The translations under genes were made by a program, and so were the position numbers. The notes beneath the pieces were generated by a model. The model saw only the letters and a list, made by a program, of their open reading frames with translations, had not been told where the DNA came from and made no database searches. DNA of 64,000 nucleotides from Bacteroidia bacterium (GTDB lineage Bacteria; Bacteroidota; Bacteroidia; NS11-12g; UBA9320), in contig CBDCFW010000003.1 of assembly GCA_965216465.1 (NCBI GenBank), positions 32,001 to 96,000 of the forward strand, written 5' to 3'. Shown here piece after piece: positions 1 to 64,000 of this stretch. The number at the start of each line of letters is the position of its first letter. Positions within the stretch are counted from its first letter, which is position 1.

Positions 1-47
1 AACTTAAGTGGCCCTTTAAGCTCAATCGATGTAACAGATATGATCAT
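1..47 (-). CDS. 5' fragment of a CDS running off the window edge (MIISVTSIELKGPLK...)
   Basis: ATG at 47-45 overlaps the stop of the upstream gene; frame open to the edge. Confidence 0.45.
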   Translation of the reverse strand, partial: MIISVTSIELKGPLK

Positions 48-451
48 TAGTCTTCGGGAGGTACTTCAATGTTCAATTGGTTAATAACAACAAGCGGTCC
101 TCCGCAATACGAATTGTGGCAGCTTCTGCACGCGTCTATTGAAGCGTTGTAGTAATAAAGTTGAGAGTCTCCTCTTTCAATGCCTTTAAGGGCACTCAAA
201 TAGGGATTGGTTAGCGATTGAAACACATCTTCTTTGTGCTCGTCTCGCGTAGCTTCTTTGTGCTTCAGGTCCCAAAACGAAGCAGGAATACTGTCTATAG
301 TCTCTCCGTTTTCTAATTTCGTTTTCGCTTCCTTACTGAAATTTTCCATATCGCGCATCAAAATTGATAATTCCGATGGGTCATACATGTCCGCATTTTG
401 GGAACATGCAAACGCAGATACAGCAATTAGAAAAACAATTAGATATTTCAT
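47..451 (-). CDS. Lipoprotein with one C-terminal c-type heme motif (cytochrome c'-like)
   Basis: Lipobox-like AFAC; CRSCH (CxxCH) near the C-terminus; helical-looking sequence. Confidence 0.65.
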   Translation of the reverse strand: MKYLIVFLIAVSAFACSQNADMYDPSELSILMRDMENFSKEAKTKLENGETIDSIPASFWDLKHKEATRDEHKEDVFQSLTNPYLSALKGIERGDSQLYYYNASIDACRSCHNSYCGGPLVVINQLNIEVPPED

Positions 452-894
452 TTGATAACTACTCCGTTAGCAGTAAAGCTTAGCTTAACTAGTGGGTCGG
501 TAATCGCAGCAATTTCTTCTTCAGTTTGCTCAGCGTCTCTAGCATATTCTTGCTGTTCAGCAACTGACAAAGTATCAACGTAGGCCCAACCCTGCATTGT
601 AGCATTATAGCCAGCACTGTTCATGGGAACAAAGAATCCGTAGTCTTTAAACTTAACAATCATATCTTGACCACCGGCATCCATGCTCATCCAACATCCT
701 TTTGCTTGACATGCTGCTTTGATTTCACCATTAACAGTTGCAAAAACTGAATCTTTACCTTGGAGTTGTCCAACAAGATCAGCCGCAGTGATGCTTTCAG
801 TTTCGGTCCAAGAAGTGTCACCATAATCGCCAGCCACAGAAGAACATCCAAAGCCGAAGATTACTAAAACAAGAAGGTATAGTGTATTTTTCAT
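448..894 (-). CDS. DUF4920-family lipoprotein
   Basis: Lipobox GFGC; CQAKGCWM and VKFKDYGFFVP motifs. Confidence 0.8.
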   Translation of the reverse strand: MKNTLYLLVLVIFGFGCSSVAGDYGDTSWTETESITAADLVGQLQGKDSVFATVNGEIKAACQAKGCWMSMDAGGQDMIVKFKDYGFFVPMNSAGYNATMQGWAYVDTLSVAEQQEYARDAEQTEEEIAAITDPLVKLSFTANGVVIK

Positions 895-900
895 GTGTAT

Positions 901-1503
901 TTATACAGATTTATATGATTGCAAATTTACCTTTTCTTGGCAGAATTGGTATTCAATTTCTTGATTTGAGGCAACAATAACCATGTCGTTTTGCCAATAC
1001 TTTTCTATCATGGCATTGTACCATACCGAATTGGCGTTATCAAAGTTTGTGCAAGGTTCGTCAAGAAGAAGGGCAGAAGTATTAGTGAACAACGCTAGGC
1101 TTAACTTAACCTTGTTCTTCAACCCAGACGAAAGGTTGCTGTATTTCTTATTCAAGAAATTGCTGAGGTTTGCCTCTTTTACTTGCTCAGAAATTGGTAT
1201 TCGAGGTTGTTTAAACTTAAAGTGGAGCTGAAATAACTCTTCTACAGTGAAATCATCTAAAAGGTGCATTTCAGGGCTGCAAAAACTGATCGCAGCTTCG
1301 CTAGTGGTTTCAGGAGAGAATGAAATTTGTCCTTTAGTCGGAGCTAGAACACCACCAATGATCTTTAATAAAGTACTCTTTCCAGATGAATTCGGTCCGA
1401 GTAATGCGTACTTTTTAGGGTGTTCAAATGTGAAATCAAAGTCTTTGAATAAAACTTCTTGATTAAACCGTTTGGCAACTCCTTTGCACGCTATGGTTTT
1501 CAT
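901..1503 (-). CDS. ABC-type ATP-binding protein
   Basis: Walker A GPNSSGKST, signature LSSG, Walker B LLLDEP. Confidence 0.9.
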   Translation of the reverse strand: MKTIACKGVAKRFNQEVLFKDFDFTFEHPKKYALLGPNSSGKSTLLKIIGGVLAPTKGQISFSPETTSEAAISFCSPEMHLLDDFTVEELFQLHFKFKQPRIPISEQVKEANLSNFLNKKYSNLSSGLKNKVKLSLALFTNTSALLLDEPCTNFDNANSVWYNAMIEKYWQNDMVIVASNQEIEYQFCQEKVNLQSYKSV

Positions 1504-2285
1504 TACCGTGATAGGTATCCTTTCATAACACCTCTATCAGAAGCACGAATGAAGCTGATAATTTCATCACGCTCTTGCGTTGCAGGCATTTCGGTTTCAA
1601 TTTTGGCCAACGCCTTAGCATTGTTCAATCCACGTAGATACATGTTTCTATAGATCTCCTGAATTTCTGCAATTTTTTCGGAAGAGAATCCTCTTCTTCT
1701 CAGACCTATACTGTTTACACCTTCATAACTCAATGGCTCACGAGCTGCTTTAGTATATGGTGGAACATCTTTACGAACCAAAGATCCTCCAGATATCATC
1801 ACGTGCGATCCAATCTTAACAAACTGGTGTACAGCACTTAAACCACCTAAAATTGCGTGGTCTCCGACAACTACATGACCTGCTAATTGAACGGCGTTAG
1901 CCAGAATCACATTATCTCCAAGTACACAATCATGTGCAATATGAGCGTAGGCCATAATTAAACAGTTGTTGCCAACTTTAGTTGTACCTCTATCACTAGT
2001 ACCTCTGTTTATAGTTACACATTCACGTATGGTAACGTTATCTCCAATTTCAACTAAACTTTTTTCTCCGTCAAATTTTAAATCTTGAGGAATCGCAGAA
2101 ATTACAGCTCCAGGAAAAATTCGACAATTCTTGCCAATTCGAGCTCCTTCCATAATAGTAACATTGGACCCAATCCAAGTTCCTTCTCCAATTTCTACAT
2201 CTTTATGAATCGTAACAAAAGGCTCAATTACTACATTATCAGCAATTTTTGCCCCGGGGTTAACATATGCTAAGGGTTGAATCAT
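1503..2285 (-). CDS. lpxA: UDP-N-acetylglucosamine O-acyltransferase
   Basis: Hexapeptide repeats, PQDLKF, HIAHDC; lipid A operon context. Confidence 0.97.
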   Translation of the reverse strand: MIQPLAYVNPGAKIADNVVIEPFVTIHKDVEIGEGTWIGSNVTIMEGARIGKNCRIFPGAVISAIPQDLKFDGEKSLVEIGDNVTIRECVTINRGTSDRGTTKVGNNCLIMAYAHIAHDCVLGDNVILANAVQLAGHVVVGDHAILGGLSAVHQFVKIGSHVMISGGSLVRKDVPPYTKAAREPLSYEGVNSIGLRRRGFSSEKIAEIQEIYRNMYLRGLNNAKALAKIETEMPATQERDEIISFIRASDRGVMKGYLSR

Positions 2286-2286
2286 T

Positions 2287-3690
2287 TTATTTGTTTTCTA
2301 CTATTTGGGCCATCATTAAAGCTTCACAAACCATTTTATTTCCTACGAAAGCTTCTCCTTTCATCATGCAAAGACCGCGTCGTACAGGGGCAGTAAGTGC
2401 CATTCTTATAATTAGTGTATCGCCAGGTACAACTTTATCCTTAAACTTGGCATTTTCAATTTTTACAAAGTACGTACTCCATTTTTCAGGATTCTCTTTG
2501 TCGTTAAGAACCAAAACACCACCAGCTTGAGCCATTGCTTCAAGTTGAAGAACACCTGGCATGATGGGCTCTTCTGGGAAATGCCCTTGGAAAAAGTATT
2601 GGTCTCCTGTAATATTTTTAATCGCCACCACTTCATTGTCGGTAAGCTTTACCACTTTGTCAACCAATAAAAATGGATGCTTATGTGGTAAGATTTTAGC
2701 TATTTCTTGGTGGTTGTAAAGTGGAGTTGTATTTGGGTCGTAAGCTGGAATGTTTGCTCCTAACTTCGCTTCTTTTTTAGATTTTTCGTATGCACGCTTA
2801 ATCAATTTCGCAAATTCTACATTTGCTTTGTGTCCTGGTCGAGCTGCCATTACCTGAGCTCGAATTGGCACACCTGCCAAAGCAAGATCACCAACCATAT
2901 CAAGCAATTTGTGACGTGCTGGCTCATTTTGGAATCGAAGTTCTACGTTGTTAAGAATTCCTTCTTTTCTAACTTCAACTTTGTCTTTGTTAAAGAGCTT
3001 AGCAAGTTTATCCATCTCCTCATCTTCAATCTTTCTATCTACAATTACGATGGCATTGTTAAGGTCTCCACCTTTAATTAAATCGTTGTCAAGAAGCATT
3101 TCTAATTCATGTAGGAAGCAGAATGTTCTACAGCTTGAAATTTCTTCTGTAAACTCTCCAAGGTTTACTATCGAGGCATGTTGAGACCCAAGGACAGGAG
3201 AATTATAGTCAACCATTACGGTTAAGCGATAATCGTCTGCAGGAAGAGCCATCATTTCAACACCTTCGCCATCTGAGTAGTTAATTCTGCTTGGAATTTC
3301 GAAGTATTCGCGCTCTTTCTTTTGCTCTTGAATACCTGTTGATTTAAGTAGGTCGATAAACGGTTTAGAACTACCATCCATGATTGGCGTTTCTGGTCCG
3401 TTTAGCTTAATCAATACATTATCGATTTCAAGTCCAGCCAAAGCGGCGAGCACGTGCTCTACGGTATTTACCCGAGCACCATTGTCTTCAATGGTTGTAC
3501 CTCTTGAAGTGTCAACAACCAAGTCGCAGTCGGCTTTTACCTTTGGTTGACCTTCGATGTCTACACGTTGAAACACATATCCATGATCTTCAGGAGCAGG
3601 TTCAAACGTCAGTGTAACTTCCATTCCGGTGTGTAGTCCAACACCAGAAATGCTTACTTCACTTTTAATTGTGGTTTGGAGCTTATCCAT
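2287..3690 (-). CDS. lpxC: Bifunctional LpxC deacetylase / FabZ dehydratase
   Basis: GVGLHTG, TVEH, HKLLD (LpxC) plus LPHKHPFLLVD, FQGHFP (FabZ); typical Bacteroidota fusion. Confidence 0.97.
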   Translation of the reverse strand: MDKLQTTIKSEVSISGVGLHTGMEVTLTFEPAPEDHGYVFQRVDIEGQPKVKADCDLVVDTSRGTTIEDNGARVNTVEHVLAALAGLEIDNVLIKLNGPETPIMDGSSKPFIDLLKSTGIQEQKKEREYFEIPSRINYSDGEGVEMMALPADDYRLTVMVDYNSPVLGSQHASIVNLGEFTEEISSCRTFCFLHELEMLLDNDLIKGGDLNNAIVIVDRKIEDEEMDKLAKLFNKDKVEVRKEGILNNVELRFQNEPARHKLLDMVGDLALAGVPIRAQVMAARPGHKANVEFAKLIKRAYEKSKKEAKLGANIPAYDPNTTPLYNHQEIAKILPHKHPFLLVDKVVKLTDNEVVAIKNITGDQYFFQGHFPEEPIMPGVLQLEAMAQAGGVLVLNDKENPEKWSTYFVKIENAKFKDKVVPGDTLIIRMALTAPVRRGLCMMKGEAFVGNKMVCEALMMAQIVENK

Positions 3691-4723
3691 TTACAGATTT
3701 ATTTTCTTTTGTTATTTCTTCTAGATTTCGAACTCTTTTTTCAAGCTCAGGTAAGTTTCTATAGACCACCTGTGCCTTTAGCGAATCTTTTACAGGCATA
3801 TGAGGTGTTCCTGTTATTTTTAGGCCTTCTTCCTTAATGTTATTTGAAATTCCGCTCTGTGCACCGATTTGTGTTTTATTGGCAATAGTTACATGGCCTA
3901 CAATACCAGCTTGTCCTGCAATTACACAATTTTCACCAACTTTAGTACTTCCTGCTATGGCTACTTGTCCGGCAATTACAGAGTTTTTACCTATTTCAAC
4001 ACCATGAGCAATTTGAATCAGATTATCCAATCGACATCCGTCGTGAATAATAGTGCTTCCCATGTTTGCACGATCAATGCTACAATTTGACCCGATTTCT
4101 ACTTCGTTACCCACTACAACATTTCCTATTTGAGGAATCTTAATGTAAGTTCCATTGGGTAGCGGGGCGTGACCGAAGCCATCCGAACCAATTACAGTTC
4201 CACTATGAATAAGGCAATCGTTACCAATTTTAGTGTTGTAGTATATTGAAACATTGGAGTGTATTGTTGTATTTGAACCTATCTCAGAGTTTTCATAAAT
4301 ACAGGTATTAGCGAAAACCTTTGAATTGTCACCTAAGGTCACATGGTTTCCTATATAGGCATGTGCACCGATATGACAATTCTCTCCAATTTTAGCAGTT
4401 GGTTCTATTACCGCAGTTGGATGAATTCCAGCGTTTGGATCTTTGTAATCAAAAAACTGAATCAGCATCTGACAAAATGCAACATATGGGTGGTCGCAAC
4501 GTATTGCCGTTACATCTTCTGGAATCGGATTTATTTCTTTGCTTACTAAAACAATTCCAGCTTTAGTCGTCTGAAGAAAATTCTGATACTTTTTGTTAGA
4601 GATAAAGCATAAATGGTGGGGGAGAGCTTCTTCAATTTTAGCCACCGAAGTAACTTCAATAGACTCGTCTCCTACAACTGTACCATTTATAAGTTCTGCT
4701 ATTTTAGCTGCGGTAAGTTTCAA
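3683..4723 (-). CDS. lpxD: UDP-3-O-acylglucosamine N-acyltransferase
   Basis: Hexapeptide repeats, IGSDGFG, DNLIQIAH. Confidence 0.96.
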   Translation of the reverse strand: MKLTAAKIAELINGTVVGDESIEVTSVAKIEEALPHHLCFISNKKYQNFLQTTKAGIVLVSKEINPIPEDVTAIRCDHPYVAFCQMLIQFFDYKDPNAGIHPTAVIEPTAKIGENCHIGAHAYIGNHVTLGDNSKVFANTCIYENSEIGSNTTIHSNVSIYYNTKIGNDCLIHSGTVIGSDGFGHAPLPNGTYIKIPQIGNVVVGNEVEIGSNCSIDRANMGSTIIHDGCRLDNLIQIAHGVEIGKNSVIAGQVAIAGSTKVGENCVIAGQAGIVGHVTIANKTQIGAQSGISNNIKEEGLKITGTPHMPVKDSLKAQVVYRNLPELEKRVRNLEEITKENKSVNG

Positions 4724-4740
4724 TAGGCGGCAAAATTAAG

Positions 4741-5952
4741 CTATTTAGGATAGCTAATAAAATATTTAATTTGAGGCTTGCTTTCCTTTGACAGATTATA
4801 AATTTCAGAGGTATCAGCAAGGTCTTTTAAACTTCCATTCTTCATATTAATCTTTAGAGGGTCACCCGTAGAGGTATAGGTGCTGTTGGATAACTTTCCT
4901 GTAACCACAAAGTGCTGAGCGCCAGTGCTATCTATTTCAAAAGCCTCCATAACACGCTCAGTTTTTTCAGAAACTACTGATTCTGAGAAAGGCTCATCCG
5001 CTATAATGATTTTAGGTAGATTTCGATTGATTAGCATGGTACAAAGCATAGATAAAGCCGCATCTTCGCTATGCTGCCATACTTTAATAGCACTGATAAT
5101 ATCGCTATCGTCTAAACTACAGAAATTTTCAAGCACTTGGTCGTTCATATCGGCTCGTGTAAAGTTTTGCTCTAAAAAGTATTGTAAAAAGGGACTAGCA
5201 AACAAGCTTTCACCATTTTGAACCAAGTACTTTGCTCGCTTAAGAATATTTAGCATTAATCGGTCAGCTGCTATTGATGCTTTATGAAGATATACTTGCC
5301 AGTACATAAATCGACGAGCAAGAAGAAATTTCTCTACCGAATAAATTCCTTTTTCATCCAATACCAACTCATCATCTTTAACATTAAGCATCTGAATAAT
5401 GCGTTCGATACCAACCATACCTTCTGATACTCCAGAGTAAAAGCTGTCTCGTCTTAAGTAATCCAATCTATCCATATCGAGTTGGCTTGATACCAGCTGA
5501 TGAAAAAACTTGCGGCCGTATTTATTTTCAAAAATTTCAATGGCCAAATTCAATCGACCATTCATCTTCTTGTTGATTTTGTGCATCAATACACTCGAAA
5601 GGTCTTCGTGATTAAGTCCGATAAATATGGAGTTCTCAAGACTATGTGAAAAAGGCCCATGTCCTATATCATGAAGCAAAATTGCCAGAAGAACTGCTTC
5701 TTCTTCGGCTAAACTAATTTCAATGTCTTTTGACCTCAACGTCTCAACAGCAGTTTGCATCAGGTGCATGGCACCAATGGCATGATGAAATCGTGTGTGA
5801 AGAGCCCCAGGATACACCAAATGGGCAAGCCCCAGTTGCTTAATTCGTCTCAGTCGTTGAAACTCCGGAAGTTGGATACAATCAAATATGATGTCGTGAT
5901 GTATGGTGATGAAACCATAGATCGGATCGTTTATAATTTTCTTTTTATTCAA
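4741..5952 (-). CDS. HD-domain phosphohydrolase (dNTPase-like)
   Basis: RLRRIKQLG, HTRFHH, LLHDIGHGPFSH, DMDRLDYL. Confidence 0.92.
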   Translation of the reverse strand: MNKKKIINDPIYGFITIHHDIIFDCIQLPEFQRLRRIKQLGLAHLVYPGALHTRFHHAIGAMHLMQTAVETLRSKDIEISLAEEEAVLLAILLHDIGHGPFSHSLENSIFIGLNHEDLSSVLMHKINKKMNGRLNLAIEIFENKYGRKFFHQLVSSQLDMDRLDYLRRDSFYSGVSEGMVGIERIIQMLNVKDDELVLDEKGIYSVEKFLLARRFMYWQVYLHKASIAADRLMLNILKRAKYLVQNGESLFASPFLQYFLEQNFTRADMNDQVLENFCSLDDSDIISAIKVWQHSEDAALSMLCTMLINRNLPKIIIADEPFSESVVSEKTERVMEAFEIDSTGAQHFVVTGKLSNSTYTSTGDPLKINMKNGSLKDLADTSEIYNLSKESKPQIKYFISYPK

Positions 5953-6067
5953 AGATGAAATAAAATGTTGTTTTAAGAGTTGAATTATATGTGATTTGCA
6001 AATAATAGTTCAACACGTTAAACCGCAAAGTTTAAAGAAATAAATTGAATTTACGAGAACAGAATAT

Positions 6068-7627
6068 ATGAATGAAATAAAAATATTATGGGCTGATGAT
6101 GAGATAGAACATCTCAAATCACACCTGTTTTTTTTAGAGGAGAAGGGGTATAAATTGAGCACGGTTACCAACGGTCTTGACGCCATCGAGCGGGTAAAAA
6201 AGGAACACTTTGATTTGGTATTCTTGGATGAAAACATGCCTGGAATTTCCGGACTAGAAGCTCTAAAAGCAATAAAAGAGATAGAAAGCAATACGCCTGT
6301 GGTGATGATTACCAAGAGCGAGGAAGAGCAAATTATGGAGGATGCCATAGGTTCAAAAATTGCCGACTACTTGATTAAACCGGTTAATCCAAGACAAATT
6401 TTGCTGACTATCAAGAAGTTAACCGATAACAAACGATTGGTTACAGAAAGTGTAACGCAGCGCTATCAACAAGATTTTAGAAATATAGGAATGGCTTTCA
6501 TGGATCATATCGATTGGTCACGATGGAAAGACCTTTACAAGAAGCTTGTTTATTGGGAAACAGAAATGGATAGCTCCAACGAAACTGGTATGGAGGAAAT
6601 TCTCAAAACCCAGAAGGCAGATGGCAATAGAGAATTCACCAAATACATAGAGAAGAACTACCTGAGCTTTATCCAATACAACAATTCGGACGAAGATGCA
6701 CCCATCATGTCGCACAATTTGATGGCCAAAGGAATTTTACCTCAAAAAGTACAGGGACAACCGTTCTTTTTATTGGTGCTCGATAATTTACGTTTTGACC
6801 AATGGAAGACCATTCAAAATGAGATCAGCAATTACTACAGAACAGTAAATGAGGATTTGTATTTAAGCATATTGCCAACAACTACTCAGTACGCTAGAAA
6901 TGCTATTTTTAGTGGATTGATGCCGATGGATATCGAAAAGAGATTTGGCAATAAGTGGAGCAACGATGAAGATGAAGGAGGGAAAAATAATCATGAGGAA
7001 TTCTTCTTAAACGACTTATTTAAACGTTTAAGAACGGGTTACGAGTCCAAATACCTAAAGGTTACCAATTTGAATAATGCTAAGAATATGGTAGAGCAAC
7101 TTCCTAATTTGATAAAAGAAGAATTTGTCACCATAGTATATAACTTCATCGATACGTTGTCTCATGCACGAACCGATTCTAAGATTATGAGAGAATTGGC
7201 AGAAGATGAGGCTGCATATCGAAAATTAACCTTGAGCTGGTTTCAACATTCACCACTTTTAGATGCAATTAAGTATTTAGCATCAAAGGGTATCAAGCTT
7301 GTGATAACTACCGATCATGGATCTGTTAGAGTGGATAATCCTGTTAAGATTGTTGGCGATAAGAATACCACAACAAACTTGAGGTATAAAACGGGCAAGC
7401 GTTTAAATTATAATGCTAAAGAAGTATTCGAGGTTGGTAAACCACATGAGGCCATGCTTCCACAGAATAATGTGAGCAGCAAGTTTGTATTTTGTAAGGA
7501 GAATGACTTCTTTGTTTATCCCAACAACTTAAATCACTATGCCAAGTATTATATGGATACCTTTCAACACGGAGGTATTTCAATGGAGGAGATGATAATC
7601 CCTCTGATTACCTTGGAAGCTAAGTAA
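6068..7627 (+). CDS. porX: T9SS-associated response regulator with PglZ domain
   Basis: N-terminal receiver (WADDE, FLDENMPG), PglZ motifs (LPTTTQYARNAIF, TTDHG, FQHGGISMEE); upstream of tsaE. Confidence 0.92.
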   Translation: MNEIKILWADDEIEHLKSHLFFLEEKGYKLSTVTNGLDAIERVKKEHFDLVFLDENMPGISGLEALKAIKEIESNTPVVMITKSEEEQIMEDAIGSKIADYLIKPVNPRQILLTIKKLTDNKRLVTESVTQRYQQDFRNIGMAFMDHIDWSRWKDLYKKLVYWETEMDSSNETGMEEILKTQKADGNREFTKYIEKNYLSFIQYNNSDEDAPIMSHNLMAKGILPQKVQGQPFFLLVLDNLRFDQWKTIQNEISNYYRTVNEDLYLSILPTTTQYARNAIFSGLMPMDIEKRFGNKWSNDEDEGGKNNHEEFFLNDLFKRLRTGYESKYLKVTNLNNAKNMVEQLPNLIKEEFVTIVYNFIDTLSHARTDSKIMRELAEDEAAYRKLTLSWFQHSPLLDAIKYLASKGIKLVITTDHGSVRVDNPVKIVGDKNTTTNLRYKTGKRLNYNAKEVFEVGKPHEAMLPQNNVSSKFVFCKENDFFVYPNNLNHYAKYYMDTFQHGGISMEEMIIPLITLEAK

Positions 7628-8055
7628 TGCAAGAAAAGTTAATTATCTGCTCGCTTGAGGATCTCCGGAATGTTTCAGAGCTGGTTAGTGCTTTTATACA
7701 ATCTACAGGTCGTAATGTTGTGTTACTAAATGGTGATTTAGGAACTGGCAAAACGTCATTTGTAAAGGACTTTGTCAAGTTAAAAACTGGACTAGATCAA
7801 GCCGATAGCCCAACTTTTTCTTTGGTAAACGACTATGATTATAATCAAGGAATTATTCATCACTTTGATTTGTATCGAATTGATAGTCAGGAGGAAATCG
7901 AAGATATCGGATTTTGGGACTACATCGAATCGGGCAATCCTTGCTTTATTGAGTGGCCGGATAAAATTGCACACATATTGCCGGAGGAGAAACTATTAAA
8001 TATCTCGATTGAACTAAATTTGAACCAGTGCAGAGAATTTTCAGTCTCATATTAG
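7627..8055 (+). CDS. tsaE: t6A tRNA modification ATPase
   Basis: GDLGTGKT, SPTFSLVN, HFDLYR, IEWP. Confidence 0.95.
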   Translation: MQEKLIICSLEDLRNVSELVSAFIQSTGRNVVLLNGDLGTGKTSFVKDFVKLKTGLDQADSPTFSLVNDYDYNQGIIHHFDLYRIDSQEEIEDIGFWDYIESGNPCFIEWPDKIAHILPEEKLLNISIELNLNQCREFSVSY

Positions 8056-9173
8056 CTGCTGGTTTTGGGTTAACATCATTTTCTCAGGTTTATCAAGATT
8101 CGCTTGCTGCAAAAGTGAACCAAGTAGATTCAGTTTTTGAGCAGGTTTTTGCGTACGAAAGCTTTGGGCCAAAGCCGATCGGAAGTGACTCTTTAGAACA
8201 GGTAAGAGCTTGGTTGACTGAGAAGTACACGCAGTATGGGTATACGGTAAGTTATGATACTTTCTCCCGTGGTCAGATAGAATGTTATAATGTAATAATT
8301 GAGAAAAAAGGTGATGATTCAACCAAGTGGGTGATAGTTGGTGCTCATTACGATTCGGTTGATGATGGGCCTGGAGCTAATGACAACGGAACAGGAGTTG
8401 TGGCAACGCTTCAGATTGCAAAAATTATCAAATCAATAAGCACAAAGCATAGTGTGCGAATTATCAATTTTTCTGCGGAAGAAACAGGGTTCAATGGAAG
8501 TTCACATTACGTATCAAATACGCTGGATACCACTGATAATGTGTTACTTATGATAAATCTTGATCAGCTTGGCGGAACGGCAAATGCAGATAATTCGAAA
8601 ATTGTTTGCGAACGAGACGAAGACGATAACCCCATTGAAAACAATCAAGCATCTCATTTGAGTACAGATACATTAGCACGATTAGTAGCTTTGTACACCG
8701 ACCTAACTCCAACGCTCGATAGAGCCTTTTCGAGTGATTATGTCCCATTTGAAAATGCGGGTTATGTAATTACAGGCTTGTATCAAGAGAGCGATTATCC
8801 ATTTTATCACACGGCAAATGATGTGACATCAAACATTGACATAGAAGCTACTACAGAAGTAATTAAAGGAGCAACAGCTGCGGTTTTACATTTCAGTGGA
8901 ATGAAAGGGCTGAGTTCAATCAAACCTGTTGCAAGAGCACAAGCCAAAATTTATCCCAATCCAACTTCCAATAGTTTTATGATAAAGACTGATCAGAACG
9001 AAGCTGTAATGATTGAGTACTACAATCAATTGGGTCAAATGGTGATGAGAAAGAAAGTAATTACAAATACTTCTATTTCTGTAACCGAACTGATGTGGGG
9101 GAGTTACACACTTCAAATTTCTGGATTGAACGATGAATATTTAACACGTGCAAGGCTTATTATTGCACCCTGA
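8028..9173 (+). CDS. M28-family peptidase with T9SS type A C-terminal domain
   Basis: GAHYDS, PGANDNGTG, SAEE; IYPNP...Y.L.I tail; signal peptide. Confidence 0.88.
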   Translation: MQRIFSLILAAGFGLTSFSQVYQDSLAAKVNQVDSVFEQVFAYESFGPKPIGSDSLEQVRAWLTEKYTQYGYTVSYDTFSRGQIECYNVIIEKKGDDSTKWVIVGAHYDSVDDGPGANDNGTGVVATLQIAKIIKSISTKHSVRIINFSAEETGFNGSSHYVSNTLDTTDNVLLMINLDQLGGTANADNSKIVCERDEDDNPIENNQASHLSTDTLARLVALYTDLTPTLDRAFSSDYVPFENAGYVITGLYQESDYPFYHTANDVTSNIDIEATTEVIKGATAAVLHFSGMKGLSSIKPVARAQAKIYPNPTSNSFMIKTDQNEAVMIEYYNQLGQMVMRKKVITNTSISVTELMWGSYTLQISGLNDEYLTRARLIIAP

Positions 9174-9176
9174 AAA

Positions 9177-10544
9177 ATGAAGTATTTCTGTTGGGGAGCA
9201 GCACGTCAGGTTACCGGGAGTATGCATCTACTGCGTTTCGAAACCGGGTTTTCAATGCTTATTGATTGTGGAATTGATTATGAAGATAAATCAAACAAAA
9301 CGATTAATGCTGTTTTTCCTTTTGAGCCCAGCGAAATTGATGTTTTAGTGTTGACTCATGCACACATTGATCACAGTGGCAATATTCCCAATCTAGTACG
9401 TCAAGGATTTAAAGGCGAAGTAATTTGTACAGAACCAACTGCCTATCTTTTAGATAAGTTATGGACTGATTCTGTGGGAATTATGAATGCGGATAGTAAG
9501 CGTAAGGATAGGGTGAAACTGTATGGTTATAAGGATGTTAGAGATGCTTGTGAGCGAATATTAACACTGCCTTTTTATAAGGAGTTTTCTGTACATGATG
9601 ATGTCTCAATAGAACTTTTCGAGGCGGGTCACATTATTGGTGCCGCCAGCGTTTCTGTTAAATATAAAGAAGGACGAAAGGAGAAGAGAATCGGATTCAC
9701 TGGAGACCTTGGTAATCCAGGATCAACCTTAATTGTTGACTCCAATGTCATGCCTAAGCTAGACTATTTGGTGACGGAAACAACGTATGGAAACAGACTG
9801 CATAAAGAGACTCGCTCGGCAGAAGATGTGCTTTACGAACAAGTTTACGAATCGTGTGTCAAAAATAACGGGAGATTAATTATTCCTGCATTCAGTGTAG
9901 GAAGAACTCAAGCTATTTTGTTTACACTCAAGAAGCTTTTTAAGTCTAAAAAGTTACCACCTATTAGAGTTTTTGCAGACAGTCCATTGGCGTTAGCAAG
10001 TACAAATATTCATAATCGATTCAGCGACTTTCTGAATTTGGAAGCTCGTTCGTATGCTAAAGATCAAGGCAGCTTATTCGATTTTAAAAGCTTGCAACTG
10101 GTTGAGGATGAAGAAGATGTAGAAGAAATGGATTACTATCAAGATGCCTGTATTATAGTTTCTTCTGCCGGAATGTTAGAAGGAGGGAGAATACAGCAAC
10201 ATGTAAGTGATCACATTCAAAATCCCAAGTGCACAATACTTATCGCAGGTTTCTGTTCGCCAGGCACGTTGGGTGAGAAGTTGCTATCTGGGGCCACAAT
10301 GTTAAAGATAAAGGGCAAGGAGAAGTATGTTTATGCTAATATTCTACAGACTGATGTATTTAGTGCACATCCAGATGCAAATGGGTTGAAGGAGTATTTA
10401 AATGAGTCGGACCATTCGGCATTAAAGAAAATCATATTTGTTCATGGAGAGGAAGAGTCTATGGAGCTGCTTAAGGCTGACTTACCCTCAGCATTGGCTG
10501 AAAAGGTTCAAATTCCTGAACGAGGAGAAGAGTTTAATCTTTAG
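9177..10544 (+). CDS. MBL-fold beta-CASP metallo-hydrolase (RNA-processing family)
   Basis: THAHIDHSG, AGHIIG, FSVGRTQ, FSAHPD, VHGE. Confidence 0.9.
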   Translation: MKYFCWGAARQVTGSMHLLRFETGFSMLIDCGIDYEDKSNKTINAVFPFEPSEIDVLVLTHAHIDHSGNIPNLVRQGFKGEVICTEPTAYLLDKLWTDSVGIMNADSKRKDRVKLYGYKDVRDACERILTLPFYKEFSVHDDVSIELFEAGHIIGAASVSVKYKEGRKEKRIGFTGDLGNPGSTLIVDSNVMPKLDYLVTETTYGNRLHKETRSAEDVLYEQVYESCVKNNGRLIIPAFSVGRTQAILFTLKKLFKSKKLPPIRVFADSPLALASTNIHNRFSDFLNLEARSYAKDQGSLFDFKSLQLVEDEEDVEEMDYYQDACIIVSSAGMLEGGRIQQHVSDHIQNPKCTILIAGFCSPGTLGEKLLSGATMLKIKGKEKYVYANILQTDVFSAHPDANGLKEYLNESDHSALKKIIFVHGEEESMELLKADLPSALAEKVQIPERGEEFNL

Positions 10545-10554
10545 GTTCAAATCT

Positions 10555-10686
10555 TGAATGCAAAATATCGAGTGACTATCTACTTAACTGCAAATATGAT
10601 GAGATAAGATTGTAGTGCTGAGATAGCCACCCAATATTTTAACTAACCTTATTAATTTATAAACCGCCGCACGATCTCTCATTGCG
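10555..10686 (-). ncRNA. Candidate sRNA-1 (hairpin RNA; ends approximate)
   Basis: 20-bp stem 10640-10621 / 10581-10562, fully paired on the minus strand with three G-U pairs; upstream box and -7-like TTAGTTCG. Confidence 0.6.
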
Positions 10687-10721
10687 ACACTGCGAACTAA
10701 GCTAAGAACGAACGCTTAATT

Positions 10722-10739
10722 TGTAGTAAATCATTGATT
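10722..10739 (-). promoter_or_regulatory. Repeated box copy 1 (AATCAATGATTTACTACA)
   Basis: Upstream of -7-like TTAGTTCG (10700-10693) at the shared spacing. Confidence 0.75.
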
Positions 10740-10759
10740 TTTATGAAGTAGAACTTTTT

Positions 10760-10872
10760 ATGTCTGATTGTAGATGTGAAGTTGAGAAGCTAGCCTTCGA
10801 GATCATAACTCCCTTACGTTAGAATGTTCGGCTAGCCCCCAACATCGTACTAATAACTACTATACTTAATGT
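10760..10872 (-). ncRNA. Candidate sRNA-2 (hairpin RNA; ends approximate)
   Basis: Stem GUUGGGGGCUAGCC (10843-10830) / GGCUAGCUUCUCAAC (10795-10781) with G-U pairs on the minus strand; upstream box and -7-like GACATTTG. Confidence 0.55.
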
Positions 10873-10906
10873 ATCTTCAAATGTCAGATTCTTGAATGAC
10901 TTAAAA

Positions 10907-10924
10907 TGTAGTAAATTGTTGATT
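10907..10924 (-). promoter_or_regulatory. Repeated box copy 2 (AATCAACAATTTACTACA)
   Basis: Upstream of -7-like GACATTTG (10885-10878) at the shared spacing. Confidence 0.75.
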
Positions 10925-10933
10925 ATTAGGCAT

Positions 10934-10963
10934 AAAAAAAGGCTTTGGAAGTCCAAAGCCTTT
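10934..10963 (-). terminator. Intrinsic terminator of the 541-aa/390-aa operon
   Basis: GGCTTTGGA/TCCAAAGCC stem with U7 tail on the minus strand, 20 nt after the stop at 10983. Confidence 0.85.
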
Positions 10964-10982
10964 AATTTCTTGTTGCGATCGT

Positions 10983-12155
10983 TTAATCTTGTTTAACAAA
11001 TGGCAACATTTGTGAAGCTTGACGCGGAACGTCAATCTTCAGGTAATACATTCCGTGACTCAAGTCGGAAGTGTTTACGGTATAGGTGTTTCCAGATTTT
11101 ATTTGCGTCTGTATATCAACAATCTTAACAGGTTGACCAAGTGTGTTTTGTATTGAAATGATAGGGTCGTGAACGAGCAATAAGTTAGAGGCGTCATTGA
11201 TTTTAAACTTAAGCTCATATGTTACTACAGTCGGGAAGACCTCAATTTGAACACCGTCAATTGTTCGGTCTAAAATTGCAATACGATGGTATTCATGGCT
11301 TTCGTCAAAGTCAACTTGTTTCAAGCGATAGAATACTTGATTGATGCCATGCAGGTTTTTGTCCTGAAAGCTATATTGAAGTATTTGATTTGAGTTACCG
11401 TTGGGTGCAGCACTCTTCACAACCCCAATTTTCTCAAAAAATGTTCCATCTAAACTCCGTTCAACTTCAAAGTGTTGGTTGTTGATTTCAGTAGCTGTTG
11501 ACCAATAAACCAGAGCCTCAGTTTCTGAGGTCCACCTAGCATCAAAGCTTAAAAGTTTAACTGGCAATGGAATCGTGTCTGAAGACTGCGTTAAATTGTA
11601 CGACGTAAATATTGTTGAAGGATTAGGTCTCATGGTTATGTTGGGTATAAAACCATTAACGGTCATGGTGCTGTCAAATCCTGTTGGTCCAACTCCGTTA
11701 ACGGCTTGAAGCATTCTAACAGTGGCTCCAGCAGTTGGATTCGAAAACTTTAATTTGTATATCGTATCAATGGTACCTGCGGTGGAAACATTTCCAAAAT
11801 CCGTTGGTCCGTTAATGGTATAATCGATAAATGCCAAATTATCCGGATTAGATCCCATCCCACCAGCTACAGTGGCTGCATCAAATGAATTACCTAAGTT
11901 CCATGTTCCTTGCACATCGGTTTTAGTTATTGTGCCTAAATCTTCGTCGTACCACAACGATATTCTTGAATTATTGGTAACTCTCATCCCTGTTGCTGCT
12001 GGGTTTGCTGGCCATTCAAGGTAAACAGCAACTTCATCAAAGTTAGTGCCTATTGGAACCATTTTGACTTCTGGAGCTTGGGAATAAACTCTTGATCCAG
12101 CTAGGCATAAAAGGCTCATAAAAACGATTTTACTTATTCTCATTTTAATTTTCAT
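10983..12155 (-). CDS. T9SS type A cargo protein with N-terminal beta-sandwich (possibly cohesin-like)
   Basis: Signal peptide; LPVKLLSF...WSTATEINN...FEVERS...YRLKQVDFD Ig-like domain; FPT...GMYYLKI CTD. Confidence 0.85.
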   Translation of the reverse strand: MKIKMRISKIVFMSLLCLAGSRVYSQAPEVKMVPIGTNFDEVAVYLEWPANPAATGMRVTNNSRISLWYDEDLGTITKTDVQGTWNLGNSFDAATVAGGMGSNPDNLAFIDYTINGPTDFGNVSTAGTIDTIYKLKFSNPTAGATVRMLQAVNGVGPTGFDSTMTVNGFIPNITMRPNPSTIFTSYNLTQSSDTIPLPVKLLSFDARWTSETEALVYWSTATEINNQHFEVERSLDGTFFEKIGVVKSAAPNGNSNQILQYSFQDKNLHGINQVFYRLKQVDFDESHEYHRIAILDRTIDGVQIEVFPTVVTYELKFKINDASNLLLVHDPIISIQNTLGQPVKIVDIQTQIKSGNTYTVNTSDLSHGMYYLKIDVPRQASQMLPFVKQD

Positions 12156-12183
12156 TTTGCGTGTTGATTTATATTTTGTTTGA

Positions 12184-13809
12184 TTATGGTAATTGTTGTG
12201 TTAAACCTGAAAAACCTTGTGAACCTCCAAAGAAGGTGTTTGAGGGATGACTTAAAATGACATTCAGAATCTCAGTGACATCATTATCTGTTCCTTCATA
12301 TTTTACATCTCCATCCATATTAATGTCGCTCATAGAATAGACTCCCGAATAATTAAACCCTTGAGATCCACCCAAAAATGTATTGCCAGGTGCTGCCAGA
12401 ACGATATTCAAGATTTCTGTAACGTCATTTCCGGAGCCTTCATAGAGTATAGATTCATCGTAGTTTACATCTCCAACCCACATGGCGTTTACGCCAGACT
12501 GACTTGCTGCAGCATTTGTACCAAATAGCGATACTGTACTGAAATCAAGTGATTTCCCTGACGATGTGAGTTGAATCGGATTTGCGGCCATTATACCAAA
12601 GTGGTTACGATGACGTACAGATACATAAACAGAATCGCTAACAGGACTCGAGAAACAAAGAGCACTGGTGCCGTCTGTGCTCACAATGTCTCCATCTCGC
12701 TGAATTAATGCCGACTGAGTTTCGAGAACTGTACTGCTGTTTGAAGTGTCTCGAAGTTCGATCATAACCCAATCTACTATAGCGTCGTTGCCAGTAACGC
12801 TCAATACGGTAGTTGTAGTTGTCTCACCACCACCATTTCCAGCATGAGAAAAGGCTGTGAGGGAAGTATAGGGCTCAGTAAGCGGAATTAAATTGTTGGA
12901 CCGCAGATGATCTGACATTGTAGTTCCAGAGCCGCTAATAAGTGCACCTTGCAAATAAGCCTTCGCCGATAAGCAAACATCTCCAATTTCTGCTAGGGCA
13001 TACACTTCAAAGGTGTTTGGAATAAGAGCAGCATCGGTAGAAATGGTTCCTGAATCTACAATTGATGAGCTTCCTGCAAAAGAAAGTGTACTCTGACCAG
13101 CAAGCATGGCTGTGGCATCTACTGTAGATTCAATTTGAACCCATTTTGATCCGTCCCAACCTACGATAGTTAAGTTTTGAATATTTCCTGAGGTAAAGGT
13201 GTTCATGTCGTCTGACAAGTTCCACGAAAGGGTAATTATTGCACTGTTTGAGCTGTTAATGTCCCAGTATCCTGAATTGTTCACACTTCCTATGCCGTCT
13301 TCAACACTGTCTGTATTAAATGTAGATCCTCCTGGTAGAGCTCCATAATCTATACCATCAATTCGGTCGGTTATGGCCATTGTTGGATCGGCATTGTAAT
13401 AAGCTACATTAGCATCTCCACCAACGCTGCTTAAGCCAACTGGATTATAAGTTCCATTATCTCCAACGGGAAAAACAAAGCCTCCTGTGTGATAACATCT
13501 AACATAGCCATCAACATGTGCGTTAGTATTTGCATTTTGCCATGATCCTGTGGTCGTAAAACTTAAGTAGCCAGGAACACTAGAATCTCGATCTGTTCCG
13601 ACAAGTCCAGAGTAGATGCCAGAGCCTGTTGTGAAGTTGTGTTCTCCAAAAATGGCCATTTCACCGCCTTTGGTAATATTAATTGAGGCAAAGGAGCCAG
13701 ATTGTCCAAATGTGCTTGTACTAACTAAGGTTAACACACAGACGGCCATCCCAGCTAGCAATTTTCTTATACCATAAAAATCGCTTAGTAGTTTGTTTGT
13801 TTCTTTCAT
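12184..13809 (-). CDS. Secreted protein with C-terminal dockerin-like duplicated Ca-binding domain
   Basis: Signal peptide; VDGYV...FPVGD...YWDI region; C-terminal GDVNYDESILYEGSGND and SDINMDGDVKYEGTDND repeats; no T9SS CTD. Confidence 0.75.
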   Translation of the reverse strand: MKETNKLLSDFYGIRKLLAGMAVCVLTLVSTSTFGQSGSFASINITKGGEMAIFGEHNFTTGSGIYSGLVGTDRDSSVPGYLSFTTTGSWQNANTNAHVDGYVRCYHTGGFVFPVGDNGTYNPVGLSSVGGDANVAYYNADPTMAITDRIDGIDYGALPGGSTFNTDSVEDGIGSVNNSGYWDINSSNSAIITLSWNLSDDMNTFTSGNIQNLTIVGWDGSKWVQIESTVDATAMLAGQSTLSFAGSSSIVDSGTISTDAALIPNTFEVYALAEIGDVCLSAKAYLQGALISGSGTTMSDHLRSNNLIPLTEPYTSLTAFSHAGNGGGETTTTTVLSVTGNDAIVDWVMIELRDTSNSSTVLETQSALIQRDGDIVSTDGTSALCFSSPVSDSVYVSVRHRNHFGIMAANPIQLTSSGKSLDFSTVSLFGTNAAASQSGVNAMWVGDVNYDESILYEGSGNDVTEILNIVLAAPGNTFLGGSQGFNYSGVYSMSDINMDGDVKYEGTDNDVTEILNVILSHPSNTFFGGSQGFSGLTQQLP

Positions 13810-13947
13810 TCAAATTGTATTTAATGTAGTTAATAAATAGTACTCTGATTTTCACAGCAATTGGTCGAACCTTATGCATTGTGGCCGAACCCAATTGGTC
13901 TCATCGAGTAATCAACGGCAAAAGTGTATCGCGAGAAACAGTCGATT

Positions 13948-13965
13948 TGTAGTAAATCGTTGATT
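13948..13965 (-). promoter_or_regulatory. Repeated box copy 3 (AATCAACGATTTACTACA)
   Basis: Upstream of -7-like CACTTTTG (13926-13919), ahead of the 541-aa gene. Confidence 0.78.
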
Positions 13966-14008
13966 TTGAAGAAAAGAGAAAAATTTTAAAATAAAAGCGG
14001 GTATGAGC

Positions 14009-14659
14009 TTAGTGAATTAGGTCGTTCTCGATTCCAAACAGGGTTAATTCTACCATATTGTTAACATTCAGCTTTTGAAATATGCGGTGACGATATGTGC
14101 CAATCGTAGAAGAATGGATGTTCAACTCATCTCCTACGTCTTTCGATGTATAACCATTGATGTAAAGTAACATAACCTCCATTTCTCGGGTGGTCAACTT
14201 GTCTAAAAGTTCATTACTTGTAGTTGAGATTGAAGATGACAATTTAGACACCAACTGTGTACAAACATATTTTCGACCTTCAAGAACTTCTCTTATGGCA
14301 TAAATAATATCCTCGAAAGGGGCATTTTTAGATATGTAACCCTTGGCTCCAGCTTTTATCAGTCGAATCGCAAAGGCCTCAGCAGGATACATTGACATTA
14401 TCAATACCTTTAAGTCGGGATAGGTCTCCAGAATTCTACTAATGCCTGTAATAGGGTTGCTATGCTCCATCTTTAGATCAGCCACCAACAAGTCATATTT
14501 TTTTTGGCTGAGCTTCTGCATGGTCTCTTCATAGCTACTTACGCCGTCAATTTTAGACATCGAATTGATGCTTCTAAGACGCTGAATGAGGCCTTGACGA
14601 ATTATTTCATGATCGTCAGCAATTAAAAAGTGTAGTGGTTGGTCCTGATCATTTAACAT
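14009..14659 (-). CDS. NarL/LuxR-family response regulator (UvrY/GacA-like)
   Basis: IADDHEIIRQG, ADLKM phospho-Asp, SMYP..FAIRLIKAGAKGYISK, LTTREMEV...TIGTYRHRIFQKL HTH. Confidence 0.92.
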   Translation of the reverse strand: MLNDQDQPLHFLIADDHEIIRQGLIQRLRSINSMSKIDGVSSYEETMQKLSQKKYDLLVADLKMEHSNPITGISRILETYPDLKVLIMSMYPAEAFAIRLIKAGAKGYISKNAPFEDIIYAIREVLEGRKYVCTQLVSKLSSSISTTSNELLDKLTTREMEVMLLYINGYTSKDVGDELNIHSSTIGTYRHRIFQKLNVNNMVELTLFGIENDLIH

Positions 14660-14710
14660 AAGTATAGACTAAATAATACTGCAAATTGAAGCCTATTATC
14701 TCAATTTTCT

Positions 14711-14728
14711 TGTAGTAAATCATTGAGA
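14711..14728 (-). promoter_or_regulatory. Repeated box copy 4 (TCTCAATGATTTACTACA)
   Basis: Upstream of -7-like TCAATTTG (14689-14682), ahead of the response regulator itself. Confidence 0.72.
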
Positions 14729-14779
14729 TTTAGGGGTTATATAGCAAATCATAACCTCAATTTAAGTGATTTGTTTGAA

Positions 14780-14797
14780 AATCAATAATTTACTACA
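14780..14797 (+). promoter_or_regulatory. Repeated box copy 5 (AATCAATAATTTACTACA)
   Basis: 24/26 identical to the reverse complement of the copy 3 region; upstream of -7-like CTTAATTG. Confidence 0.75.
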
Positions 14798-14843
14798 AAT
14801 CGATTGAGCGACTAAACCTTAATTGCGGTTAAAAGAAGTAGCC

Positions 14844-15077
14844 ATGCTTGAAACTAAGGAGATTAACTATAAGCCGGAGTCCTTGTCTTCAAAATCGATT
14901 GGTATTCAGTCCTATGCAGACCGTAGAGTCAAACTTAGCAGGCGTGTGAATCGGGATTATACCGTGCTTAGGATCATTTTCAAACCCAAGAATTTAATCC
15001 TCATTGTCGTATTTATGAATCTGGTCGTATTAGACACTTTAATTCAATCATTTAAACGAAAGAAGAAAACTAGATGA
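14844..15077 (+). CDS. Small hypothetical protein, one C-terminal TM segment plus basic tail
   Basis: ATG at 14844; LILIVVFMNLVVL then KRKKKTR; overlaps the next start. Confidence 0.45.
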   Translation: MLETKEINYKPESLSSKSIGIQSYADRRVKLSRRVNRDYTVLRIIFKPKNLILIVVFMNLVVLDTLIQSFKRKKKTR

Positions 15078-15346
15078 AAACTAATTCTACAGAAACTATA
15101 GATCAACGCAAATATTTGTATACCTCTTTGTTTCGAAGAAAACTGGTATGCGAATTTGTTCCATGGCAAACAGAATCTCAATTAACATTAGCTACACCAG
15201 ATGGTGAAGAAGTCTTGTCGCTAGCAATAGCATCAAATACACGCCGTATTGCGCTTGAATTGGATCAACTCAATCCTGGGTTTTATCGATTAAGCCTTGG
15301 AGTAGTAGGAGTTGCCACAATTTCGCAATCCGTAGTGCTTTTTTAA
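15074..15346 (+). CDS. Small protein resembling a stand-alone T9SS type A CTD
   Basis: LATPDGEEV...LELDQLNPGFYRLSL...SVVLF pattern; no signal peptide. Confidence 0.5.
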   Translation: MKTNSTETIDQRKYLYTSLFRRKLVCEFVPWQTESQLTLATPDGEEVLSLAIASNTRRIALELDQLNPGFYRLSLGVVGVATISQSVVLF

Positions 15347-15459
15347 TTTGCAGTTGATTTATATCTCATTTGAGATTTTCTATATGCTTCTTTAATAAAA
15401 ATTATAAGAATGAGCATCTAAATATATACAGATGCAAGGCTCAAACAGCAGAACTTTGT

Positions 15460-15610
15460 AATGAAAATTATAGCCTTAGCTTGGGGGCGGAAGAAGAAAT
15501 TATCAATGGGTTAATATGTTTCTCGTTCCCCCTAGTGAGCCCAGCATATGGATGTAAGTTCCTCAGATATTAACCATTGTATCATTGTAAGGTGACTGGG
15601 CTGTTTTTCA
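15460..15610 (+). ncRNA. Candidate structured RNA (two hairpins)
   Basis: CUUGGGGG (15480-15487) / CCCCCUAG (15528-15535) stem, then AGCCCAG/CUGGGCU stem followed by GUUUUU; -7-like GAACTTTG upstream. Confidence 0.35.
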
Positions 15611-15715
15611 ACCACATATATCAAATAATTGGCATTTTTTAACATCTTTTTTGATGTTTCTTTATATAGATTTGTATATACAATTAAATACAAAACTGTT
15701 ACAAATTTGACCTGT

Positions 15716-16024
15716 ATGTCATTCGATCCCAACCATAATCACTCAATCACATTAACGGAAGCCGGTAATATGACTGAGGCCTTTAGAGTATCCAATCCAA
15801 CAGAAAAGATTGGAGGCTTTTTTGGTAAGAAAGCAATTCAAGATATTTTGGACCAAACCGATTGTGTAGGTTTGAAATTTTACTTTGCACGAAATAATGG
15901 TGACCTTACTTTGGTTGTTTGTGGTGCCAAAGCCAATCAAGACGATCTATATAATGGAGAACTCGCCGAATTTTCTTACGTCGACCCACCTTACAGTAGC
16001 TCATCCAATCCGTTGAATAGCTAA
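15716..16024 (+). CDS. Small hypothetical protein (102 aa) heading a sensor module
   Basis: ATG at 15716, 6 nt after -7-like CAAATTTG; ITLTEA...FFGKKAIQDIL.Q..CVGLKFYF...LVVCG...DL...PPYS...NPLNS. Confidence 0.8.
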   Translation: MSFDPNHNHSITLTEAGNMTEAFRVSNPTEKIGGFFGKKAIQDILDQTDCVGLKFYFARNNGDLTLVVCGAKANQDDLYNGELAEFSYVDPPYSSSSNPLNS

Positions 16025-16027
16025 CCA

Positions 16028-16687
16028 ATGGAAGATTACTACTTGAGTGTTAGGATTATAACCTATAGCTTGTTGATCCTTGTTTCATTATTTCGATTGC
16101 TGCAAGAACGCACTCGAGTAGTAATCTTGATTTTGATTTATGCACAGATTTGTCTACTGACTGACTTTCTTGATGTTGTATACATTTCATCAAATCTTGA
16201 ATTGTATTCAATTTTTAATTTGTGTCGAATCTTAATTATCTATTTTTTAATATCTCCTCAATTTTCAAATAGACTTATTCTTTATCTTAGCTTCGGTTTT
16301 TTTGTACTCATTACGGGACTTGCATTTCTAGGAACGTATAATTTTGAGTTCCTAAATTCTCATACGATTTATACTTCGAACTATGGATTTTTAGATACTT
16401 ATGAAAATAACTTACTTCTGCTGATACAAACCGTGGTCGTATTGCCTCTGTTATTTTTTGCGGTATATAAAGCAATAGCAACACCCACTACAAAATCACA
16501 GGTAAGATATTATGCAACCTGCTTTGCTTTTATCTTATCTTATGCCGGAATGCTGTTTAGTACGATTTTAGGAAATTTTATAATTCTTGATTTTAAGCTT
16601 TTTATTGAAATTTCAACTTTGATACTATACACAGTCTTTTTACTTTCGAATGGATTTCTACTTGGGGGACTTTTATGGAAGAAATAA
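16028..16687 (+). CDS. Multi-pass (6-7 TM) membrane protein, probable sensor subunit
   Basis: Successive hydrophobic segments; overlaps the kinase start. Confidence 0.75.
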   Translation: MEDYYLSVRIITYSLLILVSLFRLLQERTRVVILILIYAQICLLTDFLDVVYISSNLELYSIFNLCRILIIYFLISPQFSNRLILYLSFGFFVLITGLAFLGTYNFEFLNSHTIYTSNYGFLDTYENNLLLLIQTVVVLPLLFFAVYKAIATPTTKSQVRYYATCFAFILSYAGMLFSTILGNFIILDFKLFIEISTLILYTVFLLSNGFLLGGLLWKK

Positions 16688-17421
16688 AACTGGCGGTTTA
16701 CTTGGGTTCGTTCTTGTTGCTGGCAATATTGCTAGTAACTGTGCTTATAATCCTTTTTGCTCAAAAAAAGAAACGAGAAGCCCTCCTCCAACTAAAAGAT
16801 AGTGAAATCGAACATCAAAAAGAGCTAGCCATCAACAATATCCAAGCTCATGAAGATGAACGTCAGCATATTGGCCAAGAATTGCACGACGATCTCGGGC
16901 AGCAGCTTGCATCTGTAAAAATGCAAATGGAATCTGGCGTAATCAGCAATGACCTATCAAAAGTGGAATTAGCGATGGATAACATGTCTCAAGCCATTTC
17001 TAAGGTGTCAAACATCTCCAGACTGCTTTATCCTGTAGTGCTTAAGAAGTTCGGCCTAGTAAAAGCTTTAGAGCATTTGACAGCCAATACAGAAGCAGAT
17101 ATTACGTTGGCCATCCACGACGAAATATCAAAAATTGAAGATTACAATATGCATTTGCATATCTATCGTATATATCAAGAACTAATTTCCAATAGTATAA
17201 AACATAGTAAGAGTACATCGATTCAAATGAAATTATCCAAAGAAAGCGAAGGATATTTGCTGAGCTATTCCGATGATGGAGTAGGGTTTGACTATGAAAA
17301 CTCAAACTATGGTCTTGGTTTGCACAATATAAAAATCAGAGTTGACAGCATCGGAGGTAATCTTGAAATTAAAACAGCCCCTGATGAAGGCTTTAACTGC
17401 ACAATAACATTTAATCCATGA
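16675..17421 (+). CDS. Sensor histidine kinase (HisKA_3 / NarX-like), single TM
   Basis: ERQHIGQELHDDLGQ, YRIYQELISNSIKHS, DDGVGF, GLGLHNI. Confidence 0.93.
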   Translation: MEEIKLAVYLGSFLLLAILLVTVLIILFAQKKKREALLQLKDSEIEHQKELAINNIQAHEDERQHIGQELHDDLGQQLASVKMQMESGVISNDLSKVELAMDNMSQAISKVSNISRLLYPVVLKKFGLVKALEHLTANTEADITLAIHDEISKIEDYNMHLHIYRIYQELISNSIKHSKSTSIQMKLSKESEGYLLSYSDDGVGFDYENSNYGLGLHNIKIRVDSIGGNLEIKTAPDEGFNCTITFNP

Positions 17422-18059
17422 ACACAACAACCATTTGTATAGCAGATGACCACGAAATAGTTAGAGAGGGATTTGTTACCCTACTGAATTCTTTTGATGA
17501 ATTAGAAGTGCTTTTTGATACTTCTAATGGACAAGAGTTGCTAGACCGGCTGAAAAACTCAGCCCTGCCTGATGTTATTTTACTTGATGTTGATATGCCC
17601 ATATTAGACGGCGTTGAGACCTTGAAGGCATTAAGGTCAGCCTATGGAGACAAAGTAAAGGTGCTTGGCTTATCGATGCACGAAGAATACTTTATTGTTC
17701 AAAATCTATTGGAACTTGGTGCGAATGGATTTATATCTAAATCTGCATCGGCCAAACAAGTAAAGAATGCAATTTTAACCGTAATGGAATATGATTTCTT
17801 TTTAAGTCCTCAAATGTCGAAGTCATTATTTGGAAGTAAGTTCAAAGACAGTGCAGGCTGTGCTGAACTTTCAAAAGTAGAAGAAGAAATAGTGGTGTTG
17901 ATTTGTAACCAATTGAATAACAAGCAAATAGCTGCAGAATTGAAGCTTTCTCCAAACACGGTAAATGCCTACCGAACCAAAATATTAGAAAAAACGGAAG
18001 CGACCAATGCCGCAGGACTAGTTGTTTACGCTATCCGTAATGGTCTCTTCAAGGTCTGA
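17418..18059 (+). CDS. NarL/LuxR-family response regulator
   Basis: IADDHEIVREG, LLDVDMP, C-terminal LuxR HTH; overlaps the kinase stop. Confidence 0.93.
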   Translation: MNTTTICIADDHEIVREGFVTLLNSFDELEVLFDTSNGQELLDRLKNSALPDVILLDVDMPILDGVETLKALRSAYGDKVKVLGLSMHEEYFIVQNLLELGANGFISKSASAKQVKNAILTVMEYDFFLSPQMSKSLFGSKFKDSAGCAELSKVEEEIVVLICNQLNNKQIAAELKLSPNTVNAYRTKILEKTEATNAAGLVVYAIRNGLFKV

Positions 18060-19742
18060 GTTTCTGTATAGCTTTTTAAGCTTTCCATTCCTTTTATAAG
18101 CAAAGTATTGGTCTGAATAGGCCATCCTAGCAAGCTCTGCATCATTTGGTAGTTTCATATATTGCACCTGATCTTTTTTAGGAGTTAATCGTACTTTATC
18201 TCCACCCTTAATTACAATATCTATTGGAAGCTTAAAGTTGTTTTCAGTCTTTGCCCAGCGGTAGTATATGCCATCATCAGCAAGTGTGTATTCCAATTCA
18301 GGAACATTTCTGTTGTATAAATACTGATCGAAAAACCAGCGAAGATCTTCACCGCACTTTTTATTCGCATAGGCTATAAAGTCTTCACTGTCAACTAAAT
18401 CGTATTTGTTTTCTTCGTAAAACCCACTTAGAATAGACCAAAACAGCGTGTCGTTATCGATGTAGCTTCGGAGTGTGTTTAGCATCCAGGCACCTTTGGT
18501 GTAAACATCACCATCTCGAAAATCAAAGTACCGGAGTCCTTCAGGACCGACTAATGGACGCTTATTCTTGATGGTAATACGGTACATCCATAGATAGTTG
18601 TCGTATGCATCTTTGCCCGATTTGTGCTCTACATACATGGCTTCGCTGTAAGTGGTTATGCCTTCTTGAAGCCATACATGAGCTAGGTCACGAGCAGTTA
18701 CAGAGTTTCCCCACCATTCGTGGCCGGTTTCGTGCAAAACGATGTAATCGAAGCCTTGGCCTTTGTTCTTGTATCCGCTACCATAGGCAATAGCACTTTG
18801 GTGTTCCATGCCTTCATAAGGTGCCTCTACCATACGATACACATCACGTTGCCAAGGGTAGTTTCCAAAAGTGGTTTCAAAGAAGTGTATTTGTTCTTTA
18901 GCTTGTTTGAAGTGTTTTCGTGCTTTTTTCTCGTTGTATGATAGCACATAATGGCTAATCTTCACCTTATTGCCTGAGGCACTTTGTAAGGTGTCGGTGA
19001 GCTCAACAAAGTCACCCACATATAGGGTTATGTTGTAGGTGTTAATGGGGTAGGATACGCGGTAACAGTAGGTCCAAGAATTGGGATTGTGTTGAATTTT
19101 GGTTTGCACGCCATTGGCAACTCCTACCAAACCTTTTGGAACGGTTAGGTGAATAATGGTCTCATCGGCTTCGTCGGAGGTGTGATCTTTACAGGGAAAC
19201 CAAAGGCTAGCACCATTGGTCTCGCAGGCAACACCTACCCATGGATTTTCATTTTCGTCTTCCTTCCAAACAAAGCCACCGTCCCAAGGTGGTTTTTTAG
19301 CCTTATTGGGTTGGCCTTTGTATTCTACCTTCAGCATAAAGTCGTGTGCAGCTGGAATTGTATTCTTAAAGATGACTTTTATCGCTCCGTAAGTTCGGTA
19401 ATAATGTACCGGGTTTGATTGGTTTTCATTCGTGATTGACACCAATTCCATGTTTTCATAAAGGTCAATTTGAATGGTGTCGGTTTCTGTAATGGTAGTT
19501 GCGTGAATTTCAACACTTCCTGCAATCGCTTGAGTTTCAGGAAGAACTTCAAGGTCGAGCTTGTATTTAGTTACGTCGTAGCATGACTTGTGGTTGTTAA
19601 GCTCTCCAAGCAAGAGAAGCTTCTCAGTTTTTTTAGGGTATTTGCCTGCAATTTTGGCATTCTTGACCCTAAAATCGATGGCACAGCTAGAAAACAGCAA
19701 TGCAGTTGCCAGGATAAGGTTAGTTAGTTTAAAGGTTTTCAT
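18018..19742 (-). CDS. M1-family aminopeptidase (lipoprotein)
   Basis: GMEHQS; HETGH-18x-E zinc motif; VYTKG; lipobox FSSC. Confidence 0.92.
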   Translation of the reverse strand: MKTFKLTNLILATALLFSSCAIDFRVKNAKIAGKYPKKTEKLLLLGELNNHKSCYDVTKYKLDLEVLPETQAIAGSVEIHATTITETDTIQIDLYENMELVSITNENQSNPVHYYRTYGAIKVIFKNTIPAAHDFMLKVEYKGQPNKAKKPPWDGGFVWKEDENENPWVGVACETNGASLWFPCKDHTSDEADETIIHLTVPKGLVGVANGVQTKIQHNPNSWTYCYRVSYPINTYNITLYVGDFVELTDTLQSASGNKVKISHYVLSYNEKKARKHFKQAKEQIHFFETTFGNYPWQRDVYRMVEAPYEGMEHQSAIAYGSGYKNKGQGFDYIVLHETGHEWWGNSVTARDLAHVWLQEGITTYSEAMYVEHKSGKDAYDNYLWMYRITIKNKRPLVGPEGLRYFDFRDGDVYTKGAWMLNTLRSYIDNDTLFWSILSGFYEENKYDLVDSEDFIAYANKKCGEDLRWFFDQYLYNRNVPELEYTLADDGIYYRWAKTENNFKLPIDIVIKGGDKVRLTPKKDQVQYMKLPNDAELARMAYSDQYFAYKRNGKLKKLYRNSDLEETITDSVNN

Positions 19743-19842
19743 GTTCAACGAATATAAAGTTTATCGAGAAAATGAAGGCAAACATATTCACATGCGTAGT
19801 CCAAAAGAGTGGTATATTTGTTTGACCATAAAGAAAGAAAAT

Positions 19843-20340
19843 ATGCTTAGCGAAACAATAAATAGAAAACTACAAGAACAAGTAAAAATGGAAGCCTTTT
19901 CGTCGCAGTCTTACTTAGCAATGGCCTGCTGGGCTGATGCTAATGGATTTGAAGGAGCAGCTTCATTTTTGTATGCACACTCTGACGAGGAAAGAATGCA
20001 CATGCTGAAATTGGTGAAGTACATCAATGAGCGAGGAAGTCAGACCATTATTTCTGGGTTGGATGCTCCTGCAAGTGAATATGAGTCATTGAAACAGGTA
20101 TTTCAAACGGTGCTTGACCATGAGATCAAGGTGACTAAAAGCATTAATGACATTATCGACGCGTGTGTTCTGGAGAAAGATCACATTACGAACAACTTCA
20201 TGCAGTGGTATGTATCGGAGCAGATGGAAGAGGAGATGCTTGCTCGCCAACTGATTGATAAGTTAAACATCATCAACGACGACCCAACAGGCTTGTACAT
20301 CTTCGATCGCGAGTTGACGGGTAATATTCCGAAGGAGTAG
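19843..20340 (+). CDS. ftnA: Non-heme ferritin
   Basis: Start reassigned to ATG 19843 after TATATTTG; EAFSSQSYL, DEERMHM, HE, QWYVSEQMEEE ferroxidase residues. Confidence 0.92.
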   Translation: MLSETINRKLQEQVKMEAFSSQSYLAMACWADANGFEGAASFLYAHSDEERMHMLKLVKYINERGSQTIISGLDAPASEYESLKQVFQTVLDHEIKVTKSINDIIDACVLEKDHITNNFMQWYVSEQMEEEMLARQLIDKLNIINDDPTGLYIFDRELTGNIPKE

Positions 20341-20376
20341 GTGGAGATAGGTTAAACCGCGCTTAACTGTTAATAG

Positions 20377-20655
20377 ATGATTTCTGAAGAAGAGCTAATT
20401 AACATTGAAAATATCTGGAAGAATACGTCTCCTGGGCCTTGGAAAGCGTTTATTGAAGGTCGAGATCATGATTCAGGTTCAGATTTTATTATGACCGGAC
20501 CAGAGGGCTCAAGAGGTGAAGATTTGGAGATTTATGGAGGCAGAAAAGATGACTATGATTTTATCGCGAATGCTAAACAAGATATTCCAAGACTGATTGC
20601 AGAAATCCGAAGATTACGCCGGTTGATAGAAGAATTGGATTCTACTTTACGTTAG
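20377..20655 (+). CDS. Hypothetical protein, loosely phage Ead/Ea22-like
   Basis: TSPGPW...DFIANAKQDIPRLIAEI pattern. Confidence 0.55.
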   Translation: MISEEELINIENIWKNTSPGPWKAFIEGRDHDSGSDFIMTGPEGSRGEDLEIYGGRKDDYDFIANAKQDIPRLIAEIRRLRRLIEELDSTLR

Positions 20656-20696
20656 TTTGTGAAAGAATTTTGCTATTGGCATCTACTATTGAAAGC

Positions 20697-20987
20697 TCAT
20701 GAGTCAATAGAATTATTGTTTTGGTCTTGGTAAAAATCATCAGAAAAGCTGCCATTGTAGTAATCGGACTTCATAAGGTTCATGAGGTCTGTTCCGCAAT
20801 ACGGGCAGAATCTAATTAACATCAAAATTGGTGAATTATGTCCCATTGCTATACCAGAAGAAATGACCACTCTGCTAGGAATATTATCTTTATCTGAACT
20901 TTTTAACACTTTGATGTTGAAGGTGTTGTGTTTGCTGGTGCCAATCATTCCCTCAAAATTCTCACAGCAAAAATTGTAGACTTTCAT
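20697..20987 (-). CDS. Small Cys-motif hypothetical protein (CC...CPYCG)
   Basis: FCCENF and IRFCPYCG; TAAATTTG just upstream. Confidence 0.6.
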   Translation of the reverse strand: MKVYNFCCENFEGMIGTSKHNTFNIKVLKSSDKDNIPSRVVISSGIAMGHNSPILMLIRFCPYCGTDLMNLMKSDYYNGSFSDDFYQDQNNNSIDS

Positions 20988-21178
20988 AGATTTCAAATTT
21001 ATAACGATTGCTTTTGTATGCTAAATTGATGTTTTGATTTTCTTATACAATTGATATACAATTTCCTGTTGATGATCAACAGGAAAAGTACTTTTTCTTT
21101 GGTAATGGAGGTTTGGTTGATAAAGAGACTTTTCCTATATTTTGAAATTCTTTAGAAGGAACCAAAAAAAAAAAGATT

Positions 21179-21541
21179 TTGCATTTGCCTAAAAACACTG
21201 AAGATAAAGAATTTATTCGTTCTGCGAATGAATATACCACAGAAGAAATCGTTAATAATGCAATGGAGTTGCTCGAATGGGCACAAGATGCGCACTGGGG
21301 TGTATTTCCGAAAGTCATTGAAATGTTGCTTCCCTGCTTAGATAATATTCAAGCTGAAATTTTTAAAGTGGTTTCTGGCAGTGACAAAGAGTGGGCTTAT
21401 ACTGTTTTGGTTTATTTGTTTGATATTCCTCCAAAGGATATAAGCGAAGACTATATAAAATTTTTCAAGTCTCGTTTAGCCATTGAACAAGACGCTAACA
21501 TTCGTGAATTATTATCGAACTTATTAAACAAGCAAGCGTAA
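21179..21541 (+). CDS. DUF5071-like protein
   Basis: LLEWAQDAHW...D.EW.Y pattern; start uncertain (follows an A11 run). Confidence 0.55.
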   Translation: MHLPKNTEDKEFIRSANEYTTEEIVNNAMELLEWAQDAHWGVFPKVIEMLLPCLDNIQAEIFKVVSGSDKEWAYTVLVYLFDIPPKDISEDYIKFFKSRLAIEQDANIRELLSNLLNKQA

Positions 21542-21550
21542 TATTGCATT

Positions 21551-22291
21551 GTGCTTGGCCGTGAATATCAATCCAATAAGAAATTAATGATAGACGCCGT
21601 CGTATTCTATACGATGGCCTATACTTCTGGTCTTCAAAACCTCATGATGAGAAAAGGAACTAAGTTTAAACTTAGCGCTTGGAGCGAACCTGAGGATGAT
21701 CCTTTGCAAATTTGGATTGCAAATGAAGATTTATTTGTGGAAGATAATGTAGAGCTGAAATCATATGTTGATTCTCCAAAATATGATGGTTTCTGCGGGA
21801 TGATTCGTAAAGCTGACCTAATGTCGAATTGTAGCGATCTTACGGATTTTTCTAATGCGGTTTATTTTTATTCTTCTCAAGAAGAAAATGGCTACTTATC
21901 TAATTTCTCATATCACGGTTTTACACTTGATGAAAAGTATTACAAGACAGTAGAACATTTCTTTCAAGCTCAAAAGTTTGAAGATGAAGCCATGGTAAAA
22001 CGGATTATTGATGCTGAATCCCCTAAGAAGGCTTCTGAACTAGGAAGGTCGCGATCAGCCAAGCTCAGGGCGGATTGGGAAGAGGTCAAAACTGACTTGA
22101 TGCAAAGGGCTGTGATGGCTAAGTTCGAACAACACAAAAATTTAAAATCGATGCTTTTGGAGACTGGGGATCGGTTTATCATTGAGAATTCTCCATTTGA
22201 TGAGTTTTGGGGAATTGGAAAATTAGGAAATGGACATAACCAGTTGGGCTTTGTTTTAATGCGTGTCAGAGAACTGCTACGTCAAAATTAA
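21551..22291 (+). CDS. NADAR (YbiA-like) domain protein with N-terminal extension
   Basis: YLSNFS, TVEHFFQAQKF, DWEEVK, AKFEQH, LLETG, D.FWG, G.NQLG..LM.VR; start uncertain. Confidence 0.85.
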   Translation: MLGREYQSNKKLMIDAVVFYTMAYTSGLQNLMMRKGTKFKLSAWSEPEDDPLQIWIANEDLFVEDNVELKSYVDSPKYDGFCGMIRKADLMSNCSDLTDFSNAVYFYSSQEENGYLSNFSYHGFTLDEKYYKTVEHFFQAQKFEDEAMVKRIIDAESPKKASELGRSRSAKLRADWEEVKTDLMQRAVMAKFEQHKNLKSMLLETGDRFIIENSPFDEFWGIGKLGNGHNQLGFVLMRVRELLRQN

Positions 22292-22349
22292 AATGATCGC
22301 TATGGTATTAGATTAGGCCACCCAGCTGACCTTCAATCATTTTTAAAGG

Positions 22350-23234
22350 CTATTTCTCTACTTTTCTTGTCAAGGTGTATTGATAACGGTTTGTCATCTT
22401 GCTTACCTCAAAATATAAATAATCCTGTGCTGAAGAATCTACATTAAAGAAATAGTGTGTCGAATCAATGGAATTATATATACTGCCATATTCTGTGCTT
22501 TCAAAATTTATGAAATAGTCTCCACTAAGCCCTACTGAACTTTCGAATTGTATTTTAGTCGAGTCTATTATTAGGGTGATGGTGTCTCTAATTTGAAGAC
22601 TGTCGGTGTCAAGTTTTTCTACACGTCCATTCCAAACCCCAATCAATTCTTTTCGCATCTCTTTACCTTTTTCTCTTGCGTGTTTATACCGGTAAACTTC
22701 AATGTAAGGTAGCTTAAAGAAGGAAATCTTGATAAACATAACAAGCATTGCGATAATTCCAACCTTGATATATTTAAAACGCTTAATGCTCAGCAAGCTA
22801 AAGATTAGATACAAGCGAAGAACGATTGAGCCTAAATCAAATAGGACAATGAGGCCATCAGTAGCCCCACCAAATCCAATCGCATAGCCTCCTTTTACAA
22901 TCATCAATTTCGCAATCCAGTAAATGGTTTCGGTTGAGAGTAAAAAGATTTTTATGCTCTTACGATTTGAAAGTAAACCACTTAATAGCAGAATAAAGGA
23001 GATGGAAGAGTATAGAATATTCTGGTTTTCAAGAATAGGCTCATGAAAAACGATACAACCTCCAGCTTGCGTGTAGTCTAACCTAAATAGAAATCCAATA
23101 AGCGTTAGAGCCAATAAAAGCTTAAAGATGTTGTTGTCATTTATTGGAAACCATTTGTTGTTCTTGCCTATCTTTTTATGGAAAAGAAACAAGACTGTAA
23201 AAAGCAATATTGAACAAATAATGAGAGTTCCCAT
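22350..23234 (-). CDS. Hypothetical membrane protein with soluble C-terminal domain
   Basis: About 6 hydrophobic segments; TATATTTG just upstream of the ATG. Confidence 0.7.
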   Translation of the reverse strand: MGTLIICSILLFTVLFLFHKKIGKNNKWFPINDNNIFKLLLALTLIGFLFRLDYTQAGGCIVFHEPILENQNILYSSISFILLLSGLLSNRKSIKIFLLSTETIYWIAKLMIVKGGYAIGFGGATDGLIVLFDLGSIVLRLYLIFSLLSIKRFKYIKVGIIAMLVMFIKISFFKLPYIEVYRYKHAREKGKEMRKELIGVWNGRVEKLDTDSLQIRDTITLIIDSTKIQFESSVGLSGDYFINFESTEYGSIYNSIDSTHYFFNVDSSAQDYLYFEVSKMTNRYQYTLTRKVEK

Positions 23235-23290
23235 TTTCACAAATATATTTGTTCTAAGCTTCTCACTCAGCTAATGCTGTGTTGCTTTGT

Positions 23291-24007
23291 CTATGAAAGG
23301 GGATTTGTTGCAACATCCCGCTCTCTTATATTCTCGCTGGTAAAAATCTTATGAAGGTAGTTTCCTAAAGGAATGCTGTCGGTTTTAAATTCGTTGTCTT
23401 TATCGCCATTGTAATTGGCATCTCCAGAAATTGTGTATCTGTAAATCACATTGATGTATGAGTCTTCCTTAATACTAGACTTTTTTATTAAGAGATAACT
23501 CGTATTGCTGGTTGCATCAGAATCAAAGCTCTTGATATAAACATTTGAATTAAACTTAAAATAATCAATAGGAAAGCTGTTTGAGTGAATGAGCAAACGC
23601 ACCAAGTTTGAGTTGTAGGTGTTGGTGTCAATTGTTACGACTACGGATGAAAGTTGATTGATATCTAAACTATCCTTAGAAATTGTGCTTGAACAGCATT
23701 TAGATCCCTTTGGTATGTGAGTCATAAATTTACGGCCATTGCTGTACCAGATAACCTCCTTAATACAAAGATGCTCATCTATCATTAACCATTTACCTAT
23801 TTTCTTATCTGTACCTTGTTCGGTATATCCAATCTCCATTGCACCACTGCTGGTATACAACACATTCTTAATAAGGGTGGTAGAATCTGAATGTATTTTA
23901 AAAGACCCATTAAAACTTGGACCAAGTTCAATTGTAGAGTCAGCCATGTTTGTCAGACAACTTTGAAAAATCAAGATGCAAAATAGAGATAAGTAGGTCG
24001 CTTTCAT
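23291..24007 (-). CDS. Hypothetical lipoprotein
   Basis: Start reassigned to MKATYLSLFCILIFQSC (lipobox). Confidence 0.65.
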   Translation of the reverse strand: MKATYLSLFCILIFQSCLTNMADSTIELGPSFNGSFKIHSDSTTLIKNVLYTSSGAMEIGYTEQGTDKKIGKWLMIDEHLCIKEVIWYSNGRKFMTHIPKGSKCCSSTISKDSLDINQLSSVVVTIDTNTYNSNLVRLLIHSNSFPIDYFKFNSNVYIKSFDSDATSNTSYLLIKKSSIKEDSYINVIYRYTISGDANYNGDKDNEFKTDSIPLGNYLHKIFTSENIRERDVATNPLS

Positions 24008-24053
24008 TTTTAATGTTGGTTTAGTTTCACCTTGTCTTGTAAATTTAATTTTC

Positions 24054-24668
24054 TTATAAGTTGTTAATCCATAAGTCTTTATACTCTGATTTGTATTGGG
24101 TGTCATTTTTAAATTTAGCAAATAACTCATATAGTCCTTCTCCAGTCGATTCATCTTTCATTTGGATGATTATATCTGGATGAGTTTTGTTAATCCATTC
24201 ATAAAACTTTGCTACTATCCTAAATTGTATGTTTTCGCATTTTAGATACGATTTTGAAAAATTGTCAAGCGTATCTGCTATAATACTGCAAATCTTATCA
24301 CCCTCAAATTTGTAATTATATTGATACGGAACGCGTGAACAGGCAAATTCGCTGAATATGTTTGATTGATCCTCCACGGTTAAAACATTTCCATTTCTTA
24401 AAGCTTCACTACTTACGATTACTGATTTGGCATTGATTGACATGGCAAATTGAATTTGTCCTCTAAATGTTAGCTTATCTAGCTTTTCATCGCCCTCAAC
24501 AACAATTGAGTCAGTTATAAGGCTCATTATGGTGTTGATGTCTTTGGCATTTAAAGCTTGGTTGTACTGATGTACAATTTCTAATCTATTTTCAGAGTCC
24601 TCAGAACATTGATAAAGAAAGGTAGCCAAGATAGCAAGTGTCATAAATTTTAAGAGCTTCATATTCAT
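24054..24668 (-). CDS. Lipoprotein with NTF2/SnoaL-like domain
   Basis: Lipobox LYQC; IVHQYNQALNAKDINTIMSLITD...FEGDKI. Confidence 0.65.
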   Translation of the reverse strand: MNMKLLKFMTLAILATFLYQCSEDSENRLEIVHQYNQALNAKDINTIMSLITDSIVVEGDEKLDKLTFRGQIQFAMSINAKSVIVSSEALRNGNVLTVEDQSNIFSEFACSRVPYQYNYKFEGDKICSIIADTLDNFSKSYLKCENIQFRIVAKFYEWINKTHPDIIIQMKDESTGEGLYELFAKFKNDTQYKSEYKDLWINNL

Positions 24669-24717
24669 TAAGTTTCAAATGTAATTATAATTAATATGGA
24701 ACTTAAAACGTCATTCT

Positions 24718-25167
24718 TCATTCTGCTAAACTATAAACATCCATTCGGTAATACCAATTTTCATTAATGTGTTGACAAGACTCAAAACCATGAAAATCTT
24801 TGAGATAGAGACTGTCTTTGCTTGAGTAGATGAGGTACTCAACAGTTCTCTTAGTCAGTGGACTTCCAGTCTCTTTAATAAATGTTACGGTAGAATCTGA
24901 AGTGTATTCTAGTCTTTCAATATTTCTTGACCTTAAGAAAGCTTTTTGTTCTTGATTTAACTCAGGTGATACGTTTGGTGTTGGATACTTGTTGTAAATA
25001 AGAAGATGGTCGGATGAAGTGTCGTTAATCAATTTCTGATGGTTTTGAATCAGATACTTTACAAGGGCATTGTATTGACTTTGATGACTAGAATATTCAT
25101 CCTCCATGCTTGAGTTGCAAGCTACCAAACAGAAAGTTAAAACAGCATAAAAAAATCCTTTCTTCAT
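24718..25167 (-). CDS. Hypothetical lipoprotein
   Basis: Lipobox LVAC; LIYS...INENWYY C-terminus. Confidence 0.7.
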   Translation of the reverse strand: MKKGFFYAVLTFCLVACNSSMEDEYSSHQSQYNALVKYLIQNHQKLINDTSSDHLLIYNKYPTPNVSPELNQEQKAFLRSRNIERLEYTSDSTVTFIKETGSPLTKRTVEYLIYSSKDSLYLKDFHGFESCQHINENWYYRMDVYSLAE

Positions 25168-25174
25168 TTCAGAA

Positions 25175-25465
25175 TTAAAATAAACTCATCAGTGCCAAAA
25201 GTAATATTACCACATTGAATAGCACCACAACCCACTTGAAACGATACCATTTGGTAAACAAAGCTACTTGAAGTGCGACAAATGACAGGATCGCTATTAC
25301 CAACCGAATGGTTCGGTTTAGAGCAATTTCGCGTTCAATTCTTTCTAAAGAATCATGGTCAATTATTTCAACGGATTCTGTGGCGGTAGGGGGATTGTAA
25401 ATGTATGCTACAAGTACCACGATTGCTGCAGAAATAAGGAGGTGTAGGTTTCTTGTGCGGTACAT
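25175..25465 (-). CDS. Small 3-TM hypothetical protein
   Basis: Three hydrophobic segments; TACTTTGG upstream. Confidence 0.55.
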   Translation of the reverse strand: MYRTRNLHLLISAAIVVLVAYIYNPPTATESVEIIDHDSLERIEREIALNRTIRLVIAILSFVALQVALFTKWYRFKWVVVLFNVVILLLALMSLF

Positions 25466-25552
25466 GTGTGCCAAAGTAAAGAGAATAGCGATAACAAAAA
25501 AAGACCGAATTCAATTTTTGAAAGTTAAGAATGCCGTATTATCTTGGCACTC

Positions 25553-26007
25553 ATGGCTATAATTCTTGGTGAAGCTCAATGTGTAGCGTGCTCTAAGCCA
25601 ATCTCAGAAAATGATTTGGTGATGTTTCCAGCATTTACAGGTAACACACTAGACCTTTCTATCAACTTTCTGATGGAGCAGCTCATCGTTCATGTCTAAA
25701 GAAATTTGAGAATGCGCGAGTTATTATGGATCTTATTGCCGACGATACGCCATTGCCGCCCTCAAAACAAAACTGTGTTGTGGATGGGAAGACGTTCACA
25801 TCATTGGACGAGTATATCAATTTTGGTCTAATTACTTCGGATAAGAGCGAGCCACTCTACGCCTATAATTTCACCACAATCAAACGGCAAAATGTAAGTC
25901 GTTGGGATGACCTTGAGAATTTTGTTGAGATGTTAAAAGATTTGATTATTCGTAAAAAGTATTTGGCTAATGGCGATGGTATTCTGGGGGTGTTGAAAGG
26001 TGTCTAA
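25553..26007 (+). pseudogene. Frameshifted Cys/His-motif hypothetical protein (likely sequence error)
   Basis: MAIILGEAQCVACSK...NTLD joins PFYQLSDGAAHRSCL...MDLIADD if one C is added at 25654-25655. Confidence 0.6.
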
Positions 26008-26352
26008 GGTTAAGAAAGTTTGACAAGTTGAAGATTACTGATAACTCCTCTTTAGGCTTGAATATGTCTACTTACATCAGCAAGATTACTATCCTTTTGG
26101 GATGCACATCCAAAACGGATAGCTTTTAAATTCAATGCAATGCTAAAAACTGTAATTAAGAAGTAATTTCACCCTAATTATATGGTGATTTCAAAAACCT
26201 GCTTTTCCACCTTATGATTCAAATTCCTCAACGTCCCCTTAGTGCAACGGGAGAGGTTGAGGGAGTTGAGAAAAAAATCGGTTCAGCTACCTTATGCACA
26301 CAATTAGAACGGTGCACCATTGTTAATAATTGGTAGACCGTATTGGTTAAAG

Positions 26353-26628
26353 TCAAGAAATAAAAGTTGCTAGTACTCCTAATGTTAGCAATACAATTGC
26401 AACTTCAAGTGCAATTTTTGTACGTTTGGAATATTGAGATTTTCTTATAAATAAATCAATCAACCATAGAAAAATCCCTAAAGCTATGTACACGTGAACG
26501 AGGTAAGTTGCCCAAGCTCCCATTACTATTTCTATTAGCATCCAAAGCCCATAGAGCACTAGCAGTAAAGATAATAATGAAAGTGGGGATTGATAGAATT
26601 TCCTGTAATCGTTAAGCTTTCTTTTCAT
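26353..26628 (-). CDS. Small 3-TM hypothetical protein
   Basis: Three hydrophobic segments. Confidence 0.6.
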   Translation of the reverse strand: MKRKLNDYRKFYQSPLSLLSLLLVLYGLWMLIEIVMGAWATYLVHVYIALGIFLWLIDLFIRKSQYSKRTKIALEVAIVLLTLGVLATFIS

Positions 26629-27033
26629 ATTCTATGATTCTGGAGCGTTTTTTATTTCAATAAAGTCAATTCGCACCCAAAATGGAACGGTAATGTGCAA
26701 ATATATTCCATGTTTTACGCTCAACATTCGATTTATTCCCAGTTTGTTCGTTGAGGTCGCAGATTGCGTAGTTCTAATGTAGTAGCTGGAGGTTGTACTG
26801 CCGAAACCTCAATAGATTAGGTAGTTTATATTGACTTAGGTCCATTGAAATTGCGGTAGCTTAGACGAAATGTTGATATCTACAGATCTAACGTTCGGTT
26901 TGTTCAACGTTACAACAGAGGCTCTTAATTGCTGTCAATAGAGTTTTAGTCTTACATATGCATAAAACAGAATATATTAAGTCTATGAAAGCGTGTCATT
27001 AAAGTGTAGGCCCTCAGTCGGAACAATATAACT

Positions 27034-27068
27034 AAAAAAGCCTGCCAATCTTCTGATTAACAGGCTTT
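27034..27068 (-). terminator. Intrinsic terminator after the tRNA pair
   Basis: GCCTG/CAGGC stem with U6 tail on the minus strand. Confidence 0.75.
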
Positions 27069-27084
27069 AATGATTTAACTCATG

Positions 27085-27168
27085 TGCTCCGGGCGGGACT
27101 TGAACCCGCACGGCCCAAAGGCCACAGGATTTTAAGTCCTGCGTGTCTACCAATTCCACCACCAGAGC
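27085..27168 (-). tRNA. tRNA-Leu(TAA)
   Basis: GCTCTGG acceptor, GGAATTGGTAGAC D-arm, CT-TAA-AA loop, long variable arm, GGTTCAAGTCC. Confidence 0.96.
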
Positions 27169-27221
27169 CTCTCCGGACCGTAAGCGTCCGGAAATAAAAA
27201 AAGGGGAACCCCCTTTTTTAG

Positions 27222-27294
27222 AGCGAAAGACGAGATTCGAACTCGCGACCCTCACCTTGGCAAGGTGATGCTCTACCAGCTGAGCTACTTTCGC
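27222..27294 (-). tRNA. tRNA-Gly(GCC)
   Basis: GCGAAAG acceptor, AGCTCAGCTGGTAGAGC, TT-GCC-AA loop, GTTCGAATC. Confidence 0.96.
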
Positions 27295-27376
27295 TTATTG
27301 GTTATTTAAAGAACGTTTTTTCCTTTAAAAGCGGGTGCAAAAATAATAGGTTAATCAACTATTGCAAACCTAGCTT

Positions 27377-27985
27377 TTAATTATTTTTAATAAATTTTAT
27401 AAAATACTCCGAACCCTGTCGCGGTCCAATACTATTTCTGCAGTCTTCCAACTTTGCAATATCAAATTTGCCCTCAAAAAGACGACGGTATTCCGCTTCA
27501 CTTCCCCCAAAAGGAGGGCCATCAAACTTCTCAAAATTAAACATCACCCCAGCCAGTATACCTCCCGGTTTAAGCACCTCCGACATCTTCTTTACATATT
27601 CGGGACGCAGTTTGGGATCTAAAGCACAGAAAAAAGTTTGCTCCAATATTAAATCAAATTGCTGATCTAGCTTAAAGAAGTCGCCCACTAAGTAATGATC
27701 TTCAGGGAAATCCTCAACTCGGTTTAAGAAATTACCTTTAGCTAAGTTCGATAAATCCATGCCGTAAACTTGCTTGTATCCCTTCTTCCATAAATCTTCC
27801 ATCTCGTAGCCGTTACCGAGTCCAGGAATTAAAATTTTAGCGTCTTTTGACACGCCAGATAATACGAATTCAATTAAAGCAGGATTTGAGTAACCGATGT
27901 CCCAACCCGTTTGCTCGGTCTCATAACGTTGATTCCAGTAGTCTGCGTTTAACTTAGTGATCAACTCCACCTTTTTTTGGTCCAT
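27377..27985 (-). CDS. TPMT-family SAM-dependent methyltransferase
   Basis: YW..RY...TGWDIG, LIPGLGNGYE, EQTFFCALDP, GPPFGG. Confidence 0.88.
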   Translation of the reverse strand: MDQKKVELITKLNADYWNQRYETEQTGWDIGYSNPALIEFVLSGVSKDAKILIPGLGNGYEMEDLWKKGYKQVYGMDLSNLAKGNFLNRVEDFPEDHYLVGDFFKLDQQFDLILEQTFFCALDPKLRPEYVKKMSEVLKPGGILAGVMFNFEKFDGPPFGGSEAEYRRLFEGKFDIAKLEDCRNSIGPRQGSEYFIKFIKNN

Positions 27986-28862
27986 CCGATTTTATTTCCA
28001 AAGGCTTTTTCTTTACCGGCTCTGGAGCGGTAGTCGGTTCAGGTTTCTTGTCCGAAATTTGATCACTCGGAGCTGGACTGGTATCTCGATATCTTGTATT
28101 TCTAGGTTCAGGAGATGTGGTTTCAGCATTAATCGGACGATTGTAATGCTTGAACAACTCAAATCGTACACCTAAATTTATCAAAAGAATGTCGGTCTTT
28201 ACAGTTGAGTAGTTGTAATACACTTCATTGCCTCCGGTAGACTGTGTAACATCTTTTAAAGGCTGTGCCGCACCAATATCACCAAAGGTGTAGGTCACAC
28301 TGCTCTCTAATGAAACATTGTCGCTCATTCTGTAAGAGAGACCAACACTGCCACCATAATGCATGCGTTGCGTATGAACGATTCGGTTATCGTACGTGAC
28401 ACTCTCTAAGTCAGGATTTAATTCTGGATTATTAGCGGTCAATGTATTGTTCGTTGAATAATTGCGATGCCCAAACAACAAACTCGCATATGGAATTACT
28501 TTTCTATCTAAGCCAAAATTCACCCTTCCTTCTAAGAACAAACCGTACATGTTGTTATGAACTTTTAGCGTGCCATCATCCGGAACAGGCGTGGCCAGTG
28601 CAACGTCAAAAGACTTTGATTGCATATTGGCAAAGTCCATGCGAACACCCAATTGAAAGTTATTTTGTGATTTGTAGGGGAATCTTCGCGATAAATAGGA
28701 CAGGTTAAGTCCAATTCCCTCGTCATATTCAATGTCTTTTAACTCGCTTTGTGGACACGCAGCATGTAAGCCAATGCCCAAATTTCCACGATTAACGGAG
28801 GTTTGTGCATACGAAACGGTGGTTAATCCGCTGATGCACAGTGCAAGTAGTAACTTCTTCAT
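27954..28862 (-). CDS. Outer-membrane beta-barrel protein with Pro/charged C-terminal tail
   Basis: Signal peptide; alternating beta strands ending INLGVRF; low-complexity tail. Confidence 0.7.
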   Translation of the reverse strand: MKKLLLALCISGLTTVSYAQTSVNRGNLGIGLHAACPQSELKDIEYDEGIGLNLSYLSRRFPYKSQNNFQLGVRMDFANMQSKSFDVALATPVPDDGTLKVHNNMYGLFLEGRVNFGLDRKVIPYASLLFGHRNYSTNNTLTANNPELNPDLESVTYDNRIVHTQRMHYGGSVGLSYRMSDNVSLESSVTYTFGDIGAAQPLKDVTQSTGGNEVYYNYSTVKTDILLINLGVRFELFKHYNRPINAETTSPEPRNTRYRDTSPAPSDQISDKKPEPTTAPEPVKKKPLEIKSDGPKKGGVDH

Positions 28863-28890
28863 ATTCCTAAGATATTCAAATATAATACCA

Positions 28891-29217
28891 CTATTTCAAT
28901 TTGGGGTTGGATTGATGCCTATCTGCATCGCGAACTGACTTTTTCTTGAGGTTGTCCAACAACGATTGTTGAAGGTCAATTTCGCATTGATTGGCAAGGC
29001 AGAGCAGAACAAAAAGCACATCAGCCATCTCATCACCTAAGTCAACAGCTTTGTCTGATTCTTTGTACGACTGCTCACCATATTTACGCGACATGATTCG
29101 CGCTACTTCACCAACTTCCTCCATTAAAATGGCGGTGTTGGTTAGCTCGTTAAAATACCTAACGCCGGTGGTGTTAATCCACTGATCGACGGTGACTTGT
29201 GCCTCTGAAATTGTCAT
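28891..29217 (-). CDS. MazG-like nucleotide pyrophosphohydrolase (YpjD-like)
   Basis: LMEEVGEVAR, DEMADVLFVL. Confidence 0.9.
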   Translation of the reverse strand: MTISEAQVTVDQWINTTGVRYFNELTNTAILMEEVGEVARIMSRKYGEQSYKESDKAVDLGDEMADVLFVLLCLANQCEIDLQQSLLDNLKKKSVRDADRHQSNPKLK

Positions 29218-29274
29218 AGGCAAATATCGAAATATAATTGAAAATTGGCATTACGAGAGTGGATAAACCCCCTT

Positions 29275-29318
29275 ATTAACCCGAGCATTAACTCGAGCAT
29301 TAACCCGAGCATTAACCC
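29275..29318. repeat. 12-bp tandem repeat (ATTAACCCGAGC, about 3.7 copies)
   Basis: Units start at 29275, 29287 (one C>T), 29299 and 29311 (partial, runs into C8). Confidence 0.9.
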
Positions 29319-29323
29319 CCCCC

Positions 29324-31764
29324 TTAGAAGCTCCAGGTGTTTTTGTTTTGGTTATACGGCTCAATTGAGAATTTGAAACCACTTCTAAAGCCTTGGTTGG
29401 TTGATTGAGATACTACGTAGTATATACCCAATCGCAGTCTTTCTTTACCAATCTTGAAAATACGATTCACGCCACCAAACAGTTCACCGTATTGGTAGTT
29501 GCGTTCTGGAACCCAAAGGTAGCCACCGCCTGCCATGGTTTTGATTTCCAACTGTTTAATGCCAGGAATCTTACTGGTTATAAATCCATTGAACTGATGC
29601 ACATAATGCGATTCTAAGAATCCACTAAAAACAGGGAAGGTGCTGTCTATCAGCTGATATCCAAACATAGGAGGGAGGAAGAAGTAAGGATCTCCTCCGC
29701 GTTGGTATCGGTAATCCATTACCCGCAAGAGCGAGGTATCTAAAAAGTTCCATAGGTAACGTTGTATTCCGACGTCCCCATAATTCCTACATTAAACAGC
29801 TGACGCACAGATAATTCTAGTCTCGAGTACTTGGTGCTTGAACCTCCAACTCCTGGAATAGCCTGCTTGTACAGCAACCCAAAGGTTGGATACTTACTTC
29901 CAATTACAATCTTTTCTTTTGGCTCTTGAATGTAAAGCTGTTTAGGGGTGTAGGTAATGCCTAAAGTACCTTCAAACGTGGAGTGGTCATCAAAAAGCGT
30001 AGGTTTATTGTCTAAAAAGAAAGAATCTCCCGAAGGTGCAAATTCAAAGTCTCCTAAGTCTCTTCGTTGCAGGTATTGACCTCCTGTTGTAAGGTAAAAG
30101 CCATTAAACAACTCGGTGGTATGATAGAGGTATACATGAGATTGTTCAAAGAAGTTACTGCGGCGAAAAACATCAGCAAACGTTGCAAAATTATTTACAA
30201 AGTCGAAGTATCGGCCTGCGTTGAACCTGATGTATGATAGCTTTTTGGGATTGTACTTGTAGTTGACACTCAGGTTTCCTTTAATGTCACCGTTCCGGAA
30301 TCCATAGTTTAAAAATGGCGACACGTTAATGGTTCGCCTCGTGCTGTCGAACTTCTTGAAGTAGTTAAACGAGTAACGCACCCGCCATCCACCTATGGCT
30401 AAAGGATCTATTAACGAAACTGCTGGATTAAAATCCCAGTTAACTTTTTTGTCGCGATTGATATATCCAAAACCGGTCCATAAAAGTTTTAATGGGGTAA
30501 TACGGTTGGCAATTGAGTCAATAGAGTCTAAGTAATGCTCAGATGTAATAATGCGGTATATACTGTCCTTATATTCAATAAACTCACGCTCTTTATCTGT
30601 TAAAGGTACAGGTCGAATTTCAGCCCAAAACGAAGTGTCTTTTTCGTAGGCATCTTCTTTGGTAACGCCAATTTCAGCATTGAAAAACTTCTTAGAATAG
30701 GTAGAGTCAAACACATAATTATCGTATTTGGCAATGCAGTTTCCGATAGCAGTGCTTTTTCCTGTCTTTATTTTCCAATCAAACTCTTGATGCTCTAAAA
30801 CCCATTTTGACTGTTCGAACATATACTCTTGTTTGATGTTGAATTTGTCGTAAACAATCAATGAATTCTTACTCACCGATAGGTCAACACTCTTAAGGAT
30901 AAATAGGCTGTCCCATACTTCAATGGTTCCACTAAACAAAGCATTTCCAAGCTTTCGGGGGCTAACTTTTATGGTATAGACCTTTAGCTCGTTTTCGTAA
31001 CGAGACCCTAAAAGTTTGAATTTGTAGCCCATTATAGCATTGTTGCTCAAGGGTGAGATGTAAGAATTGTCTCCCAAGTCGCGCACAACAATTAGATTTT
31101 GAAGAAAATCAAAATCAACCGTAGTCGTGGTTCGCATGAACAAACTGCGTTGGTTTCCAAGCTTTTTTGCGGCAATTTTTTCCTCCTTGATTTTATTCGG
31201 CATGCTGCGATGTTGCACAAAGTCAGCTTCAAACAGATTTAAGTTTGGTACGCTATCATTCGCAAATGGGTCTTCGTCTTCGTCTTTGTCTTTTTTTGGT
31301 TTGTCGGTTTTAACAACAATGTTTTCTTCTACACTCTTAACATAAATATCGCACTTCTGGGTTTGAAATTGATTCCGATATTTTTCCTTGTTTTCGATTA
31401 CCTTTTTTAAAATTTCATAAGAATAATCGCGGCGTTTATTCGAAACCTCAACGGCTTCAATCTCCTCATCTTTAGGCACTAAGGTTACGTTGAGGACTGT
31501 TTTTTTGGTGAAGACCTGTTCGATAGTCTTGGTTTCGTACCCAACATAAGTGAAATGAAGCCTGTTTAATCCTTCAGGTAATAGCAACTCGTATTGACCT
31601 TTGTCGTTCGTAACCGCACCGCCGCCTGTGTTTTGAACTCGAATAATGGCTCCTATAATGGGTTCTCCTGCTTGATCAACTACATATCCTTGAACAAGGT
31701 GCACATCTTGTGCTTGGATGGCAAGTGAGCAAAAAATCAGCAGTATAGTAAACAGTTTCTTCAA
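29324..31764 (-). CDS. DUF5686 / carboxypeptidase-regulatory-like outer-membrane protein, split by a 1-nt frameshift
   Basis: N-terminal G.V.D..GEPIIGA...TN..G.Y domain, YISPLS, DTSFW..IRPVPLT; the two ORFs join if the A5 run at 29742-29746 is A6. Confidence 0.8.
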
Positions 31765-31929
31765 GTTAATATGATTCTAACGACCAGTTAGATAATATGT
31801 TACAATGGTAAAGGCAAAATGGATAATTTTTTAACTATTTCGATAAAATGAGATGTTATCCAGTTGTTGGTGAATTGTGGTCCAAAAAATAAATGACCAA
31901 TCCAACTAAAAGCTACATTTGCAAGCTGA

Positions 31930-33432
31930 ATGAAGAAGGTAATTCTGTTGATTTTAGACGGCTGGGGAATTGGTAAAAATGACCATTCCGATGCCATATT
32001 CAATGCAAACACTCCATTTATGGATGGTTTAAGCCAAACAACACCTCATGGCACTTTAAAGACGTTTGGAGAGAATGTGGGCTTGCCAGAGGGCCAAATG
32101 GGAAATTCTGAAGTTGGCCACATGAATATTGGAGCTGGACGTGTTGTTTGGCAAATGCTGGTTCGAGTAAATCGAGCTTTTAAGGATGGAAGTGTAACGC
32201 AAAACAAGCAATTTCAGAATATCATTAGCTTAGCAAAAGAAAATACAAACAGAAATATTCATTTCATGGGATTGGTTTCGGATGGTGGAGTTCACAGCAG
32301 CATGGATCATTTAATTTCACTGTGTGGATTGATGAAAGATGCAGGTTTGGACGATAGAACTTATATCCACGCGTTTACAGATGGTAGAGATACAGACCCC
32401 AAAAGTGGTTTAGGATACCTAAGTACCGTAGTAGATTCTCCAGAATTTGGTAACTCTACCTTAGCCAGCGTTTGCGGACGTTATTATGCAATGGATAGAG
32501 ACAAGCGTTGGGAGAGAACTAAGCTCGCTTACGATCTAATAGTAAATGGTGCGGGCGAACGATTTGATGACATGAAAACTGCTGTTCAAGCGAGTTACGA
32601 TGCTGGTGTTACCGATGAATTCATAAAGCCAATATTGCTAAATGATACTTCAATTAAGGATGATGACATTGTGCTTTGCTTCAATTTTAGAACAGATAGA
32701 GGAAGGCAGATTTCGACAGTACTTACACAAGAAACCATGCATGAATTTAACATGCATACCTTAAACCTGAACTATTTCACCATGACAGAGTACGACAAAA
32801 CCTATCAGGGTGTAAATGTATTATTCGAGAATCAAGACCTGAGTAATACATTGGGTGAAGTTTTGGCTTCTAAAGGATTAAAACAGTTGCGGGCAGCTGA
32901 AACAGAAAAGTATCCTCATGTTACTTTCTTCTTTAATGGTGGGAGAGAGGAAGCCTTTGAAGGTGAAGACCGTGTTATGGAAAATTCACCAAAGGTGGCT
33001 ACCTACGATTTACAGCCCGAGATGAGTGCTATTCCTCTTACCAATAAATTGGTCGATAAAATTGAATCGAATGCTTACGATTTTATGTGTATCAACTATG
33101 CTAATCCAGATATGGTTGGACATACCGGGGTATTTGAAGCCATTGTAAAGGCTTGTGAGACGGTTGACACTTGTACACAACGTTTGGTAAAGGCTGGCCA
33201 GGATAATGGCTATAGCATGATTATAATTGCCGATCACGGTAACGCTGATAAGGCGATTAATGAAGATGGCTCACCGCATACAGCACATACCACCAACTTG
33301 GTTCCTTGCTATATTCTAGATAAGGATGTGTCGGATGTTAAAGAAGGTAAGCTTGCAGATATTGCACCTACGGTCTTGTCGTTGATGGATATTGCTCAAC
33401 CAGAAGATATGGACGGCTCTTCATTGATATAA
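31930..33432 (+). CDS. gpmI: 2,3-BPG-independent phosphoglycerate mutase
   Basis: LILDGWG, QMGNSEVGH, DGGVHS, AETEKYPHVTFF, NPDMVGHTG, ADHGN. Confidence 0.97.
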   Translation: MKKVILLILDGWGIGKNDHSDAIFNANTPFMDGLSQTTPHGTLKTFGENVGLPEGQMGNSEVGHMNIGAGRVVWQMLVRVNRAFKDGSVTQNKQFQNIISLAKENTNRNIHFMGLVSDGGVHSSMDHLISLCGLMKDAGLDDRTYIHAFTDGRDTDPKSGLGYLSTVVDSPEFGNSTLASVCGRYYAMDRDKRWERTKLAYDLIVNGAGERFDDMKTAVQASYDAGVTDEFIKPILLNDTSIKDDDIVLCFNFRTDRGRQISTVLTQETMHEFNMHTLNLNYFTMTEYDKTYQGVNVLFENQDLSNTLGEVLASKGLKQLRAAETEKYPHVTFFFNGGREEAFEGEDRVMENSPKVATYDLQPEMSAIPLTNKLVDKIESNAYDFMCINYANPDMVGHTGVFEAIVKACETVDTCTQRLVKAGQDNGYSMIIIADHGNADKAINEDGSPHTAHTTNLVPCYILDKDVSDVKEGKLADIAPTVLSLMDIAQPEDMDGSSLI

Positions 33433-33462
33433 AAAAGAAAGCCTGCACGAAGTACAGGCTTT
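33431..33462. terminator. Likely bidirectional terminator between gpmI and T9SS paralog A
   Basis: AAAGCCTG...CAGGCTTT stem between convergent genes. Confidence 0.75.
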
Positions 33463-33485
33463 AGACAACTAATTAATCGAAAAAC

Positions 33486-36400
33486 TCATTTTACAATCTT
33501 AATAACCTTTTCTTGTCCGTTGTAATCAACCTTCAAGAAGTAAAGACCGCTTGGAAGTTGACTTAGGTTATTAATATTGATCATTGCTAATTCGTTTCTT
33601 TTATTTCCTTCTGTAACAATTATCTCAGTACCTTGAACATCAAGGATTGAAATCTTGTATTCTCCAATTCCATTGATAAGTACATTAACGTAGTCGTTTA
33701 CCAAAGTAGGGAAAGCTGTAATGTCGTTAAGTTGATCGTTTTTAAGTGATACGATTTCAGAGTATGAAGACGCTCCATCAAAATCATGTTGTTTCACACG
33801 GTAGAAGATGAAGGACGTTTTAAGCTCTTTCACATTCGCATCGACGTAGGCATAATTATTGACTTCTTCGCTATGACCACTTGCACTGACGACGGCTATA
33901 GGTTCAAACTGTTCGTTTATTCCCATTCGTTCCAATTCGAAGTGAGAGGCATTAACCTCAGAGAATGTAGACCATTCAACAAGTCCGTCGCGCTCTGTAA
34001 GCCATGAAGCCTGAATTGATCTCCAGCTTACAGGAAGATAAGGTTGTCCTGATGTAGTATGGAAACCAAAGTCATTTCCACCATCGTACGAACCTCCTTG
34101 AACAAATGAAGCACTTTCTGTCATGTACTGACTTGTGGTCGTATAGAAGGTGTCAAATGCCGTTCCTGCAATTACGGGACGCATTAAGAAGTCTCCAATA
34201 CTATCGGTTACAAATACATACAATCCTGTGGTAGGTTGAGAGTAAGTGCTGTCGATAATGCGGTCTGCAGAGGTAATTATACCATCTCCATCAACATCGC
34301 GATAGAGGTATACCTTAAATCCACCGTGTGCACTGTCAATCTCTCGGTTATACGATCCAGACACATCATCGTCATAGAAAACTACACCTGAAATAACATT
34401 GGTTAAAGGACCAGTTAAACAATCGCAAGCTTCTAAATCTGTTGCACCACCTGTTTCGCTAGTTAATGTAGCAATTTCAGTTCCAACTCCTGTATTTCTA
34501 TCGATTTGATAAATGGTGTTGTCTGAGTAAGTATTTGTACCTGATACACCTGTTGTACCATACAATTCTCCGGTATTGTAATATCCCATACCTTCAAAGT
34601 CACCCACTCCAATAAATGATAGCACTTCTGCACTACCGGTAGCAGGGTCAATGGTAATGTATCTTGCACTGTCACCATTTCCTCTGTTATTTACAGCTAA
34701 AAGCTGACCAGAATATGGGTTGAAGGCAATATCATCAACGTCAACCATCACTCTGGTACCAATGATTTTCACAAAATCTATACCTGCACCAAAGAAATCA
34801 GGCTGATAAGATCCAGTTCCTCGGTTAATTACAAAAAGTAGGTCTGGAGCTCCATTTCTACGCTCAACACCGTATAAAATTCCATTAATTGGGTCAAATG
34901 CCATTCCATCTACATCATTTAACGTCTCTGTAGATATTGTTCCACCACTTAAAATACCTGAGGCAGTACCCATACCTGTACCAATTTCGGTGAATTCTCC
35001 AGTTAGTAAATCAACTGAACCGAACTGACCTTCGTCACAAGCCCATAAACTGTCCATTCCAATTTTAAGTGCCATGGCTTCAATCAGATCGCGTCCATAA
35101 ACCTGACCTGCAAATTGACTTTTCCCGCTGATTCTATTTACCAGATAGTATTCATCCTGGTTGCCTTGGTCGTCGGCTATTACAACACATAAGCTACGAG
35201 GACCCAACATTCCAAAATCTGCAACTATGGTGTCAGTACCTGCTGATAATGTGAAGTTTAGCACCGTATCTGTGGTGAAAGTTGTACTGGCATCCAAATC
35301 TTCAGTAGAAAGTTTGACTACCAAATTGGTAACACTGTCTTTATCATCTAAAAAGTAGGAGTAGTTTGCTAATGCATCGGTTAGGCTAGAATTTAGCAAT
35401 TCGTCAGCAGTATACACTCCATCATTATTTGCATCGTTAAAAATCTCTATTTCTACGGCTCCGGATCCATACGAATCGTAAGCATCTTTTACGCTATTTG
35501 CATCCATGTCCATGAATACATTACCACTAACATATCTTCCTCGCAATCCAACAAGCTCTAAGTTGAAACCAAGGTCATTATTGGATGCACCAACATTGTG
35601 GATCTCAACGGCTATAACATTGGTGCCAGTTACCAACTCGTCAACAGGTAAGATAAAACGTTCGTAATCACCTTCGTCGTCACCTTCTGCCATGTGTAAG
35701 GCGTAGGTACTGTAATCCCAAGTAGAAGGCATTCCTACTTCGAGTATTTGTACACCGTTTAAATAAATAACAGCTCCATCGTCAGCTAACAGATCTAGCT
35801 GAAGGGCTGTATAAGTACTATCCGAAACATCAAAAGTTTGTCTGAAATAAGTTGTAGGGTATCGATTGTTCGAAGCACTACCATAGTCTATAGTCGTTGT
35901 TATGGATGCTCCATCAATTGTACCGTAACCAAAAATTCTTTCACCCGTAAGCCAGTTCGAATCGTTATACGATGTGCCATACCAAGAGGTGCCCAAGTTT
36001 GCCCCTGAATCGTGGTATTGCCATTCGCTAATACTCGTTATCAGGTGATCAGACAAGTCGAGAGCTGTTACTTCAAGGTCTAAGGCGATGTCTTGATTGT
36101 GTACATAGAAATTGTGCAATTCAACCGCAAACGTGTTTACGCCTTCAATTAAAAAGGTGTCGAGAATGTGAAATGCTGTGTAATTTCCTTCCTCAGCTCC
36201 ATCTACATTTACTGTAGCCTCTGTAAGATAGGTAATTGTTCCTGTAGGCATATTGTACCGAAAGGCTTCTTTACCGTTAATGTACACAACAGCACCGTCG
36301 TCGCACAAAAGATTGAGCTCTAAATGAGAGTTGTTGAGGCTGCCTAGTGTTACCTCTTTTCTGTAATACGTCGTAAGTTTACGGGTAACTGGTGTTGATT

Positions 36401-36626
36401 GTGTTGCTCCAATAATTCCACCTTTCCCAAAGATTCCTTGATCGACTTCCCATGACGAAACGTCAAATCCGGAGTCAATCCATGAAGTGCCTTGATCAGA
36501 CCCATCGTCGAGATAGGTCCACATGTCCTCCTTATCAATGAGGGTTGTTTGAGCAATAAGGTCGTTGGTTAGCATTCCTAATAGGATTAGAAATAACCCG
36601 CCAACAATGTTAGCTGTATTCTTCAT
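33486..36626 (-). CDS. Large T9SS type A cargo protein, paralog A (2 jelly-roll domains, SdrD-B-like domains, beta-propeller)
   Basis: Signal peptide; two W.Y.D.G...G..W...DDGAV.Y.NG repeats; SG.VF.D repeats; DGMAFDP/DDIAFNP blades; LPVSW...CTD. Confidence 0.85.
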   Translation of the reverse strand: MKNTANIVGGLFLILLGMLTNDLIAQTTLIDKEDMWTYLDDGSDQGTSWIDSGFDVSSWEVDQGIFGKGGIIGATQSTPVTRKLTTYYRKEVTLGSLNNSHLELNLLCDDGAVVYINGKEAFRYNMPTGTITYLTEATVNVDGAEEGNYTAFHILDTFLIEGVNTFAVELHNFYVHNQDIALDLEVTALDLSDHLITSISEWQYHDSGANLGTSWYGTSYNDSNWLTGERIFGYGTIDGASITTTIDYGSASNNRYPTTYFRQTFDVSDSTYTALQLDLLADDGAVIYLNGVQILEVGMPSTWDYSTYALHMAEGDDEGDYERFILPVDELVTGTNVIAVEIHNVGASNNDLGFNLELVGLRGRYVSGNVFMDMDANSVKDAYDSYGSGAVEIEIFNDANNDGVYTADELLNSSLTDALANYSYFLDDKDSVTNLVVKLSTEDLDASTTFTTDTVLNFTLSAGTDTIVADFGMLGPRSLCVVIADDQGNQDEYYLVNRISGKSQFAGQVYGRDLIEAMALKIGMDSLWACDEGQFGSVDLLTGEFTEIGTGMGTASGILSGGTISTETLNDVDGMAFDPINGILYGVERRNGAPDLLFVINRGTGSYQPDFFGAGIDFVKIIGTRVMVDVDDIAFNPYSGQLLAVNNRGNGDSARYITIDPATGSAEVLSFIGVGDFEGMGYYNTGELYGTTGVSGTNTYSDNTIYQIDRNTGVGTEIATLTSETGGATDLEACDCLTGPLTNVISGVVFYDDDVSGSYNREIDSAHGGFKVYLYRDVDGDGIITSADRIIDSTYSQPTTGLYVFVTDSIGDFLMRPVIAGTAFDTFYTTTSQYMTESASFVQGGSYDGGNDFGFHTTSGQPYLPVSWRSIQASWLTERDGLVEWSTFSEVNASHFELERMGINEQFEPIAVVSASGHSEEVNNYAYVDANVKELKTSFIFYRVKQHDFDGASSYSEIVSLKNDQLNDITAFPTLVNDYVNVLINGIGEYKISILDVQGTEIIVTEGNKRNELAMININNLSQLPSGLYFLKVDYNGQEKVIKIVK

Positions 36627-36680
36627 CTAGTCATAAATTAATCGAGTAGTGCACGCACCACTCTAATGGTTAGTTATGAA

Positions 36681-36688
36681 CAAAAGTA
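36681..36688 (-). promoter_or_regulatory. Bacteroidota sigma-A -7 element (TACTTTTG) for paralog A
   Basis: Matches TAnnTTTG, 54 nt upstream of the ATG. Confidence 0.6.
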
Positions 36689-36817
36689 CAAAATACAATC
36701 GAGAAAAATGTCGCTAGGTAATATTAATTTATTGTAAAACCAAATCTGGAATTAATATTTTCATTTTTGGAATTTATAAATCGTTGAATTTCTGAAACTA
36801 AGATGTGAAAAAAAATC

Positions 36818-36850
36818 AAAAAAAAAGGCCGGGTTACTACTCCCGGCCTT
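36818..36850 (-). terminator. Intrinsic terminator after paralog B
   Basis: GGCCGGG/CCCGGCC stem with U9 tail on the minus strand. Confidence 0.88.
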
Positions 36851-36868
36851 ATATGACTTATGGCTTCT

Positions 36869-39800
36869 TTATTTGATAATTCGAATTATATGATCTTCAT
36901 CATCGAGTCGCAGTCGAATGAGGTACATTCCGTCGCGAAGTTGGGTTAGTCCATTAAGTCTCAGGGGGGTAAGTATACTATCTTTCGTGCCTGAAGTATG
37001 AATGACTTCGGCTCCGTGCAGGTTAAGAACGGTTAGTTCATAGTAACCTGTAGCATTAATATTTATGTTTATGTGGTCATCTACCGGATTTGGGTAGGCA
37101 GAAACAACCGTTTCATTTTCTTTGTTCAATACAGCAATCTCAGAATAACTAAATTGTCCATCGTAATCAAACTGCTTAATTCTATAGAATAGGGTAGGAG
37201 CAGTTAAATCAACTGCGGTATAATCTAAAATAGCATAGTTCGAAACGTCGTTTGAATTACCAGCGGCTTGAACAGTCGCAATTTTTTCGAACTCTCCCAA
37301 TTCTGTTTTACGCTCTACCTCAAAGTAGTCTGAGTTTACTTCTGAAGCGGTTGACCAAGAAACCTTTGCGGTTTTTTCGTCAATCCATTCTGCTTCAATT
37401 TCTAACCATTCAACCGGTAAGTAAGGTTGACCCGCATTAATGTGGAATCCAAAGTCATTTCTTCCATCAAATAAACCATGAAACTCAAATTCTGCATCTT
37501 CAGTAAGCAATGAATCTGTGGTTGTATTCATGTTCTGGAATACAGTTCCAGGTACAGATGGATGTGTTAAGAAAAATCCTAAAGAGTCGGTTATAAATAC
37601 ATAAAACCCTGTTCCAGCTGCGGTATATGTACTGTCTATGATATAGTCACCAGAATCGATGATTCCATTCTCATTGGCATCACGATAAAGATATACAAGT
37701 ATGTTACTATAAGCACTGTCTATGGCTCTACTGTAAGACCCAGAAGAGTCGTTGTCGTAAAACACCACACCCGAAATTAAGTTCTCTGTAGGACCGGTTA
37801 AACAGTCGCAAGCCTCCACGTCGATTGCACCCGAATAAAGCGAATCTAATCGTGTTCCAGCTCCAGTGTTTCTATCAATTTGATAAATTGTGTTATCGTG
37901 ATACCCCGCAGCATCTACAATACCTGTTGTACCATATAACTCTCCAGTATTATAGTAACCTAGTCCTTCAAAGTCACCTACACCAACATATGAAAGAACG
38001 GTAGCTGTTCCTGTAGCTGGATCAATAGAAATATAACGTGTACTATCCCCGTTTCCTTGGCCGTTAATACCCAATAATTGGCCAGTATATGGATTAAATG
38101 CGATATCGTCCACATCTACTTTTACACGAGTACCAATAATCTTTACAAAGTCCTCATTTGTACCAAAGTGATCAGCAATAAAGGTTCCTGCTCCTCGGTC
38201 AATAGCAAAAAGTAAATCTGGTGCACTAGTTCTTCTATGTACACCATAAAGAATGTCGTTAATTGGATCGTAAGCCATACCATCCACATCGTTTAAGTCT
38301 GCAGTACCTATTGAACCACCACTTAAGACTCCCTGGGCAGTACCAATACCGGTTCCAATCGAGGTGAATTCACCCGTCATAATGTCTACAGAACCAAATT
38401 GTCCTTCATCGCAGGCCCACATAGAGTCCATTCCAATTCGAATGGCCAGGGTTTCGATTAAGTCTCTTCCAGCTATTTCAGCAACAAATTGGTTCTTACC
38501 AGATATTCTGTTTGCGATATAATATTCGTCGATATTGTTTTGGTCATCGGCAATTAACAAACATAAACTTCTTGGTCCAAGTTGTCCGAAACATGCTTGA
38601 ACAGAATCCATATTATTTGGGTTCAGGCTAAATGAGTAGGTAGTGTCGGTGGTGAAATCAACACGACTATCCATATCTTCTGTCATTAGTTTAACCCCTA
38701 AGTGTTCAACTTCAATATCCACGATAAAAGAATAAGAACCATCAGGGTTGGTTAATATCGAATCAATACATTCACCCGCAGTATATATTCCATTTGAGTC
38801 TGCATCGTTATAGATTTTGATTTCAACAGCTCCTGAACCAAAAATGTCGTAAATTGATGTGTCAAGACCATCTCCATTCATATCAAGGAAAATGTTACCA
38901 TATAAAACTCTTCCCGTTTTTCCAATAACTTCTAGGTCAAATCCCAAGTCACTACTCGTTGCGTTAACTTGATGCATCTCAACAGCAAAAGTGTTAACCC
39001 CGTCAATCAAGAAAGTGTCAGGAATTGTATAAGCGTCGTAATCTCCTTCGTCAGCACCTGCCGCGGTAAAGTTTGCGTAGGTTAAGTAGTCCCATGTAGC
39101 AGGCATCCCCGCTGTAAAAGCCAGTTTACCGTTAATATATACTGCAGCACCGTCGTCAGCAACCAAATAGCAAGTTAGCTCTGAAAAGCTCGGATTGCTT
39201 AAAGTAACTTCCTTTCTGAAGTAGGTGGTTGGATATTTATTTGAGCTGCTTGATCCCCAGCTTATAGTTGTCGAAATTGTGTTTCCATCAATGGTACCAT
39301 AGCCCAATACGGCATCACCTGTGGCCCAAGAAGCATCGTTAAATCCTGAATCAACCCATGATGTACCTTGATCGGTTCCATCGTCGAGGTAACTCCATTC
39401 GCCGCCTCTAAACATGACATAGTTGCTTGAGTCAACCGCTTCATAGGCAGTAACTTCAAGATCAAATCCAAGGTCTGAACTACCTGAGCTTTGGTTATGC
39501 AATTCAACGGCGATAGTATTTACTCCGTCAATTAAAAACGTATCTGTAATAGTATATACAGTATAGTCTCCTTCATCACTTCCACCAACTGCCGAAGATG
39601 CGGTAGTGGTGTACGTAACGGTGCCTGAAGGCATATTGTAACGATAAGCTTCTTTACCATTAATGTAAATAACTGCACCGTCATCGCAAAGAAGATTTAA
39701 GTCTAACGTACCATTTGAATGGCCTGTAACTGTAACTTCCTTTCTAAAATAAGTTGTAATTTCTTTTACAATGGTTGTGCTGATAGAAGCACCATTGATT

Positions 39801-40006
39801 CCGCCCATTCCGAACACCCCTGATCCCGAAGACCATGATGCATCGTTGAACCCAGAGTCAATCCAAGCGGTTCCTTGATTTGAACCGTCATCAAGATAAT
39901 TCCATGTGTCATTTTGGGTAGTAACAGTTACTTGAGCATTAACCCCTAATGCCAAAAAACACATTGTAAAAATCGTGAAAAAACGTTTAGTAGTAGTTTT
40001 GTTCAT
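36869..40006 (-). CDS. Large T9SS type A cargo protein, paralog B
   Basis: Colinear with 33486-36626 (shared GPRSLC, WACDEGQFGSVD, EACDCLTGP, GQPYLPV); YPNP CTD. Confidence 0.87.
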   Translation of the reverse strand: MNKTTTKRFFTIFTMCFLALGVNAQVTVTTQNDTWNYLDDGSNQGTAWIDSGFNDASWSSGSGVFGMGGINGASISTTIVKEITTYFRKEVTVTGHSNGTLDLNLLCDDGAVIYINGKEAYRYNMPSGTVTYTTTASSAVGGSDEGDYTVYTITDTFLIDGVNTIAVELHNQSSGSSDLGFDLEVTAYEAVDSSNYVMFRGGEWSYLDDGTDQGTSWVDSGFNDASWATGDAVLGYGTIDGNTISTTISWGSSSSNKYPTTYFRKEVTLSNPSFSELTCYLVADDGAAVYINGKLAFTAGMPATWDYLTYANFTAAGADEGDYDAYTIPDTFLIDGVNTFAVEMHQVNATSSDLGFDLEVIGKTGRVLYGNIFLDMNGDGLDTSIYDIFGSGAVEIKIYNDADSNGIYTAGECIDSILTNPDGSYSFIVDIEVEHLGVKLMTEDMDSRVDFTTDTTYSFSLNPNNMDSVQACFGQLGPRSLCLLIADDQNNIDEYYIANRISGKNQFVAEIAGRDLIETLAIRIGMDSMWACDEGQFGSVDIMTGEFTSIGTGIGTAQGVLSGGSIGTADLNDVDGMAYDPINDILYGVHRRTSAPDLLFAIDRGAGTFIADHFGTNEDFVKIIGTRVKVDVDDIAFNPYTGQLLGINGQGNGDSTRYISIDPATGTATVLSYVGVGDFEGLGYYNTGELYGTTGIVDAAGYHDNTIYQIDRNTGAGTRLDSLYSGAIDVEACDCLTGPTENLISGVVFYDNDSSGSYSRAIDSAYSNILVYLYRDANENGIIDSGDYIIDSTYTAAGTGFYVFITDSLGFFLTHPSVPGTVFQNMNTTTDSLLTEDAEFEFHGLFDGRNDFGFHINAGQPYLPVEWLEIEAEWIDEKTAKVSWSTASEVNSDYFEVERKTELGEFEKIATVQAAGNSNDVSNYAILDYTAVDLTAPTLFYRIKQFDYDGQFSYSEIAVLNKENETVVSAYPNPVDDHINININATGYYELTVLNLHGAEVIHTSGTKDSILTPLRLNGLTQLRDGMYLIRLRLDDEDHIIRIIK

Positions 40007-40069
40007 CGTGTAGTAATTATTAGTAGTATAACCCCCATAGAAGTAATTAAATACACTCTACAGTTGGTA

Positions 40070-40077
40070 CAAAGTTA
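40070..40077 (-). promoter_or_regulatory. Bacteroidota sigma-A -7 element (TAACTTTG) for paralog B
   Basis: Matches TAnnTTTG, 63 nt upstream of the ATG. Confidence 0.6.
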
Positions 40078-40303
40078 AGCTAAATATGTATATAAACAAA
40101 TTTTTTACCAAATAAGAAGCTTTAAAAGGCTTGGTATCCAGTGTATTAGCCGAATGAATTTTTAAGTCTGTTTTTTGAGAATGTGTTGATACCAAACGTG
40201 TCACGTAAGATTGAATTTACCAAAATCGATGCAATTCTTCGATTTCAGGTAGCCAAACAGATAAAGTTAGATTTGATACTCGGTTCGTATATATTTGCCA
40301 TAT

Positions 40304-41518
40304 ATGGATTATAACATCATAATCGTTTCACTCTCAATTTGTATTGTACTTTCTTACTTCTTTAGTGAGATTGCTAAAAGAACCAATATTCCTTCTGTGT
40401 TGATGCTAATTGTAGCAGGGGTACAGATTGGGCAATTCTTAAATTTTTATCCAGAATACAAGCTTGATTTTTTTCCTTATCTAAAGGTATTGGGAACGGT
40501 GGGGTTGATTATGATTGTTTTAGAAGGAGCTCTTGACTTAGAACTCTCAAAAGAAAAACGGCCGTTAATTCTAAAAGCTACCATTATAGCCATACTGGGA
40601 ATAATTGGAAGCATGTTGCTAACAGCTCCAATTTTCTACTTCTTACTTGATATGGATCTATCAACATCCATCCTATACTCAGCTCCACTTTCGGTAATTT
40701 CAAGTGCTATCGTAATACCAAGTATTGCGAACCTGATGCAATACGATAAGGAGCTACTTATTTACGAAAGTTGTTTGTCTGATATCTTCGGAATCTTGTT
40801 CTTTAACTTGGTTATTAGTGTGCTAGAAACCCATAAAGTAGGATCTTCTATTGGTGAATTTACGATTGAATTCTTGTTGACTCTCCTTATTTCATTGGTA
40901 GTTGGTGTTGGATTGGTGCTACTCTTTAAATTCTTAAATGCCAAGGTAAAGTTGTTCTTCTTCATCTCGATCTTAATCCTAATCTATGCTCTCGGCAAAA
41001 TGATTCATTTAAGTCCATTGGTATTGATCTTGATGTTTGGGCTAATCCTTAAAAACCACCACATCTTCTTTATTGGGCCACTAAAAGGCATTATGACCAG
41101 AATGGAATTTGTTAAAATGGAGCGAGACTTTCACGTAATAACCCGCGAGACAGCCTTTGTGCTTAGAACATTCTTCTTTATTGTTCTAGGTCTAACGATA
41201 GATGTTTCGTCATTAGTTGATGTGGGCGTTCTTATTATCAGTATTATGACTTTCATTTCAATTCTTTTAGTACGTATTGGGCTGCTCAAATGGTTTGCCA
41301 AACAGGCTTCTGGAGTGGTCGAATATGTTGCTCCAAGAGGATTGATTACCATCTTGTTGTTTTATTCAATTCCGCCTGAACTATCATCTGGATTATTTGA
41401 ACCGGGAATTATTCTCTGGGTTGTAATTATTACGAGTGTTTATATGTCTTATGGTTTGATTAGACATGGAAACAAAGGTGAATTGCGTGAAACGGATGCA
41501 AGTATTGTAGACGTATAG
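40304..41518 (+). CDS. Cation:proton antiporter (CPA family)
   Basis: About 12 TM; LEGALDL, ESCLSDIFGI, APRGLIT; start reassigned to ATG 40304. Confidence 0.88.
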   Translation: MDYNIIIVSLSICIVLSYFFSEIAKRTNIPSVLMLIVAGVQIGQFLNFYPEYKLDFFPYLKVLGTVGLIMIVLEGALDLELSKEKRPLILKATIIAILGIIGSMLLTAPIFYFLLDMDLSTSILYSAPLSVISSAIVIPSIANLMQYDKELLIYESCLSDIFGILFFNLVISVLETHKVGSSIGEFTIEFLLTLLISLVVGVGLVLLFKFLNAKVKLFFFISILILIYALGKMIHLSPLVLILMFGLILKNHHIFFIGPLKGIMTRMEFVKMERDFHVITRETAFVLRTFFFIVLGLTIDVSSLVDVGVLIISIMTFISILLVRIGLLKWFAKQASGVVEYVAPRGLITILLFYSIPPELSSGLFEPGIILWVVIITSVYMSYGLIRHGNKGELRETDASIVDV

Positions 41519-41606
41519 CTGTCTGTTCATTGTAAACTGTTTATTTCTTAAATACGCTTTCAGCCCTAAATGGCGTTAATTTGCTTAACGAATTCTACGT
41601 AAGAAC

Positions 41607-44600
41607 TTGCTGAGACTAGGCTACATATGCTTTATGTTATTTACAGTGCAGAGCTTTGCGCAAGTTTCGACGCTTAAGCAAGTTAAGCTGTTACCCGCTC
41701 AAGGTGATACATTATGGCTCGATTCATCAGGGATAATTTCCGAATCCGTTCACATCCAAAACTTCCAAAACGAGAAAGACTTTAAAATCTATTCGAACAG
41801 GCTGGTTTGGATTGCTCCTTCACCAAGTGATAGTGTTTTAGTGCATTATCGAGTTGTAGAATTTAAAACGTCATACCTGCATAAAGATGTATCGATAATC
41901 GAGCAGGTGTTCAAGGAAAATCCGTTTAGCTATAGACCCAATAAAACAAATACTTCCACTTCTTATGGAAGCTTGAGGACGCAAGGAAATGTTTCCAGAG
42001 GCATCGGATTTGGAAACGCTCAAGACGTTGTGGTGAACTCTAATCTAAATCTTCGTCTTTCAGGAAACTTGGCAAACGATGTAAAAATTTCGGCGGTTAT
42101 CAGCGACGAAAATAACCCTATACAACCTGAAGGAAATACGCAGCAAATTCAAGATTTTGATCAAGTGTATATTACTATGGAAAAAGGAAATGGTAAACTT
42201 ACAATTGGTGATTTCTTGATGGAAAATGATGAAAACTCCTATTTCTTGAATTTCTATAAAAAGTCTCGTGGTGTTCAACTTAAAGACGAGGTAGAATTAG
42301 GTAAATGGAAGGCAAAACTTGGCGGAGAAGCTGCAATTTCAAGGGGAAGATTCAACAGAAACCGAATAGAAGGAATAGAAGGGAACAGCGGTCCTTATCG
42401 ACTGGCTGGTTCGAATGGTGAGCTCTTTATAGTTGTAATCGCTGGAACGGAAAGTATTTATCTCGATGGAAAGCTTTTAACTCGAGGCGAAGACAATGAT
42501 TATGTTATCAATTATAATACCGGTGAAATTACATTCACCCCTAAGGTTTTGATTACCCGTTACTCAAGAATTGTGGCTGAGTTTCAGTATTCAGATCGAA
42601 ATTATGCCCGTTCGGTAGCAAATGCCAGTACAACGGTTACCAACGGTGAAATATCGGTATATGCCAACTTTTTTAACGAGATGGATTTACGTTCGCAACC
42701 CTTTCAACAAAGTTTAGAAGGCTTTGATTCGATTCAAGGGAAGAGTGCAATTGATATTTTAAGCTCTGCAGGCGATGCTCAAGCAGTTTTTAACAATGTG
42801 AAGCTTCAACAGCAATTTAATCCAGACCGCATCATGTATAAAAAGGTGATGGTTGGTCCTGATGAGATTTATCAATATACAGACGACCCCTCAGAAAATG
42901 TAACCTTTTACGAAGTATTCTTTTCTAATATTGGTCTAGGAAATGGAAGCTACCGCCAGGCTCAAACCGGTGCAAACGGTAAGGTGTTTGAGTATGTTGG
43001 ACCAGGAATGGGAGAGTATGAGCCCATAGAATTGCTGGTTGCGCCCATCAAGTTGAATACCTTTAATGTTGGAATCGTTAAAAAGACTGAATCTAAAAGT
43101 TGGGGATTAGAATATGTTGTGAGCAGCTTGGATAAAAATACGCTTTCCGAGCTAAATGATAATGACAATTCAGGATTTGGATTAAAGATGTTTCGAACGA
43201 GTAGTAAGATCTTGGGAGACTCATCTCCTTGGAAATTCAAAAGCAACCTGGCATATGAATTGGTGAGTGATCAATACCAATACATCGAACGTTATAGAAC
43301 GGTAGAGTTTGATCGCCAGTGGAATAAGTTGTTGAACAATCCTTCGGCACTAGCTCAGCTTCTTCCAGCGTTTGAGCACATTGGCAACTTAGATTTACGA
43401 TTAGAACATGGTTCCAAAAACTTCATCGAAAACAAGCTAGCTTTCTATAATCGTGATGGAAGTTTCAATGGCTTATCGAACCAAAGTTCAGGGGGATTAA
43501 GCTTTAAGGAATTTGTTCTTAATTCTCAATTCGAGGTGCTTAACTCAGATTTAAACTTTGATTCTATTGGTACCCAAAACGACTACCATCGGTTTTTTGC
43601 AAGCTTAGAAAGACCTATTCAGCAATCTGTAGTAGGAGCAAGCTTCCAGCAAGAACAAAGCAGTTTTACACAACAAGATTCATTGTTGGGCAACAGTTAT
43701 GGTTTCGATGCACTTTCAATTTATGTTAAGAGTTCAGACCAAAAAAAGCTAAGCTATCAATTGGCTCTAGGTCAACGAAATGATAGAATTCCAGGGGCGA
43801 ATGAGTTTAGACCCAATACCTTGGGAAGAGATGCCAATTTGAGTCTTGCCTATGCTTCTAAGAAAATTGACAAAATAGCATTGAGTTCAACGTATAGAAA
43901 GCTAGAAATTGATACAGCTCAAGACGAATCGCTGGATGAAAACACAATTCAAAGTAGATTAGAGGTTGAATTTACAGCCTGGAAGCGTTTTATAAAATCG
44001 AATACGTTTTATCAGATCGGAACAGGCCAGGAACAACGCAGAGAGTTTCAATACCTTCAAGTACAAGCCGGAAATGGTATCTACATTTGGAATGATTACG
44101 ATTCAAACGGTATCAAGACATTAAATGAGTTTGAAATTGCCTCAGACCTCGATAGACAGCGTGCTGATTATATTAAAATATTTACTCCTGTTTCAGGATT
44201 TATTACGACTCGATCGAACAAACTTAGCCAAACACTTGAGTTGAATCCAGCCGTTTTTTATCAGCGCGGAAAATCAAAGAAGAAGCCACTTTTGGCTCGA
44301 TTTAATAGCATTTCTTCGGTTATTGTTGATCGCAAGGTGCTTCCAACAGATGGATTTGGATTTGCCAATCCTTTTGAACAATCGCTGATTGATACTGCCT
44401 TGATCAATGCAACAACCAATTTAAGAACTACGCTTTTTTACAATCGTGGAAATTCGAAGTACAGCATGGATTATACCTACGTAAATAATTCGTCTAAGGT
44501 TTTGTTAACCAACGGGTTTGATACACGAGAAACCAAAGATCAGATTGTGAATGGGCGGGTGAACTTAGGCCGAGTGGTTAGTTTGTCGGGGAGATTTATT

Positions 44601-45056
44601 TTGGGAGATCGATTGTATTTAAGTCAATTTTTTTCGGCGAGAAGCTTTAATTATCAGTACGTTGATTTAGAACCTAAGGTTCAGTTTGTTTTTAAGAACA
44701 TCTATCGCTTAGAAATGCGAACAAAATATTTTTCGGCCCAAAATGTCGAACTCTATGGAGGAGAGCGATGTGAAAACGTAGAATTGGGAACGGAGTTTAA
44801 ATACACCAAGCCTTTAAAAGGAACATTAAACGTGGGAGCGTCTTATGTGAATGTAAATTTTGATGGAGAGCCAAGCTCAACGTTAGGTTATGAGCTTCTA
44901 CGTGGTTTACAGAATGGAAATAATGCCACATGGACTTTTGGTTATCGACGAACCTTGGCAAATAACATTCAAGTGATTGTCAGTTACGATGGAAGAAAGT
45001 CGGAAGATGCCCCAGTAATTCACATCGGCAGGGTGTTGGCCCGCTACTTATTTTAA
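41607..45056 (+). CDS. Large outer-membrane protein, N-terminus reminiscent of SprA/Sov
   Basis: Signal peptide; SRGIGFGN, GTESIYLDGKLLTRGEDNDYVINYNTGEITF; long amphipathic beta region; C-terminal Phe. Confidence 0.65.
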   Translation: MLRLGYICFMLFTVQSFAQVSTLKQVKLLPAQGDTLWLDSSGIISESVHIQNFQNEKDFKIYSNRLVWIAPSPSDSVLVHYRVVEFKTSYLHKDVSIIEQVFKENPFSYRPNKTNTSTSYGSLRTQGNVSRGIGFGNAQDVVVNSNLNLRLSGNLANDVKISAVISDENNPIQPEGNTQQIQDFDQVYITMEKGNGKLTIGDFLMENDENSYFLNFYKKSRGVQLKDEVELGKWKAKLGGEAAISRGRFNRNRIEGIEGNSGPYRLAGSNGELFIVVIAGTESIYLDGKLLTRGEDNDYVINYNTGEITFTPKVLITRYSRIVAEFQYSDRNYARSVANASTTVTNGEISVYANFFNEMDLRSQPFQQSLEGFDSIQGKSAIDILSSAGDAQAVFNNVKLQQQFNPDRIMYKKVMVGPDEIYQYTDDPSENVTFYEVFFSNIGLGNGSYRQAQTGANGKVFEYVGPGMGEYEPIELLVAPIKLNTFNVGIVKKTESKSWGLEYVVSSLDKNTLSELNDNDNSGFGLKMFRTSSKILGDSSPWKFKSNLAYELVSDQYQYIERYRTVEFDRQWNKLLNNPSALAQLLPAFEHIGNLDLRLEHGSKNFIENKLAFYNRDGSFNGLSNQSSGGLSFKEFVLNSQFEVLNSDLNFDSIGTQNDYHRFFASLERPIQQSVVGASFQQEQSSFTQQDSLLGNSYGFDALSIYVKSSDQKKLSYQLALGQRNDRIPGANEFRPNTLGRDANLSLAYASKKIDKIALSSTYRKLEIDTAQDESLDENTIQSRLEVEFTAWKRFIKSNTFYQIGTGQEQRREFQYLQVQAGNGIYIWNDYDSNGIKTLNEFEIASDLDRQRADYIKIFTPVSGFITTRSNKLSQTLELNPAVFYQRGKSKKKPLLARFNSISSVIVDRKVLPTDGFGFANPFEQSLIDTALINATTNLRTTLFYNRGNSKYSMDYTYVNNSSKVLLTNGFDTRETKDQIVNGRVNLGRVVSLSGRFILGDRLYLSQFFSARSFNYQYVDLEPKVQFVFKNIYRLEMRTKYFSAQNVELYGGERCENVELGTEFKYTKPLKGTLNVGASYVNVNFDGEPSSTLGYELLRGLQNGNNATWTFGYRRTLANNIQVIVSYDGRKSEDAPVIHIGRVLARYLF

Positions 45057-45884
45057 GTCAGGCTGGTTTGGTCTTTTTGAAGTTTAACAAGTTTTTGCTT
45101 GTACAAATTACCCAAGGCTTTTTTAAATGCTTTTTTACTTAATCCGAGTTGATCTTTAATTGACTCTGGACTGCTTTTGTCGGTTAAGTTGATAGAGCCT
45201 CCATTGTTCTTAATATATTCTAGCACCAATTGAGAGGTGTGGTCAATCACGTTGCGATATCCCATGGGTTCTAATAAGAGGTCAATACGACCATCTTCTC
45301 GCACTTTTTTAACATACCCCTTTGTTTTTTGGCCAATTTCAATCTGTTTATGCATGTCTGAATTGAACACCAATCCTTGAAACATACCATTAACAATCGC
45401 GTTCATTCCGAGTTCTCCTCGCTTATAGAATAGTAGGTCAACTTCATCACCTTCATTAACATCAATGTCTTCGAAGAATAAAAAGTCATGAATTCGAGCA
45501 GAACCAATTAATCGGTCAGTTTTTTCGTCGAGGTGTAGATAAACCACATAGGATTTACCTTCCTCCATTTTGGCCATTTGCTCACTGTATGGAATCATCA
45601 ATTGTTTTACTAGGCCCCAATCAGCAAACGCTCCTGCGTTGTTTACTTGTTTTACTTCAAGAAGGGGCAAATTCTTCAAGCTCAAGTTTAGGCTTTAATG
45701 TAGTTGCAATAAGGCGTTCTTCATTGTCTTTATATATAAAAACATCTATCTCATGACCAATTTCGAGTGTTGATGGGACATATGCGTTGGGCAACAAAAC
45801 TTCTTTACCATTCGGATCTTCTAAAAAGAATCCAAAACTGGTGGTTCTAGCCGCTTTTAGTCGGTTGGTCTTTCCTAATTCCAT
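45053..45884 (-). CDS. cvfB: CvfB-family S1 RNA-binding protein, split by a 1-nt frameshift
   Basis: FGFFL...EVLLPN, GAFADWGL.K, DGRIDL, SKKAFKKALG.LYK; the frames join if G4 at 45664-45667 is G3. Confidence 0.8.
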
Positions 45885-45917
45885 TGTGGGCTGCGAAGAT
45901 ATTCAATTAAGTGTAGC

Positions 45918-46163
45918 TTATTTCAATATTCCAATGCAAGGCATTCGTTTAAAAACTTCTTCTGTATGCGGAGCGTCTGGAAGTTCCTCTGTTAGGTCTT
46001 GACCTGCCCAATGCTCATAATGCTTGCCATCTCGCCAAAGTCTGCTGCCTGACACATCATATACCATGCCTTTGTATGCAATCCAAACTTCTTCTTTGTC
46101 TTGACCATTGTGTAGGCTCAATTGGCGCCGTGAAATTATTCGAGAGTTATGGTCTTTGGTCAT
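45918..46163 (-). CDS. Cytochrome b5-like heme/steroid-binding protein
   Basis: WIAYKGMVYDVS...W.DGKH..HWAGQDLT...APH. Confidence 0.88.
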   Translation of the reverse strand: MTKDHNSRIISRRQLSLHNGQDKEEVWIAYKGMVYDVSGSRLWRDGKHYEHWAGQDLTEELPDAPHTEEVFKRMPCIGILK

Positions 46164-46195
46164 TGCTGATGTATTTTAGCCGTCAATTTTAATCA

Positions 46196-47338
46196 ATGCG
46201 CATAAAAGTTCTCATAGTTTTAGTCATTATTTACATCCTATCTGCTTTTATGTGGCTGACTTTTTCGTTGTTGAATTATTCAAATACGGATTATCAGCTA
46301 AAGAATGATGTATTAAAAGCCGGACTAAATGCTTGCACATTGCAGGTAATGCAACGAGCAAAGAATAACCAGTTAGGCAGCGACTCGGTCTATGCATATT
46401 ATTTGAAACAGTTGAAATTGGATCTTAATGAAACTGAAGTTCAGCGGTTTGTAATGCTGCGATTTGACAATAATTATCAAGTTGATTTCAAAGAAATCGC
46501 TCCGCAGAAAAAGGTGCTTCAACTCAGCATTAATCCAGATAAGTTGAGTTTGCTTGAGAACGAACGCACTCAGCAACGTAACATTTGGTTGTTTCAATCG
46601 ATGTTGTTGCTGGTTTTAGTTGCCGTTGGGGTTTATGGGGTTTATTATTCAATTGATTCGATATATCAACTGAATAAGCGACAAAACAACTTTTTACTTT
46701 CTGTAACGCATGAATTTAAAACTCCTATTGCTGCCATTCGATTGATGTTGCAAACAGCAAAGAATCCTAAAGTGAGCCCAGAAAAGAAGGAAGAGCTTAT
46801 AGACAAGAGTGTGATGAATACCTACCGACTCGAAGAGCTTGCTGAGAATATGCTTACTGCAATGCAAATTGAGAATAAGAACTATTCATACTCCATTTCG
46901 GATGTTAATCTTTCAGAAATGATGACACAAATCATCAACAATCAAAAGATTAAAGGAGAAATAAATGCAGATATAGAAGAGAACCTTCAAATGACCGGTG
47001 ATGGATTTATTCTGCGCATGGTAATCAACAATTTGGTCGAAAATGCGTTTAAGTATTCAGATAATGCTCCAATTGATGTCATGTTAAAGAGCAACGGAGA
47101 TCAACGTATTATTGAAGTCAGGGATCGAGGAATTGGCATTAAGAAAGAAGATTTAAAGAATATTTTTAAAAAATTCTATCGCGTTCAAGATGAAGAAACC
47201 CGAACAACGAAAGGTACAGGTTTAGGTTTGTTTATTGTTAAGCAAGCTATTAAAAGACACGGGGGTAAAGTCGCTGTAAAAGCCAATAAACCAAGAGGTT
47301 CGGTGTTTACAATTTCCATGCCCTCGAACTTTTTATGA
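46196..47338 (+). CDS. Sensor histidine kinase (HisKA)
   Basis: Two TM; THEFKTP, NLVENAFKYS, D.G.GI, GTGLGL. Confidence 0.93.
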   Translation: MRIKVLIVLVIIYILSAFMWLTFSLLNYSNTDYQLKNDVLKAGLNACTLQVMQRAKNNQLGSDSVYAYYLKQLKLDLNETEVQRFVMLRFDNNYQVDFKEIAPQKKVLQLSINPDKLSLLENERTQQRNIWLFQSMLLLVLVAVGVYGVYYSIDSIYQLNKRQNNFLLSVTHEFKTPIAAIRLMLQTAKNPKVSPEKKEELIDKSVMNTYRLEELAENMLTAMQIENKNYSYSISDVNLSEMMTQIINNQKIKGEINADIEENLQMTGDGFILRMVINNLVENAFKYSDNAPIDVMLKSNGDQRIIEVRDRGIGIKKEDLKNIFKKFYRVQDEETRTTKGTGLGLFIVKQAIKRHGGKVAVKANKPRGSVFTISMPSNFL

Positions 47339-47410
47339 TACTTTGCTGACGTTCAAGTAATAAAAAAATGACAATTTTGTAAGACACTATAATTCAACGA
47401 TAAACAAACA

Positions 47411-48103
47411 ATGAAGAAAAGAATCCTCCTCGTAGAAGACGAAAAACATTTGGCAGAAACTATTAAGTTGAATTTGGAGATTGAGGAATACCATCCTATA
47501 GTGGTTCACGACGGAGCATCAGCGATAAATACTTTTAAAGAACAACGTTTCGATTTGGTTATTTTGGATATTATGATTCCAAACATTGATGGAATTGCCG
47601 TTTGCGAAAACATTCGACTACACGATTCAGATGTACCAGTACTGTTTTTATCAGCAAAAAGTTCAGCAGAAGATCGAATTTTAGGTTTGAAAAAAGGTGG
47701 CGACGACTACCTCACCAAACCTTTCAATTTAGAAGAGTTGTTGTTGAGGGTTAAAAAGCTAATTTCAAGAAACGATGATTCGAACAGTGGTGAAAGTATC
47801 AGTGATTATGCGTTTGGTACTAACTCTGTAAACTTTGATAGCTATGAGGCTGTTGGAAGAAACGGAAAGTTTGCCCTAACTAAGAAAGAAGCTTTGTTGC
47901 TTAAGTTGCTGATAGAGAACAAAGAAGAAGTTGTAAGTCGTGAAAAGATTTTACAAACCGTTTGGGGTTATTCGGTTTATCCTTCAACCAGAACTATCGA
48001 TAATTTTATCTTAGCTTTCAGAAAATATTTTGAGGAAGATCCTAAAAATCCAAAGTTTTTTGTATCGCTTCGTGGGGTTGGATACAAGTTCACCAATAGT
48101 TAA
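47411..48103 (+). CDS. OmpR/PhoB-family response regulator
   Basis: LLVEDE, LDIMIP, DDYLTKPF, RTIDNFI, RGVGY. Confidence 0.94.
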   Translation: MKKRILLVEDEKHLAETIKLNLEIEEYHPIVVHDGASAINTFKEQRFDLVILDIMIPNIDGIAVCENIRLHDSDVPVLFLSAKSSAEDRILGLKKGGDDYLTKPFNLEELLLRVKKLISRNDDSNSGESISDYAFGTNSVNFDSYEAVGRNGKFALTKKEALLLKLLIENKEEVVSREKILQTVWGYSVYPSTRTIDNFILAFRKYFEEDPKNPKFFVSLRGVGYKFTNS

Positions 48104-48180
48104 TTTTTCTTGTTTATAACTTGCCCGAATTTAGCATTATGGCAAGTTGTTGAATATAATATCTTTGCACGTTCATTTTT

Positions 48181-49710
48181 ATGCACGAGCAAATACTTAT
48201 AATCGATTATGGTTCTCAATACACCCAGCTAATTGCAAGGCGTGTTAGAGAGCTCAATGTTTACTGTGAAATTCATCCTTATAATCATCTTCCTGAAATT
48301 TCTGACAATGTGAAAGGAGTTATCCTATCTGGCTCTCCATTTTCATGTGTTGACCCAGAAGCACCAGAAGCAGATTTGGATGTGATGAACCTTGATGTGC
48401 CTGTGCTCGGACTATGTTACGGAGCGCAATATCTTGCAAAGCTAAACGGCGGACGTGTAGAGCGTTCTGCACACAGAGAATATGGTCGAGCTAAGGTGAT
48501 TGTTGAGCATCACGAAAATCCGTTAATGTTTGATATCCATGATGGCAGTCAAGTATGGATGAGTCATGGCGATACGATTTTAGAAATGCCTGCTGAAACT
48601 ACCATTTTGGCAAGAACAGAATCAATTCCTGTAGCTGCATTTCAGTTTAACGGCAAAGAAGTATATGCTTTACAATTCCATCCTGAAGTAAGTCACAGTA
48701 AGGAAGGAATGAAGATTCTTGGAAACTTTGCTTTAAGAATTTGCGGTTGTAAAGGTGACTGGACTCCTGCACACTTTATCACAGAAAGTGTTGAGTATTA
48801 TAAAGAAACCATTAAAGACGACAAGGTTATTATGGGTCTTTCTGGTGGAGTTGATAGCTCTGTAGCAGCATACATCCTGAATAAAGCAATTGGTCAAAAC
48901 CTTGTTGGAATATTCGTAAACAACGGTTTGCTTCGTAAAAATGAGTATGAAGAGGTATTAGAAGCTTATAAAGGTCTAGGACTCAACGTCAAAGGTGTAG
49001 ATGCATCTGATTTATTCCTTGACCGATTAAAAGGTGTTGTTGAACCGGAAGAGAAAAGAAAAATTATAGGGAACACGTTTATTGAAGTGTTCGATAAAGA
49101 AGCTGCAAAGATTAGCGATGCAAAGTGGCTTGGACAAGGAACCATTTACCCTGACGTAATCGAATCGGTATCGGTTAAAGGTCCAAGTGCAACAATTAAA
49201 TCGCATCACAATGTAGGTGGATTACCGGACGACATGGAGCTACAGCTTGCAGAACCCTTACGCTTATTGTTTAAAGACGAAGTGAGAAGAATAGGTGCAG
49301 AAATAGGAGTTCCAAGATTGATTTTAGATCGTCATCCGTTCCCAGGTCCAGGATTGGCCATTCGTATAATTGGAGATATTACTCGAGAGAATGTTCGTGT
49401 TCTTCAAGAGGCAGATGCAATTTTCATCGATGAGATGAAAGAGCAAAATTTCTACAACGTAATTTGGCAAGCAGGAGCAATATTCCTACCCGTTCAATCA
49501 GTAGGAGTAATGGGAGATGAAAGAACCTATGAAAACGTAATAGCCCTTAGAGCTGTAACCTCTTTAGACGGTATGACCGCAGATTGGGCAGACTTGCCTC
49601 ACTCATTCTTAGCAACAGTTTCAAATAAAATAATTAACCAAGTAAAAGGAATTAATAGAGTAGTCTATGATATCAGCTCAAAACCGCCTGCCACAATTGA
49701 ATGGGAATAA
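48181..49710 (+). CDS. guaA: GMP synthase (glutamine-hydrolysing)
   Basis: [41 protein letters not shown]. Confidence 0.98.
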
Positions 49711-50962
49711 AATACTAGCTCTGTTAGTAGTTCCAATTGTTCTTGTATCCTGTGGTGCGTTCAAGCGTACTGTGGATGTTGATCCTCTTCCTGAAGAGGA
49801 TGTGGTTGTCGTTGAGCCTACTCAAAAAGAATCAGAGGTTGAGAAGCCAAAAGTCTTACCTAAAAAAGAAGATAAAACTGTTTATAGGCGAGTAGACTTT
49901 AGGGGAGAAGTCTTTAGAGTTCCTGTTCATAAACAAGATTTCAAAATAGCAGTTCTTCTGCCATTTCATATTACCGGAAGCAATACTGTTCAAGACAGAA
50001 GAAGAGCCGGTTACATGCTTGAATATTATCAAGGGATGCAATTGGCTATTGAATCTGTTAAAGAACTTAATTCGTCTTTTGATATTCAGTTTTACGATAC
50101 AGATAACGACTCCATAAGACTTAAACGTTTATTGCAACGTCCTGGCCTTAAAGATGTTGATTTAATAATCGGACCGACGGATGAATCGCAGGTGCGCATA
50201 GCATCGCACTTTGCTCGTAAACATCAGATTCCGTTGTTTACTCCGATTACCACGGTAAACAAATTTTGGAGTAATAATCCTTACGTTTTTAACCTCCGCC
50301 CTTCAGAATTGATGCAAGCAAAATCGTTTATCAAATTCTATAAAACGTTGCACGCCGACAAGAAGTTGATTTTGGTACGTGATGGTAAGAGATGGGACAA
50401 GCGTTTTGGTGCTGAATTGGTGCAAGAACTTCAAAATCAGGGTGTTCCATTTGAAAAAGTGGCAATTAGTGCAGCAACCAATTGGGATGCTTTGTTAGGA
50501 GAACATAACTTAGTTTTAACGTTAACGGAAGAGAAAACAAACTCCATAGCACTTGTAAATCAACTCTTAACTTTTGAAGAGCGAGTTACTTTGGTTAGCT
50601 CCGATAAATGGCTTGATTTTTCGAGTGTTGATTTTAAATATTGGGAACGATTAAAGCTTCACTTCATATCTGAGAATGTAGCTCAGGTTCCAAATAGCCA
50701 ATCCATAAACGTCGTTGAGGCCTATCGTGAAGTGTATCGTGATGATCCAAGTTGGTTTACATATCGCGGTTATGATCAATTGATGTTTGCATGCGAAGCA
50801 TTGGATGCGTTTGGAGAGCTGTTTCCAGTATTTTTAGAAAACAAATCCGTTGCTTATAGCAATTCGATATTCTGTTTAACGAAAGCGAGCAATTGCTTTC
50901 ATAATCAGTATCTTCAAGTATTTAAATACGAAGAGAAGGAAGTTCAACCCGTAGCTTACTAA
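49667..50962 (+). CDS. Lipoprotein with type 1 periplasmic-binding-protein fold
   Basis: Lipobox LVSC; [23 protein letters not shown]; start uncertain (overlaps the guaA end). Confidence 0.75.
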
Positions 50963-50963
50963 G

Positions 50964-52091
50964 GTGAAATACTTTCGGTCAAGGTACTTTACTTCGCTTG
51001 AGATTCTCAAGAGCTATAATTACCCTCAACCATTTCACCTACATCTAAAAACGTTTTTTAGAGGGAAGAAGAAATTTGGATCAAAAGACAGAAAAGCAAT
51101 CCAAGAAGTTTGCTATACCTATTGGCGAACAGCTATGTGGTTCAAGAAAACTGACTTGGAAAAACAGGTGCTGTTGGCGGCTGTTTTTTTAGATTGGGAA
51201 GATGTTAAATCGTGGAATGAACTGGCAAATTCAATGGCGTTGAGTGTTGTGCTTAAGCCCAGCTTATCAGTTCAAGAGAAGCTTGCACTTATTGGAGACT
51301 ATACTATCCATCGTTTAGAAAGATACCCAGCTTATAACGTTGCTTCTGCATTTGAAACTTTGAATGACGTTCATCAATGGTCTTTTAGGCCTAAGACTTG
51401 GATAAAAGATCATCGTAAGAACGATCCAGGCTATTTAGAAATTAACGGCTGCAGAAACCTTGAAGATGCTCAAGCGTTGGAAGCTTGGGAACAGGTGCAA
51501 GACCTTTCGTCACAATTCACCTGTCAAAAGCTTAAAATAGATGCTAATTTCAAAGTGTGGGATGTTTGCAGTGGTGCAGGAGGGAAGAGCTTGGCACTTC
51601 TTTCTAATCATGCAGGAGATTTTTATCTCAGCGATGTACGAGAATCCATATTGCAAAATGCCAGTTTACGCTTGAACAAGTTTAGATACAGTGCCCAATA
51701 TGGTGTTGTAGATTTAGAACAGGAGCAAAATCAAATCAAATTTGATTCAGAAACGGTCAACCCCTCTTACTTTGATGCAATTGTTGCTGACGTTCCTTGC
51801 AGCGGAAGTGGTACATGGTTTAGAAATCCAGAACATTTTTCACAGTTCGACTATAATGAGTTAGGTAATTACAGCTTAAGGCAAAAAACCATCGTAACCA
51901 ACTCATTTAAGTTCTTAAAATCAGGCGGCGTGTTTTACTACATCACATGTTCAATCTTCAATGAAGAAAACGCTCAAGTTAAAGATTGGATACTAGAAAA
52001 CTTAGATTGCACATTAAATGATGAGCTTTACTTTAATGGGTTAAAGCACGGTTCTGATTCAATGTATATGGCTGCATTTACAAAGACTTGA
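50964..52091 (+). CDS. RsmB/NOP2-family RNA m5C methyltransferase
   Basis: QVQD.SSQ, WDVCSGAGGKS, DVPCSGSGTW.RNPE, YITCS. Confidence 0.9.
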   Translation: MKYFRSRYFTSLEILKSYNYPQPFHLHLKTFFRGKKKFGSKDRKAIQEVCYTYWRTAMWFKKTDLEKQVLLAAVFLDWEDVKSWNELANSMALSVVLKPSLSVQEKLALIGDYTIHRLERYPAYNVASAFETLNDVHQWSFRPKTWIKDHRKNDPGYLEINGCRNLEDAQALEAWEQVQDLSSQFTCQKLKIDANFKVWDVCSGAGGKSLALLSNHAGDFYLSDVRESILQNASLRLNKFRYSAQYGVVDLEQEQNQIKFDSETVNPSYFDAIVADVPCSGSGTWFRNPEHFSQFDYNELGNYSLRQKTIVTNSFKFLKSGGVFYYITCSIFNEENAQVKDWILENLDCTLNDELYFNGLKHGSDSMYMAAFTKT

Positions 52092-52719
52092 TCTTCGCAA
52101 CTCCTTCGTCGCTTGTGATATAAACTTCAGAATGTTTGATTAACTCTTTATACGTGCGTTTTCCGGTTGTGCTTCCAAATGAAGGAAGAACCATAAAGTT
52201 GCTGGAAATATAATAGCTAGGCAGTTTGATATGTTGTCTACCTTTTCCCGTAAGAGTAAAGGCGGGGTGCAGGTGTCCAAAAATGTTAAAATGATTGGTC
52301 TCAAGAGGTTCATGACTTAAATGAAAGCCATCAAGAACATAATCAGGAGTATAGCTGACAGCACTCGATGATATTGAGTGAATGTCGTGGTTTCCTACTA
52401 TGAGTTCAAAGCTCACATCGAGATCGTCAACCCATTTTTCTACAAATTGATTTTCAATATTTAAATCGCTGTGAAACAAGTCGCCTAAAACAATAACTTT
52501 CTTTGCATTAAATCTGGCAACAAGATCTTCTATAGCGTTGAGGTCATTTAATAATAGATCACTTGATAAAGGTATCCCATATTTTCTGAAATGGGTGGCT
52601 TTACCAGCATGCACATCAGCGAGAAGAAGTGCTTGTTGTTCGTGCCAAAATACCCCCTTTTCCTTGGTAAGAGAAAAACGATGTCTATTAAGCTCCGTAG
52701 TAATCTCAGGTTCGAACAT
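52078..52719 (-). CDS. pdeM: Ligase-associated DNA damage response metallophosphoesterase
   Basis: ADVHAGKATHFRK.GI, LGDLFHS, GNHD, HEP, GHLHP, LPSFG. Confidence 0.85.
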   Translation of the reverse strand: MFEPEITTELNRHRFSLTKEKGVFWHEQQALLLADVHAGKATHFRKYGIPLSSDLLLNDLNAIEDLVARFNAKKVIVLGDLFHSDLNIENQFVEKWVDDLDVSFELIVGNHDIHSISSSAVSYTPDYVLDGFHLSHEPLETNHFNIFGHLHPAFTLTGKGRQHIKLPSYYISSNFMVLPSFGSTTGKRTYKELIKHSEVYITSDEGVAKIKSL

Positions 52720-53069
52720 CACAAATTGTATTCGGCTCTAGTTTTCTTGGGTAAACTGCTCACAATGAGTTCGTAAGACTTATCAACCAATTCAAGAATG
52801 AGCTGATCAGATACATCACTGTCAAAGTACACTGAATTCCAATGTTTCTTGCTCATGTGCCACCCTGGCTTTATTCCTAAGTATTGTTCCCTTAGTTCTA
52901 AGGCTTCTTCTGGATTGCATTTTAGGTTAACGAAGGTGAATGTAGCGATTGAAAATAGGCAGAACATCTTGCCTCCGGCCTTAAATACTAGCGTGTCTTG
53001 GTCAAATGGGGTGCTTTCTGTTACCGCTACCTTGTCTAAACAATATGTACGTAAAAACTCAATATCCAT
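52719..53069 (-). CDS. MmcQ/YjbR-family DNA-binding protein
   Basis: PFD..TLVFK.GGKMF, NLKC.PE, PGWHMSKKHWNS. Confidence 0.92.
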   Translation of the reverse strand: MDIEFLRTYCLDKVAVTESTPFDQDTLVFKAGGKMFCLFSIATFTFVNLKCNPEEALELREQYLGIKPGWHMSKKHWNSVYFDSDVSDQLILELVDKSYELIVSSLPKKTRAEYNL

Positions 53070-54579
53070 GACCGTAGAATAAGGTTAAATCATCATCTTG
53101 GTAAAGCACTTTTGCATCGATAAAGAATTCGGCTTCGTCCAGCTTAAACTGCTCAACATTGCTGGTTTTACAGACAACGAAATTTGCTTTCAAGAACCTA
53201 AGAAACCACGGAAACGGACTTTGATCTCGTCCCATTTCTTCCGTATTGAATGTAGCTCCCTTTCGATCAACGTAAATTAATGCAAAGTTGGGTTCAGGCA
53301 CGTACACCGCGACAACCAGCTCGTCTTTTTTCACAAAGGGTGCAATTTTTTTATCGGCGTCTACCAACCAATTTCGCTCATATTTTTCAGGCCATCCGTC
53401 GATCACAACGGTCTCACTCATGCGATTAAAATGGCGATTGCTTCCAAGTGTAAAAGAAGTAACTGCAAAGATTAGAGCTAGGACTAAACTCGCTCGGGGA
53501 TGAACATATTCGCTCATCCCTTTAAGTGCCATGACTATGAGATATAACACAATAGGCATAAATGTACCCAATACGTAATAGTCGTGATCTTTGTATTGAA
53601 CACCGAATAATGCAATAATCGATAATAGTCCCAATGTCAGTAAAATTACAAGTTGGAACCTGTAATCTTTAAGCTTGATTTTCTTTATACGAAAGAGGTA
53701 AAATCCAACAGCAAGCCAAAACACAGTCCATTGTGCAGCATTAAAGTATTCTTTCAAGAATCTGCTAGCGGTGTCAAATACATTCCAAAATTCTTGCATC
53801 GACTGAGCTGGGCGGGTTCCAGAAAGAAAAACATACGAGTTTAAGGCTTGATTTCGCAAATTCACCAGTACGTAGTCGTAGTAAGCAACCCCGCCAGCAA
53901 TGGCAAAGAAGAGTAGGGTGTTAATCAGAAACAGCTTGTCCCACTTTTTAAAAGAGGCCAAAAAGTATATTGCATAAAAGCTAATAAAGTAGATTCCAGA
54001 GGATGTTTTAATCAGCAAGGCAAGTCCTGATAACAGAACAACCCAGATATAGTTGGATCGGAGATCTTTATTAACCAAATAAAAACAAACCAGCAGGATT
54101 GAAAGGGCAAGAATATCGGGTAAAAAATTGTAGGAGTAATACAATAAGATTGGACTGCTCATCAAACCCACAAAAAGGGCCATTCGGTAAAGCAAGTTTT
54201 CTTCTTTTAAGCTTTTAAAAACAAAGAAGAAAAAAGCTGTGAAAAAAATGACAAAAGTGAGCAGCCGGTAAAGGAGGGGTAAATATGCTTTATTGAAGCC
54301 AGCTCGTACCACTTGAGCAAGAACGTATTGGTATCCCGAAAATTCAACACCAACTTTTCCGTCTTCGGTCTTCATAGACAGCGTAGCCGGGTCGTTTAGA
54401 CCTCTTCCTTCAATGTAGCGTTCGGCAATACTTAGCCGATCTGCTTGTGCCCATTGGTGAATACCTCGCGGTTTGTCGTTTGCATAATTGAAGAAAGTGA
54501 AAAAGAAGAAAAATAAGAGTAGAAAAATGTAGCTGCCAAGCAACAATAGTGAGGGTCTATGTGTCTTCCATTTAATCAT
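53059..54579 (-). CDS. GT-C-type (ArnT/PMT-like) membrane glycosyltransferase
   Basis: HQWAQADR, VEF, NFLPD, L..LIK, HDYY; many TM; start reassigned to ATG 54579. Confidence 0.7.
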   Translation of the reverse strand: MIKWKTHRPSLLLLGSYIFLLLFFFFFTFFNYANDKPRGIHQWAQADRLSIAERYIEGRGLNDPATLSMKTEDGKVGVEFSGYQYVLAQVVRAGFNKAYLPLLYRLLTFVIFFTAFFFFVFKSLKEENLLYRMALFVGLMSSPILLYYSYNFLPDILALSILLVCFYLVNKDLRSNYIWVVLLSGLALLIKTSSGIYFISFYAIYFLASFKKWDKLFLINTLLFFAIAGGVAYYDYVLVNLRNQALNSYVFLSGTRPAQSMQEFWNVFDTASRFLKEYFNAAQWTVFWLAVGFYLFRIKKIKLKDYRFQLVILLTLGLLSIIALFGVQYKDHDYYVLGTFMPIVLYLIVMALKGMSEYVHPRASLVLALIFAVTSFTLGSNRHFNRMSETVVIDGWPEKYERNWLVDADKKIAPFVKKDELVVAVYVPEPNFALIYVDRKGATFNTEEMGRDQSPFPWFLRFLKANFVVCKTSNVEQFKLDEAEFFIDAKVLYQDDDLTLFYGHGY

Positions 54580-54595
54580 GTATATTTGTGTTGCT

Positions 54596-57500
54596 ATGCG
54601 TGCAGTCAAAAACTCCTTACTCTTTATTGGCTTTCTGCTCGTTAGTGTTTCATTATTCGCCAAAAATAGCAATGATGTAGAATTATTTTCCAAAAAAGAT
54701 CAGATTCAACAAAATCTTTTTGGAGAGCTAAATGAAGACGTTCAATTTGAGAAAAATGAAGGTCAATACACAGGCGAATTCGAATATAGATACAGCGGTC
54801 AGAACGCATGTGTCGATTTTTACCCCAACAAAGTAGTATTCAGTCTTAGAAAGCTTTCAAAGGCTTTTGATGCGAGCAAAATGATTGAAGAACCGGTTGA
54901 ATTTGATTACATCGTTTGGGAGATCGACTTGAATTCTTCGGCTTCCATAATTCCAGATGCACTAACCATTCCTCAAAGCATTAACTATTTTAATGCAGAT
55001 GGAACGAACATCAAAAAGAAAGTCGCCAAGCAATTGCTTTATTCAGAAGTTTACCCGAACATCGACCTGAAGTTTTATCAAGACGAGTCGGGCAGCTTGA
55101 AGTACGACTTTATTCTTAAACCAGGAGCCAAACTGAGCGATATTAAGCTTAATTATAGCGGTGTTGACGATTTGTTAGTTAATGACGAAGGTCAGTTAAC
55201 TTATGCCACAAAGTGGGGTACCATTAAAGAAGAAAAACCATATTCTTACAAAGCATCGAGTAAAGAAGAGTTATTTATTGATTATCGTGTAGCAGATAAT
55301 ACACTATCGTTTGATGCAGCCTTCGATGAAGTTGATGAGACTGTTGTTTTAGATCCGATTTATGTAGATTGGAGTACTTATTTCTATGGTACGGGGAACA
55401 ACGGTATGACGTGGGCCTTCACTTGGGTGATGGATCTCGACATCGACGATTCGAACTATGTTTATGTAGCTGGGATGACTAACGATAGGTTTCCAGGACT
55501 ATTCAATACATACGATACAACTACGAATGGATTTTATGACGGATATGTTTGTAAACTTTCTCCCAATGGAGATAGCATAGTTTGGTTTACCTACATTGGC
55601 GGTTCAAGCTTTGAATACGCGTTTACCCTGGCGGTAAATGCCCAACAAGAGCCTGTAATTGCTGGGTTTACTAACAGTTCTGATTTCCCAACAACAGCAA
55701 ATGCCTTGAGTAAGAACAAAGGTTCTTTCTGGTATGATGGATTCCTTACCAAATTTTCAAAGAATGGAGACTCACTAGTATTTTCAACCTTTTTTGGAGG
55801 ATCAGGAAGTACTTTAATTCATTCAATTGCTCTTGACAATTCAAATAATATTTACCTAACAGGTAGAACCAATAGTACGGATTTTCCAACGACTCCAAAC
55901 TGTTACCAACCAACCTATGGTGGAGGTAGTACAAACTGGTGGAATGGTGGAGATGCGTTTCTTACCAAACTAAATCCAACCGGAAATCAATACTTGTTTT
56001 CAACTTATGTAGGAGGTTTTTACGACGATGAAGCTTATGAGGTAGCATTGAGCCCTGCTCAGGATATCTATATAGTTGGTAAAACAGCGTCAGGTAACTT
56101 CCCTACAACGCCAGGTTCTCCAATTTTTAACTTCAACGTTTTAGGAGCTACCGACGGATTTATATGCAAGTTTAAACCTGATGGAAAAACACTGCATTAT
56201 GCAAAATTAATGGGAGGTTCTGGAGAAGATTGGTTTGAAGGAGTGTACGTAAATAGTTACGATCAAGCTTATGTAGGTGGAATTAGTAGATCATCTAATT
56301 TCTATACTACTGCCAATGCATTTCAAAAGAACAGTGCAGGAGGTGCAGATATGGTCGTGGTGAAGTTTGTGGGTGGAGGCCAGAATGTTATCTATTCAAC
56401 TTACATTGGTGGAAGCGGAGATGAAATGTATTACTCTGGCTTTATCTATAATTCAAATATTCGAATTTCAGCCAATGTTCGAGAAGAGGCAATCATATGT
56501 GGTATATCAAGATCAAATAACTTCCCTGTAACTTCTGATGCCCTGATGACATCGAATCCGAGTACGTCAGGAGGCGGCTGGTGGAATTCGGCAGCAACCA
56601 TTACGAAATTAAACTATACCGGTGACCAGCAACTTTATGGAACCTATTTTGGAGGTTCAAGTTTTGAGGTGCCTGGAGCCAATAAATTGAAGCGAATAAG
56701 TTGTTATACCAACATTCTGTTTGGAGGATTTACCAATTCGTCGGATTATCCAACATCTACGGGTGTATACAAAGAAAATAAAAGTGCTACGGGTACATTC
56801 TGGACCGGATTTGTGTCTAAGTTTAGAGATACATTGTACACTGAGCTCATTGATTTAGGCTTAGAAGACACCATAACCGATTGCGATCAGGTTTATGAGT
56901 TTTTGGATGCTAAGAACATCGGTGCCGACATCATTTGGTCTACCGGCGAAACCTACCACTATGAAATTGTAGAAGAGCCTGGAACGTATTGGGTACAAGC
57001 TACATACGGATGTGATACGGTACGTGATACCATTACAATTAATTTGGAATATTCACCAACGGTTCCGATTCTACCCGTCGATACCATATTCTGTGATTCG
57101 ATGCCGACCGTCGTCCTCGATGCCCAGAATGATACCATAATGCCGACCTATTTATGGAGCACAGGCGACTCAACACAAACTATCACGGTTGATCAAGAAG
57201 GCGAATATATTGTAGAAATTTCTACACCAAATTGTGGAAGTAAGTCCGATTCGGTCGTCTATACAGAACGAACCACACCTGAGGCCATATTGCCAATTGA
57301 CAGTATATTCTGTGATTCTGTTAACTTTCCAATTACGGTAGGGAAACCTTTAAACGATGAGGCTTACAGTTGGAATACGCTGGATAGTACGAACACAATA
57401 ACCATAAGCGATACAGGCTATTATACTGTTAAGATTGTAAATATGTGTGGAGTAGACTCTGCAGATTTTAGAGCAAGTCAACTGCTTACACCAGAAACGA

Positions 57501-58849
57501 TATTACCTGTAGATTCTGAATTTTGTGATCAAATTAGCTATACCATCGAAATTGGCTTAGATGACAATGCCGAGACGTATTTTATTAATGATTTGACAAA
57601 TTCAAAATCGCTAACACCATCTGACTCATTCACCTTAACCGACGCGGCGGAGTATGAAGTGATAACATCAAATATTTGTGGTGTATCTAGAGATACCATT
57701 GAGTTGAGCTTGTTGTATACTCCTGTGGCCAACTTAGGAAACGATACAACATTCTGTGACGTAGTTTCATATCCATTAGATGTTACAACTGCGGGGAATA
57801 AAGAGATTTATTTCTGGGAGGATGGATCAAGTAATGGAAGCCGAACACTAAGTGCAGAAGGCTTGTATTGGGTGCAAATAGGCAATAAATGTGGAGCCTC
57901 ACGAGATAGCGTGCAGGTATCTCTGGTTGAAACTCCAATAGCAAGTTTGCCTGAAGATAGTACATTCTGCGATCAAATCAATATTGTTCTTGATGCGGAA
58001 ATTCAAGAACCTTCAACCTATCTATGGCAAGACAATCAGTCTACACCTTCTATAACGGCAACGTCAGAAGGAAAATATGTGGTTTCCATTACCAATTATT
58101 GTGGAGTCGCTAAAGACAGCATGACGATATCTTTAATTGAAAGTCCAGTTGTTAATTTTGGTCCCGATGAGATATTCTGCGGTAACATAACACCAATTGA
58201 ATATACGATCGGTAAGGCCGATAATGAGGAAGTATACCTATGGTCAGACAACACTACGGGTGCAACGAATACCTTGATGACAGAAGGTAAACACTGGGTT
58301 CAAATTCAGAACAAATGTGCTACAGTGTCTGATACTATTGAGTATAGCATAAGTGCTAATCCTATTGTTAATCTTGGTCCAGATACCACATTATGTGGCA
58401 ACTTCAAAGTGATATTAGATGCTGGAAATCCAGGCATGAACTACATTTGGGAGCCTTATGGTGAGACCACTCAGGTGATTGAAGCTACCGAACAACGCGT
58501 TTATAAGGTTACAGTGTATAACGAGCATGGCTGCGAAGGAAGCGATGAATTTGAGATTGATGGAGGCTGCGTAAGCCATTACTATATCCCTACAGGATTT
58601 TCTCCTAACGACGATGGAACAAACGATGTGTTTAGACCTTCGTTAATCAACTACGAAGACTTTACTATGAAGATTTATACCCGCTGGGGAGAGTTGATTT
58701 ATGAGACCAACGATCCGATTAAAGGTTGGGATGGAACTTATCAAGGAGAGATAGTGCAAAACGGAGTTTACCTGTATCAGCTACGATTTAAAACTACTGA
58801 AGATCTTCAATACCAAAACATGGAAGGCTTAGTGAACGTAATTCGATAA
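54596..58849 (+). CDS. Large surface protein: SBBP beta-propeller repeats, Cys-containing Ig-like stalk, T9SS type B CTD
   Basis: FEKNEGQ N-domain; G.T.S.DFPTT...D.F..K...G....STY.GG repeats; D..FC...WS.G...G.Y.V....CG repeats; PTGFSPNDDGTND...IYTRWG...WDG. Confidence 0.9.
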   Translation: MRAVKNSLLFIGFLLVSVSLFAKNSNDVELFSKKDQIQQNLFGELNEDVQFEKNEGQYTGEFEYRYSGQNACVDFYPNKVVFSLRKLSKAFDASKMIEEPVEFDYIVWEIDLNSSASIIPDALTIPQSINYFNADGTNIKKKVAKQLLYSEVYPNIDLKFYQDESGSLKYDFILKPGAKLSDIKLNYSGVDDLLVNDEGQLTYATKWGTIKEEKPYSYKASSKEELFIDYRVADNTLSFDAAFDEVDETVVLDPIYVDWSTYFYGTGNNGMTWAFTWVMDLDIDDSNYVYVAGMTNDRFPGLFNTYDTTTNGFYDGYVCKLSPNGDSIVWFTYIGGSSFEYAFTLAVNAQQEPVIAGFTNSSDFPTTANALSKNKGSFWYDGFLTKFSKNGDSLVFSTFFGGSGSTLIHSIALDNSNNIYLTGRTNSTDFPTTPNCYQPTYGGGSTNWWNGGDAFLTKLNPTGNQYLFSTYVGGFYDDEAYEVALSPAQDIYIVGKTASGNFPTTPGSPIFNFNVLGATDGFICKFKPDGKTLHYAKLMGGSGEDWFEGVYVNSYDQAYVGGISRSSNFYTTANAFQKNSAGGADMVVVKFVGGGQNVIYSTYIGGSGDEMYYSGFIYNSNIRISANVREEAIICGISRSNNFPVTSDALMTSNPSTSGGGWWNSAATITKLNYTGDQQLYGTYFGGSSFEVPGANKLKRISCYTNILFGGFTNSSDYPTSTGVYKENKSATGTFWTGFVSKFRDTLYTELIDLGLEDTITDCDQVYEFLDAKNIGADIIWSTGETYHYEIVEEPGTYWVQATYGCDTVRDTITINLEYSPTVPILPVDTIFCDSMPTVVLDAQNDTIMPTYLWSTGDSTQTITVDQEGEYIVEISTPNCGSKSDSVVYTERTTPEAILPIDSIFCDSVNFPITVGKPLNDEAYSWNTLDSTNTITISDTGYYTVKIVNMCGVDSADFRASQLLTPETILPVDSEFCDQISYTIEIGLDDNAETYFINDLTNSKSLTPSDSFTLTDAAEYEVITSNICGVSRDTIELSLLYTPVANLGNDTTFCDVVSYPLDVTTAGNKEIYFWEDGSSNGSRTLSAEGLYWVQIGNKCGASRDSVQVSLVETPIASLPEDSTFCDQINIVLDAEIQEPSTYLWQDNQSTPSITATSEGKYVVSITNYCGVAKDSMTISLIESPVVNFGPDEIFCGNITPIEYTIGKADNEEVYLWSDNTTGATNTLMTEGKHWVQIQNKCATVSDTIEYSISANPIVNLGPDTTLCGNFKVILDAGNPGMNYIWEPYGETTQVIEATEQRVYKVTVYNEHGCEGSDEFEIDGGCVSHYYIPTGFSPNDDGTNDVFRPSLINYEDFTMKIYTRWGELIYETNDPIKGWDGTYQGEIVQNGVYLYQLRFKTTEDLQYQNMEGLVNVIR

Positions 58850-58852
58850 GAA

Positions 58853-60355
58853 TTACTTCACTATGGTCATACCAACCATTCTGCCTTTGTGAACCACATT
58901 TAAGAAATATTGTCCAGAAGACAATGTGCTTACATCAATAAAGTTGATCCAGTTTTTCAATTCTCCTGATTGAAGTAATTGTCCTGATGATGAAAGCAAG
59001 GTGTAATTCGAATTTGGGTTGCATACCACCTGAAGCTTGTTTTGAACAGGATTTGGGAAGGCTTTAACGGACAAAGCTGTATGTTGTCTTGGCTCACTAG
59101 CAATTCGCGTCAAAATACTATCTGCCATTAATACATTGGGAATTCCATAACCGTATTCATTATCTGGTGTATCATACTGATGTGAACTTCTAATTATTGC
59201 ATCGAAAATCTCGGCATTGCTGCGTTCGGGGTGAGCTTCCATTAAGCATGCTACCAATCCTGCTATTAGCGGTCCAGAGAAAGAGGTACCACTTCCTCTG
59301 GATAACAGTCCAAATCGGTTAGGAATGGTATTTCGATGTCCCATAGCACAAACCTCTGGTTTAATTCTACCATCACTGCTTGGACCGCGTGATGAAAATC
59401 CGGTAATGATTTCATTGCTATCCACCGCACCGACGCAGAGAACATTTCGGCCATCGCATGGTGCCGTAATATGAAACCACGCACTGTTTCCTGAGTTACC
59501 CGCACTATTTGTGATAAATATACCTCTACTTGCAGCCAACTCAGCGGCAAGGGTAATAATCGTGCTGTTGCCGTCCATGTCGGCATAAGTGTAATCTCCT
59601 TCTAAGCTATCAAACAGAGAATAGCCAAGACTCGAGTGAATAATGTCAACTCCAACAGAATCGGCCCATTCCATTCCTCTGAGCCAATTAAATTCTTCAA
59701 TGTGGCGTTCACGTCCTGATTCTTCTGTTCGTGCAAGTACAAAGTTTGCACCAGGTGCTGCACCTACGATGCTATCTTCATAAGTCGCACCTGCTAAGGC
59801 CAACACTTGCATACCGTGGGTATGGGTGTTATAACGCAAGGTGTCGTTGCTTACAAAATCATAAGCCGCTATAATTTGGCTGCTATCCCATAAGCTTTGA
59901 AACATGGCAAATGAATCAACCCTAAAAAAACCAGCATCAAAAAGAGCGAGGTTTACACCTTTTCCTGTATAGCCTTTTCGATGAAAACTATCAAGATGCA
60001 GCATATCAATCTGCCAATCTCCTTGACCGTATGAAAAGTCTTCAGCAATGCTTGCGGTGTTTACCTTATAATTTCCTAGCGGTTGTACATGTATAACAAA
60101 TTCAAACTTTTTTTCGAGGTATTGAGGATGACCTTCAACACAAATAGCATTTAACCATTTACTGCTGCCTAAAAGGTTAACCCCCTCATTTTTAATCTGT
60201 TCTACGTACGCTTTGTTTAATTCCTTATCGAAATACGTCGTTGATGTGGTGTCTTTGTCTTTGAAATATACCCAACTATTTTGTGCATGAACAAAACATG
60301 CTATCAAGGTAAGTAGGACGGTAAGACTAATCTTCAAGTGCTTGCTTAAGTTCAT
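58853..60355 (-). CDS. S8 subtilisin-like protease with T9SS type A CTD
   Basis: FDAG, HTHG, SAGN, GTSFSGP catalytic motifs; FPNP CTD. Confidence 0.92.
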   Translation of the reverse strand: MNLSKHLKISLTVLLTLIACFVHAQNSWVYFKDKDTTSTTYFDKELNKAYVEQIKNEGVNLLGSSKWLNAICVEGHPQYLEKKFEFVIHVQPLGNYKVNTASIAEDFSYGQGDWQIDMLHLDSFHRKGYTGKGVNLALFDAGFFRVDSFAMFQSLWDSSQIIAAYDFVSNDTLRYNTHTHGMQVLALAGATYEDSIVGAAPGANFVLARTEESGRERHIEEFNWLRGMEWADSVGVDIIHSSLGYSLFDSLEGDYTYADMDGNSTIITLAAELAASRGIFITNSAGNSGNSAWFHITAPCDGRNVLCVGAVDSNEIITGFSSRGPSSDGRIKPEVCAMGHRNTIPNRFGLLSRGSGTSFSGPLIAGLVACLMEAHPERSNAEIFDAIIRSSHQYDTPDNEYGYGIPNVLMADSILTRIASEPRQHTALSVKAFPNPVQNKLQVVCNPNSNYTLLSSSGQLLQSGELKNWINFIDVSTLSSGQYFLNVVHKGRMVGMTIVK

Positions 60356-62936
60356 TTAACTTCATTAAGGCCTCAATAGGAGTGAGGCTATCGATGTTCA
60401 ATTTATCAATGGTCGTGATAATTTCAGCTGTTTTCGGGTCATTTATTTGAAATAAATTCATTTGATACATCTGATCTTGAGCTTTTTTAATGCTTTCTCG
60501 TGTGCTAATACTCGAACGGTCACTCTCCAATTGCTTTAGGATTACATCCGCTCTTTTGAGCACCTGCTTAGGAATGCCAGCCATACGAGCAACATGAATA
60601 CCAAAGCTATGTTCACTACCTCCTTTCTTCATTTTTCTCAAGAAGATTACCTTTTTACGTGATTCTTCTGTACTTACGTAGTAGTTCACGATACCTTCGT
60701 GCTTTGCTTCTAATTCATTAAGCTCATGGTAGTGAGTCGCAAACAACGTTTTAGGTTTAGTAGGGTGTTGGTGAAGGAATTCAGCAATTGACCACGCCAA
60801 ACTTACCCCATCGAAGGTGCTTGTACCTCTTCCAATTTCGTCGAGAATAACCAAGCTTCGTTCTGAAAGGTTATTAAGAATAGAGGCGGTTTCAACCATC
60901 TCTACCATAAAGGTAGATTCACCTTGAGAAATATTATCAGATGCTCCTACACGCGTGTAAATCTTGTCGACTATTCCAACCTGAGCATGACGAGCGGGTA
61001 CAAAACAACCCACTTGAGCGAGCAACGTGGTTAATGCGGTTTGTCTCAATATTGCCGATTTACCCGACATATTCGGTCCAGTTAAAATGATAATTTGCTG
61101 GTCTTCTTTGTTAAGGTAAATGTCGTTTGGAATATAAGCTTCGCCGATTGGAAGTTGTTTCTCTATTACAGGGTGTCGTCCATCTTTGATTGCCAGACTC
61201 ATTTCGTCGTTTACCTCAGGTTTTGAATATTCGTTTTCAACAGACACCGAGGCAAAAGACATGAGACAATCAAGCTTAGCAATTTGACGTGCATTTTGCT
61301 GGATTTGCGTAATATAAACGCTTAACTGATTTACGAGCTCAGCATAAAGACGTTGTTCTAATTCGCTAATCTTGTCTTCTGCGGCTAGAATTTTCTCTTC
61401 AAATTCTTTTAGTTCTGGTGTTATATAACGCTCTGCACTAACTAGAGTTTGTTTACGAATCCAGTCTTCTGGAACCTTATCTTTATGGGTATGAGTAACT
61501 TCTAAATAGTACCCAAAAACGTTATTGAAAGCCAGCTTCAAACTGCTAATGCCCGTTCGCTCTGCCTCTCTAATTTTGACGTTGAGCAGGTAGTCTTTGC
61601 TGTTTTTAGATAGAGAAATGTATTCATCCAATTCTGAATCAACTCCGGTTTTGAATACTCCACCTTTATTTACAAGAACAGGAGCATCGTCAGCGATATG
61701 TTCATCGATAATTTTTGCTAAGTCTTCACACAAATTCAGCTGATCAGCGAAGCGTTCAACTGGGCGGCATTCTACAGCGTCGCATTGCATTTTTATTTTT
61801 CCAACTGCTTTTACAGCTTTTGACAACTGCAACAACTCTTTAGGATTTATGCGCCGCAGAGCAACTTTAGATATTAATCGCTCTAAATCGCCAATTTCTT
61901 GGATGGATTCTGATAGGTTAGTAAATAAGTTGTTGTCTGTAATTAAATACTCAACAGTGTTTAAGCGGTCATTTATCTCACTAATGTCGAGCAGCGGAAG
62001 AATCAACCAATTGCGCATCAGTCTGCTACCCATAGGAGAGAGTGTTCGGTCGACAACATCGAGCAAAGAAATTCCGGTGTGGTGGTTGCTTTGAATGATT
62101 TCGAGATTTCTGATGGTGAAAGAATCTATCCAAACATGGTTTTGTTGATCGATTCGTTTAATTCCGTTAATATGCTCTAAATCAGTGTGGTGTGTTTGGT
62201 TGAGGTAGTGAATAATGGCTCCAGCTGCGATTGTTGCCGTAGTCATGTGGTCAATACCAAATCCTCGAAGCGTGTCGGTTTGAAATTGTCTTTCTAATTG
62301 TTCTTTGGCATAATCTGACTCAAAAAACCACTTATCTATAGCATAGCTATAAAACTCTTCACCATACAATCGATCGAACTTTTCGCGGTACGACTTCGAC
62401 AAAATAATTTCGGTAGGGTTGATGGTCTTAATCAAGCGTTCTACGTAGTCTACGTTTCCTTCGGCCACCATAAATTCACCCGTTGAAAGATCGGCAAATG
62501 CCACACCTACTTGTTGATTCTCTTCAAAAATCGCGGCCAAGTAATTGTTCGAACGACTATCAAAGGTTTTATCGTTTGCAGAAACACCAGGAGTAATCAA
62601 TTCGGTAACGCCACGCTTAACAATTTTTTTTGTTTTTTTTGGATCTTCAAGCTGCTCGCATACGGCTACGCGTTGACCTGCACGAACTAATTTAGGAAGA
62701 TAGGTATCTAAGCTGTGATGTGGAAAACCTGCTAACTCAACAGCCCCAGCAGCACCGTTCTTTCTTTTTGTAAGAACTATATCTAGAATTTTCGATGCTG
62801 CAATCGCGTCTTCACCAAATGTTTCGTAAAAATCACCCACTCTAAAAAGTAGCAGTGTACCGGGGTACTTGCCTTTAATTTCGGCGTACTGCTTCATTAG
62901 CGGAGTTTCTTTTTGCTTCTTTACCTTTGTGCTCAA
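60327..62936 (-). CDS. mutS: DNA mismatch repair protein MutS
   Basis: TPLMKQY, FRVGDFYE, GPNMSGKS, STFMVEM, DEIGRGTST, FATHYHEL. Confidence 0.98.
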   Translation of the reverse strand: MSTKVKKQKETPLMKQYAEIKGKYPGTLLLFRVGDFYETFGEDAIAASKILDIVLTKRKNGAAGAVELAGFPHHSLDTYLPKLVRAGQRVAVCEQLEDPKKTKKIVKRGVTELITPGVSANDKTFDSRSNNYLAAIFEENQQVGVAFADLSTGEFMVAEGNVDYVERLIKTINPTEIILSKSYREKFDRLYGEEFYSYAIDKWFFESDYAKEQLERQFQTDTLRGFGIDHMTTATIAAGAIIHYLNQTHHTDLEHINGIKRIDQQNHVWIDSFTIRNLEIIQSNHHTGISLLDVVDRTLSPMGSRLMRNWLILPLLDISEINDRLNTVEYLITDNNLFTNLSESIQEIGDLERLISKVALRRINPKELLQLSKAVKAVGKIKMQCDAVECRPVERFADQLNLCEDLAKIIDEHIADDAPVLVNKGGVFKTGVDSELDEYISLSKNSKDYLLNVKIREAERTGISSLKLAFNNVFGYYLEVTHTHKDKVPEDWIRKQTLVSAERYITPELKEFEEKILAAEDKISELEQRLYAELVNQLSVYITQIQQNARQIAKLDCLMSFASVSVENEYSKPEVNDEMSLAIKDGRHPVIEKQLPIGEAYIPNDIYLNKEDQQIIILTGPNMSGKSAILRQTALTTLLAQVGCFVPARHAQVGIVDKIYTRVGASDNISQGESTFMVEMVETASILNNLSERSLVILDEIGRGTSTFDGVSLAWSIAEFLHQHPTKPKTLFATHYHELNELEAKHEGIVNYYVSTEESRKKVIFLRKMKKGGSEHSFGIHVARMAGIPKQVLKRADVILKQLESDRSSISTRESIKKAQDQMYQMNLFQINDPKTAEIITTIDKLNIDSLTPIEALMKLNELKQALED

Positions 62937-62948
62937 TTTAGAAAAATT

Positions 62949-63476
62949 TTGACACGCAAGTTAAAAAACCAAGACCTCAATAGGCTCACTGTTGAAAAGT
63001 TTAAGAAAGTTTCTAAAACGCCCCTCATTTTGGTGTTAGACAACATAAGAAGCATGCACAATGTCGGTGCAATGTTTCGAACTGCAGATGCCTTCAGAAT
63101 AGAAAAGATTTACTTGTGCGGTATTACTGCTCAACCACCGCATCGAGATATTCGAAAAACAGCTTTAGGAGCCGAAGAAAGTGTAGAATGGGAGTATGTA
63201 GAATCAACCGCTGATGCGATCAAAAACATTGATGATTCTTATATCTGTGCACTAGAGCAAGCAATTAATAGCACTGAATTGCGTGAAGTAAAGTTGCCAC
63301 AAGACAAGAAAGTTGTGTTAATTGTGGGAAATGAGGTTGATGGAGTAGACGAAAATTTGCTTGATTTTTGCGATGAAATAATTGAAATCCCGCAATTCGG
63401 AACAAAGCACTCGTTTAATGTGTCAGTTTCTGCAGGTATTACCATGTGGGAATTATTTAATAAAATCAATGAATAA
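62949..63476 (+). CDS. TrmH/SpoU-family RNA methyltransferase
   Basis: LDNIRSMHNVGAMFRTAD, GNEVDG, IPQFGTKHSFNVS; start likely TTG 62949. Confidence 0.9.
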   Translation: MTRKLKNQDLNRLTVEKFKKVSKTPLILVLDNIRSMHNVGAMFRTADAFRIEKIYLCGITAQPPHRDIRKTALGAEESVEWEYVESTADAIKNIDDSYICALEQAINSTELREVKLPQDKKVVLIVGNEVDGVDENLLDFCDEIIEIPQFGTKHSFNVSVSAGITMWELFNKINE

Positions 63477-64000
63477 ACGCATTGCCACTACTGCCGCTTG
63501 GTTTGTTGCGATAGGTCTAAGTCAAGTTCTATACGCCAACGATATTGTCGATCAATTTGTAGAAAAAATAACAAATGAGCAATCTCGTATTGACCAAATT
63601 GATGGAATACAAGACCATAAAATAAGACTAAAGAGTACATTACAAACTGACCAAGCCACTGAGACCTATATTCTATCTCCATCACGCATTGTTGGAAAGA
63701 TTGTTGGAGATCACTTACTGCCCGACGTTCAGAAGATTGACCAATTAAGAAGGGTATATGCACTGCTTGAAGATGTAGATGAACGAAATGTTCATTTCTA
63801 CACGAAGTACAGTAATGTATTTAGTTTAATTGAAAAGGTTCAGAATGTGGAAGATGTAGAGCGGTTAGAATCCATTTTAAAGAGCAATGTCTACACGTCA
63901 CTAAACCTGATAGCCTTTTATATTGAGAAACCAGTAGCTGAGCAGTTCTTTATGGCAGCAGCACGCATTGAGCCAACCGAATTATTAAAGCACTACAAGG
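63469..64000 (+). CDS. Secreted hypothetical protein, truncated by the window end
   Basis: MNKRIATTAAWFVAIGLSQVLYA signal peptide; frame open to 64000. Confidence 0.7.
   Translation, partial: MNKRIATTAAWFVAIGLSQVLYANDIVDQFVEKITNEQSRIDQIDGIQDHKIRLKSTLQTDQATETYILSPSRIVGKIVGDHLLPDVQKIDQLRRVYALLEDVDERNVHFYTKYSNVFSLIEKVQNVEDVERLESILKSNVYTSLNLIAFYIEKPVAEQFFMAAARIEPTELLKHYK

Follow-up and report, generated by a model that had tools for sequence, protein, structure and literature searches.

A promoter box, two predicted seed RNAs and T9SS cargo genes in a Bacteroidia bacterium: a candidate species-specific regulon

Introduction

In Enterobacterales, EnvZ-OmpR activates the adjacent paralogous small RNAs (sRNAs) OmrA and OmrB; their 5' ends are conserved and base-pair close to the start codons of a number of outer-membrane protein mRNAs (PMC2588501). 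In Bacteroides thetaiotaomicron, the paralogues GibS and FopS have the same seed, single-stranded and at the 5' end, with a terminator hairpin behind it. Their promoters differ, GibS being preceded by a special motif and FopS by housekeeping promoters. They repress translation at the starts of SusC-like surface-protein genes, with RRM-type RNA-binding proteins involved (PMC11697453). For the Rfp18 sRNA of Flavobacterium psychrophilum, pairing has been predicted with mRNAs of several secreted metalloproteases and of one adhesin, and normal protease expression requires this sRNA (PMC9723704). In Porphyromonas gingivalis, the PorY-PorX-SigP system provides two-component control of T9SS-related genes (PMC4800418). 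In the literature searched, no sRNA circuit acting on T9SS cargo turned up; the predicted targets of Rfp18 come closest (PMC9723704).

Here we describe a locus in a 64,000-nt stretch of DNA from a Bacteroidia bacterium, called the window below. The favoured reading, to which we assign a probability of about 0.5, is a species-specific regulon in which a box-bound regulator would drive cargo genes and two seed RNAs, and the RNAs would lower other T9SS cargo. The features are collected in Table 1.

Table 1. Coordinates of the features discussed (for box copies, the strand is that of the promoter)
Feature	Position	Strand	Remarks
Convergent beta-CASP RNase gene	9177-10544		
RNA1, predicted transcript	10560..10688	-	~128 nt, both ends predicted
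RNA1 26-nt seed block	10638..10663	-	
Box copy 1, 0 mismatches	10721..10738	-	RNA1 promoter; -7-like octamer TTAGTTCG at 10693-10700
RNA2, predicted transcript	10775..10873	-	leader with candidate seed 10846-10872; hairpin 10781-10843
Box copy 2, 3 mismatches	10906..10923	-	RNA2 promoter; -7-like octamer GACATTTG at 10878-10885
Intrinsic terminator of cargo operon	10938..10963	-	separates operon from RNA2 promoter
390-aa secreted protein	10983..12155	-	T9SS sorting domain at the C-terminus; gene 2 of the box-3 operon
541-aa secreted protein	12184..13809	-	no Pfam family; signal-peptide-like N-terminus; two C-terminal repeats
Box copy 3	13947..13964	-	promoter of the 541-aa/390-aa operon; -7-like octamer CACTTTTG
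NarL/FixJ-type response regulator	14009..14659	-	Response_reg + GerE HTH; favoured candidate box binder
Box copy 4	14710..14727	-	response-regulator promoter, candidate autoregulation; -7-like octamer TCAATTTG
Box copy 5	14781..14798	+	promoter of two small ORFs, divergent from copy 4
Two small box-driven ORFs	14844..15346	+	77 aa (C-terminal hydrophobic span) and 90 aa; no family
Adjacent module, no box	15716..18059	+	102-aa protein, 219-aa protein, histidine kinase, second regulator
219-aa protein	16028-16687	+	~6 hydrophobic (membrane) spans
Histidine kinase	16675-17421	+	HisKA_3 + HATPase_c
Second NarL-type regulator	17418-18059	+	Response_reg + GerE
RNA1-seed complements	36633..36675	-	two blocks in leader of T9SS cargo gene 33486-36626
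RNA2-leader pairing site	40011..40025	-	-19..-5 of ATG 40006, T9SS cargo gene 36869-40006

The promoter box and its gene set

Allowing up to 3 mismatches, the 18-nt box TTGTAGTAAATCATTGAT has five copies in the window where 0.16 would be expected, a number that none of 100 shuffles reached. Its pattern matches the + strand at 10721, 10906, 13947 and 14710 and the - strand at 14781. The whole genome holds about ten boxes, eight with at most one mismatch and two weaker; the exact 16-mer is found seven times. In all nine aligned promoters 20 nt separate the box end from a TnnnTTTG-like octamer, similar to the Bacteroidota -7 element, and the flanks of the box show no conservation. Because this distance is constant, the box stands where a -33 element would. 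Its extended consensus over 18-21 nt is aAAaTCAAyGATTTACTACAA, and it is most likely an activator site. The first-pass annotation, made from the letters of this DNA, had placed one box ahead of five promoter-like elements, and the counts and spacing bear this out. It had also pointed to the shared upstream box through which GacA/UvrY-type regulators activate several sRNA promoters. GacA boxes are distal palindromes; the box described here is asymmetric and sits at -33.

Genome-wide, the genes 3' of the boxes comprise a NarL/LuxR-type response regulator, three T9SS-cargo operons, an HTH regulator and an M23 peptidase; two tandem ORF-poor hairpin units are also box-preceded. The HTH protein, of 360 aa and encoded on C5, is the second box-preceded regulator of the genome, and its gene follows a perfect copy of the 16-nt core. 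None of 190 other genomes of the order contains the exact box, and scanning all species representatives turned up only scattered single matches at chance level. By its predicted gene set, the box defines a small, putatively species-specific regulon.

The operon behind box copy 3 had been described as secreted and dockerin-like/cohesin-like. Its secreted character stands and now includes a T9SS sorting domain, but searches gave no support for a cohesin-like part. The repeats of the 541-aa protein had no Pfam match at E up to 10, and in one look-alike Atlas cluster Dockerin_1 is present in 27% of members; a dockerin-like identity of these repeats is only a lead.

Candidate regulators

The regulator at 14009-14659 aligns over its full length with VraR, DevR and NarL and retains the acidic pair, the phospho-acceptor Asp and the Ser/Thr and Lys positions. 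UvrY/GacA, the name it had first been given, is also its best NCBIfam name, yet the score is 133 bits against a family cut-off of 280; the protein is of generic NarL/FixJ type and no member of GacA/UvrY. Its closest relative has 48% identity. Since no relative exceeds this value and the exact box is absent from the other genomes searched, co-occurrence cannot tie regulator to box, and we infer the link between them. The adjacent small-protein/multi-TM/kinase/regulator module was recovered as first described, with the spans and domains expected; the genome-wide scan found no box ahead of it.

The box could also be real and read by another factor. This could be the 360-aa BetR/HTH protein (G000:C5:~301.7 kb) or the regulator at 17418-18059; a third candidate is an alternative sigma factor for which the box would be an extended -35 element. 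We regard this as possible, if on the unlikely side. The C5 HTH gene, with the box ahead of it, has the same claim to 'autoregulation' as the favoured regulator; the sole nearby kinase shares an operon with the second regulator rather than with the favoured one; and both the asymmetry of the box and its high information content are unusual for dimer sites of NarL-type proteins. However, the neighbourhood of the 14009-14659 gene accounts for five of the approximately ten boxes, its divergent promoter region alone containing two of these, and the kinase module lacks a box. The octamers downstream of the box, moreover, fit the housekeeping -7 element and not the ECF -10 element (consensus from PMC9723704). 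As candidate binders, the C5 HTH regulator and the second response regulator have equal standing.

Two hairpin RNA units and a conserved sRNA-like gene

RNA1 is predicted to have a short hairpin on the 5' side, then a single-stranded seed of 26 nt and then a stem of 20 bp that closes a large loop, with U4 after it; the seed is unpaired in the centroid structure. For the stem-loop at 10560-10640(-) z is -5.9, a stability that none of 200 shuffles matched, and for that of RNA2 at 10775-10845(-) z is -3.9 (matched by 1 of 200), in agreement with the two hairpin RNAs of the first-pass annotation. By eye, a common motif can be read in both units (ATTAA..TAGTTA..TTGGGkGGCTA), and we propose that RNA2 is a diverged sibling of RNA1 with a different seed. 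No U-tract follows the RNA2 hairpin, so that its 3' end is open and read-through into RNA1 is possible.

Newly recognised here is that the 26-nt block of RNA1 recurs without a single difference as the 5' seed (G000:C6:144110-144135) of an sRNA-like gene, which has its own TAnnTTTG promoter and a terminator. Among 151 genomes of the order, six, belonging to three genera, match a sequence model of this gene at E <= 7e-15, and the same model picks up RNA1 at E = 1e-4. In this family the block lies at the 5' end, and indels between genera leave no shared reading frame. An Rfam search of three loci at E <= 1 gave no match.

The units might instead be orphan promoter duplicates, a 32-aa small-protein gene, or cis-antisense read-through into the convergent beta-CASP RNase gene. 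RNA1 does contain a 32-codon ORF whose ATG lies about 10 nt past the predicted start; RNA2 has no terminator and the loop of the RNA1 hairpin is atypically large, so transcription may enter the convergent gene; and in 40 relatives no homologue of the units was found beyond the seed block and the box. We nevertheless consider this explanation unlikely. The family has no common reading frame, RNA2 carries only an 8-codon frame at the equivalent place, and both hairpins greatly exceed shuffled sequences in stability. An exactly retained 26-nt seed whose complement marks cargo starts is also hard to square with a junk promoter.

Seed complements in T9SS cargo start regions

The statistical link to cargo was examined in 2,699 start regions, 124 of mapped T9SS cargo genes and 2,575 of others (cargo base rate 4.6%), with gene starts taken from a crude purpose-written ORF caller. 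Eight of the 124 cargo start regions contain a complement of the RNA1 seed of at least 10 nt, compared with 23 of the 2,575 others (Fisher 5e-5). None of 2,000 shuffled seeds reached eight cargo regions, and the sense and reversed seeds matched 0 of 124. Removing two paralogues leaves 6 of 122 versus 23 of 2,575 (p = 0.0015), a cargo count that 7 of 3,000 shuffles attain. In a k-mer test blind to the sRNA, the seed complement CTAACCTT ranked first of 47 8-mers (6 vs 5, p = 3e-6), and AACTACTA, the complement of RNA2 TAGTAGTT, had p = 4e-4. When targets are ranked by duplex energy, the RNA1 seed has five cargo genes among its ten best and seven among its best 20 (0-3 in eight shuffles), and the RNA2 leader has eight among its best 40 (p = 3.5e-4; shuffles 0-4). 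The RNA2 enrichment depends on word length, holding at K = 9 (14 of 1,000 shuffles) and failing at K = 8 and K = 10. Across all genes, seed complements near starts number 10 versus 6.1 +/- 3.4 for shuffled seeds, and 16% of 300 shuffles reach 10; the single 15-nt match is equalled by 192 of 5,000 shuffles. The exposed 5' parts of both units thus match cargo start regions above shuffled controls, RNA2 more weakly.

Within the window, the complementarity first noticed at ATG 36626 and ATG 40006 is present. Ahead of the former lie an 8-nt block (36668-36675) and a 10-nt block (36633-36642) with a local hairpin between them; at the latter the RNA2 leader forms 15 contiguous pairs, 14 of them Watson-Crick. 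As for target rank, seed-only queries place these two targets at 55 and 11 of 2,699, whereas queries of 41-61 nt give 189 of 2,699 and, genome-wide, 1,267 of 13,482 and 4,053 of 22,498, that is, background. The best-scoring predictions fall on other T9SS genes, which lie beyond the window.

Conservation across genera

Orthologues of the top target retain a site that matches the seed variant of their own genome: 16 nt in G059, 11 nt in G057, 9+9 nt in G024 and 8 nt in G044. In G008, which has no strong sRNA match, the top-target leader resembles that of G024, and in G057 a Por_Secre_tail gene has a 15-nt seed match abutting the ATG. A G+C-containing core, CTAACC/GGTTAG, is conserved in both partners across genera, and its AT-rich flanks vary between genera in both partners (G000 vs G059). 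The sRNA gene and the top-target cargo family occur together in 5 of 66 genomes, one alone in 1 + 1 and neither in 59, a count that ignores relatedness, with the signal confined to three genera. The crude pattern TAACCTTATT..ATG was no more frequent than its reversed control in five other genomes. Seed-matching sites of 8 to 16 nt are thus kept by target orthologues in other genera. As a whole, the interpretation in the first-pass annotation is partly supported.

Seed-cargo complementarity may also be a by-product of composition or ancestry, if the sRNA arose from an inverted cargo leader or if AT-rich words are simply shared. The leaders are AT-rich and shuffled seeds often reach matches of 12-15 nt; three of the eight cargo matches are paralogues, and only 6-8 of 124 cargo genes have a site. 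Against this stand the same-composition shuffles and the sense and reversed controls, the persistence of the signal after paralogue removal, and a core that is conserved in both partners while its AT-rich flanks differ, which together make such an origin rather improbable.

Proposed mechanism

In the favoured regulon, the box would replace the -33 element of housekeeping-sigma promoters, with the 14009-14659 regulator as the preferred activator; its phosphorylation would probably come from the adjacent membrane kinase module. The active regulator would switch on (i) its own gene and three operons of secreted or T9SS-sorted proteins, (ii) the HTH regulator and the M23 peptidase elsewhere in the genome, and (iii) two tandem non-coding RNAs from the minus strand of 10545-10880. 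Both seeds would then pair with further T9SS cargo mRNAs, in the leader or around the start codon, probably blocking ribosome loading. The net effect of the signal would be one surface or secreted protein set up and another down. The box with its constant spacing and its gene set, the hairpins, the common seed and the statistical and cross-genus link of the seed to cargo starts are observed; the identity of the binder, production of the RNAs and repression by pairing are inferred.

Comparison with known systems

The predicted arrangement, a two-component regulator with two adjacent sRNAs whose 5' parts pair at surface-protein starts, resembles EnvZ-OmpR/OmrA/OmrB. It differs in having no sequence or Rfam relation to these RNAs, in belonging to another phylum without Hfq, in a NarL-type rather than OmpR-type regulator, and in RNA1 and RNA2 seeds that differ from each other. 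Feedback on the regulator mRNA gave no sign, its start region ranking 620 and 74 of 2,699. With GacS-GacA/BarA-UvrY (RsmY/Z, CsrB/C) the locus would share a NarL-family regulator, several small RNA genes and a common upstream sequence; the sub-threshold regulator score and the asymmetric -33 box set it apart. By sequence reading, RNA1 has no GGA motif and RNA2 one; being GGA-poor, they are unlike CsrA/RsmA sponges, and base pairing is proposed instead.

GibS and FopS resemble the units described here in combining a 5' seed with a hairpin and in placing seed-sharing members under different promoters; this genome also encodes two RRM proteins. They differ in that the predicted targets here are T9SS cargo and not PUL transporters, and in that one member would be under a two-component-type box. 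Compared by description, Rfp18 pairs through a stem-loop and not a 5' seed, and the available text does not report a link to a two-component box (PMC9723704). PorY-PorX-SigP uses an ECF sigma factor on secretion-machine genes, whereas here control of the cargo itself is predicted, through a -33 box and sRNAs. The computational evidence suggests an RNA layer of cell-surface control in this bacterial group, and the locus would represent a variant of the circuits that lead from a two-component system through sRNAs to surface proteins.

Promoter box and the genes behind it

The first-pass annotation had placed one shared box ahead of five promoter-like elements, and the search bears this out: TTGTAGTAAATCATTGAT, with up to three mismatches, has five matches in the 64-kb window (10721, 10906, 13947, 14710, and 14781) against 0.16 expected, a count reached by none of 100 shuffles. 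Oriented toward the gene that follows, its sequence is aAAaTCAAyGATTTACTACAA. The distance from the box end to a -7-like octamer (e.g., TCAATTTG, CACTTTTG, GACATTTG, TAGTTTCG) is exactly 20 nt in all nine aligned promoters; the octamers are of the T...TT.G type in most of them and several are degenerate, and neither the spacer nor the two box flanks are conserved. According to PMC9723704, the Bacteroidota housekeeping promoter has TTG at -33 and the -7 element TAnnTTTG at -12..-5; our criterion for such a promoter was a correctly placed -7 octamer with TTG about 19 nt upstream. The octamer behind the box corresponds by sequence to this -7 element. Because it lies 20 nt past the box, the box takes the place of TTG at -33, and as a predicted promoter this is the layout of an activator-dependent one.

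Genome-wide, eight sites match the box with at most one mismatch, and two more are weaker. Outside the window it precedes two paralogous operons, in which 303/308-aa secreted proteins come first and ~250-aa T9SS-sorted proteins follow, as well as genes for a 360-aa BetR/HTH protein and an M23 peptidase. The element is private and of high information, and the gene set behind it includes both cargo and a regulator. Neither Pfam nor NCBIfam returned a match for the 541-, 303/308-, 77-, 90-, 102-, and 219-aa proteins. In the box-driven 303/308-aa genes (G000:C3:230333 and C3:281566; L023 and L024), the start codon follows the -7-like octamer by only 4 nt, and their mRNAs would therefore be leaderless or nearly so. 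Likewise, the ATG at window position 15716 is 6 nt past CAAATTTG.

The exact 16-nt core of the box occurs seven times in the source genome and is absent from all 190 other genomes of the order that were searched, where the reversed control was absent too. The matches listed for the 17-nt box over GTDB species representatives were scattered singles in unrelated phyla, at the level expected by chance. Searched against 40 relatives, the DNA around the RNA units matched in short pieces only. Relatives within the genus are distant (~68% amino-acid identity on the neighboring beta-CASP protein), and the gene next after the beta-CASP gene varies among them; thus, this part of the genome is variable. 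For the M1 peptidase, five relatives gave no match at 1e-50.

Coordinates of the features discussed (bare numbers are window positions; G000 is the source genome, C3 and C6 its contigs)
Feature	Position	Strand	Remarks
RNA1, predicted hairpin unit	10560-10688	-	behind box 1
Seed block of RNA1	10638-10663		26 nt
RNA2, predicted hairpin unit	10775-10873	-	behind box 2
Terminator	10938-10963		strong; end of the cargo operon
Cargo gene	10983-12155		sorting domain above Pfam cut-off
NarL/FixJ-family regulator	14009-14659	-	receiver and LuxR-type HTH
102-aa protein		+	box-less module next to the regulator
Six-span protein	16028-16687	+	~6 membrane spans; same module
Histidine kinase	16675-17421	+	short, HisKA_3, one membrane span; same module
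Second NarL-type regulator		+	same module
M1 peptidase gene	18018-19748		adjoins the locus; no Por_Secre_tail match
Complement of RNA1 seed	19714-19726	-	13 nt, in signal-peptide codons of the M1 peptidase gene
Cargo gene	33486-36626		sorting domain above Pfam cut-off; proposed RNA1 target
Cargo gene	36869-40006		sorting domain above Pfam cut-off; proposed RNA2 target
Conserved sRNA-like gene	G000:C6:144084-144228 (L163:1581-1719)	+	unannotated; outside the window; ..ACGTTCT..AATAAGGTTAG..ACTACT..; three genera
Seed of the sRNA-like gene	G000:C6:144110-144135		26 nt, identical to the RNA1 seed
Partial seed copy	G000:C3:291497-291514 (L156:1499-1516)		third exact copy, 18 nt of the block; outside the window

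Candidate regulator and adjacent kinase module

The regulator encoded between the boxes combines Response_reg (5.4e-20) and GerE (1.6e-15) domains, aligns over its full length with VraR, DevR, DesR, and NarL, and keeps the acidic pair, the acceptor Asp, the Ser/Thr, and the Lys. It had been called UvrY/GacA-like. The domains fit this call, and the best NCBIfam model is indeed UvrY/SirA/GacA (NF007018); however, the score of 133.3 bits is below the curated equivalog cut-off of 280 bits, and other NarL-type models score close. The protein is therefore a NarL/FixJ-family regulator and not a member of the GacA/UvrY group. Its closest relative among 5.8 billion proteins is 48% identical, and the regulators of metagenome loci are just 34-37% identical to it.

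By position alone, we infer a link between this regulator and the box: five boxes are grouped around the gene, two of them flanking its promoter region. A relative of the regulator in genome G014 (44% identity) has no convincing box. A real rival is binding of the box by the HTH protein encoded on contig C5, the second regulator preceded by a box; the clustering of boxes speaks for the NarL/FixJ-family regulator, which we retain as the candidate.

In the adjacent module, the genes for the six-span protein and the histidine kinase share 13 nt, read in different frames. Joined (467 aa), the two products would resemble one multi-span sensor kinase, and this may be a split or frameshifted gene. 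The long intergenic region 15347-15715, which follows two small ORFs, contains a hairpin with G-rich and C-rich arms at ~15474-15533.

Two hairpin units and a conserved seed

Two hairpin RNAs had been proposed behind the box, and both are retained as predicted units. Each unit is preceded by the box and a -7-like octamer, with predicted starts near 10872 for RNA2 (box 2) and near 10687 for RNA1 (box 1), and each has a long stem with a large loop that is more stable than in shuffles (z = -5.9 for RNA1 and -3.9 for RNA2). A motif read by eye, ATTAA..TAGTTA..TTGGGkGGCTA, is common to both units ahead of the stem, which suggests that they are diverged tandem paralogues. RNA1 has U4 after its hairpin; RNA2 has no U-tract, so its 3' end is open. 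A 32-codon frame in RNA1 is absent from RNA2, where the matching place has a frame of only 8 codons, and from the conserved sRNA family described below. At gathering scores, Rfam yielded two tRNAs only in the whole window; at E <= 1 in three loci (L001, L005, and L006), it yielded a chance snoRNA match and neither GibS nor FopS.

The seed block of RNA1 is identical over 26 nt, by DNA search, to part of an intergenic unit on contig C6. This unit has a TAnnTTTG octamer of its own, its 5' stretch is conserved, and its terminator stem varies between species by compensatory changes. This sRNA-like gene is not in Rfam. A sequence model of its 5' part matches 6 of the 151 genomes of the order at E <= 7e-15, namely the source genome and G024 in the source genus, G044 in a second genus, and G057-G059 in a third. 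The model also finds weak matches in 13 further genomes (E ~0.001-0.01) and RNA1 itself at E = 1e-4. The core AATAAGGTTAG is invariant in four aligned homologues and is also present in G058; the seed block is unpaired both in the RNA1 centroid and in the family consensus, the fold of which comprises the base of the terminator only, with no covariation counted. Indels between genera leave no reading frame common to the family. Given the identical seed in a conserved gene, RNA1 looks like a copy of that seed placed under a box promoter. The RNA2 leader has no second copy in the source genome, and pairing of RNA2 with the conserved sRNA is no better than for shuffles (-17.7 vs. -17.0 +/- 3.1).

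The motif GTAATATTTCCAT, conserved ~20 nt upstream of the -7 octamer of the sRNA gene, may be a regulator site. The minus-strand complement of the partial seed copy on contig C3 directly precedes a terminator hairpin. A gene for a 102-aa protein lies upstream, and the small genes of this region look phage-derived or mobile. The complement may act as a decoy or sponge for the sRNAs within a 3' UTR, or may be a further target. Positions G000:C6:458452 and C6:652287 have in common a stretch of at least 67 nt, a repeat that includes a 12-nt seed complement.

Seed complementarity in T9SS cargo start regions

The source genome (3.23 Mb; most genomes of the genus are ~2.0-2.5 Mb) has 135 matches to the sorting domain Por_Secre_tail (PF18962), 126 of them above the cut-off, and T9SS cargo makes up ~5% of its genes. 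Besides the genes in the window, six predicted targets outside it carry the domain. Of the 126 matches, 124 mapped to the set of 2,699 ORF calls, for which gene starts came from a simple longest-ORF caller. Complements of the RNA1 seed of at least 10 nt occur in the start regions (-40..+30) of 8/124 cargo genes and of 23/2,575 others, cargo with other sorting-domain types being counted among the latter (Fisher 5e-5). None of 2,000 shuffled seeds, which keep mononucleotide composition only, reached eight cargo matches (mean 1.3, maximum 7), and the sense strand and both reversed controls gave 0/124 at this length. Three of the eight genes are paralogues; with two of them dropped, the counts are 6/122 vs. 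23/2,575 (p = 0.0015), and six matches were reached by 7 of 3,000 shuffles. Near the starts of all genes taken together, seed complements were not above shuffles.

The same signal emerges from a test blind to the sRNA. Of the 47 8-mers found in five or more cargo start regions, the most enriched, CTAACCTT (6 vs. 5; p = 3e-6), is complementary to the invariant seed core; AACTACTA, which complements TAGTAGTT in RNA2, has p = 4e-4. Ranked by duplex energy with the RNA1 seed, cargo genes account for 5 of the 10 best and 7 of the 20 best targets (hypergeometric 1.7e-5; 0-3 in eight shuffles). One of the best sites covers -15..-1 of the gene for a 3,211-aa protein (G000:C5:82412) with 15/15 Watson-Crick pairs, a length that as a lone match is reached by 3.8% of shuffles (p ~0.04). 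Other such sites cover -15..-5 in the gene for a 1,217-aa protein and -16..-4 in that for a 154-aa protein, and one falls just inside the coding region for a 1,329-aa protein; the sorting domain is present in all four products. For the RNA2 leader, cargo genes take 8 of the top 40 places (3.5e-4; shuffles 0-4). The RNA2 word test gives 7/124 vs. 32/2,575 at 9 nt, a result reached by 14 of 1,000 shuffles, and fails at 8 and 10 nt. The predicted complementarity of the RNA1 seed to cargo start regions is thus beyond chance, and the RNA2 signal is weaker and depends on word length.

The annotation had singled out two cargo genes in the window as targets, RNA1 for the ATG at 36626 and RNA2 for the ATG at 40006. 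With 41-/61-nt queries these pairs are unremarkable: RNA2 comes 1,267th among 13,482 seeded genome windows and 189th among 2,699 start regions, and RNA1 4,053rd among 22,498 seeded windows. Duplex energies of such long queries, which reflect meaningless long helices, were rejected as a measure. With the seed or leader alone, the RNA2 pair ranks 11 and the RNA1 pair 55 of 2,699, compared with 2,416 and 327 for the crossed pairs; by longest helix, the ranks are 6 (15 contiguous pairs, 14 of them Watson-Crick) and 90 (12 pairs) of 2,699. Both pairings are therefore above background, and neither is the best. The same ranking of start regions gave no indication of feedback by RNA1 or RNA2 on the regulator mRNA.

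Conservation of the pairing in other genera

The family defined by the N-terminal domain of the 3,211-aa protein occurs in 6 of the 66 genomes of the taxonomic family (G000, G024, G008, G044, G057, and G059). In five of these the sRNA gene is present as well; G058 has the sRNA only, and G008 (75% complete) the protein only. The resulting table of 5/1/1/59 gives Fisher 4e-6, with relatedness ignored and the signal confined to three genera. The leaders of the orthologues keep a CTAACC-type site. In G059, 16 nt of the leader match the seed variant that its genus carries (as read in G057 and G058), TAACCTTATTATTATT; the flank there is ATTATT, against AATT in both partners in the source genome. Matches in the other orthologue leaders are 11 nt in G057, 9+9 nt in G024, and 8 nt in G044, and the G008 leader resembles that of G024. 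A separate G057 gene, for a 594-aa Por_Secre_tail protein, carries a match of 15 nt that runs up to its ATG. In five other genomes, TAACCTTATT..ATG is no commoner than its reversed control, so cross-genus support comes from specific orthologues and not from counts. Eight of the 23 TAACCTTATT..ATG matches precede long ORFs with signal-peptide-like starts; two of the eight are one sequence on two contigs, and one is traceable to its end. The data establish a specific link, statistical and comparative, between the predicted seed and cargo start regions.

Proposed mechanism and its significance

The most far-reaching reading, to which we give roughly one chance in three, is that in Bacteroidota of this family a leader motif (CTAACCTT...) marks a subset of T9SS cargo mRNAs, those of giant adhesin-like proteins included, and is read by a dedicated sRNA family. 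This species would have added a seed copy and a diverged sibling under a private two-component box, by which an envelope or surface signal would swap cargo sets post-transcriptionally. In our model, the phosphorylated NarL/FixJ-family regulator would bind the box and recruit polymerase; RNA1 and RNA2 would be transcribed and would pair at or just before the start codon, blocking initiation. One cargo set would be induced and another damped. According to PMC11697453, Bacteroidota lack Shine-Dalgarno pairing, and this region at the start codon is critical in them. As in Bacteroides, the source genome encodes RRM-type proteins, here two small ones (C3:219962 and C6:93003), and has no match to Hfq.

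T9SS cargo includes adhesins, gliding proteins, and degradative enzymes, which shape the contact of Bacteroidota with surfaces, polymers, and hosts. To our knowledge, known T9SS regulation concerns the secretion machine, and the choice of cargo by cells is largely unexplained. If true, the proposed circuit would be the first RNA-based control layer for this choice. The locus offers a compact model, with a specific box, a candidate regulator, two predicted small RNAs, and a short list of predicted targets that carry a defined 8-15-nt site beside the start codon; with the conserved sibling sRNA, the question concerns at least three genera.

Comparison with known systems

In the Gac/Rsm system, the controlled sRNAs are protein sponges rich in GGA motifs, and the upstream site is palindromic. 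Here, the regulator does not reach the family cut-off, GGA motifs number zero in RNA1 and one in RNA2, and the box, which is asymmetric and not a distal palindrome, lies directly against the core promoter; on these features, the locus is not a Gac/Rsm system. Our literature search, thin on subscription journals, found no description of sRNA control of T9SS cargo. The closest case is the F. psychrophilum sRNA Rfp18, for which proteases and an adhesin are predicted as targets (PMC9723704). Nearest in phylum and RNA architecture is GibS/FopS, of which the locus is not a member by Rfam. In logic, the nearest system is EnvZ-OmpR with OmrA/OmrB; by Rfam, the locus is not a member of it either.

Follow-up and report, generated by a model that had tools for sequence, protein, structure and literature searches.

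Between two convergent genes of a Bacteroidia bacterium lies a long hairpin whose flank matches the leader of another gene, and the question is whether the minus strand of this locus encodes a small regulatory RNA. The whole stretch of 64,000 nucleotides that was analysed is called the window, and coordinates without a contig name refer to it; DNA contigs from four sequencing runs, which may be the source sample, were identical to it (0 variants). A sequence-only reading had proposed an sRNA with a 20-bp stem and a leader that could pair around a hairpin in the mRNA of one gene, paralog A. From the modelling described below, we hold with moderate confidence that the minus strand from about 10690 to 10557 would be a trans-acting base-pairing sRNA of ~134 nt, one of three paralogs, which would repress T9SS cargo mRNAs. 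The family, found in two species, is probably lineage-specific, and paralog A is probably one of several likely targets. Post-transcriptional control in Bacteroidota has been studied chiefly in gut Bacteroides, and how environmental Bacteroidota tune their very large T9SS secretomes is, to our knowledge, largely open. If true, this reading gives a compact circuit of three sibling sRNAs with a seed of 18-26 nt and a few cargo mRNAs carrying the motif at -16 to -1; the circuit has a candidate upstream regulator of the LuxR type and would show clearly how an sRNA can originate from its target's leader. If the RNA is unexpressed, the locus is an ordinary terminator beside a copied leader fragment. 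The locus comprises the following features:

9177-10544, plus strand: β-CASP/metallo-β-lactamase RNA-metabolising hydrolase (Pfam Beta-Casp, Lactamase_B and RMMBL).
10557-10690, minus strand: candidate sRNA-1, ~134 nt between predicted ends, modelled as a 5' stem-loop and a single-stranded seed before a long 3' hairpin with a U4 tail.
10561-10641, minus strand: helix of 20-21 bp closing a loop of 39 nt, uninterrupted on this strand only (three G-U pairs).
10638-10663, minus strand: conserved 26-nt core or seed, RNA UUUAUAAAUUAAUAAGGUUAGUUAAA, with an exact copy elsewhere and an excess of complementary gene starts.
10665-10689, minus strand: predicted 5' stem-loop, paired in the minimum-free-energy and centroid structures.
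10938-10963, both strands: intrinsic terminator, bidirectional, belonging to the convergent T9SS-tail gene at 10983-12155 (minus strand).

The arms of the inverted repeat lie where they had been claimed, at 10562-10581 and 10621-10640, with 20 nt each, 85% complementarity and a spacing of 39 nt; the longest exact run inside this 20-bp repeat is 7 nt. Direct reading of the plus strand gave the mismatches C-A, A-C and A-C; on the minus strand, and only there, these are G-U pairs, as had been noticed before. Taken alone, this asymmetry is weak evidence (p ~0.01-0.07 by our own estimate, varying with the assumed transition bias). The minus strand had also been proposed as the better RNA strand, and folding of the hairpin alone agreed: -27.2 kcal/mol (z -6.0) were obtained for the minus strand versus -20.9 kcal/mol (z -4.1) for the plus strand. 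A count over the whole 3.23-Mb genome of helices that run without interruption for 20 bp or more (Watson-Crick and G-U pairs, loop 3-60) gave 6 strand-hits at 4 loci, with 10561-10641 among them on the minus strand only; as a control, one strand of the genome was shuffled in 200-nt blocks and contained 0 such helices. The 134-nt model of sRNA-1 folded at -38.0 kcal/mol (z -4.6, equalled by 0/200 shuffles), and its seed was unpaired in the centroid structure.

One rival explanation takes the hairpin as simply the intrinsic terminator for the β-CASP gene and for read-through on the minus strand, the 26 nt beside it as a functionless recent copy of a cargo leader, and the match to paralog A as ancestry. 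The β-CASP gene is indeed convergent with sRNA-1, the hairpin begins 17 nt past its stop codon with TTTT coming next on the plus strand, and a hairpin followed by a U-run between convergent genes is what intrinsic terminators look like. However, this explanation needs the plus strand, and it is there that the helix is weakened by the three mismatches, as the energies given above show. The stem of 20-21 bp with its AU-rich base, the loop of 39 nt and the only four U after the stem (UUUUG) also set the hairpin apart from intrinsic terminators; a textbook one (stem short and GC-rich, loop 3-8 nt long, 5 or more U within 8 nt) was rejected. An intrinsic-terminator scan called the hairpin on neither strand, though the neighbouring terminator at 10938-10963 was detected. 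These traits count against the sRNA model as well; the hairpin may nevertheless end the sRNA and, in its weaker form, the convergent β-CASP transcript. A repeated palindrome of the REP or MITE type was rejected as well, the hairpin being single-copy in the whole-genome search: with the 438-nt intergenic region as query, no further copy of the arms was found in the genome and just the 26-nt core and one 28-nt match to motif-2 (see below) were returned.

For the core, the genome of the window (G000) was compared with 27 others of the genus. The 26-mer at 10638-10663 is repeated exactly at G000:C6:144110-144135 (copy 2), and 18 nt of it occur at C3:291497-291514 (copy 3). The core common to these three paralogous loci is AAUUAAUAAGGUUAGUUA, and the 18 nt AATTAATAAGGTTAGTTA are invariant in 4/4 family loci, namely the three of G000 and one ortholog in the sister species G024. 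With up to 2 mismatches allowed, the 18-mer core occurred 5 times in G000 versus 0 times for the reversed control; the other 27 genomes stayed at control level, bar one exact match in G024. The ortholog of copy 2 in G024 is syntenic and 85% identical over 108 nt, beside a sirtuin-like protein that is just 62% identical between the two species; in 8/8 other genus genomes whose orthologous downstream region was read, the element was missing (a tenth hit, a partial match in G001, is outside this count). Such an ortholog and an exact 26-nt copy with unrelated flanks argue for a leader kept by selection as a nucleic acid. Centroid folding left the seed unpaired in copy 1 and in the two copy-2 orthologs, and the middle hairpin of copy 2 differs in sequence between G000 and G024 and still forms in both (n=2). 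A promoter-like block of 25 nt, TTGTGYAATATTTCCATATTTGAGA, is conserved upstream of copy 2 on the GGUUAG strand in both species. Origin as a pseudogene relic was dropped: when the three intergenic regions were compared by blastx with 2635 ORF proteins, no match was better than E 0.19 and no coding remnant appeared.

In 185,579 species genomes, the 23-mer gave 0 matches and the 18-mer 28, with only the G024 record homologous by its flanks. Metagenome contigs contained 0 matches to the gapped 23-mer and 75 to the 18-mer, 0 of them homologous by flanks. Rfam 15 returned two tRNAs and no other family for the whole window at gathering score, and no relevant family over 10400-11100 at E up to 10.

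Judged from their sequences, the three loci resemble parts of one T9SS cargo family's 5' leader copied in inverted orientation, which would be why the seed is complementary to cargo leaders. In G024, the RNA paired with the leader of that species' cargo ortholog gave a duplexfold value of -36.9 and a cofold ddG of -18.1 (0/100 shuffles as low). Their complementarity spans ~70 nt; in the window, 26 nt of the ancestral leader are left. Among five genomes tested, the cargo family of that leader was present in G024 alone, and the other four were also without an 18-mer match. Trans-acting antisense RNAs can arise from duplicated target fragments (pseudogene-derived or sibling sRNAs), and complementarity there is likewise due to common descent of regulator and target leader; in contrast to these, the window copy keeps only 26 nt, fused to an unrelated hairpin and promoter.

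The gene with which the locus had originally been connected is described by three features:

33486-36626, minus strand: paralog A, a 1046-aa T9SS cargo with a C-terminal sorting domain (Pfam Por_Secre_tail).
36631-36676, minus strand: leader of paralog A with the predicted pairing site, i.e. half-site UAACUAACC, 8-bp hairpin and half-site AUUAAUUUAUGA.
36681-36688, minus strand: exact Bacteroidota -7 box TAnnTTTG, TACTTTTG, 4 nt upstream of the first half-site.

All parts of the split match were recovered. The first half-site TAACTAACC is present at 10640-10648 (plus strand) and 36668-36676 (minus strand), and the second, ATTAATTTATRA, at 10651-10662 (plus strand) and 36631-36642 (minus strand), with no third occurrence in the window; the mRNA hairpin GAGTGGTG/CACTACTC was located at 36663-36644, and the second half-site is separated from the AUG (36626) by the 4 nt CUAG. 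TAnnTTTG is given as the consensus of the Bacteroidota -7 promoter box in the available text of PMC9723704; with an exact box only 4 nt upstream of the half-site, the site would therefore sit at the extreme 5' end of the mRNA. The three-way junction that had been imagined, with 9 + 12 bp around the mRNA hairpin, was returned by RNAcofold as the predicted minimum-free-energy structure. Cofolding of a 37-nt seed with the paralog A leader gave a ddG of -15.1 versus a shuffle mean of -5.1 (sd 2.4, best -10.8), which 0/200 shuffles reached; with a 145-nt RNA, the ddG was -12.8. Chance, which had been left open for these AT-rich segments, does not explain the split match: the 26-mer recurs exactly and 0/200 shuffles came as low. 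Among 2635 gene starts, paralog A ranked 2 by cofold ddG and 9 by duplexfold. Thus, the predicted junction and a high rank of paralog A hold, but the RNA is neither single nor tied to this target alone, since the seed belongs to a three-locus family and several cargo gene starts match it, some of them equalling or surpassing paralog A. Paralog B (36869-40006), whose protein is 56% identical to that of paralog A, was rejected as a target, its leader being without the motif. The leader of the paralog A homolog in G024 shares just ~8 nt (AACTAAC) with the motif and gives no support for a conserved target.

Family and target data also bear on the explanation by a terminator beside a functionless copy. 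It gains from the homology of the family loci to cargo leaders and from the window copy having no ortholog (synteny downstream of the β-CASP gene is lost in 19/19 relatives, with different DNA each time). A similar leader motif also stands upstream of the paralog A ortholog in G014, a genome in which the sRNA search found none; therefore, the motif may have a function of its own. Against it, the exactness of the 26 nt within unrelated flanks and the conservation of copy 2 between species argue for selection, and no coding remnant lies beside any copy. We consider this explanation unlikely.

T9SS cargo genes account for 123/2635 gene starts (heuristic first-ATG starts), and 126 sorting-domain matches above the Pfam cut-off were counted in the genome. 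By duplexfold, 9 gene starts reached -15.9 kcal/mol or better, where 25 shuffles yielded 1.12 on average (max 4); the ten best starts included 5 cargo genes and the thirty best 9 (shuffle means 0.6 and 1.68). Exact 10-mer complements within -30..+30 were found in 28 genes, 8 of them cargo, versus shuffle means of 14.0 and 0.8. None of 300 shuffles reached 8 cargo matches; these are not independent, because three are paralogs with homologous leaders, and after merging, 6 remain, which equals the highest value among the 300 shuffles. With the AUG as reference, most complementary sites fall within -16 to -1. In the cofold ranking, which takes target structure into account, 13 sites at -13 or better stand against 15 and 0 in two shuffles, a weak regulon signal, and the top 30 contain 7 cargo genes versus 5 and 3, with too few shuffles for a claim of enrichment. 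Complementarity of the seed to several initiation regions is thus beyond chance by duplexfold and exact k-mers and weak by cofold (2 shuffles). Exact complements of at least 13 nt numbered 8 genome-wide without the 3 family loci and were not above shuffles (mean 5.4, max 14). One 13-nt complement suggests an M1-peptidase gene as a second candidate target within the window:

19714-19726, minus strand: 13-nt exact complement of the core, TAACTAACCTTAT, in codons 6-10 of the M1-peptidase gene at 18018-19742.

A second rival explanation makes the plus, target-like strand the functional one: TTTAACTAACCTTATTAATTTATAAA would be a DNA or RNA element of cargo leaders (an operator or protein-recognised), and the intergenic copies would be orphan sites or decoy sense RNAs. 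The motif does start a few nt after an exact -7 box in paralog A and at C6:228348, and its position of -16 to -1 is fixed in several genes. On the target-like strand of copy 3, the -7-like box TATATTTA precedes the motif and a strong terminator comes directly after it, which complicates strand assignment. Copy 2 favours the opposite choice in both species: its terminator, a canonical one, has U6-U8 on the GGUUAG strand versus UUUCGU or UUCAAU on the other, and the fold energies of the two strands are -39.0 vs -34.9 in one species and -37.7 vs -30.6 in the other. Moreover, the sense strand in G024 enters the 3' end of a convergent gene directly, copies 1 and 2 are without a plus-strand box of <2 mismatches just upstream of the motif, and the G-U pairs of the window hairpin exist on the minus strand only. 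A functional plus strand appears distinctly improbable to us.

Transcription of the minus strand calls for a promoter, for which motif-2, 25 nt long, is proposed:

10719-10743, minus strand: motif-2 copy a, TAAAAATCAATGATTTACTACAAAT, proposed promoter/operator for sRNA-1.
10700-10693, minus strand: -7-like box TTAGTTCG, downstream of motif-2 copy a.
13945-13969, minus strand: motif-2 copy upstream of the gene at 12184-13809.
14009-14659, minus strand: LuxR/NarL-type response regulator (Pfam Response_reg plus GerE).
14708-14732 (minus strand) and 14776-14800 (plus strand): motif-2 copies upstream of the response regulator.

Upstream of sRNA-1, the minus strand contains no exact TAnnTTTG box, and TTAGTTCG has 2 mismatches. 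The nine genome copies of motif-2 share a common register relative to -7-like boxes and to the genes downstream; with up to 1 mismatch, eight copies occur in G000 versus 0-1 in each of the 27 other genus genomes. This promoter register would place the 5' end of sRNA-1 near 10689, upstream of 10662 at the outer edge of the second half-site, as the pairing hypothesis requires. The 3' end (~10557) is putatively set by the hairpin followed by UUUUG.

For the trans-acting sRNA, the following course of events is conceivable. Transcription would start ~5 nt after the -7-like box downstream of motif-2, a motif that appears common to the promoter regions of the neighbouring LuxR-type response regulator and of cargo-containing operons. 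The RNA would consist of a 5' stem-loop, a single-stranded seed of ~24 nt and a 3' hairpin of 20-21 bp ending in UUUU, which probably doubles as terminator for convergent transcription. Its seed would pair with the 5' untranslated and start-codon regions of the source cargo family and of other cargo mRNAs with the same leader motif, over about -16 to -1 counted from the AUG; two helices would flank the mRNA's own hairpin in the case of paralog A. Pairing would block binding of the 30S subunit, whereby translation would be repressed. The analysis itself shows the structure with its strand asymmetry and rarity, the paralogy and orthology of the core, the surplus of complementary cargo gene starts and the predicted three-way junction; that the RNA is expressed, where it begins and ends, in which direction it regulates and that it is linked to the response regulator is what we infer. 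Only tentatively, and with some doubt, do we extend this to a complete history, in which the family arose by inverted duplication of a cargo leader and one copy was captured by the motif of the LuxR-type regulator; the family would switch a defined subset of T9SS cargo off while the regulator turns other cargo operons on, and would clamp the paralog A hairpin in a three-way junction at the 5' end. Two small RRM_1 proteins are encoded in G000, RRM_1 was also found in the control genome of Bacteroides thetaiotaomicron, and RbpB is an RRM_1 protein; by analogy, these proteins are a possible cofactor of the sRNA.

Two other uses of the minus-strand transcript were considered. It could be a small mRNA for a hydrophobic peptide of 32 aa, MRDRAAVYKLIRLVKILGGYLSTTILSHHICS: the frame exists at 10682-10584, its ATG lies ~8 nt past the predicted start site and its central stretch is hydrophobic. 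However, the same frame in copy 2 stops 2 codons past the core and G024 has a 1-nt deletion within the core, so the core is not conserved as a coding frame; furthermore, most of the frame lies in the 20-bp helix, and a peptide is very improbable. Hardly more credible is an RNA from the motif-2 promoter that acts merely in cis, reading through the weak hairpin into the β-CASP 3' end as antisense or by transcriptional interference, for which the convergent arrangement, just four U after the hairpin and an extra -7-like box CATATTTG in the loop (10598-10591) can be cited, but which leaves unexplained both the conserved core that recurs at two unlinked loci and the surplus of complementary sites where cargo genes start.

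As a trans-acting sRNA, the candidate can be compared with FopS/GibS of Bacteroides thetaiotaomicron, as far as these are described in the available text of PMC11697453. FopS/GibS likewise form a multicopy paralogous sRNA family in Bacteroidota and carry a seed, conserved and single-stranded, that precedes a 3' hairpin, with the FopS seed at the very 5' end. They pair near the start codons of cell-envelope protein mRNAs and repress translation; here, such pairing is predicted. In the same text, FopS is linked to RbpB, a protein that binds RNA, and the FopS/GibS consensus is stated as deposited in Rfam (PMC11697453). No sequence or model match connects the candidate with FopS/GibS, the search of Rfam 15 being negative for a release that may or may not include the FopS model. 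By that description, the systems differ in copy number (14 copies versus three here), in targets (SusC-like transporters versus predicted T9SS cargo genes) and in the promoter (canonical sigma-A versus the proposed non-canonical motif common to the response regulator); unlike FopS/GibS, the candidate family is confined to two species and has an unusually long 3' helix with a 39-nt loop. Rfp18 of Flavobacterium psychrophilum, compared by its description in the available text of PMC9723704, is also an sRNA of a T9SS-bearing member of the Bacteroidota. One pairing region of Rfp18 is predicted to match the mRNAs of 4/13 metalloproteases and of a secreted adhesin (PMC9723704). Rfp18 and the candidate, as far as this text goes, thus have one pairing region each and several secreted-protein mRNAs as predicted targets, whereas Rfp18 pairs via its third stem-loop and the seed of the candidate is single-stranded.

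Further upstream on the same strand, motif-2 occurs once more:

10904-10928, minus strand: motif-2 copy b, with a -7-like box GACATTTG at 10885-10878.

The 129 nt downstream of this copy fold weakly (z -1.7), and by its position copy b predicts a second minus-strand transcript from near 10872.

The candidate sRNA (sRNA-1, 10690-10557 on the minus strand) lies in a 438-nt intergenic region (10545-10982) of a Bacteroidota genome of 3.23 Mb and 38% G+C (G000), in which the T9SS sorting domain gave 135 matches, 126 of them above the Pfam cut-off. The coordinates of the repeat, the half-sites, the mRNA hairpin and the AUG spacing reported in the sequence-only reading were all verified on the sequence. 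The features are:

9177-10544, plus strand: beta-CASP/metallo-beta-lactamase gene, one convergent flank of the intergenic region
10983-12155, minus strand: gene whose product has a C-terminal T9SS sorting domain, the other convergent flank
10562-10581 and 10621-10640: arms of an inverted repeat, 20 nt each, 85% complementary, 39-nt loop
10640-10648 (plus) and 36668-36676 (minus): half-site TAACTAACC, sequence match
10651-10662 (plus) and 36631-36642 (minus): half-site ATTAATTTATRA, sequence match
36663-36644, minus strand: 8-bp hairpin in the mRNA of paralog A, a T9SS cargo gene
36688-36681, minus strand: TACTTTTG, an exact Bacteroidota -7 box; the first paralog A half-site follows after 4 nt

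The arm mismatches read C-A, A-C and A-C on the plus strand and thus become G-U pairs on the minus strand only, as had been claimed. Taken singly, this asymmetry is modest evidence (own estimate, p ~0.01-0.07). Folded alone, the hairpin reaches -27.2 kcal/mol (z -6.0) as minus-strand RNA, compared with -20.9 kcal/mol (z -4.1) for the plus strand. The whole genome was searched for uninterrupted helices of at least 20 bp (Watson-Crick and G-U pairs, loop 3-60), which gave 6 strand-hits at 4 loci; a shuffled genome (200-nt blocks, one strand) gave none. Two of the 4 loci are perfect palindromes, and only the sRNA-1 locus and one other are strand-specific. Such helices are thus rare, and the one of sRNA-1 behaves like a structure formed by the minus strand at the RNA level. 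The other strand-specific helix, C6:514691-514736 on the minus strand, is intergenic, contains G-U pairs, is followed by U6 and looks like the terminator of a further small RNA. The palindromes, C6:441073-441122 and C6:1290101-1290150, are intergenic and form helices of 20-22 bp on both strands. A further inverted repeat (16032-16049 and 16111-16128; 18 nt, 94% complementary, 61-nt spacer) is found at the very start of ORF 16028-16687.

The proposed pairing of 9 and 12 bp around the paralog A mRNA hairpin was modeled with RNAcofold, and the three-way junction was recovered as the minimum-free-energy structure of the minus-strand RNA and the leader. The ddG was -12.8 for a 145-nt RNA and -15.1 for a 37-nt seed; none of 200 shuffled seeds attained the real value (mean -5.1, sd 2.4, best -10.8). 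Gene starts were defined heuristically as the first ATG of each ORF of 100 aa or more; among the 2635 starts (region -50..+30), paralog A ranked 2nd by cofold ddG and 9th by duplexfold. Paralog A holds as a predicted target, as one of several cargo genes. Its second half-site ends 4 nt before the AUG (36626). Given the -7 box, which follows the consensus in an excerpt of PMC9723704, the first half-site would occupy the extreme 5' end of the mRNA. The motif was not found in the leader of paralog B, which is 56% identical to paralog A. The paralog A leader also contains a 3-codon upstream frame, AUG ACU AGA UGA (36634-36623, minus strand), located inside the second predicted half-site and with its stop overlapping the main AUG.

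The 26-nt core (10638-10663) was compared with all gene starts, of which 123 of 2635 belong to cargo genes. Its complement lies directly upstream of the start codon in several genes, among them:

C5:82412: CCTAACCTTATTAATT followed by ATG, 3211-aa T9SS cargo protein
C6:266579: ATTAATTTATA followed by ATG, paralog of C5:82412
C1:33827: AACTAACCTTATTgcc followed by ATG, 154-aa cargo protein
C6:228348: CTAACCTTATTtctt followed by ATG

By duplexfold, 9 gene starts reached -15.9 kcal/mol or better (25 shuffles: mean 1.12, maximum 4). Cargo genes made up 5 of the top 10 (shuffle mean 0.6) and 9 of the top 30 (shuffle mean 1.68); reverse, reverse-complement and complement cores placed 0-1 cargo genes in the top 10. 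Exact 10-mers within -30..+30 were present in 28 genes, a count attained by 8 of 300 shuffles (mean 14.0). Restricted to cargo genes, the counts were 8 versus 0.8 for 10-mers and 5 versus 0.25 for 11-mers, neither attained by any of 300 shuffles. Three of the eight 10-mer cargo matches are paralogs (53-62% identical), and collapsing paralogs leaves 6, which equals the maximum among the 300 shuffles. By cofold, for which only two shuffles were run, a regulon excess is not clear: 13 sites at -13 or better versus 15 and 0, and 7 cargo genes in the top 30 versus 5 and 3. Exact complements of at least 13 nt showed no excess genome-wide (8 non-self sites, shuffle mean 5.4). Initiation in Bacteroidota is not led by Shine-Dalgarno sequences and depends on mRNA structure and upstream nucleotides, according to excerpts of PMC6847099 and PMC7797042; hence, pairing across -16 to -1 could plausibly block initiation.

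We consider it about an even call that the locus encodes a real minus-strand trans-acting sRNA with paralog A among several T9SS cargo targets. The earlier observation is confirmed; its interpretation is partly supported and has to be broadened. The main rival, a terminator beside a functionless copied leader fragment, is judged unlikely.

The leader match is real, and the locus is no singleton, since exact copies of 26 and 18 nt exist elsewhere: copy 2 (C6:144110-144135) contains all 26 core nt and copy 3 (C3:291497-291514) contains 18. The three copies lie in unrelated flanking DNA. Allowing up to 2 mismatches, a search of 28 genomes of the genus found the 18-mer five times in G000, where the reversed control gave 0; one exact match in G024 is the sole exception to control-level counts in the remaining genomes. 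This match is orthologous and syntenic to copy 2: it follows a sirtuin-like gene, and 108 intergenic nt including the core are 85% identical, while the sirtuin-like protein is only 62% identical. The DNA downstream of the sirtuin-like gene was read in eight other genus genomes, and none of them has the element; a tenth hit, in G001, was partial. When the four loci are aligned on the RNA strand, 18 consecutive positions, AATTAATAAGGTTAGTTA, are invariant. Exact 18-mer matches numbered 28 among one genome per species (185,579 species) and 75 in metagenome contigs; flanks were unrelated in all except the G024 record, so no further homolog was found in these sets.

Copy 2 gives the clearest evidence for the transcribed strand. 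In both species, a run of A6-A8 precedes the terminator that follows the sirtuin-like gene; the GGUUAG strand therefore has U6-U8, and the strand of the gene itself has only UUUCGU or UUCAAU. The GGUUAG strand folds with -39.0 (z -6.6) and -37.7 (z -5.0) in the two species, versus -34.9 and -30.6 for the opposite strand, and leaves the core unpaired at the 5' side; a middle hairpin is predicted in both species despite its differing sequence. A 25-nt block with CATATTTG is conserved upstream; the customary -7 box of G000 is TATATTTG. In G024, the opposite strand would directly enter the 3' end of a convergent gene. In the window, homology points to the minus strand as the RNA strand, consistent with the G-U pairs and a UUUUG tail, and an element of the sense strand is a lesser alternative. 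At copy 3, the signs point both ways. The GGUUAG strand has a strong terminator ~190 nt downstream. On the target-like strand (C3:291440-291560; L030 ~1440-1560), the -7-like box TATATTTA leads directly into the motif TAACTAACCTTATTAATT and on to a strong intrinsic terminator; this strand would yield an RNA of ~65 nt mimicking the target site, possibly a decoy or sponge for the sibling sRNAs.

No exact TAnnTTTG was found upstream of the core on the minus strand. A 25-nt repeat, motif-2 (consensus AAAATCAAYGATTTACTACAAAT on the minus strand), has nine copies in the genome, all intergenic; the copies and two of the genes downstream are:

10719-10743, minus strand: copy a, box TTAGTTCG at 10700-10693
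10904-10928, minus strand: copy b, box GACATTTG
13945-13969 and 14708-14732, minus strand; 14776-14800, plus strand: other copies in the window
C3:230366, C3:281599, C5:301651, C6:1192534: copies in the rest of G000
14009-14659, minus strand: LuxR/NarL-type response regulator (REC and GerE domains), inverted motif-2 pair upstream
12184-13809, minus strand: 541-aa gene downstream of motif-2

At up to one mismatch, motif-2 occurs 8 times in G000 versus 0-1 times in each of 27 other genus genomes, G024 included; among them it is specific to G000. All nine copies have a -7-like box 16-19 nt further on, reading nnnnTTTG in four and one mismatch off in two more. A gene follows on the same strand in seven of nine; the other two are copies a and b, in the sRNA-1 intergenic region. 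Motif-2 precedes two operons, whose first proteins of 303 and 308 aa are followed by T9SS cargo genes, and also three other genes, one close by at 61 nt and two far off at 744 and 919 nt. The element is probably an operator or promoter of the response regulator. In the two operons, box and ATG are 4 nt apart, which suggests leaderless mRNAs starting 5 nt past the box. The same register at copy a, whose box is the poorest of the nine, would place the sRNA-1 start near 10689, upstream of 10662, as the proposed pairing needs. The corresponding 134-nt model (10690-10557; -38.0 kcal/mol, z -4.6) is predicted to form a stem-loop at the 5' end, then the seed, left open, and the long hairpin. From copy b, a second minus-strand transcript with little structure (z -1.7) is predicted from ~10872, which might read through into sRNA-1. 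Within this region, 36 nt (10737-10772) are matched with 5 differences by a contig of ~611-671 nt in three DNA runs; its word depth is about ten-fold higher, and its source may be a different genome of greater abundance or a repeat with the same stretch.

ORF 10584-10682 (minus strand) could encode a 32-aa peptide with a hydrophobic centre; it overlaps the seed and half of the hairpin, and the other copies do not conserve its frame. This peptide is a lesser alternative, and so is a cis-antisense effect on the beta-CASP gene.

Concerning the origin of the proposed sRNA, ~50-70 nt of the sRNA locus in G024, read on the sense strand, can be aligned with the leader of that genome's ortholog of the C5:82412 family. 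The sRNA loci thus appear, as visible in G024, to be inverted partial copies of this cargo leader. The G024 sRNA pairs with its own cargo leader at -36.9 (duplexfold) and a cofold ddG of -18.1, attained by none of 100 shuffles. A 1-nt deletion in the G024 core (TTAATT-ATA) is mirrored by TTAATTATA in its target leader, where G000 targets read TTAATTTATA; this is a single, anecdotal co-variation. The four other genus genomes tested lack the cargo family and gave no match to the 18-mer core. No coding-sequence remnant was found beside any copy. In G014, where no copy of the core was detected, a similar motif, TTTAACTTAACCTTTATTTTAACC, stands in front of a paralog A ortholog (49% identity), ~70-95 nt before the match start (L091, G014:C3, locus position 1501). 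This counts against the origin and target reading; the leader motif may be older than the sRNAs or act independently of them.

The locus would be of value for its clear origin from a target leader, a defined cargo regulon and a possible link to a two-component regulator, all within reach of routine RNA mapping and reporter assays. Among described systems, the closest are the sRNAs GibS and FopS of Bacteroides thetaiotaomicron, followed by Rfp18 of Flavobacterium psychrophilum. According to an excerpt of PMC11697453, the FopS family comprises 14 paralogs with a single-stranded seed at the 5' side and a terminator hairpin; FopS pairs near the start codons of SusC-like mRNAs and represses translation, antagonised by the RNA-binding protein RbpB. 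For Rfp18, a part of PMC9723704 reports predicted pairing with the mRNAs of four secreted metalloproteases and one adhesin, and states that it is needed for precise protease expression. The sRNA-1 locus would resemble these systems in mode but belongs to neither family, and Rfam gave no family match for it. Two small RRM_1 proteins are encoded in G000; RbpB is of this class as well.

Follow-up and report, generated by a model that had tools for sequence, protein, structure and literature searches.

Very few base-pairing small RNAs (sRNAs) have, to our knowledge, been characterised in Bacteroidota. In enterobacteria, OmrA and OmrB are encoded by adjacent genes controlled by one two-component system, and their 5' seeds repress mRNAs for envelope and secreted proteins at the start region; the two are Hfq-dependent paralogues with near-identical 5' ends, each with a terminator of its own. 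The tandem candidates considered here, sRNA-2 and its neighbour sRNA-1, recall that pair in their proposed activation by one two-component system and in their 5' seeds. Within Bacteroidota, GibS of Bacteroides thetaiotaomicron is described as pairing through an extended, single-stranded 5' seed with start regions devoid of a Shine-Dalgarno (SD) sequence, and as a genus-conserved RNA with a mapped start, its own 3' end and metabolic targets (PMC7366714). The GacA/UvrY-dependent sRNA genes (RsmY/RsmZ/RsmX and CsrB/C), in turn, were found via a palindromic upstream activating sequence (PMC2375449). Our full-text literature searches returned no paper on sRNA control of type IX secretion system (T9SS) cargo.

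The sRNA-2 candidate compares most directly with GibS. Both would be trans-encoded Bacteroidota sRNAs in which a long, A/U-rich, single-stranded 5' seed pairs with a start region and brings about repression, features reported for GibS (PMC7366714) and predicted for sRNA-2. The two have no sequence or Rfam relation, however, and sRNA-2, unlike GibS, occurs in one genome only, lacks a terminator and has T9SS cargo as its predicted target. Judged by its sequence, sRNA-2 is a member of no described family.

The locus lies in a Bacteroidota-type genome of 3.23 Mb (G000; six contigs, 38% G+C) in which 135 of 2,783 genes (4.9%) carry a T9SS type-A sorting domain above the model cut-off. The window, that is, the whole 64,000-nt stretch analysed, corresponds to C3:32001-96000, and coordinates without a contig label refer to it. 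The candidate sits in a 438-bp spacer between convergent genes, with a beta-CASP metallo-hydrolase gene (9177-10544, plus strand) on one flank and a T9SS-tailed 390-aa gene (10983-12155, minus strand) on the upstream flank. The latter belongs to a box-driven operon (ORFs 12184-13809 and 10983-12155) that ends in a strong intrinsic terminator (10938..10963, minus strand; an 11-bp stem with 5 G-C pairs, then a T run), and the candidate is therefore isolated from read-through. Next on the minus strand come the box TCAACAATTTACTACA (10907..10922), a putative activator site, the -7-like element GACATTTG (10878..10885), whose TTTG begins exactly 25 nt after the box, and the seed GUAUAGUAGUUAUUAGUA (10848..10865), ~8 nt past the predicted transcription start near 10872. 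Read from 10865 to 10848, this seed, GTATAGTAGTTATTAGTA, starts 12 nt after GACATTTG and lies just 5' of a long G-U-containing hairpin (10779..10846), for which the predicted fold gives arms GAUGUUGGGGGCUAGCC and GGCUAGCUUCUCAACUU, 17 pairs and a 34-nt loop. The order of box, -7-like element, 5' seed and G-U-containing stem is thus present at 10922-10779 as the sequence-only reading had described it.

In the predicted fold (MFE -29.2 kcal/mol for 136 nt; z = -1.9), the first ~25 nt from the predicted start are mostly unpaired, with a mean unpaired probability of 0.52-0.59. No U tract follows the hairpin on its 3' side, and a terminator scan had no entry at 10846-10779. Further downstream on the same strand, the genomic box search placed a second box, TCAATGATTTACTACA (10722..10737), in front of sRNA-1, which has a 26-nt single-stranded stretch with a AAUAAGGUUAG core (10638..10663). 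The first structure resembling a terminator beyond the sRNA-2 start is a long terminator hairpin with A and U tracts (10562..10640, minus strand; MFE -38 kcal/mol, z = -3.9; none of 200 shuffles equalled it), which may also terminate the convergent plus-strand gene at 9177-10544. Since no terminator follows the sRNA-2 hairpin, the RNA would either be processed or run to the sRNA-1 terminator at ~10562, in the second case as a ~310-nt RNA with two seeds.

No ORF stands behind the sRNA-2 box on the same strand for 4.9 kb, and the unit itself holds only tiny ones. Just two tRNAs in the window reached the Rfam gathering score; at E up to 10, the region 10500-11000 gave seven weak matches, all far under it. 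Contigs from three sequencing runs of one study, compared over 9000-15000, came from the same organism and showed no differences in the spacer, and thus offered no strain variation to exploit. In two of these runs (X1 and X2) a 611-nt contig of high depth (39-67) matched the 36 nt upstream of the sRNA-1 box (10737-10772) with five differences, and run X3 showed the same loose ends there; this contig probably derives from another organism with a short stretch in common.

The box, TCAAYRATTTACTACA, occurs in nine exact copies in the genome, all of them intergenic, where a composition estimate gives a chance expectation of ~0.03 copies. Each copy is followed after exactly 25 nt by a TTTG-like tetramer (TTTG, TTCG, CTTG, TTGC; AATA once), and across the nine, 14 of 16 positions are identical without an indel. 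On these counts, box and -7-like element form a genuine promoter-like motif that is strongly over-represented. Seven boxes stand 25-138 nt before a same-strand ORF, and the two without an ORF behind them, in tandem, head the sRNA-2 and sRNA-1 units. Five are clustered within 4.1 kb around a response-regulator gene, preceding the operon for the 541-aa and 390-aa proteins, the response regulator itself (14009-14659), a divergent unit and the two ORF-less spacer units. Three copies extend into an inverted repeat around ACTAC (TCAAYRATTT-ACTAC-AAATCRAYTG), which fits the expectation for the site of a dimeric HTH protein, and the centre of the sRNA-2 box would lie ~38 nt upstream of the predicted start, in the position of a class-II activator.

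The gene at 14009..14659 (minus strand) encodes a NarL/FixJ-type response regulator (REC + GerE), has its own box 51 nt upstream and is our candidate activator of the box promoters. Among NCBIfam models it scores best with UvrY/SirA/GacA, but the 133 bits obtained are far under that model's cut-off of 280, and orthology with GacA/UvrY is therefore not shown. Like the Gac/Rsm systems (PMC2375449), the locus would combine a NarL/FixJ-family regulator with a conserved box, palindromic there and partly so in three of the nine copies here, before several ORF-less units per genome. Unlike the Rsm/Csr RNAs, in which many GGA loops titrate CsrA, sRNA-2 has a single GGA, in the hairpin loop, together with an antisense-type seed, and a titrating sRNA of the Gac/Rsm (Csr) type, which would carry multiple GGA motifs, was rejected for that reason. 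It had also been suggested that a 9-nt match between sRNA-2 and the start of the regulator gene at 14659 might reflect feedback. We rejected this as chance, because 138 of 2,782 start regions reach a run of nine and the regulator ranks only 154th of 2,782 by duplex energy.

The exact box was found in none of the 27 other genomes of the genus, so the box regulon is lineage-specific. A scan of genome contigs across phyla with the 16-mer gave, among the matches listed, single unrelated ones, and the extended box with its spacing occurred in 0 of 80 inspected. Divergent from the regulator, on the plus strand of the window (14823-18059), lie small ORFs, a membrane protein gene (16028-16687), a HisKA_3-like kinase gene (16675-17421) and a second LuxR-type response-regulator gene (17418-18059), with domains as read from the sequences; this cluster is the probable sensory module of the box regulon.

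The predicted target, paralog B (36869..40006, minus strand), encodes a 1045-aa protein in which a domain search identified a T9SS type-A C-terminal sorting domain. It is 56% identical to paralog A (33486-36626, 1046 aa), and the T9SS tail is the sole recognisable domain of both. A -7 element, TAACTTTG, at 40077-40070 implies a 5' UTR of ~60 nt for paralog B. Within this leader, the target TACTAATAATTACTACAC occupies 40025-40008 on the minus strand and is followed by a G and the ATG (40006-40004) of ORF 36869-40006; the site, UACUAAUAAUUACUACAC (40008..40025), thus covers -19..-2 and has a mean unpaired probability of 0.81 in the folded leader. It lies 29 kb from the sRNA-2 candidate, and 17 of the 18 seed positions pair with it: antiparallel alignment of 10865-10848 with 40025-40008 gives 15 contiguous pairs (one G-U), one A/C mismatch and two more pairs. 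Direct reading of both strands confirmed the sequences and the 15-pair complementarity as they had been claimed, and like the sequence features and motif statistics above, this complementarity is observed directly.

A pattern search of the window with up to three mismatches returned these two places only (0.03 expected from 100 shuffles). Across the genome (6.46 M positions, both strands), the paralog B site has the most Watson-Crick pairs of any non-self site (16, plus one G-U, of 18). A further 32 sites also reach 15 or more contiguous pairs, but they depend on several G-U pairs and none exceeds 14 Watson-Crick pairs. When a 22-nt seed was compared with -30..+10, paralog B ranked first among 2,783 start regions, at -17.8 kcal/mol. 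The partners ranked 1, 2 and 4 (paralog B, C3:227903-228646 and C6:932812-934191) are all T9SS cargo genes, as are 7 of the top 50. None of 40 shuffled seeds and none of 75 natural intergenic 22-mers placed three cargo genes in the top four, and seven in the top 50 were equalled by no shuffled seed and by one natural 22-mer; both of these enrichment statistics were picked after the list had been seen, and the top-20 count (3) was unremarkable, since 6 of the 40 shuffles and 4 of the 75 natural 22-mers attained it.

The neighbouring unit bears on whether sRNA genes are to be expected behind such boxes. The 26-nt stretch of sRNA-1 (10638-10663) is identical to C6:144110-144135, part of a separate sRNA gene (C6:144049-144299; L005/L284) with its own TAnnTTTG -7 promoter and terminator. 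Homologues of that gene in three genera, namely L285 (G024), L286 (G047) and L289 (G060), keep the promoter, the AAUAAGGUUAG core and a downstream ACUACUAC-type motif, and by this conservation the C6:144110 sRNA represents a conserved sRNA family that Rfam does not list. Another, partial copy is located at C3:291497-291521. As sRNA-1 carries 26 nt of a family sRNA gene, at least one of the two box units without an ORF has the look of a genuine sRNA gene. The complement of the family seed, CTAACCTTAT, has 12 genomic copies, five of them within -60..+10 of a start codon, and four of these five are at -14 or -15 of the ATG. T9SS cargo genes make up 3, 4, 7 and 9 of the top 4, 10, 20 and 50 predicted partners of this conserved seed, and at none of these four levels did any of 40 shuffled seeds do as well. 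This enrichment points to an organism that very probably aims A/U-rich seeds at T9SS cargo start regions.

The sRNA-2 candidate resembles this family in its genome, its A/U-rich unpaired seed and its T9SS-enriched partners, and the family seed is the one re-used by sRNA-1; sRNA-2 differs in that it has no sequence in common with the family, is not conserved and would be driven by the box instead of a TAnnTTTG promoter. The layout of sRNA-2 had been said to mirror that of sRNA-1 while pointing at the sister paralog. The box is indeed shared, but the bodies do not align and homology of the two units is confined to it, which sets them apart from OmrA/OmrB, as only the promoter box is common to both. 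The complementarity of sRNA-2 to paralog B is exactly as had been stated; the match of sRNA-1 to paralog A extends over just 10-12 nt, and paralog A is one among many cargo genes with the motif. Many T9SS cargo start regions contain CTAACCTTAT or ATTAATTTAT at about -16 to -9, complementary to the conserved seed; examples are C5:82412, C6:224695, C1:33363, C6:429958, C5:676794, C6:264024 and window 36627-36650.

Conservation was examined on both sides of the proposed duplex. On the target side, ACUAC repeats abut the AUG in five of six leaders from three genera (paralog B and its orthologues in G008, G014, G061 and G062; ~60% protein identity), the leader of G014_a being the one without them. 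This retention next to the AUG marks the site as a constrained element. Stimulatory adenines at -3, -6, -12 and -13, as described for Flavobacterium johnsoniae (PMC6847099), could account for the conservation equally well, with no sRNA involved. We rejected ACTAC as a motif common to start regions in general, since 58 of 2,782 contain it and 45 contain its reverse complement. When G014, G008, and G061 with G062 were searched for RNAs able to pair with the ACUAC leaders of the orthologues, match counts were no higher than for a reversed control pattern, and the best seven matches inspected in G061/G062 all fell in coding regions, none being intergenic.

On the sRNA side, a DNA search with the 438-bp spacer found no sRNA-2 homologue in the other 40 related genomes, three of which had short matches to other parts of the spacer; over all 41 genomes, the short matches covered only the box, the 26-nt sRNA-1 stretch and the upstream terminator region. 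A 106-nt sRNA-2 query against the three closest relatives (G014, G008 and G024) gave chance matches only (E of at least 0.1), six of the eight inspected falling in ORFs or coding-like sequence. A metagenome scan with the neighbouring 390-aa protein returned two loci at 29% identity, too distant for use. In G008, the leader searches had also turned up a pair of GUAGUAGU-type stretches in intergenic DNA, each immediately 5' of an intrinsic terminator (L097, C16:1985-2000; L098, C286:2040-2055). L098 is complementary to the ACUAC start region of the G008 paralog B orthologue over 14 pairs (one G-U), either by chance or because the pairing has an independent example there.

Chance is also the main rival for sRNA-2 itself, and a distinctly possible one: two A/U-rich non-coding stretches built of TACTA-like units may simply happen to be complementary, paralog B not being regulated whether or not the spacer is transcribed. 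The match is not an overwhelming one: 2,358 of 364,052 intergenic 15-mers (0.65%) find a complement with at most one G-U pair in some of the 2,783 start regions, and 16,634 of 292,840 intergenic 40-nt windows (5.7%) contain at least one of them. The 34-nt 5' region of sRNA-2 has a run of 15 in one start region as compared with a mean of 0.1 over 30 shuffles, at most three of which reach one. The genome-wide count of seed matches called for by the sequence-only reading cuts both ways, with the best non-self site by Watson-Crick pairs on one side and the frequency of equally long start-region matches on the other. Looser windows (34 nt against -50..+30) lower paralog B to rank 20 of 2,782, shorter runs are not in excess, those of 10 or more being present in 40 start regions versus a shuffle mean of 47.6, and neither a homologue nor covariation was found; moreover, the original observation was limited to 64 kb and included several matches of differing strength. 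A chance origin fits less well with the position of the match, which lies exactly at a start region and involves the 5' end of a unit that has no ORF and follows a non-random box, or with the T9SS cargo among the top partners. By our own arithmetic, with ~50 of ~2,780 start regions inside the window, a chance match there has a probability of ~0.1% per candidate.

Two other explanations do without the proposed duplex. In one, which we regard as very improbable, the loci are linked at the DNA level by a regulator protein and not by RNA, both 18-mers being degenerate operator copies that have TACTAC/ACTACA in common with the box. The AATAATT-ACTACA of the paralog B leader does resemble box site 1, AATAATTTACTACA, and the window has 12 copies of TTACTACA where 2.7 are expected, but the nine boxes agree at 14 of 16 positions without an indel, while both 18-mers depart from them by a gap and several changes, neither shows the 25-nt spacing to a -7 element, and the paralog B copy lies inside a transcribed leader, adjoining the AUG. 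The other, improbable as well, is that the spacer encodes a small protein, either from a 21-codon ORF whose ATG (10806) follows an AAGGGAG of the hairpin loop or on the plus strand, where TACTAATAACTACTATACTTAATG would serve as an ACUAC-type leader to an 8-codon ORF. Both ORFs can be read in the sequence, and an ACUAC-rich stretch with a very short ORF recurs at C4:34713, C4:69171, C4:260616 and C4:261037. The ORFs are tiny, however, the DNA search of 41 genomes revealed no homologues, the plus strand has neither a box nor TAnnTTTG upstream, and SD sequences are described as unused by Bacteroidia ribosomes (PMC6847099).

Our preferred reading, which we hold tentatively, is that sRNA-2 is a plausible lineage-specific base-pairing sRNA with a GibS-like action. 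Its standing as a small RNA, asserted at the outset, is helped by the non-random box, the lack of an ORF and the sister unit with a conserved seed, and weakened by the lack of a homologue and of a terminator of its own. The interval from ~10872 to 10779 (minus strand) would be a lineage-specific non-coding RNA gene, transcribed from an activator-dependent promoter that consists of the 16-nt box and a weak -7 element, with the neighbouring NarL/FixJ-type response regulator probably binding the box; transcription, the identity of the activator and repression are what we infer here. The largely unpaired 5' end would pair with -19..-2 of the paralog B mRNA; weaker pairing with a handful of further T9SS cargo start regions is probable too. 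Such pairing would stop ribosome loading on leaders that lack an SD sequence, as GibS does in Bacteroides. A wider scheme, which we consider somewhat unlikely, would have the two-component system drive both tandem sRNAs, with sRNA-1 re-using the seed of an sRNA family that is conserved across the bacterial family and sRNA-2 supplying a newly arisen one, so that together with the constitutive family member they silence subsets of the ~135 T9SS cargo genes via SD-less start regions. If true, type IX secretion cargo would here have its first described sRNA regulon. If real, the compact circuit of a regulator, a box, two sRNAs and two paralogous cargo genes could reveal how a bacterium with ~135 T9SS substrates selects which to make, and how an sRNA blocks initiation on leaders without an SD sequence.

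Several further features of the genomes touch on these motifs. In G014, ACUACUA(A) repeats that reach the AUG make up nearly the whole leader of a 1000-aa T9SS-type gene (L088, C3:41708-41760). In the genome studied here, repeated intergenic units with ATGGTTAATAAT and GTAGTAGTAGT (reverse complement ACTACTAC ... ATTATTAACCAT) were seen at C4:260300-261200, C4:69100-69260 and C4:34713, two tandem copies ~420 nt apart having strong plus-strand terminators; the unit at C4:69171 has a perfect TAACTTTG -7 element and a terminator, and ATTATTAACCAT is present too in the paralog B orthologue leaders of G061 and G062. The box, for its part, provides a simple handle for locating more regulated non-coding RNAs in this genome. 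Two of its copies, at C3:230382 and C3:281615 (minus strand), stand 33 nt before the ATG of two paralogous genes for Cys-rich secreted proteins of ~305 aa. Should the TTTG-like element be their -7 box, the mRNAs would have almost no leader. Both genes adjoin clusters of T9SS-tailed genes of ~250 aa.
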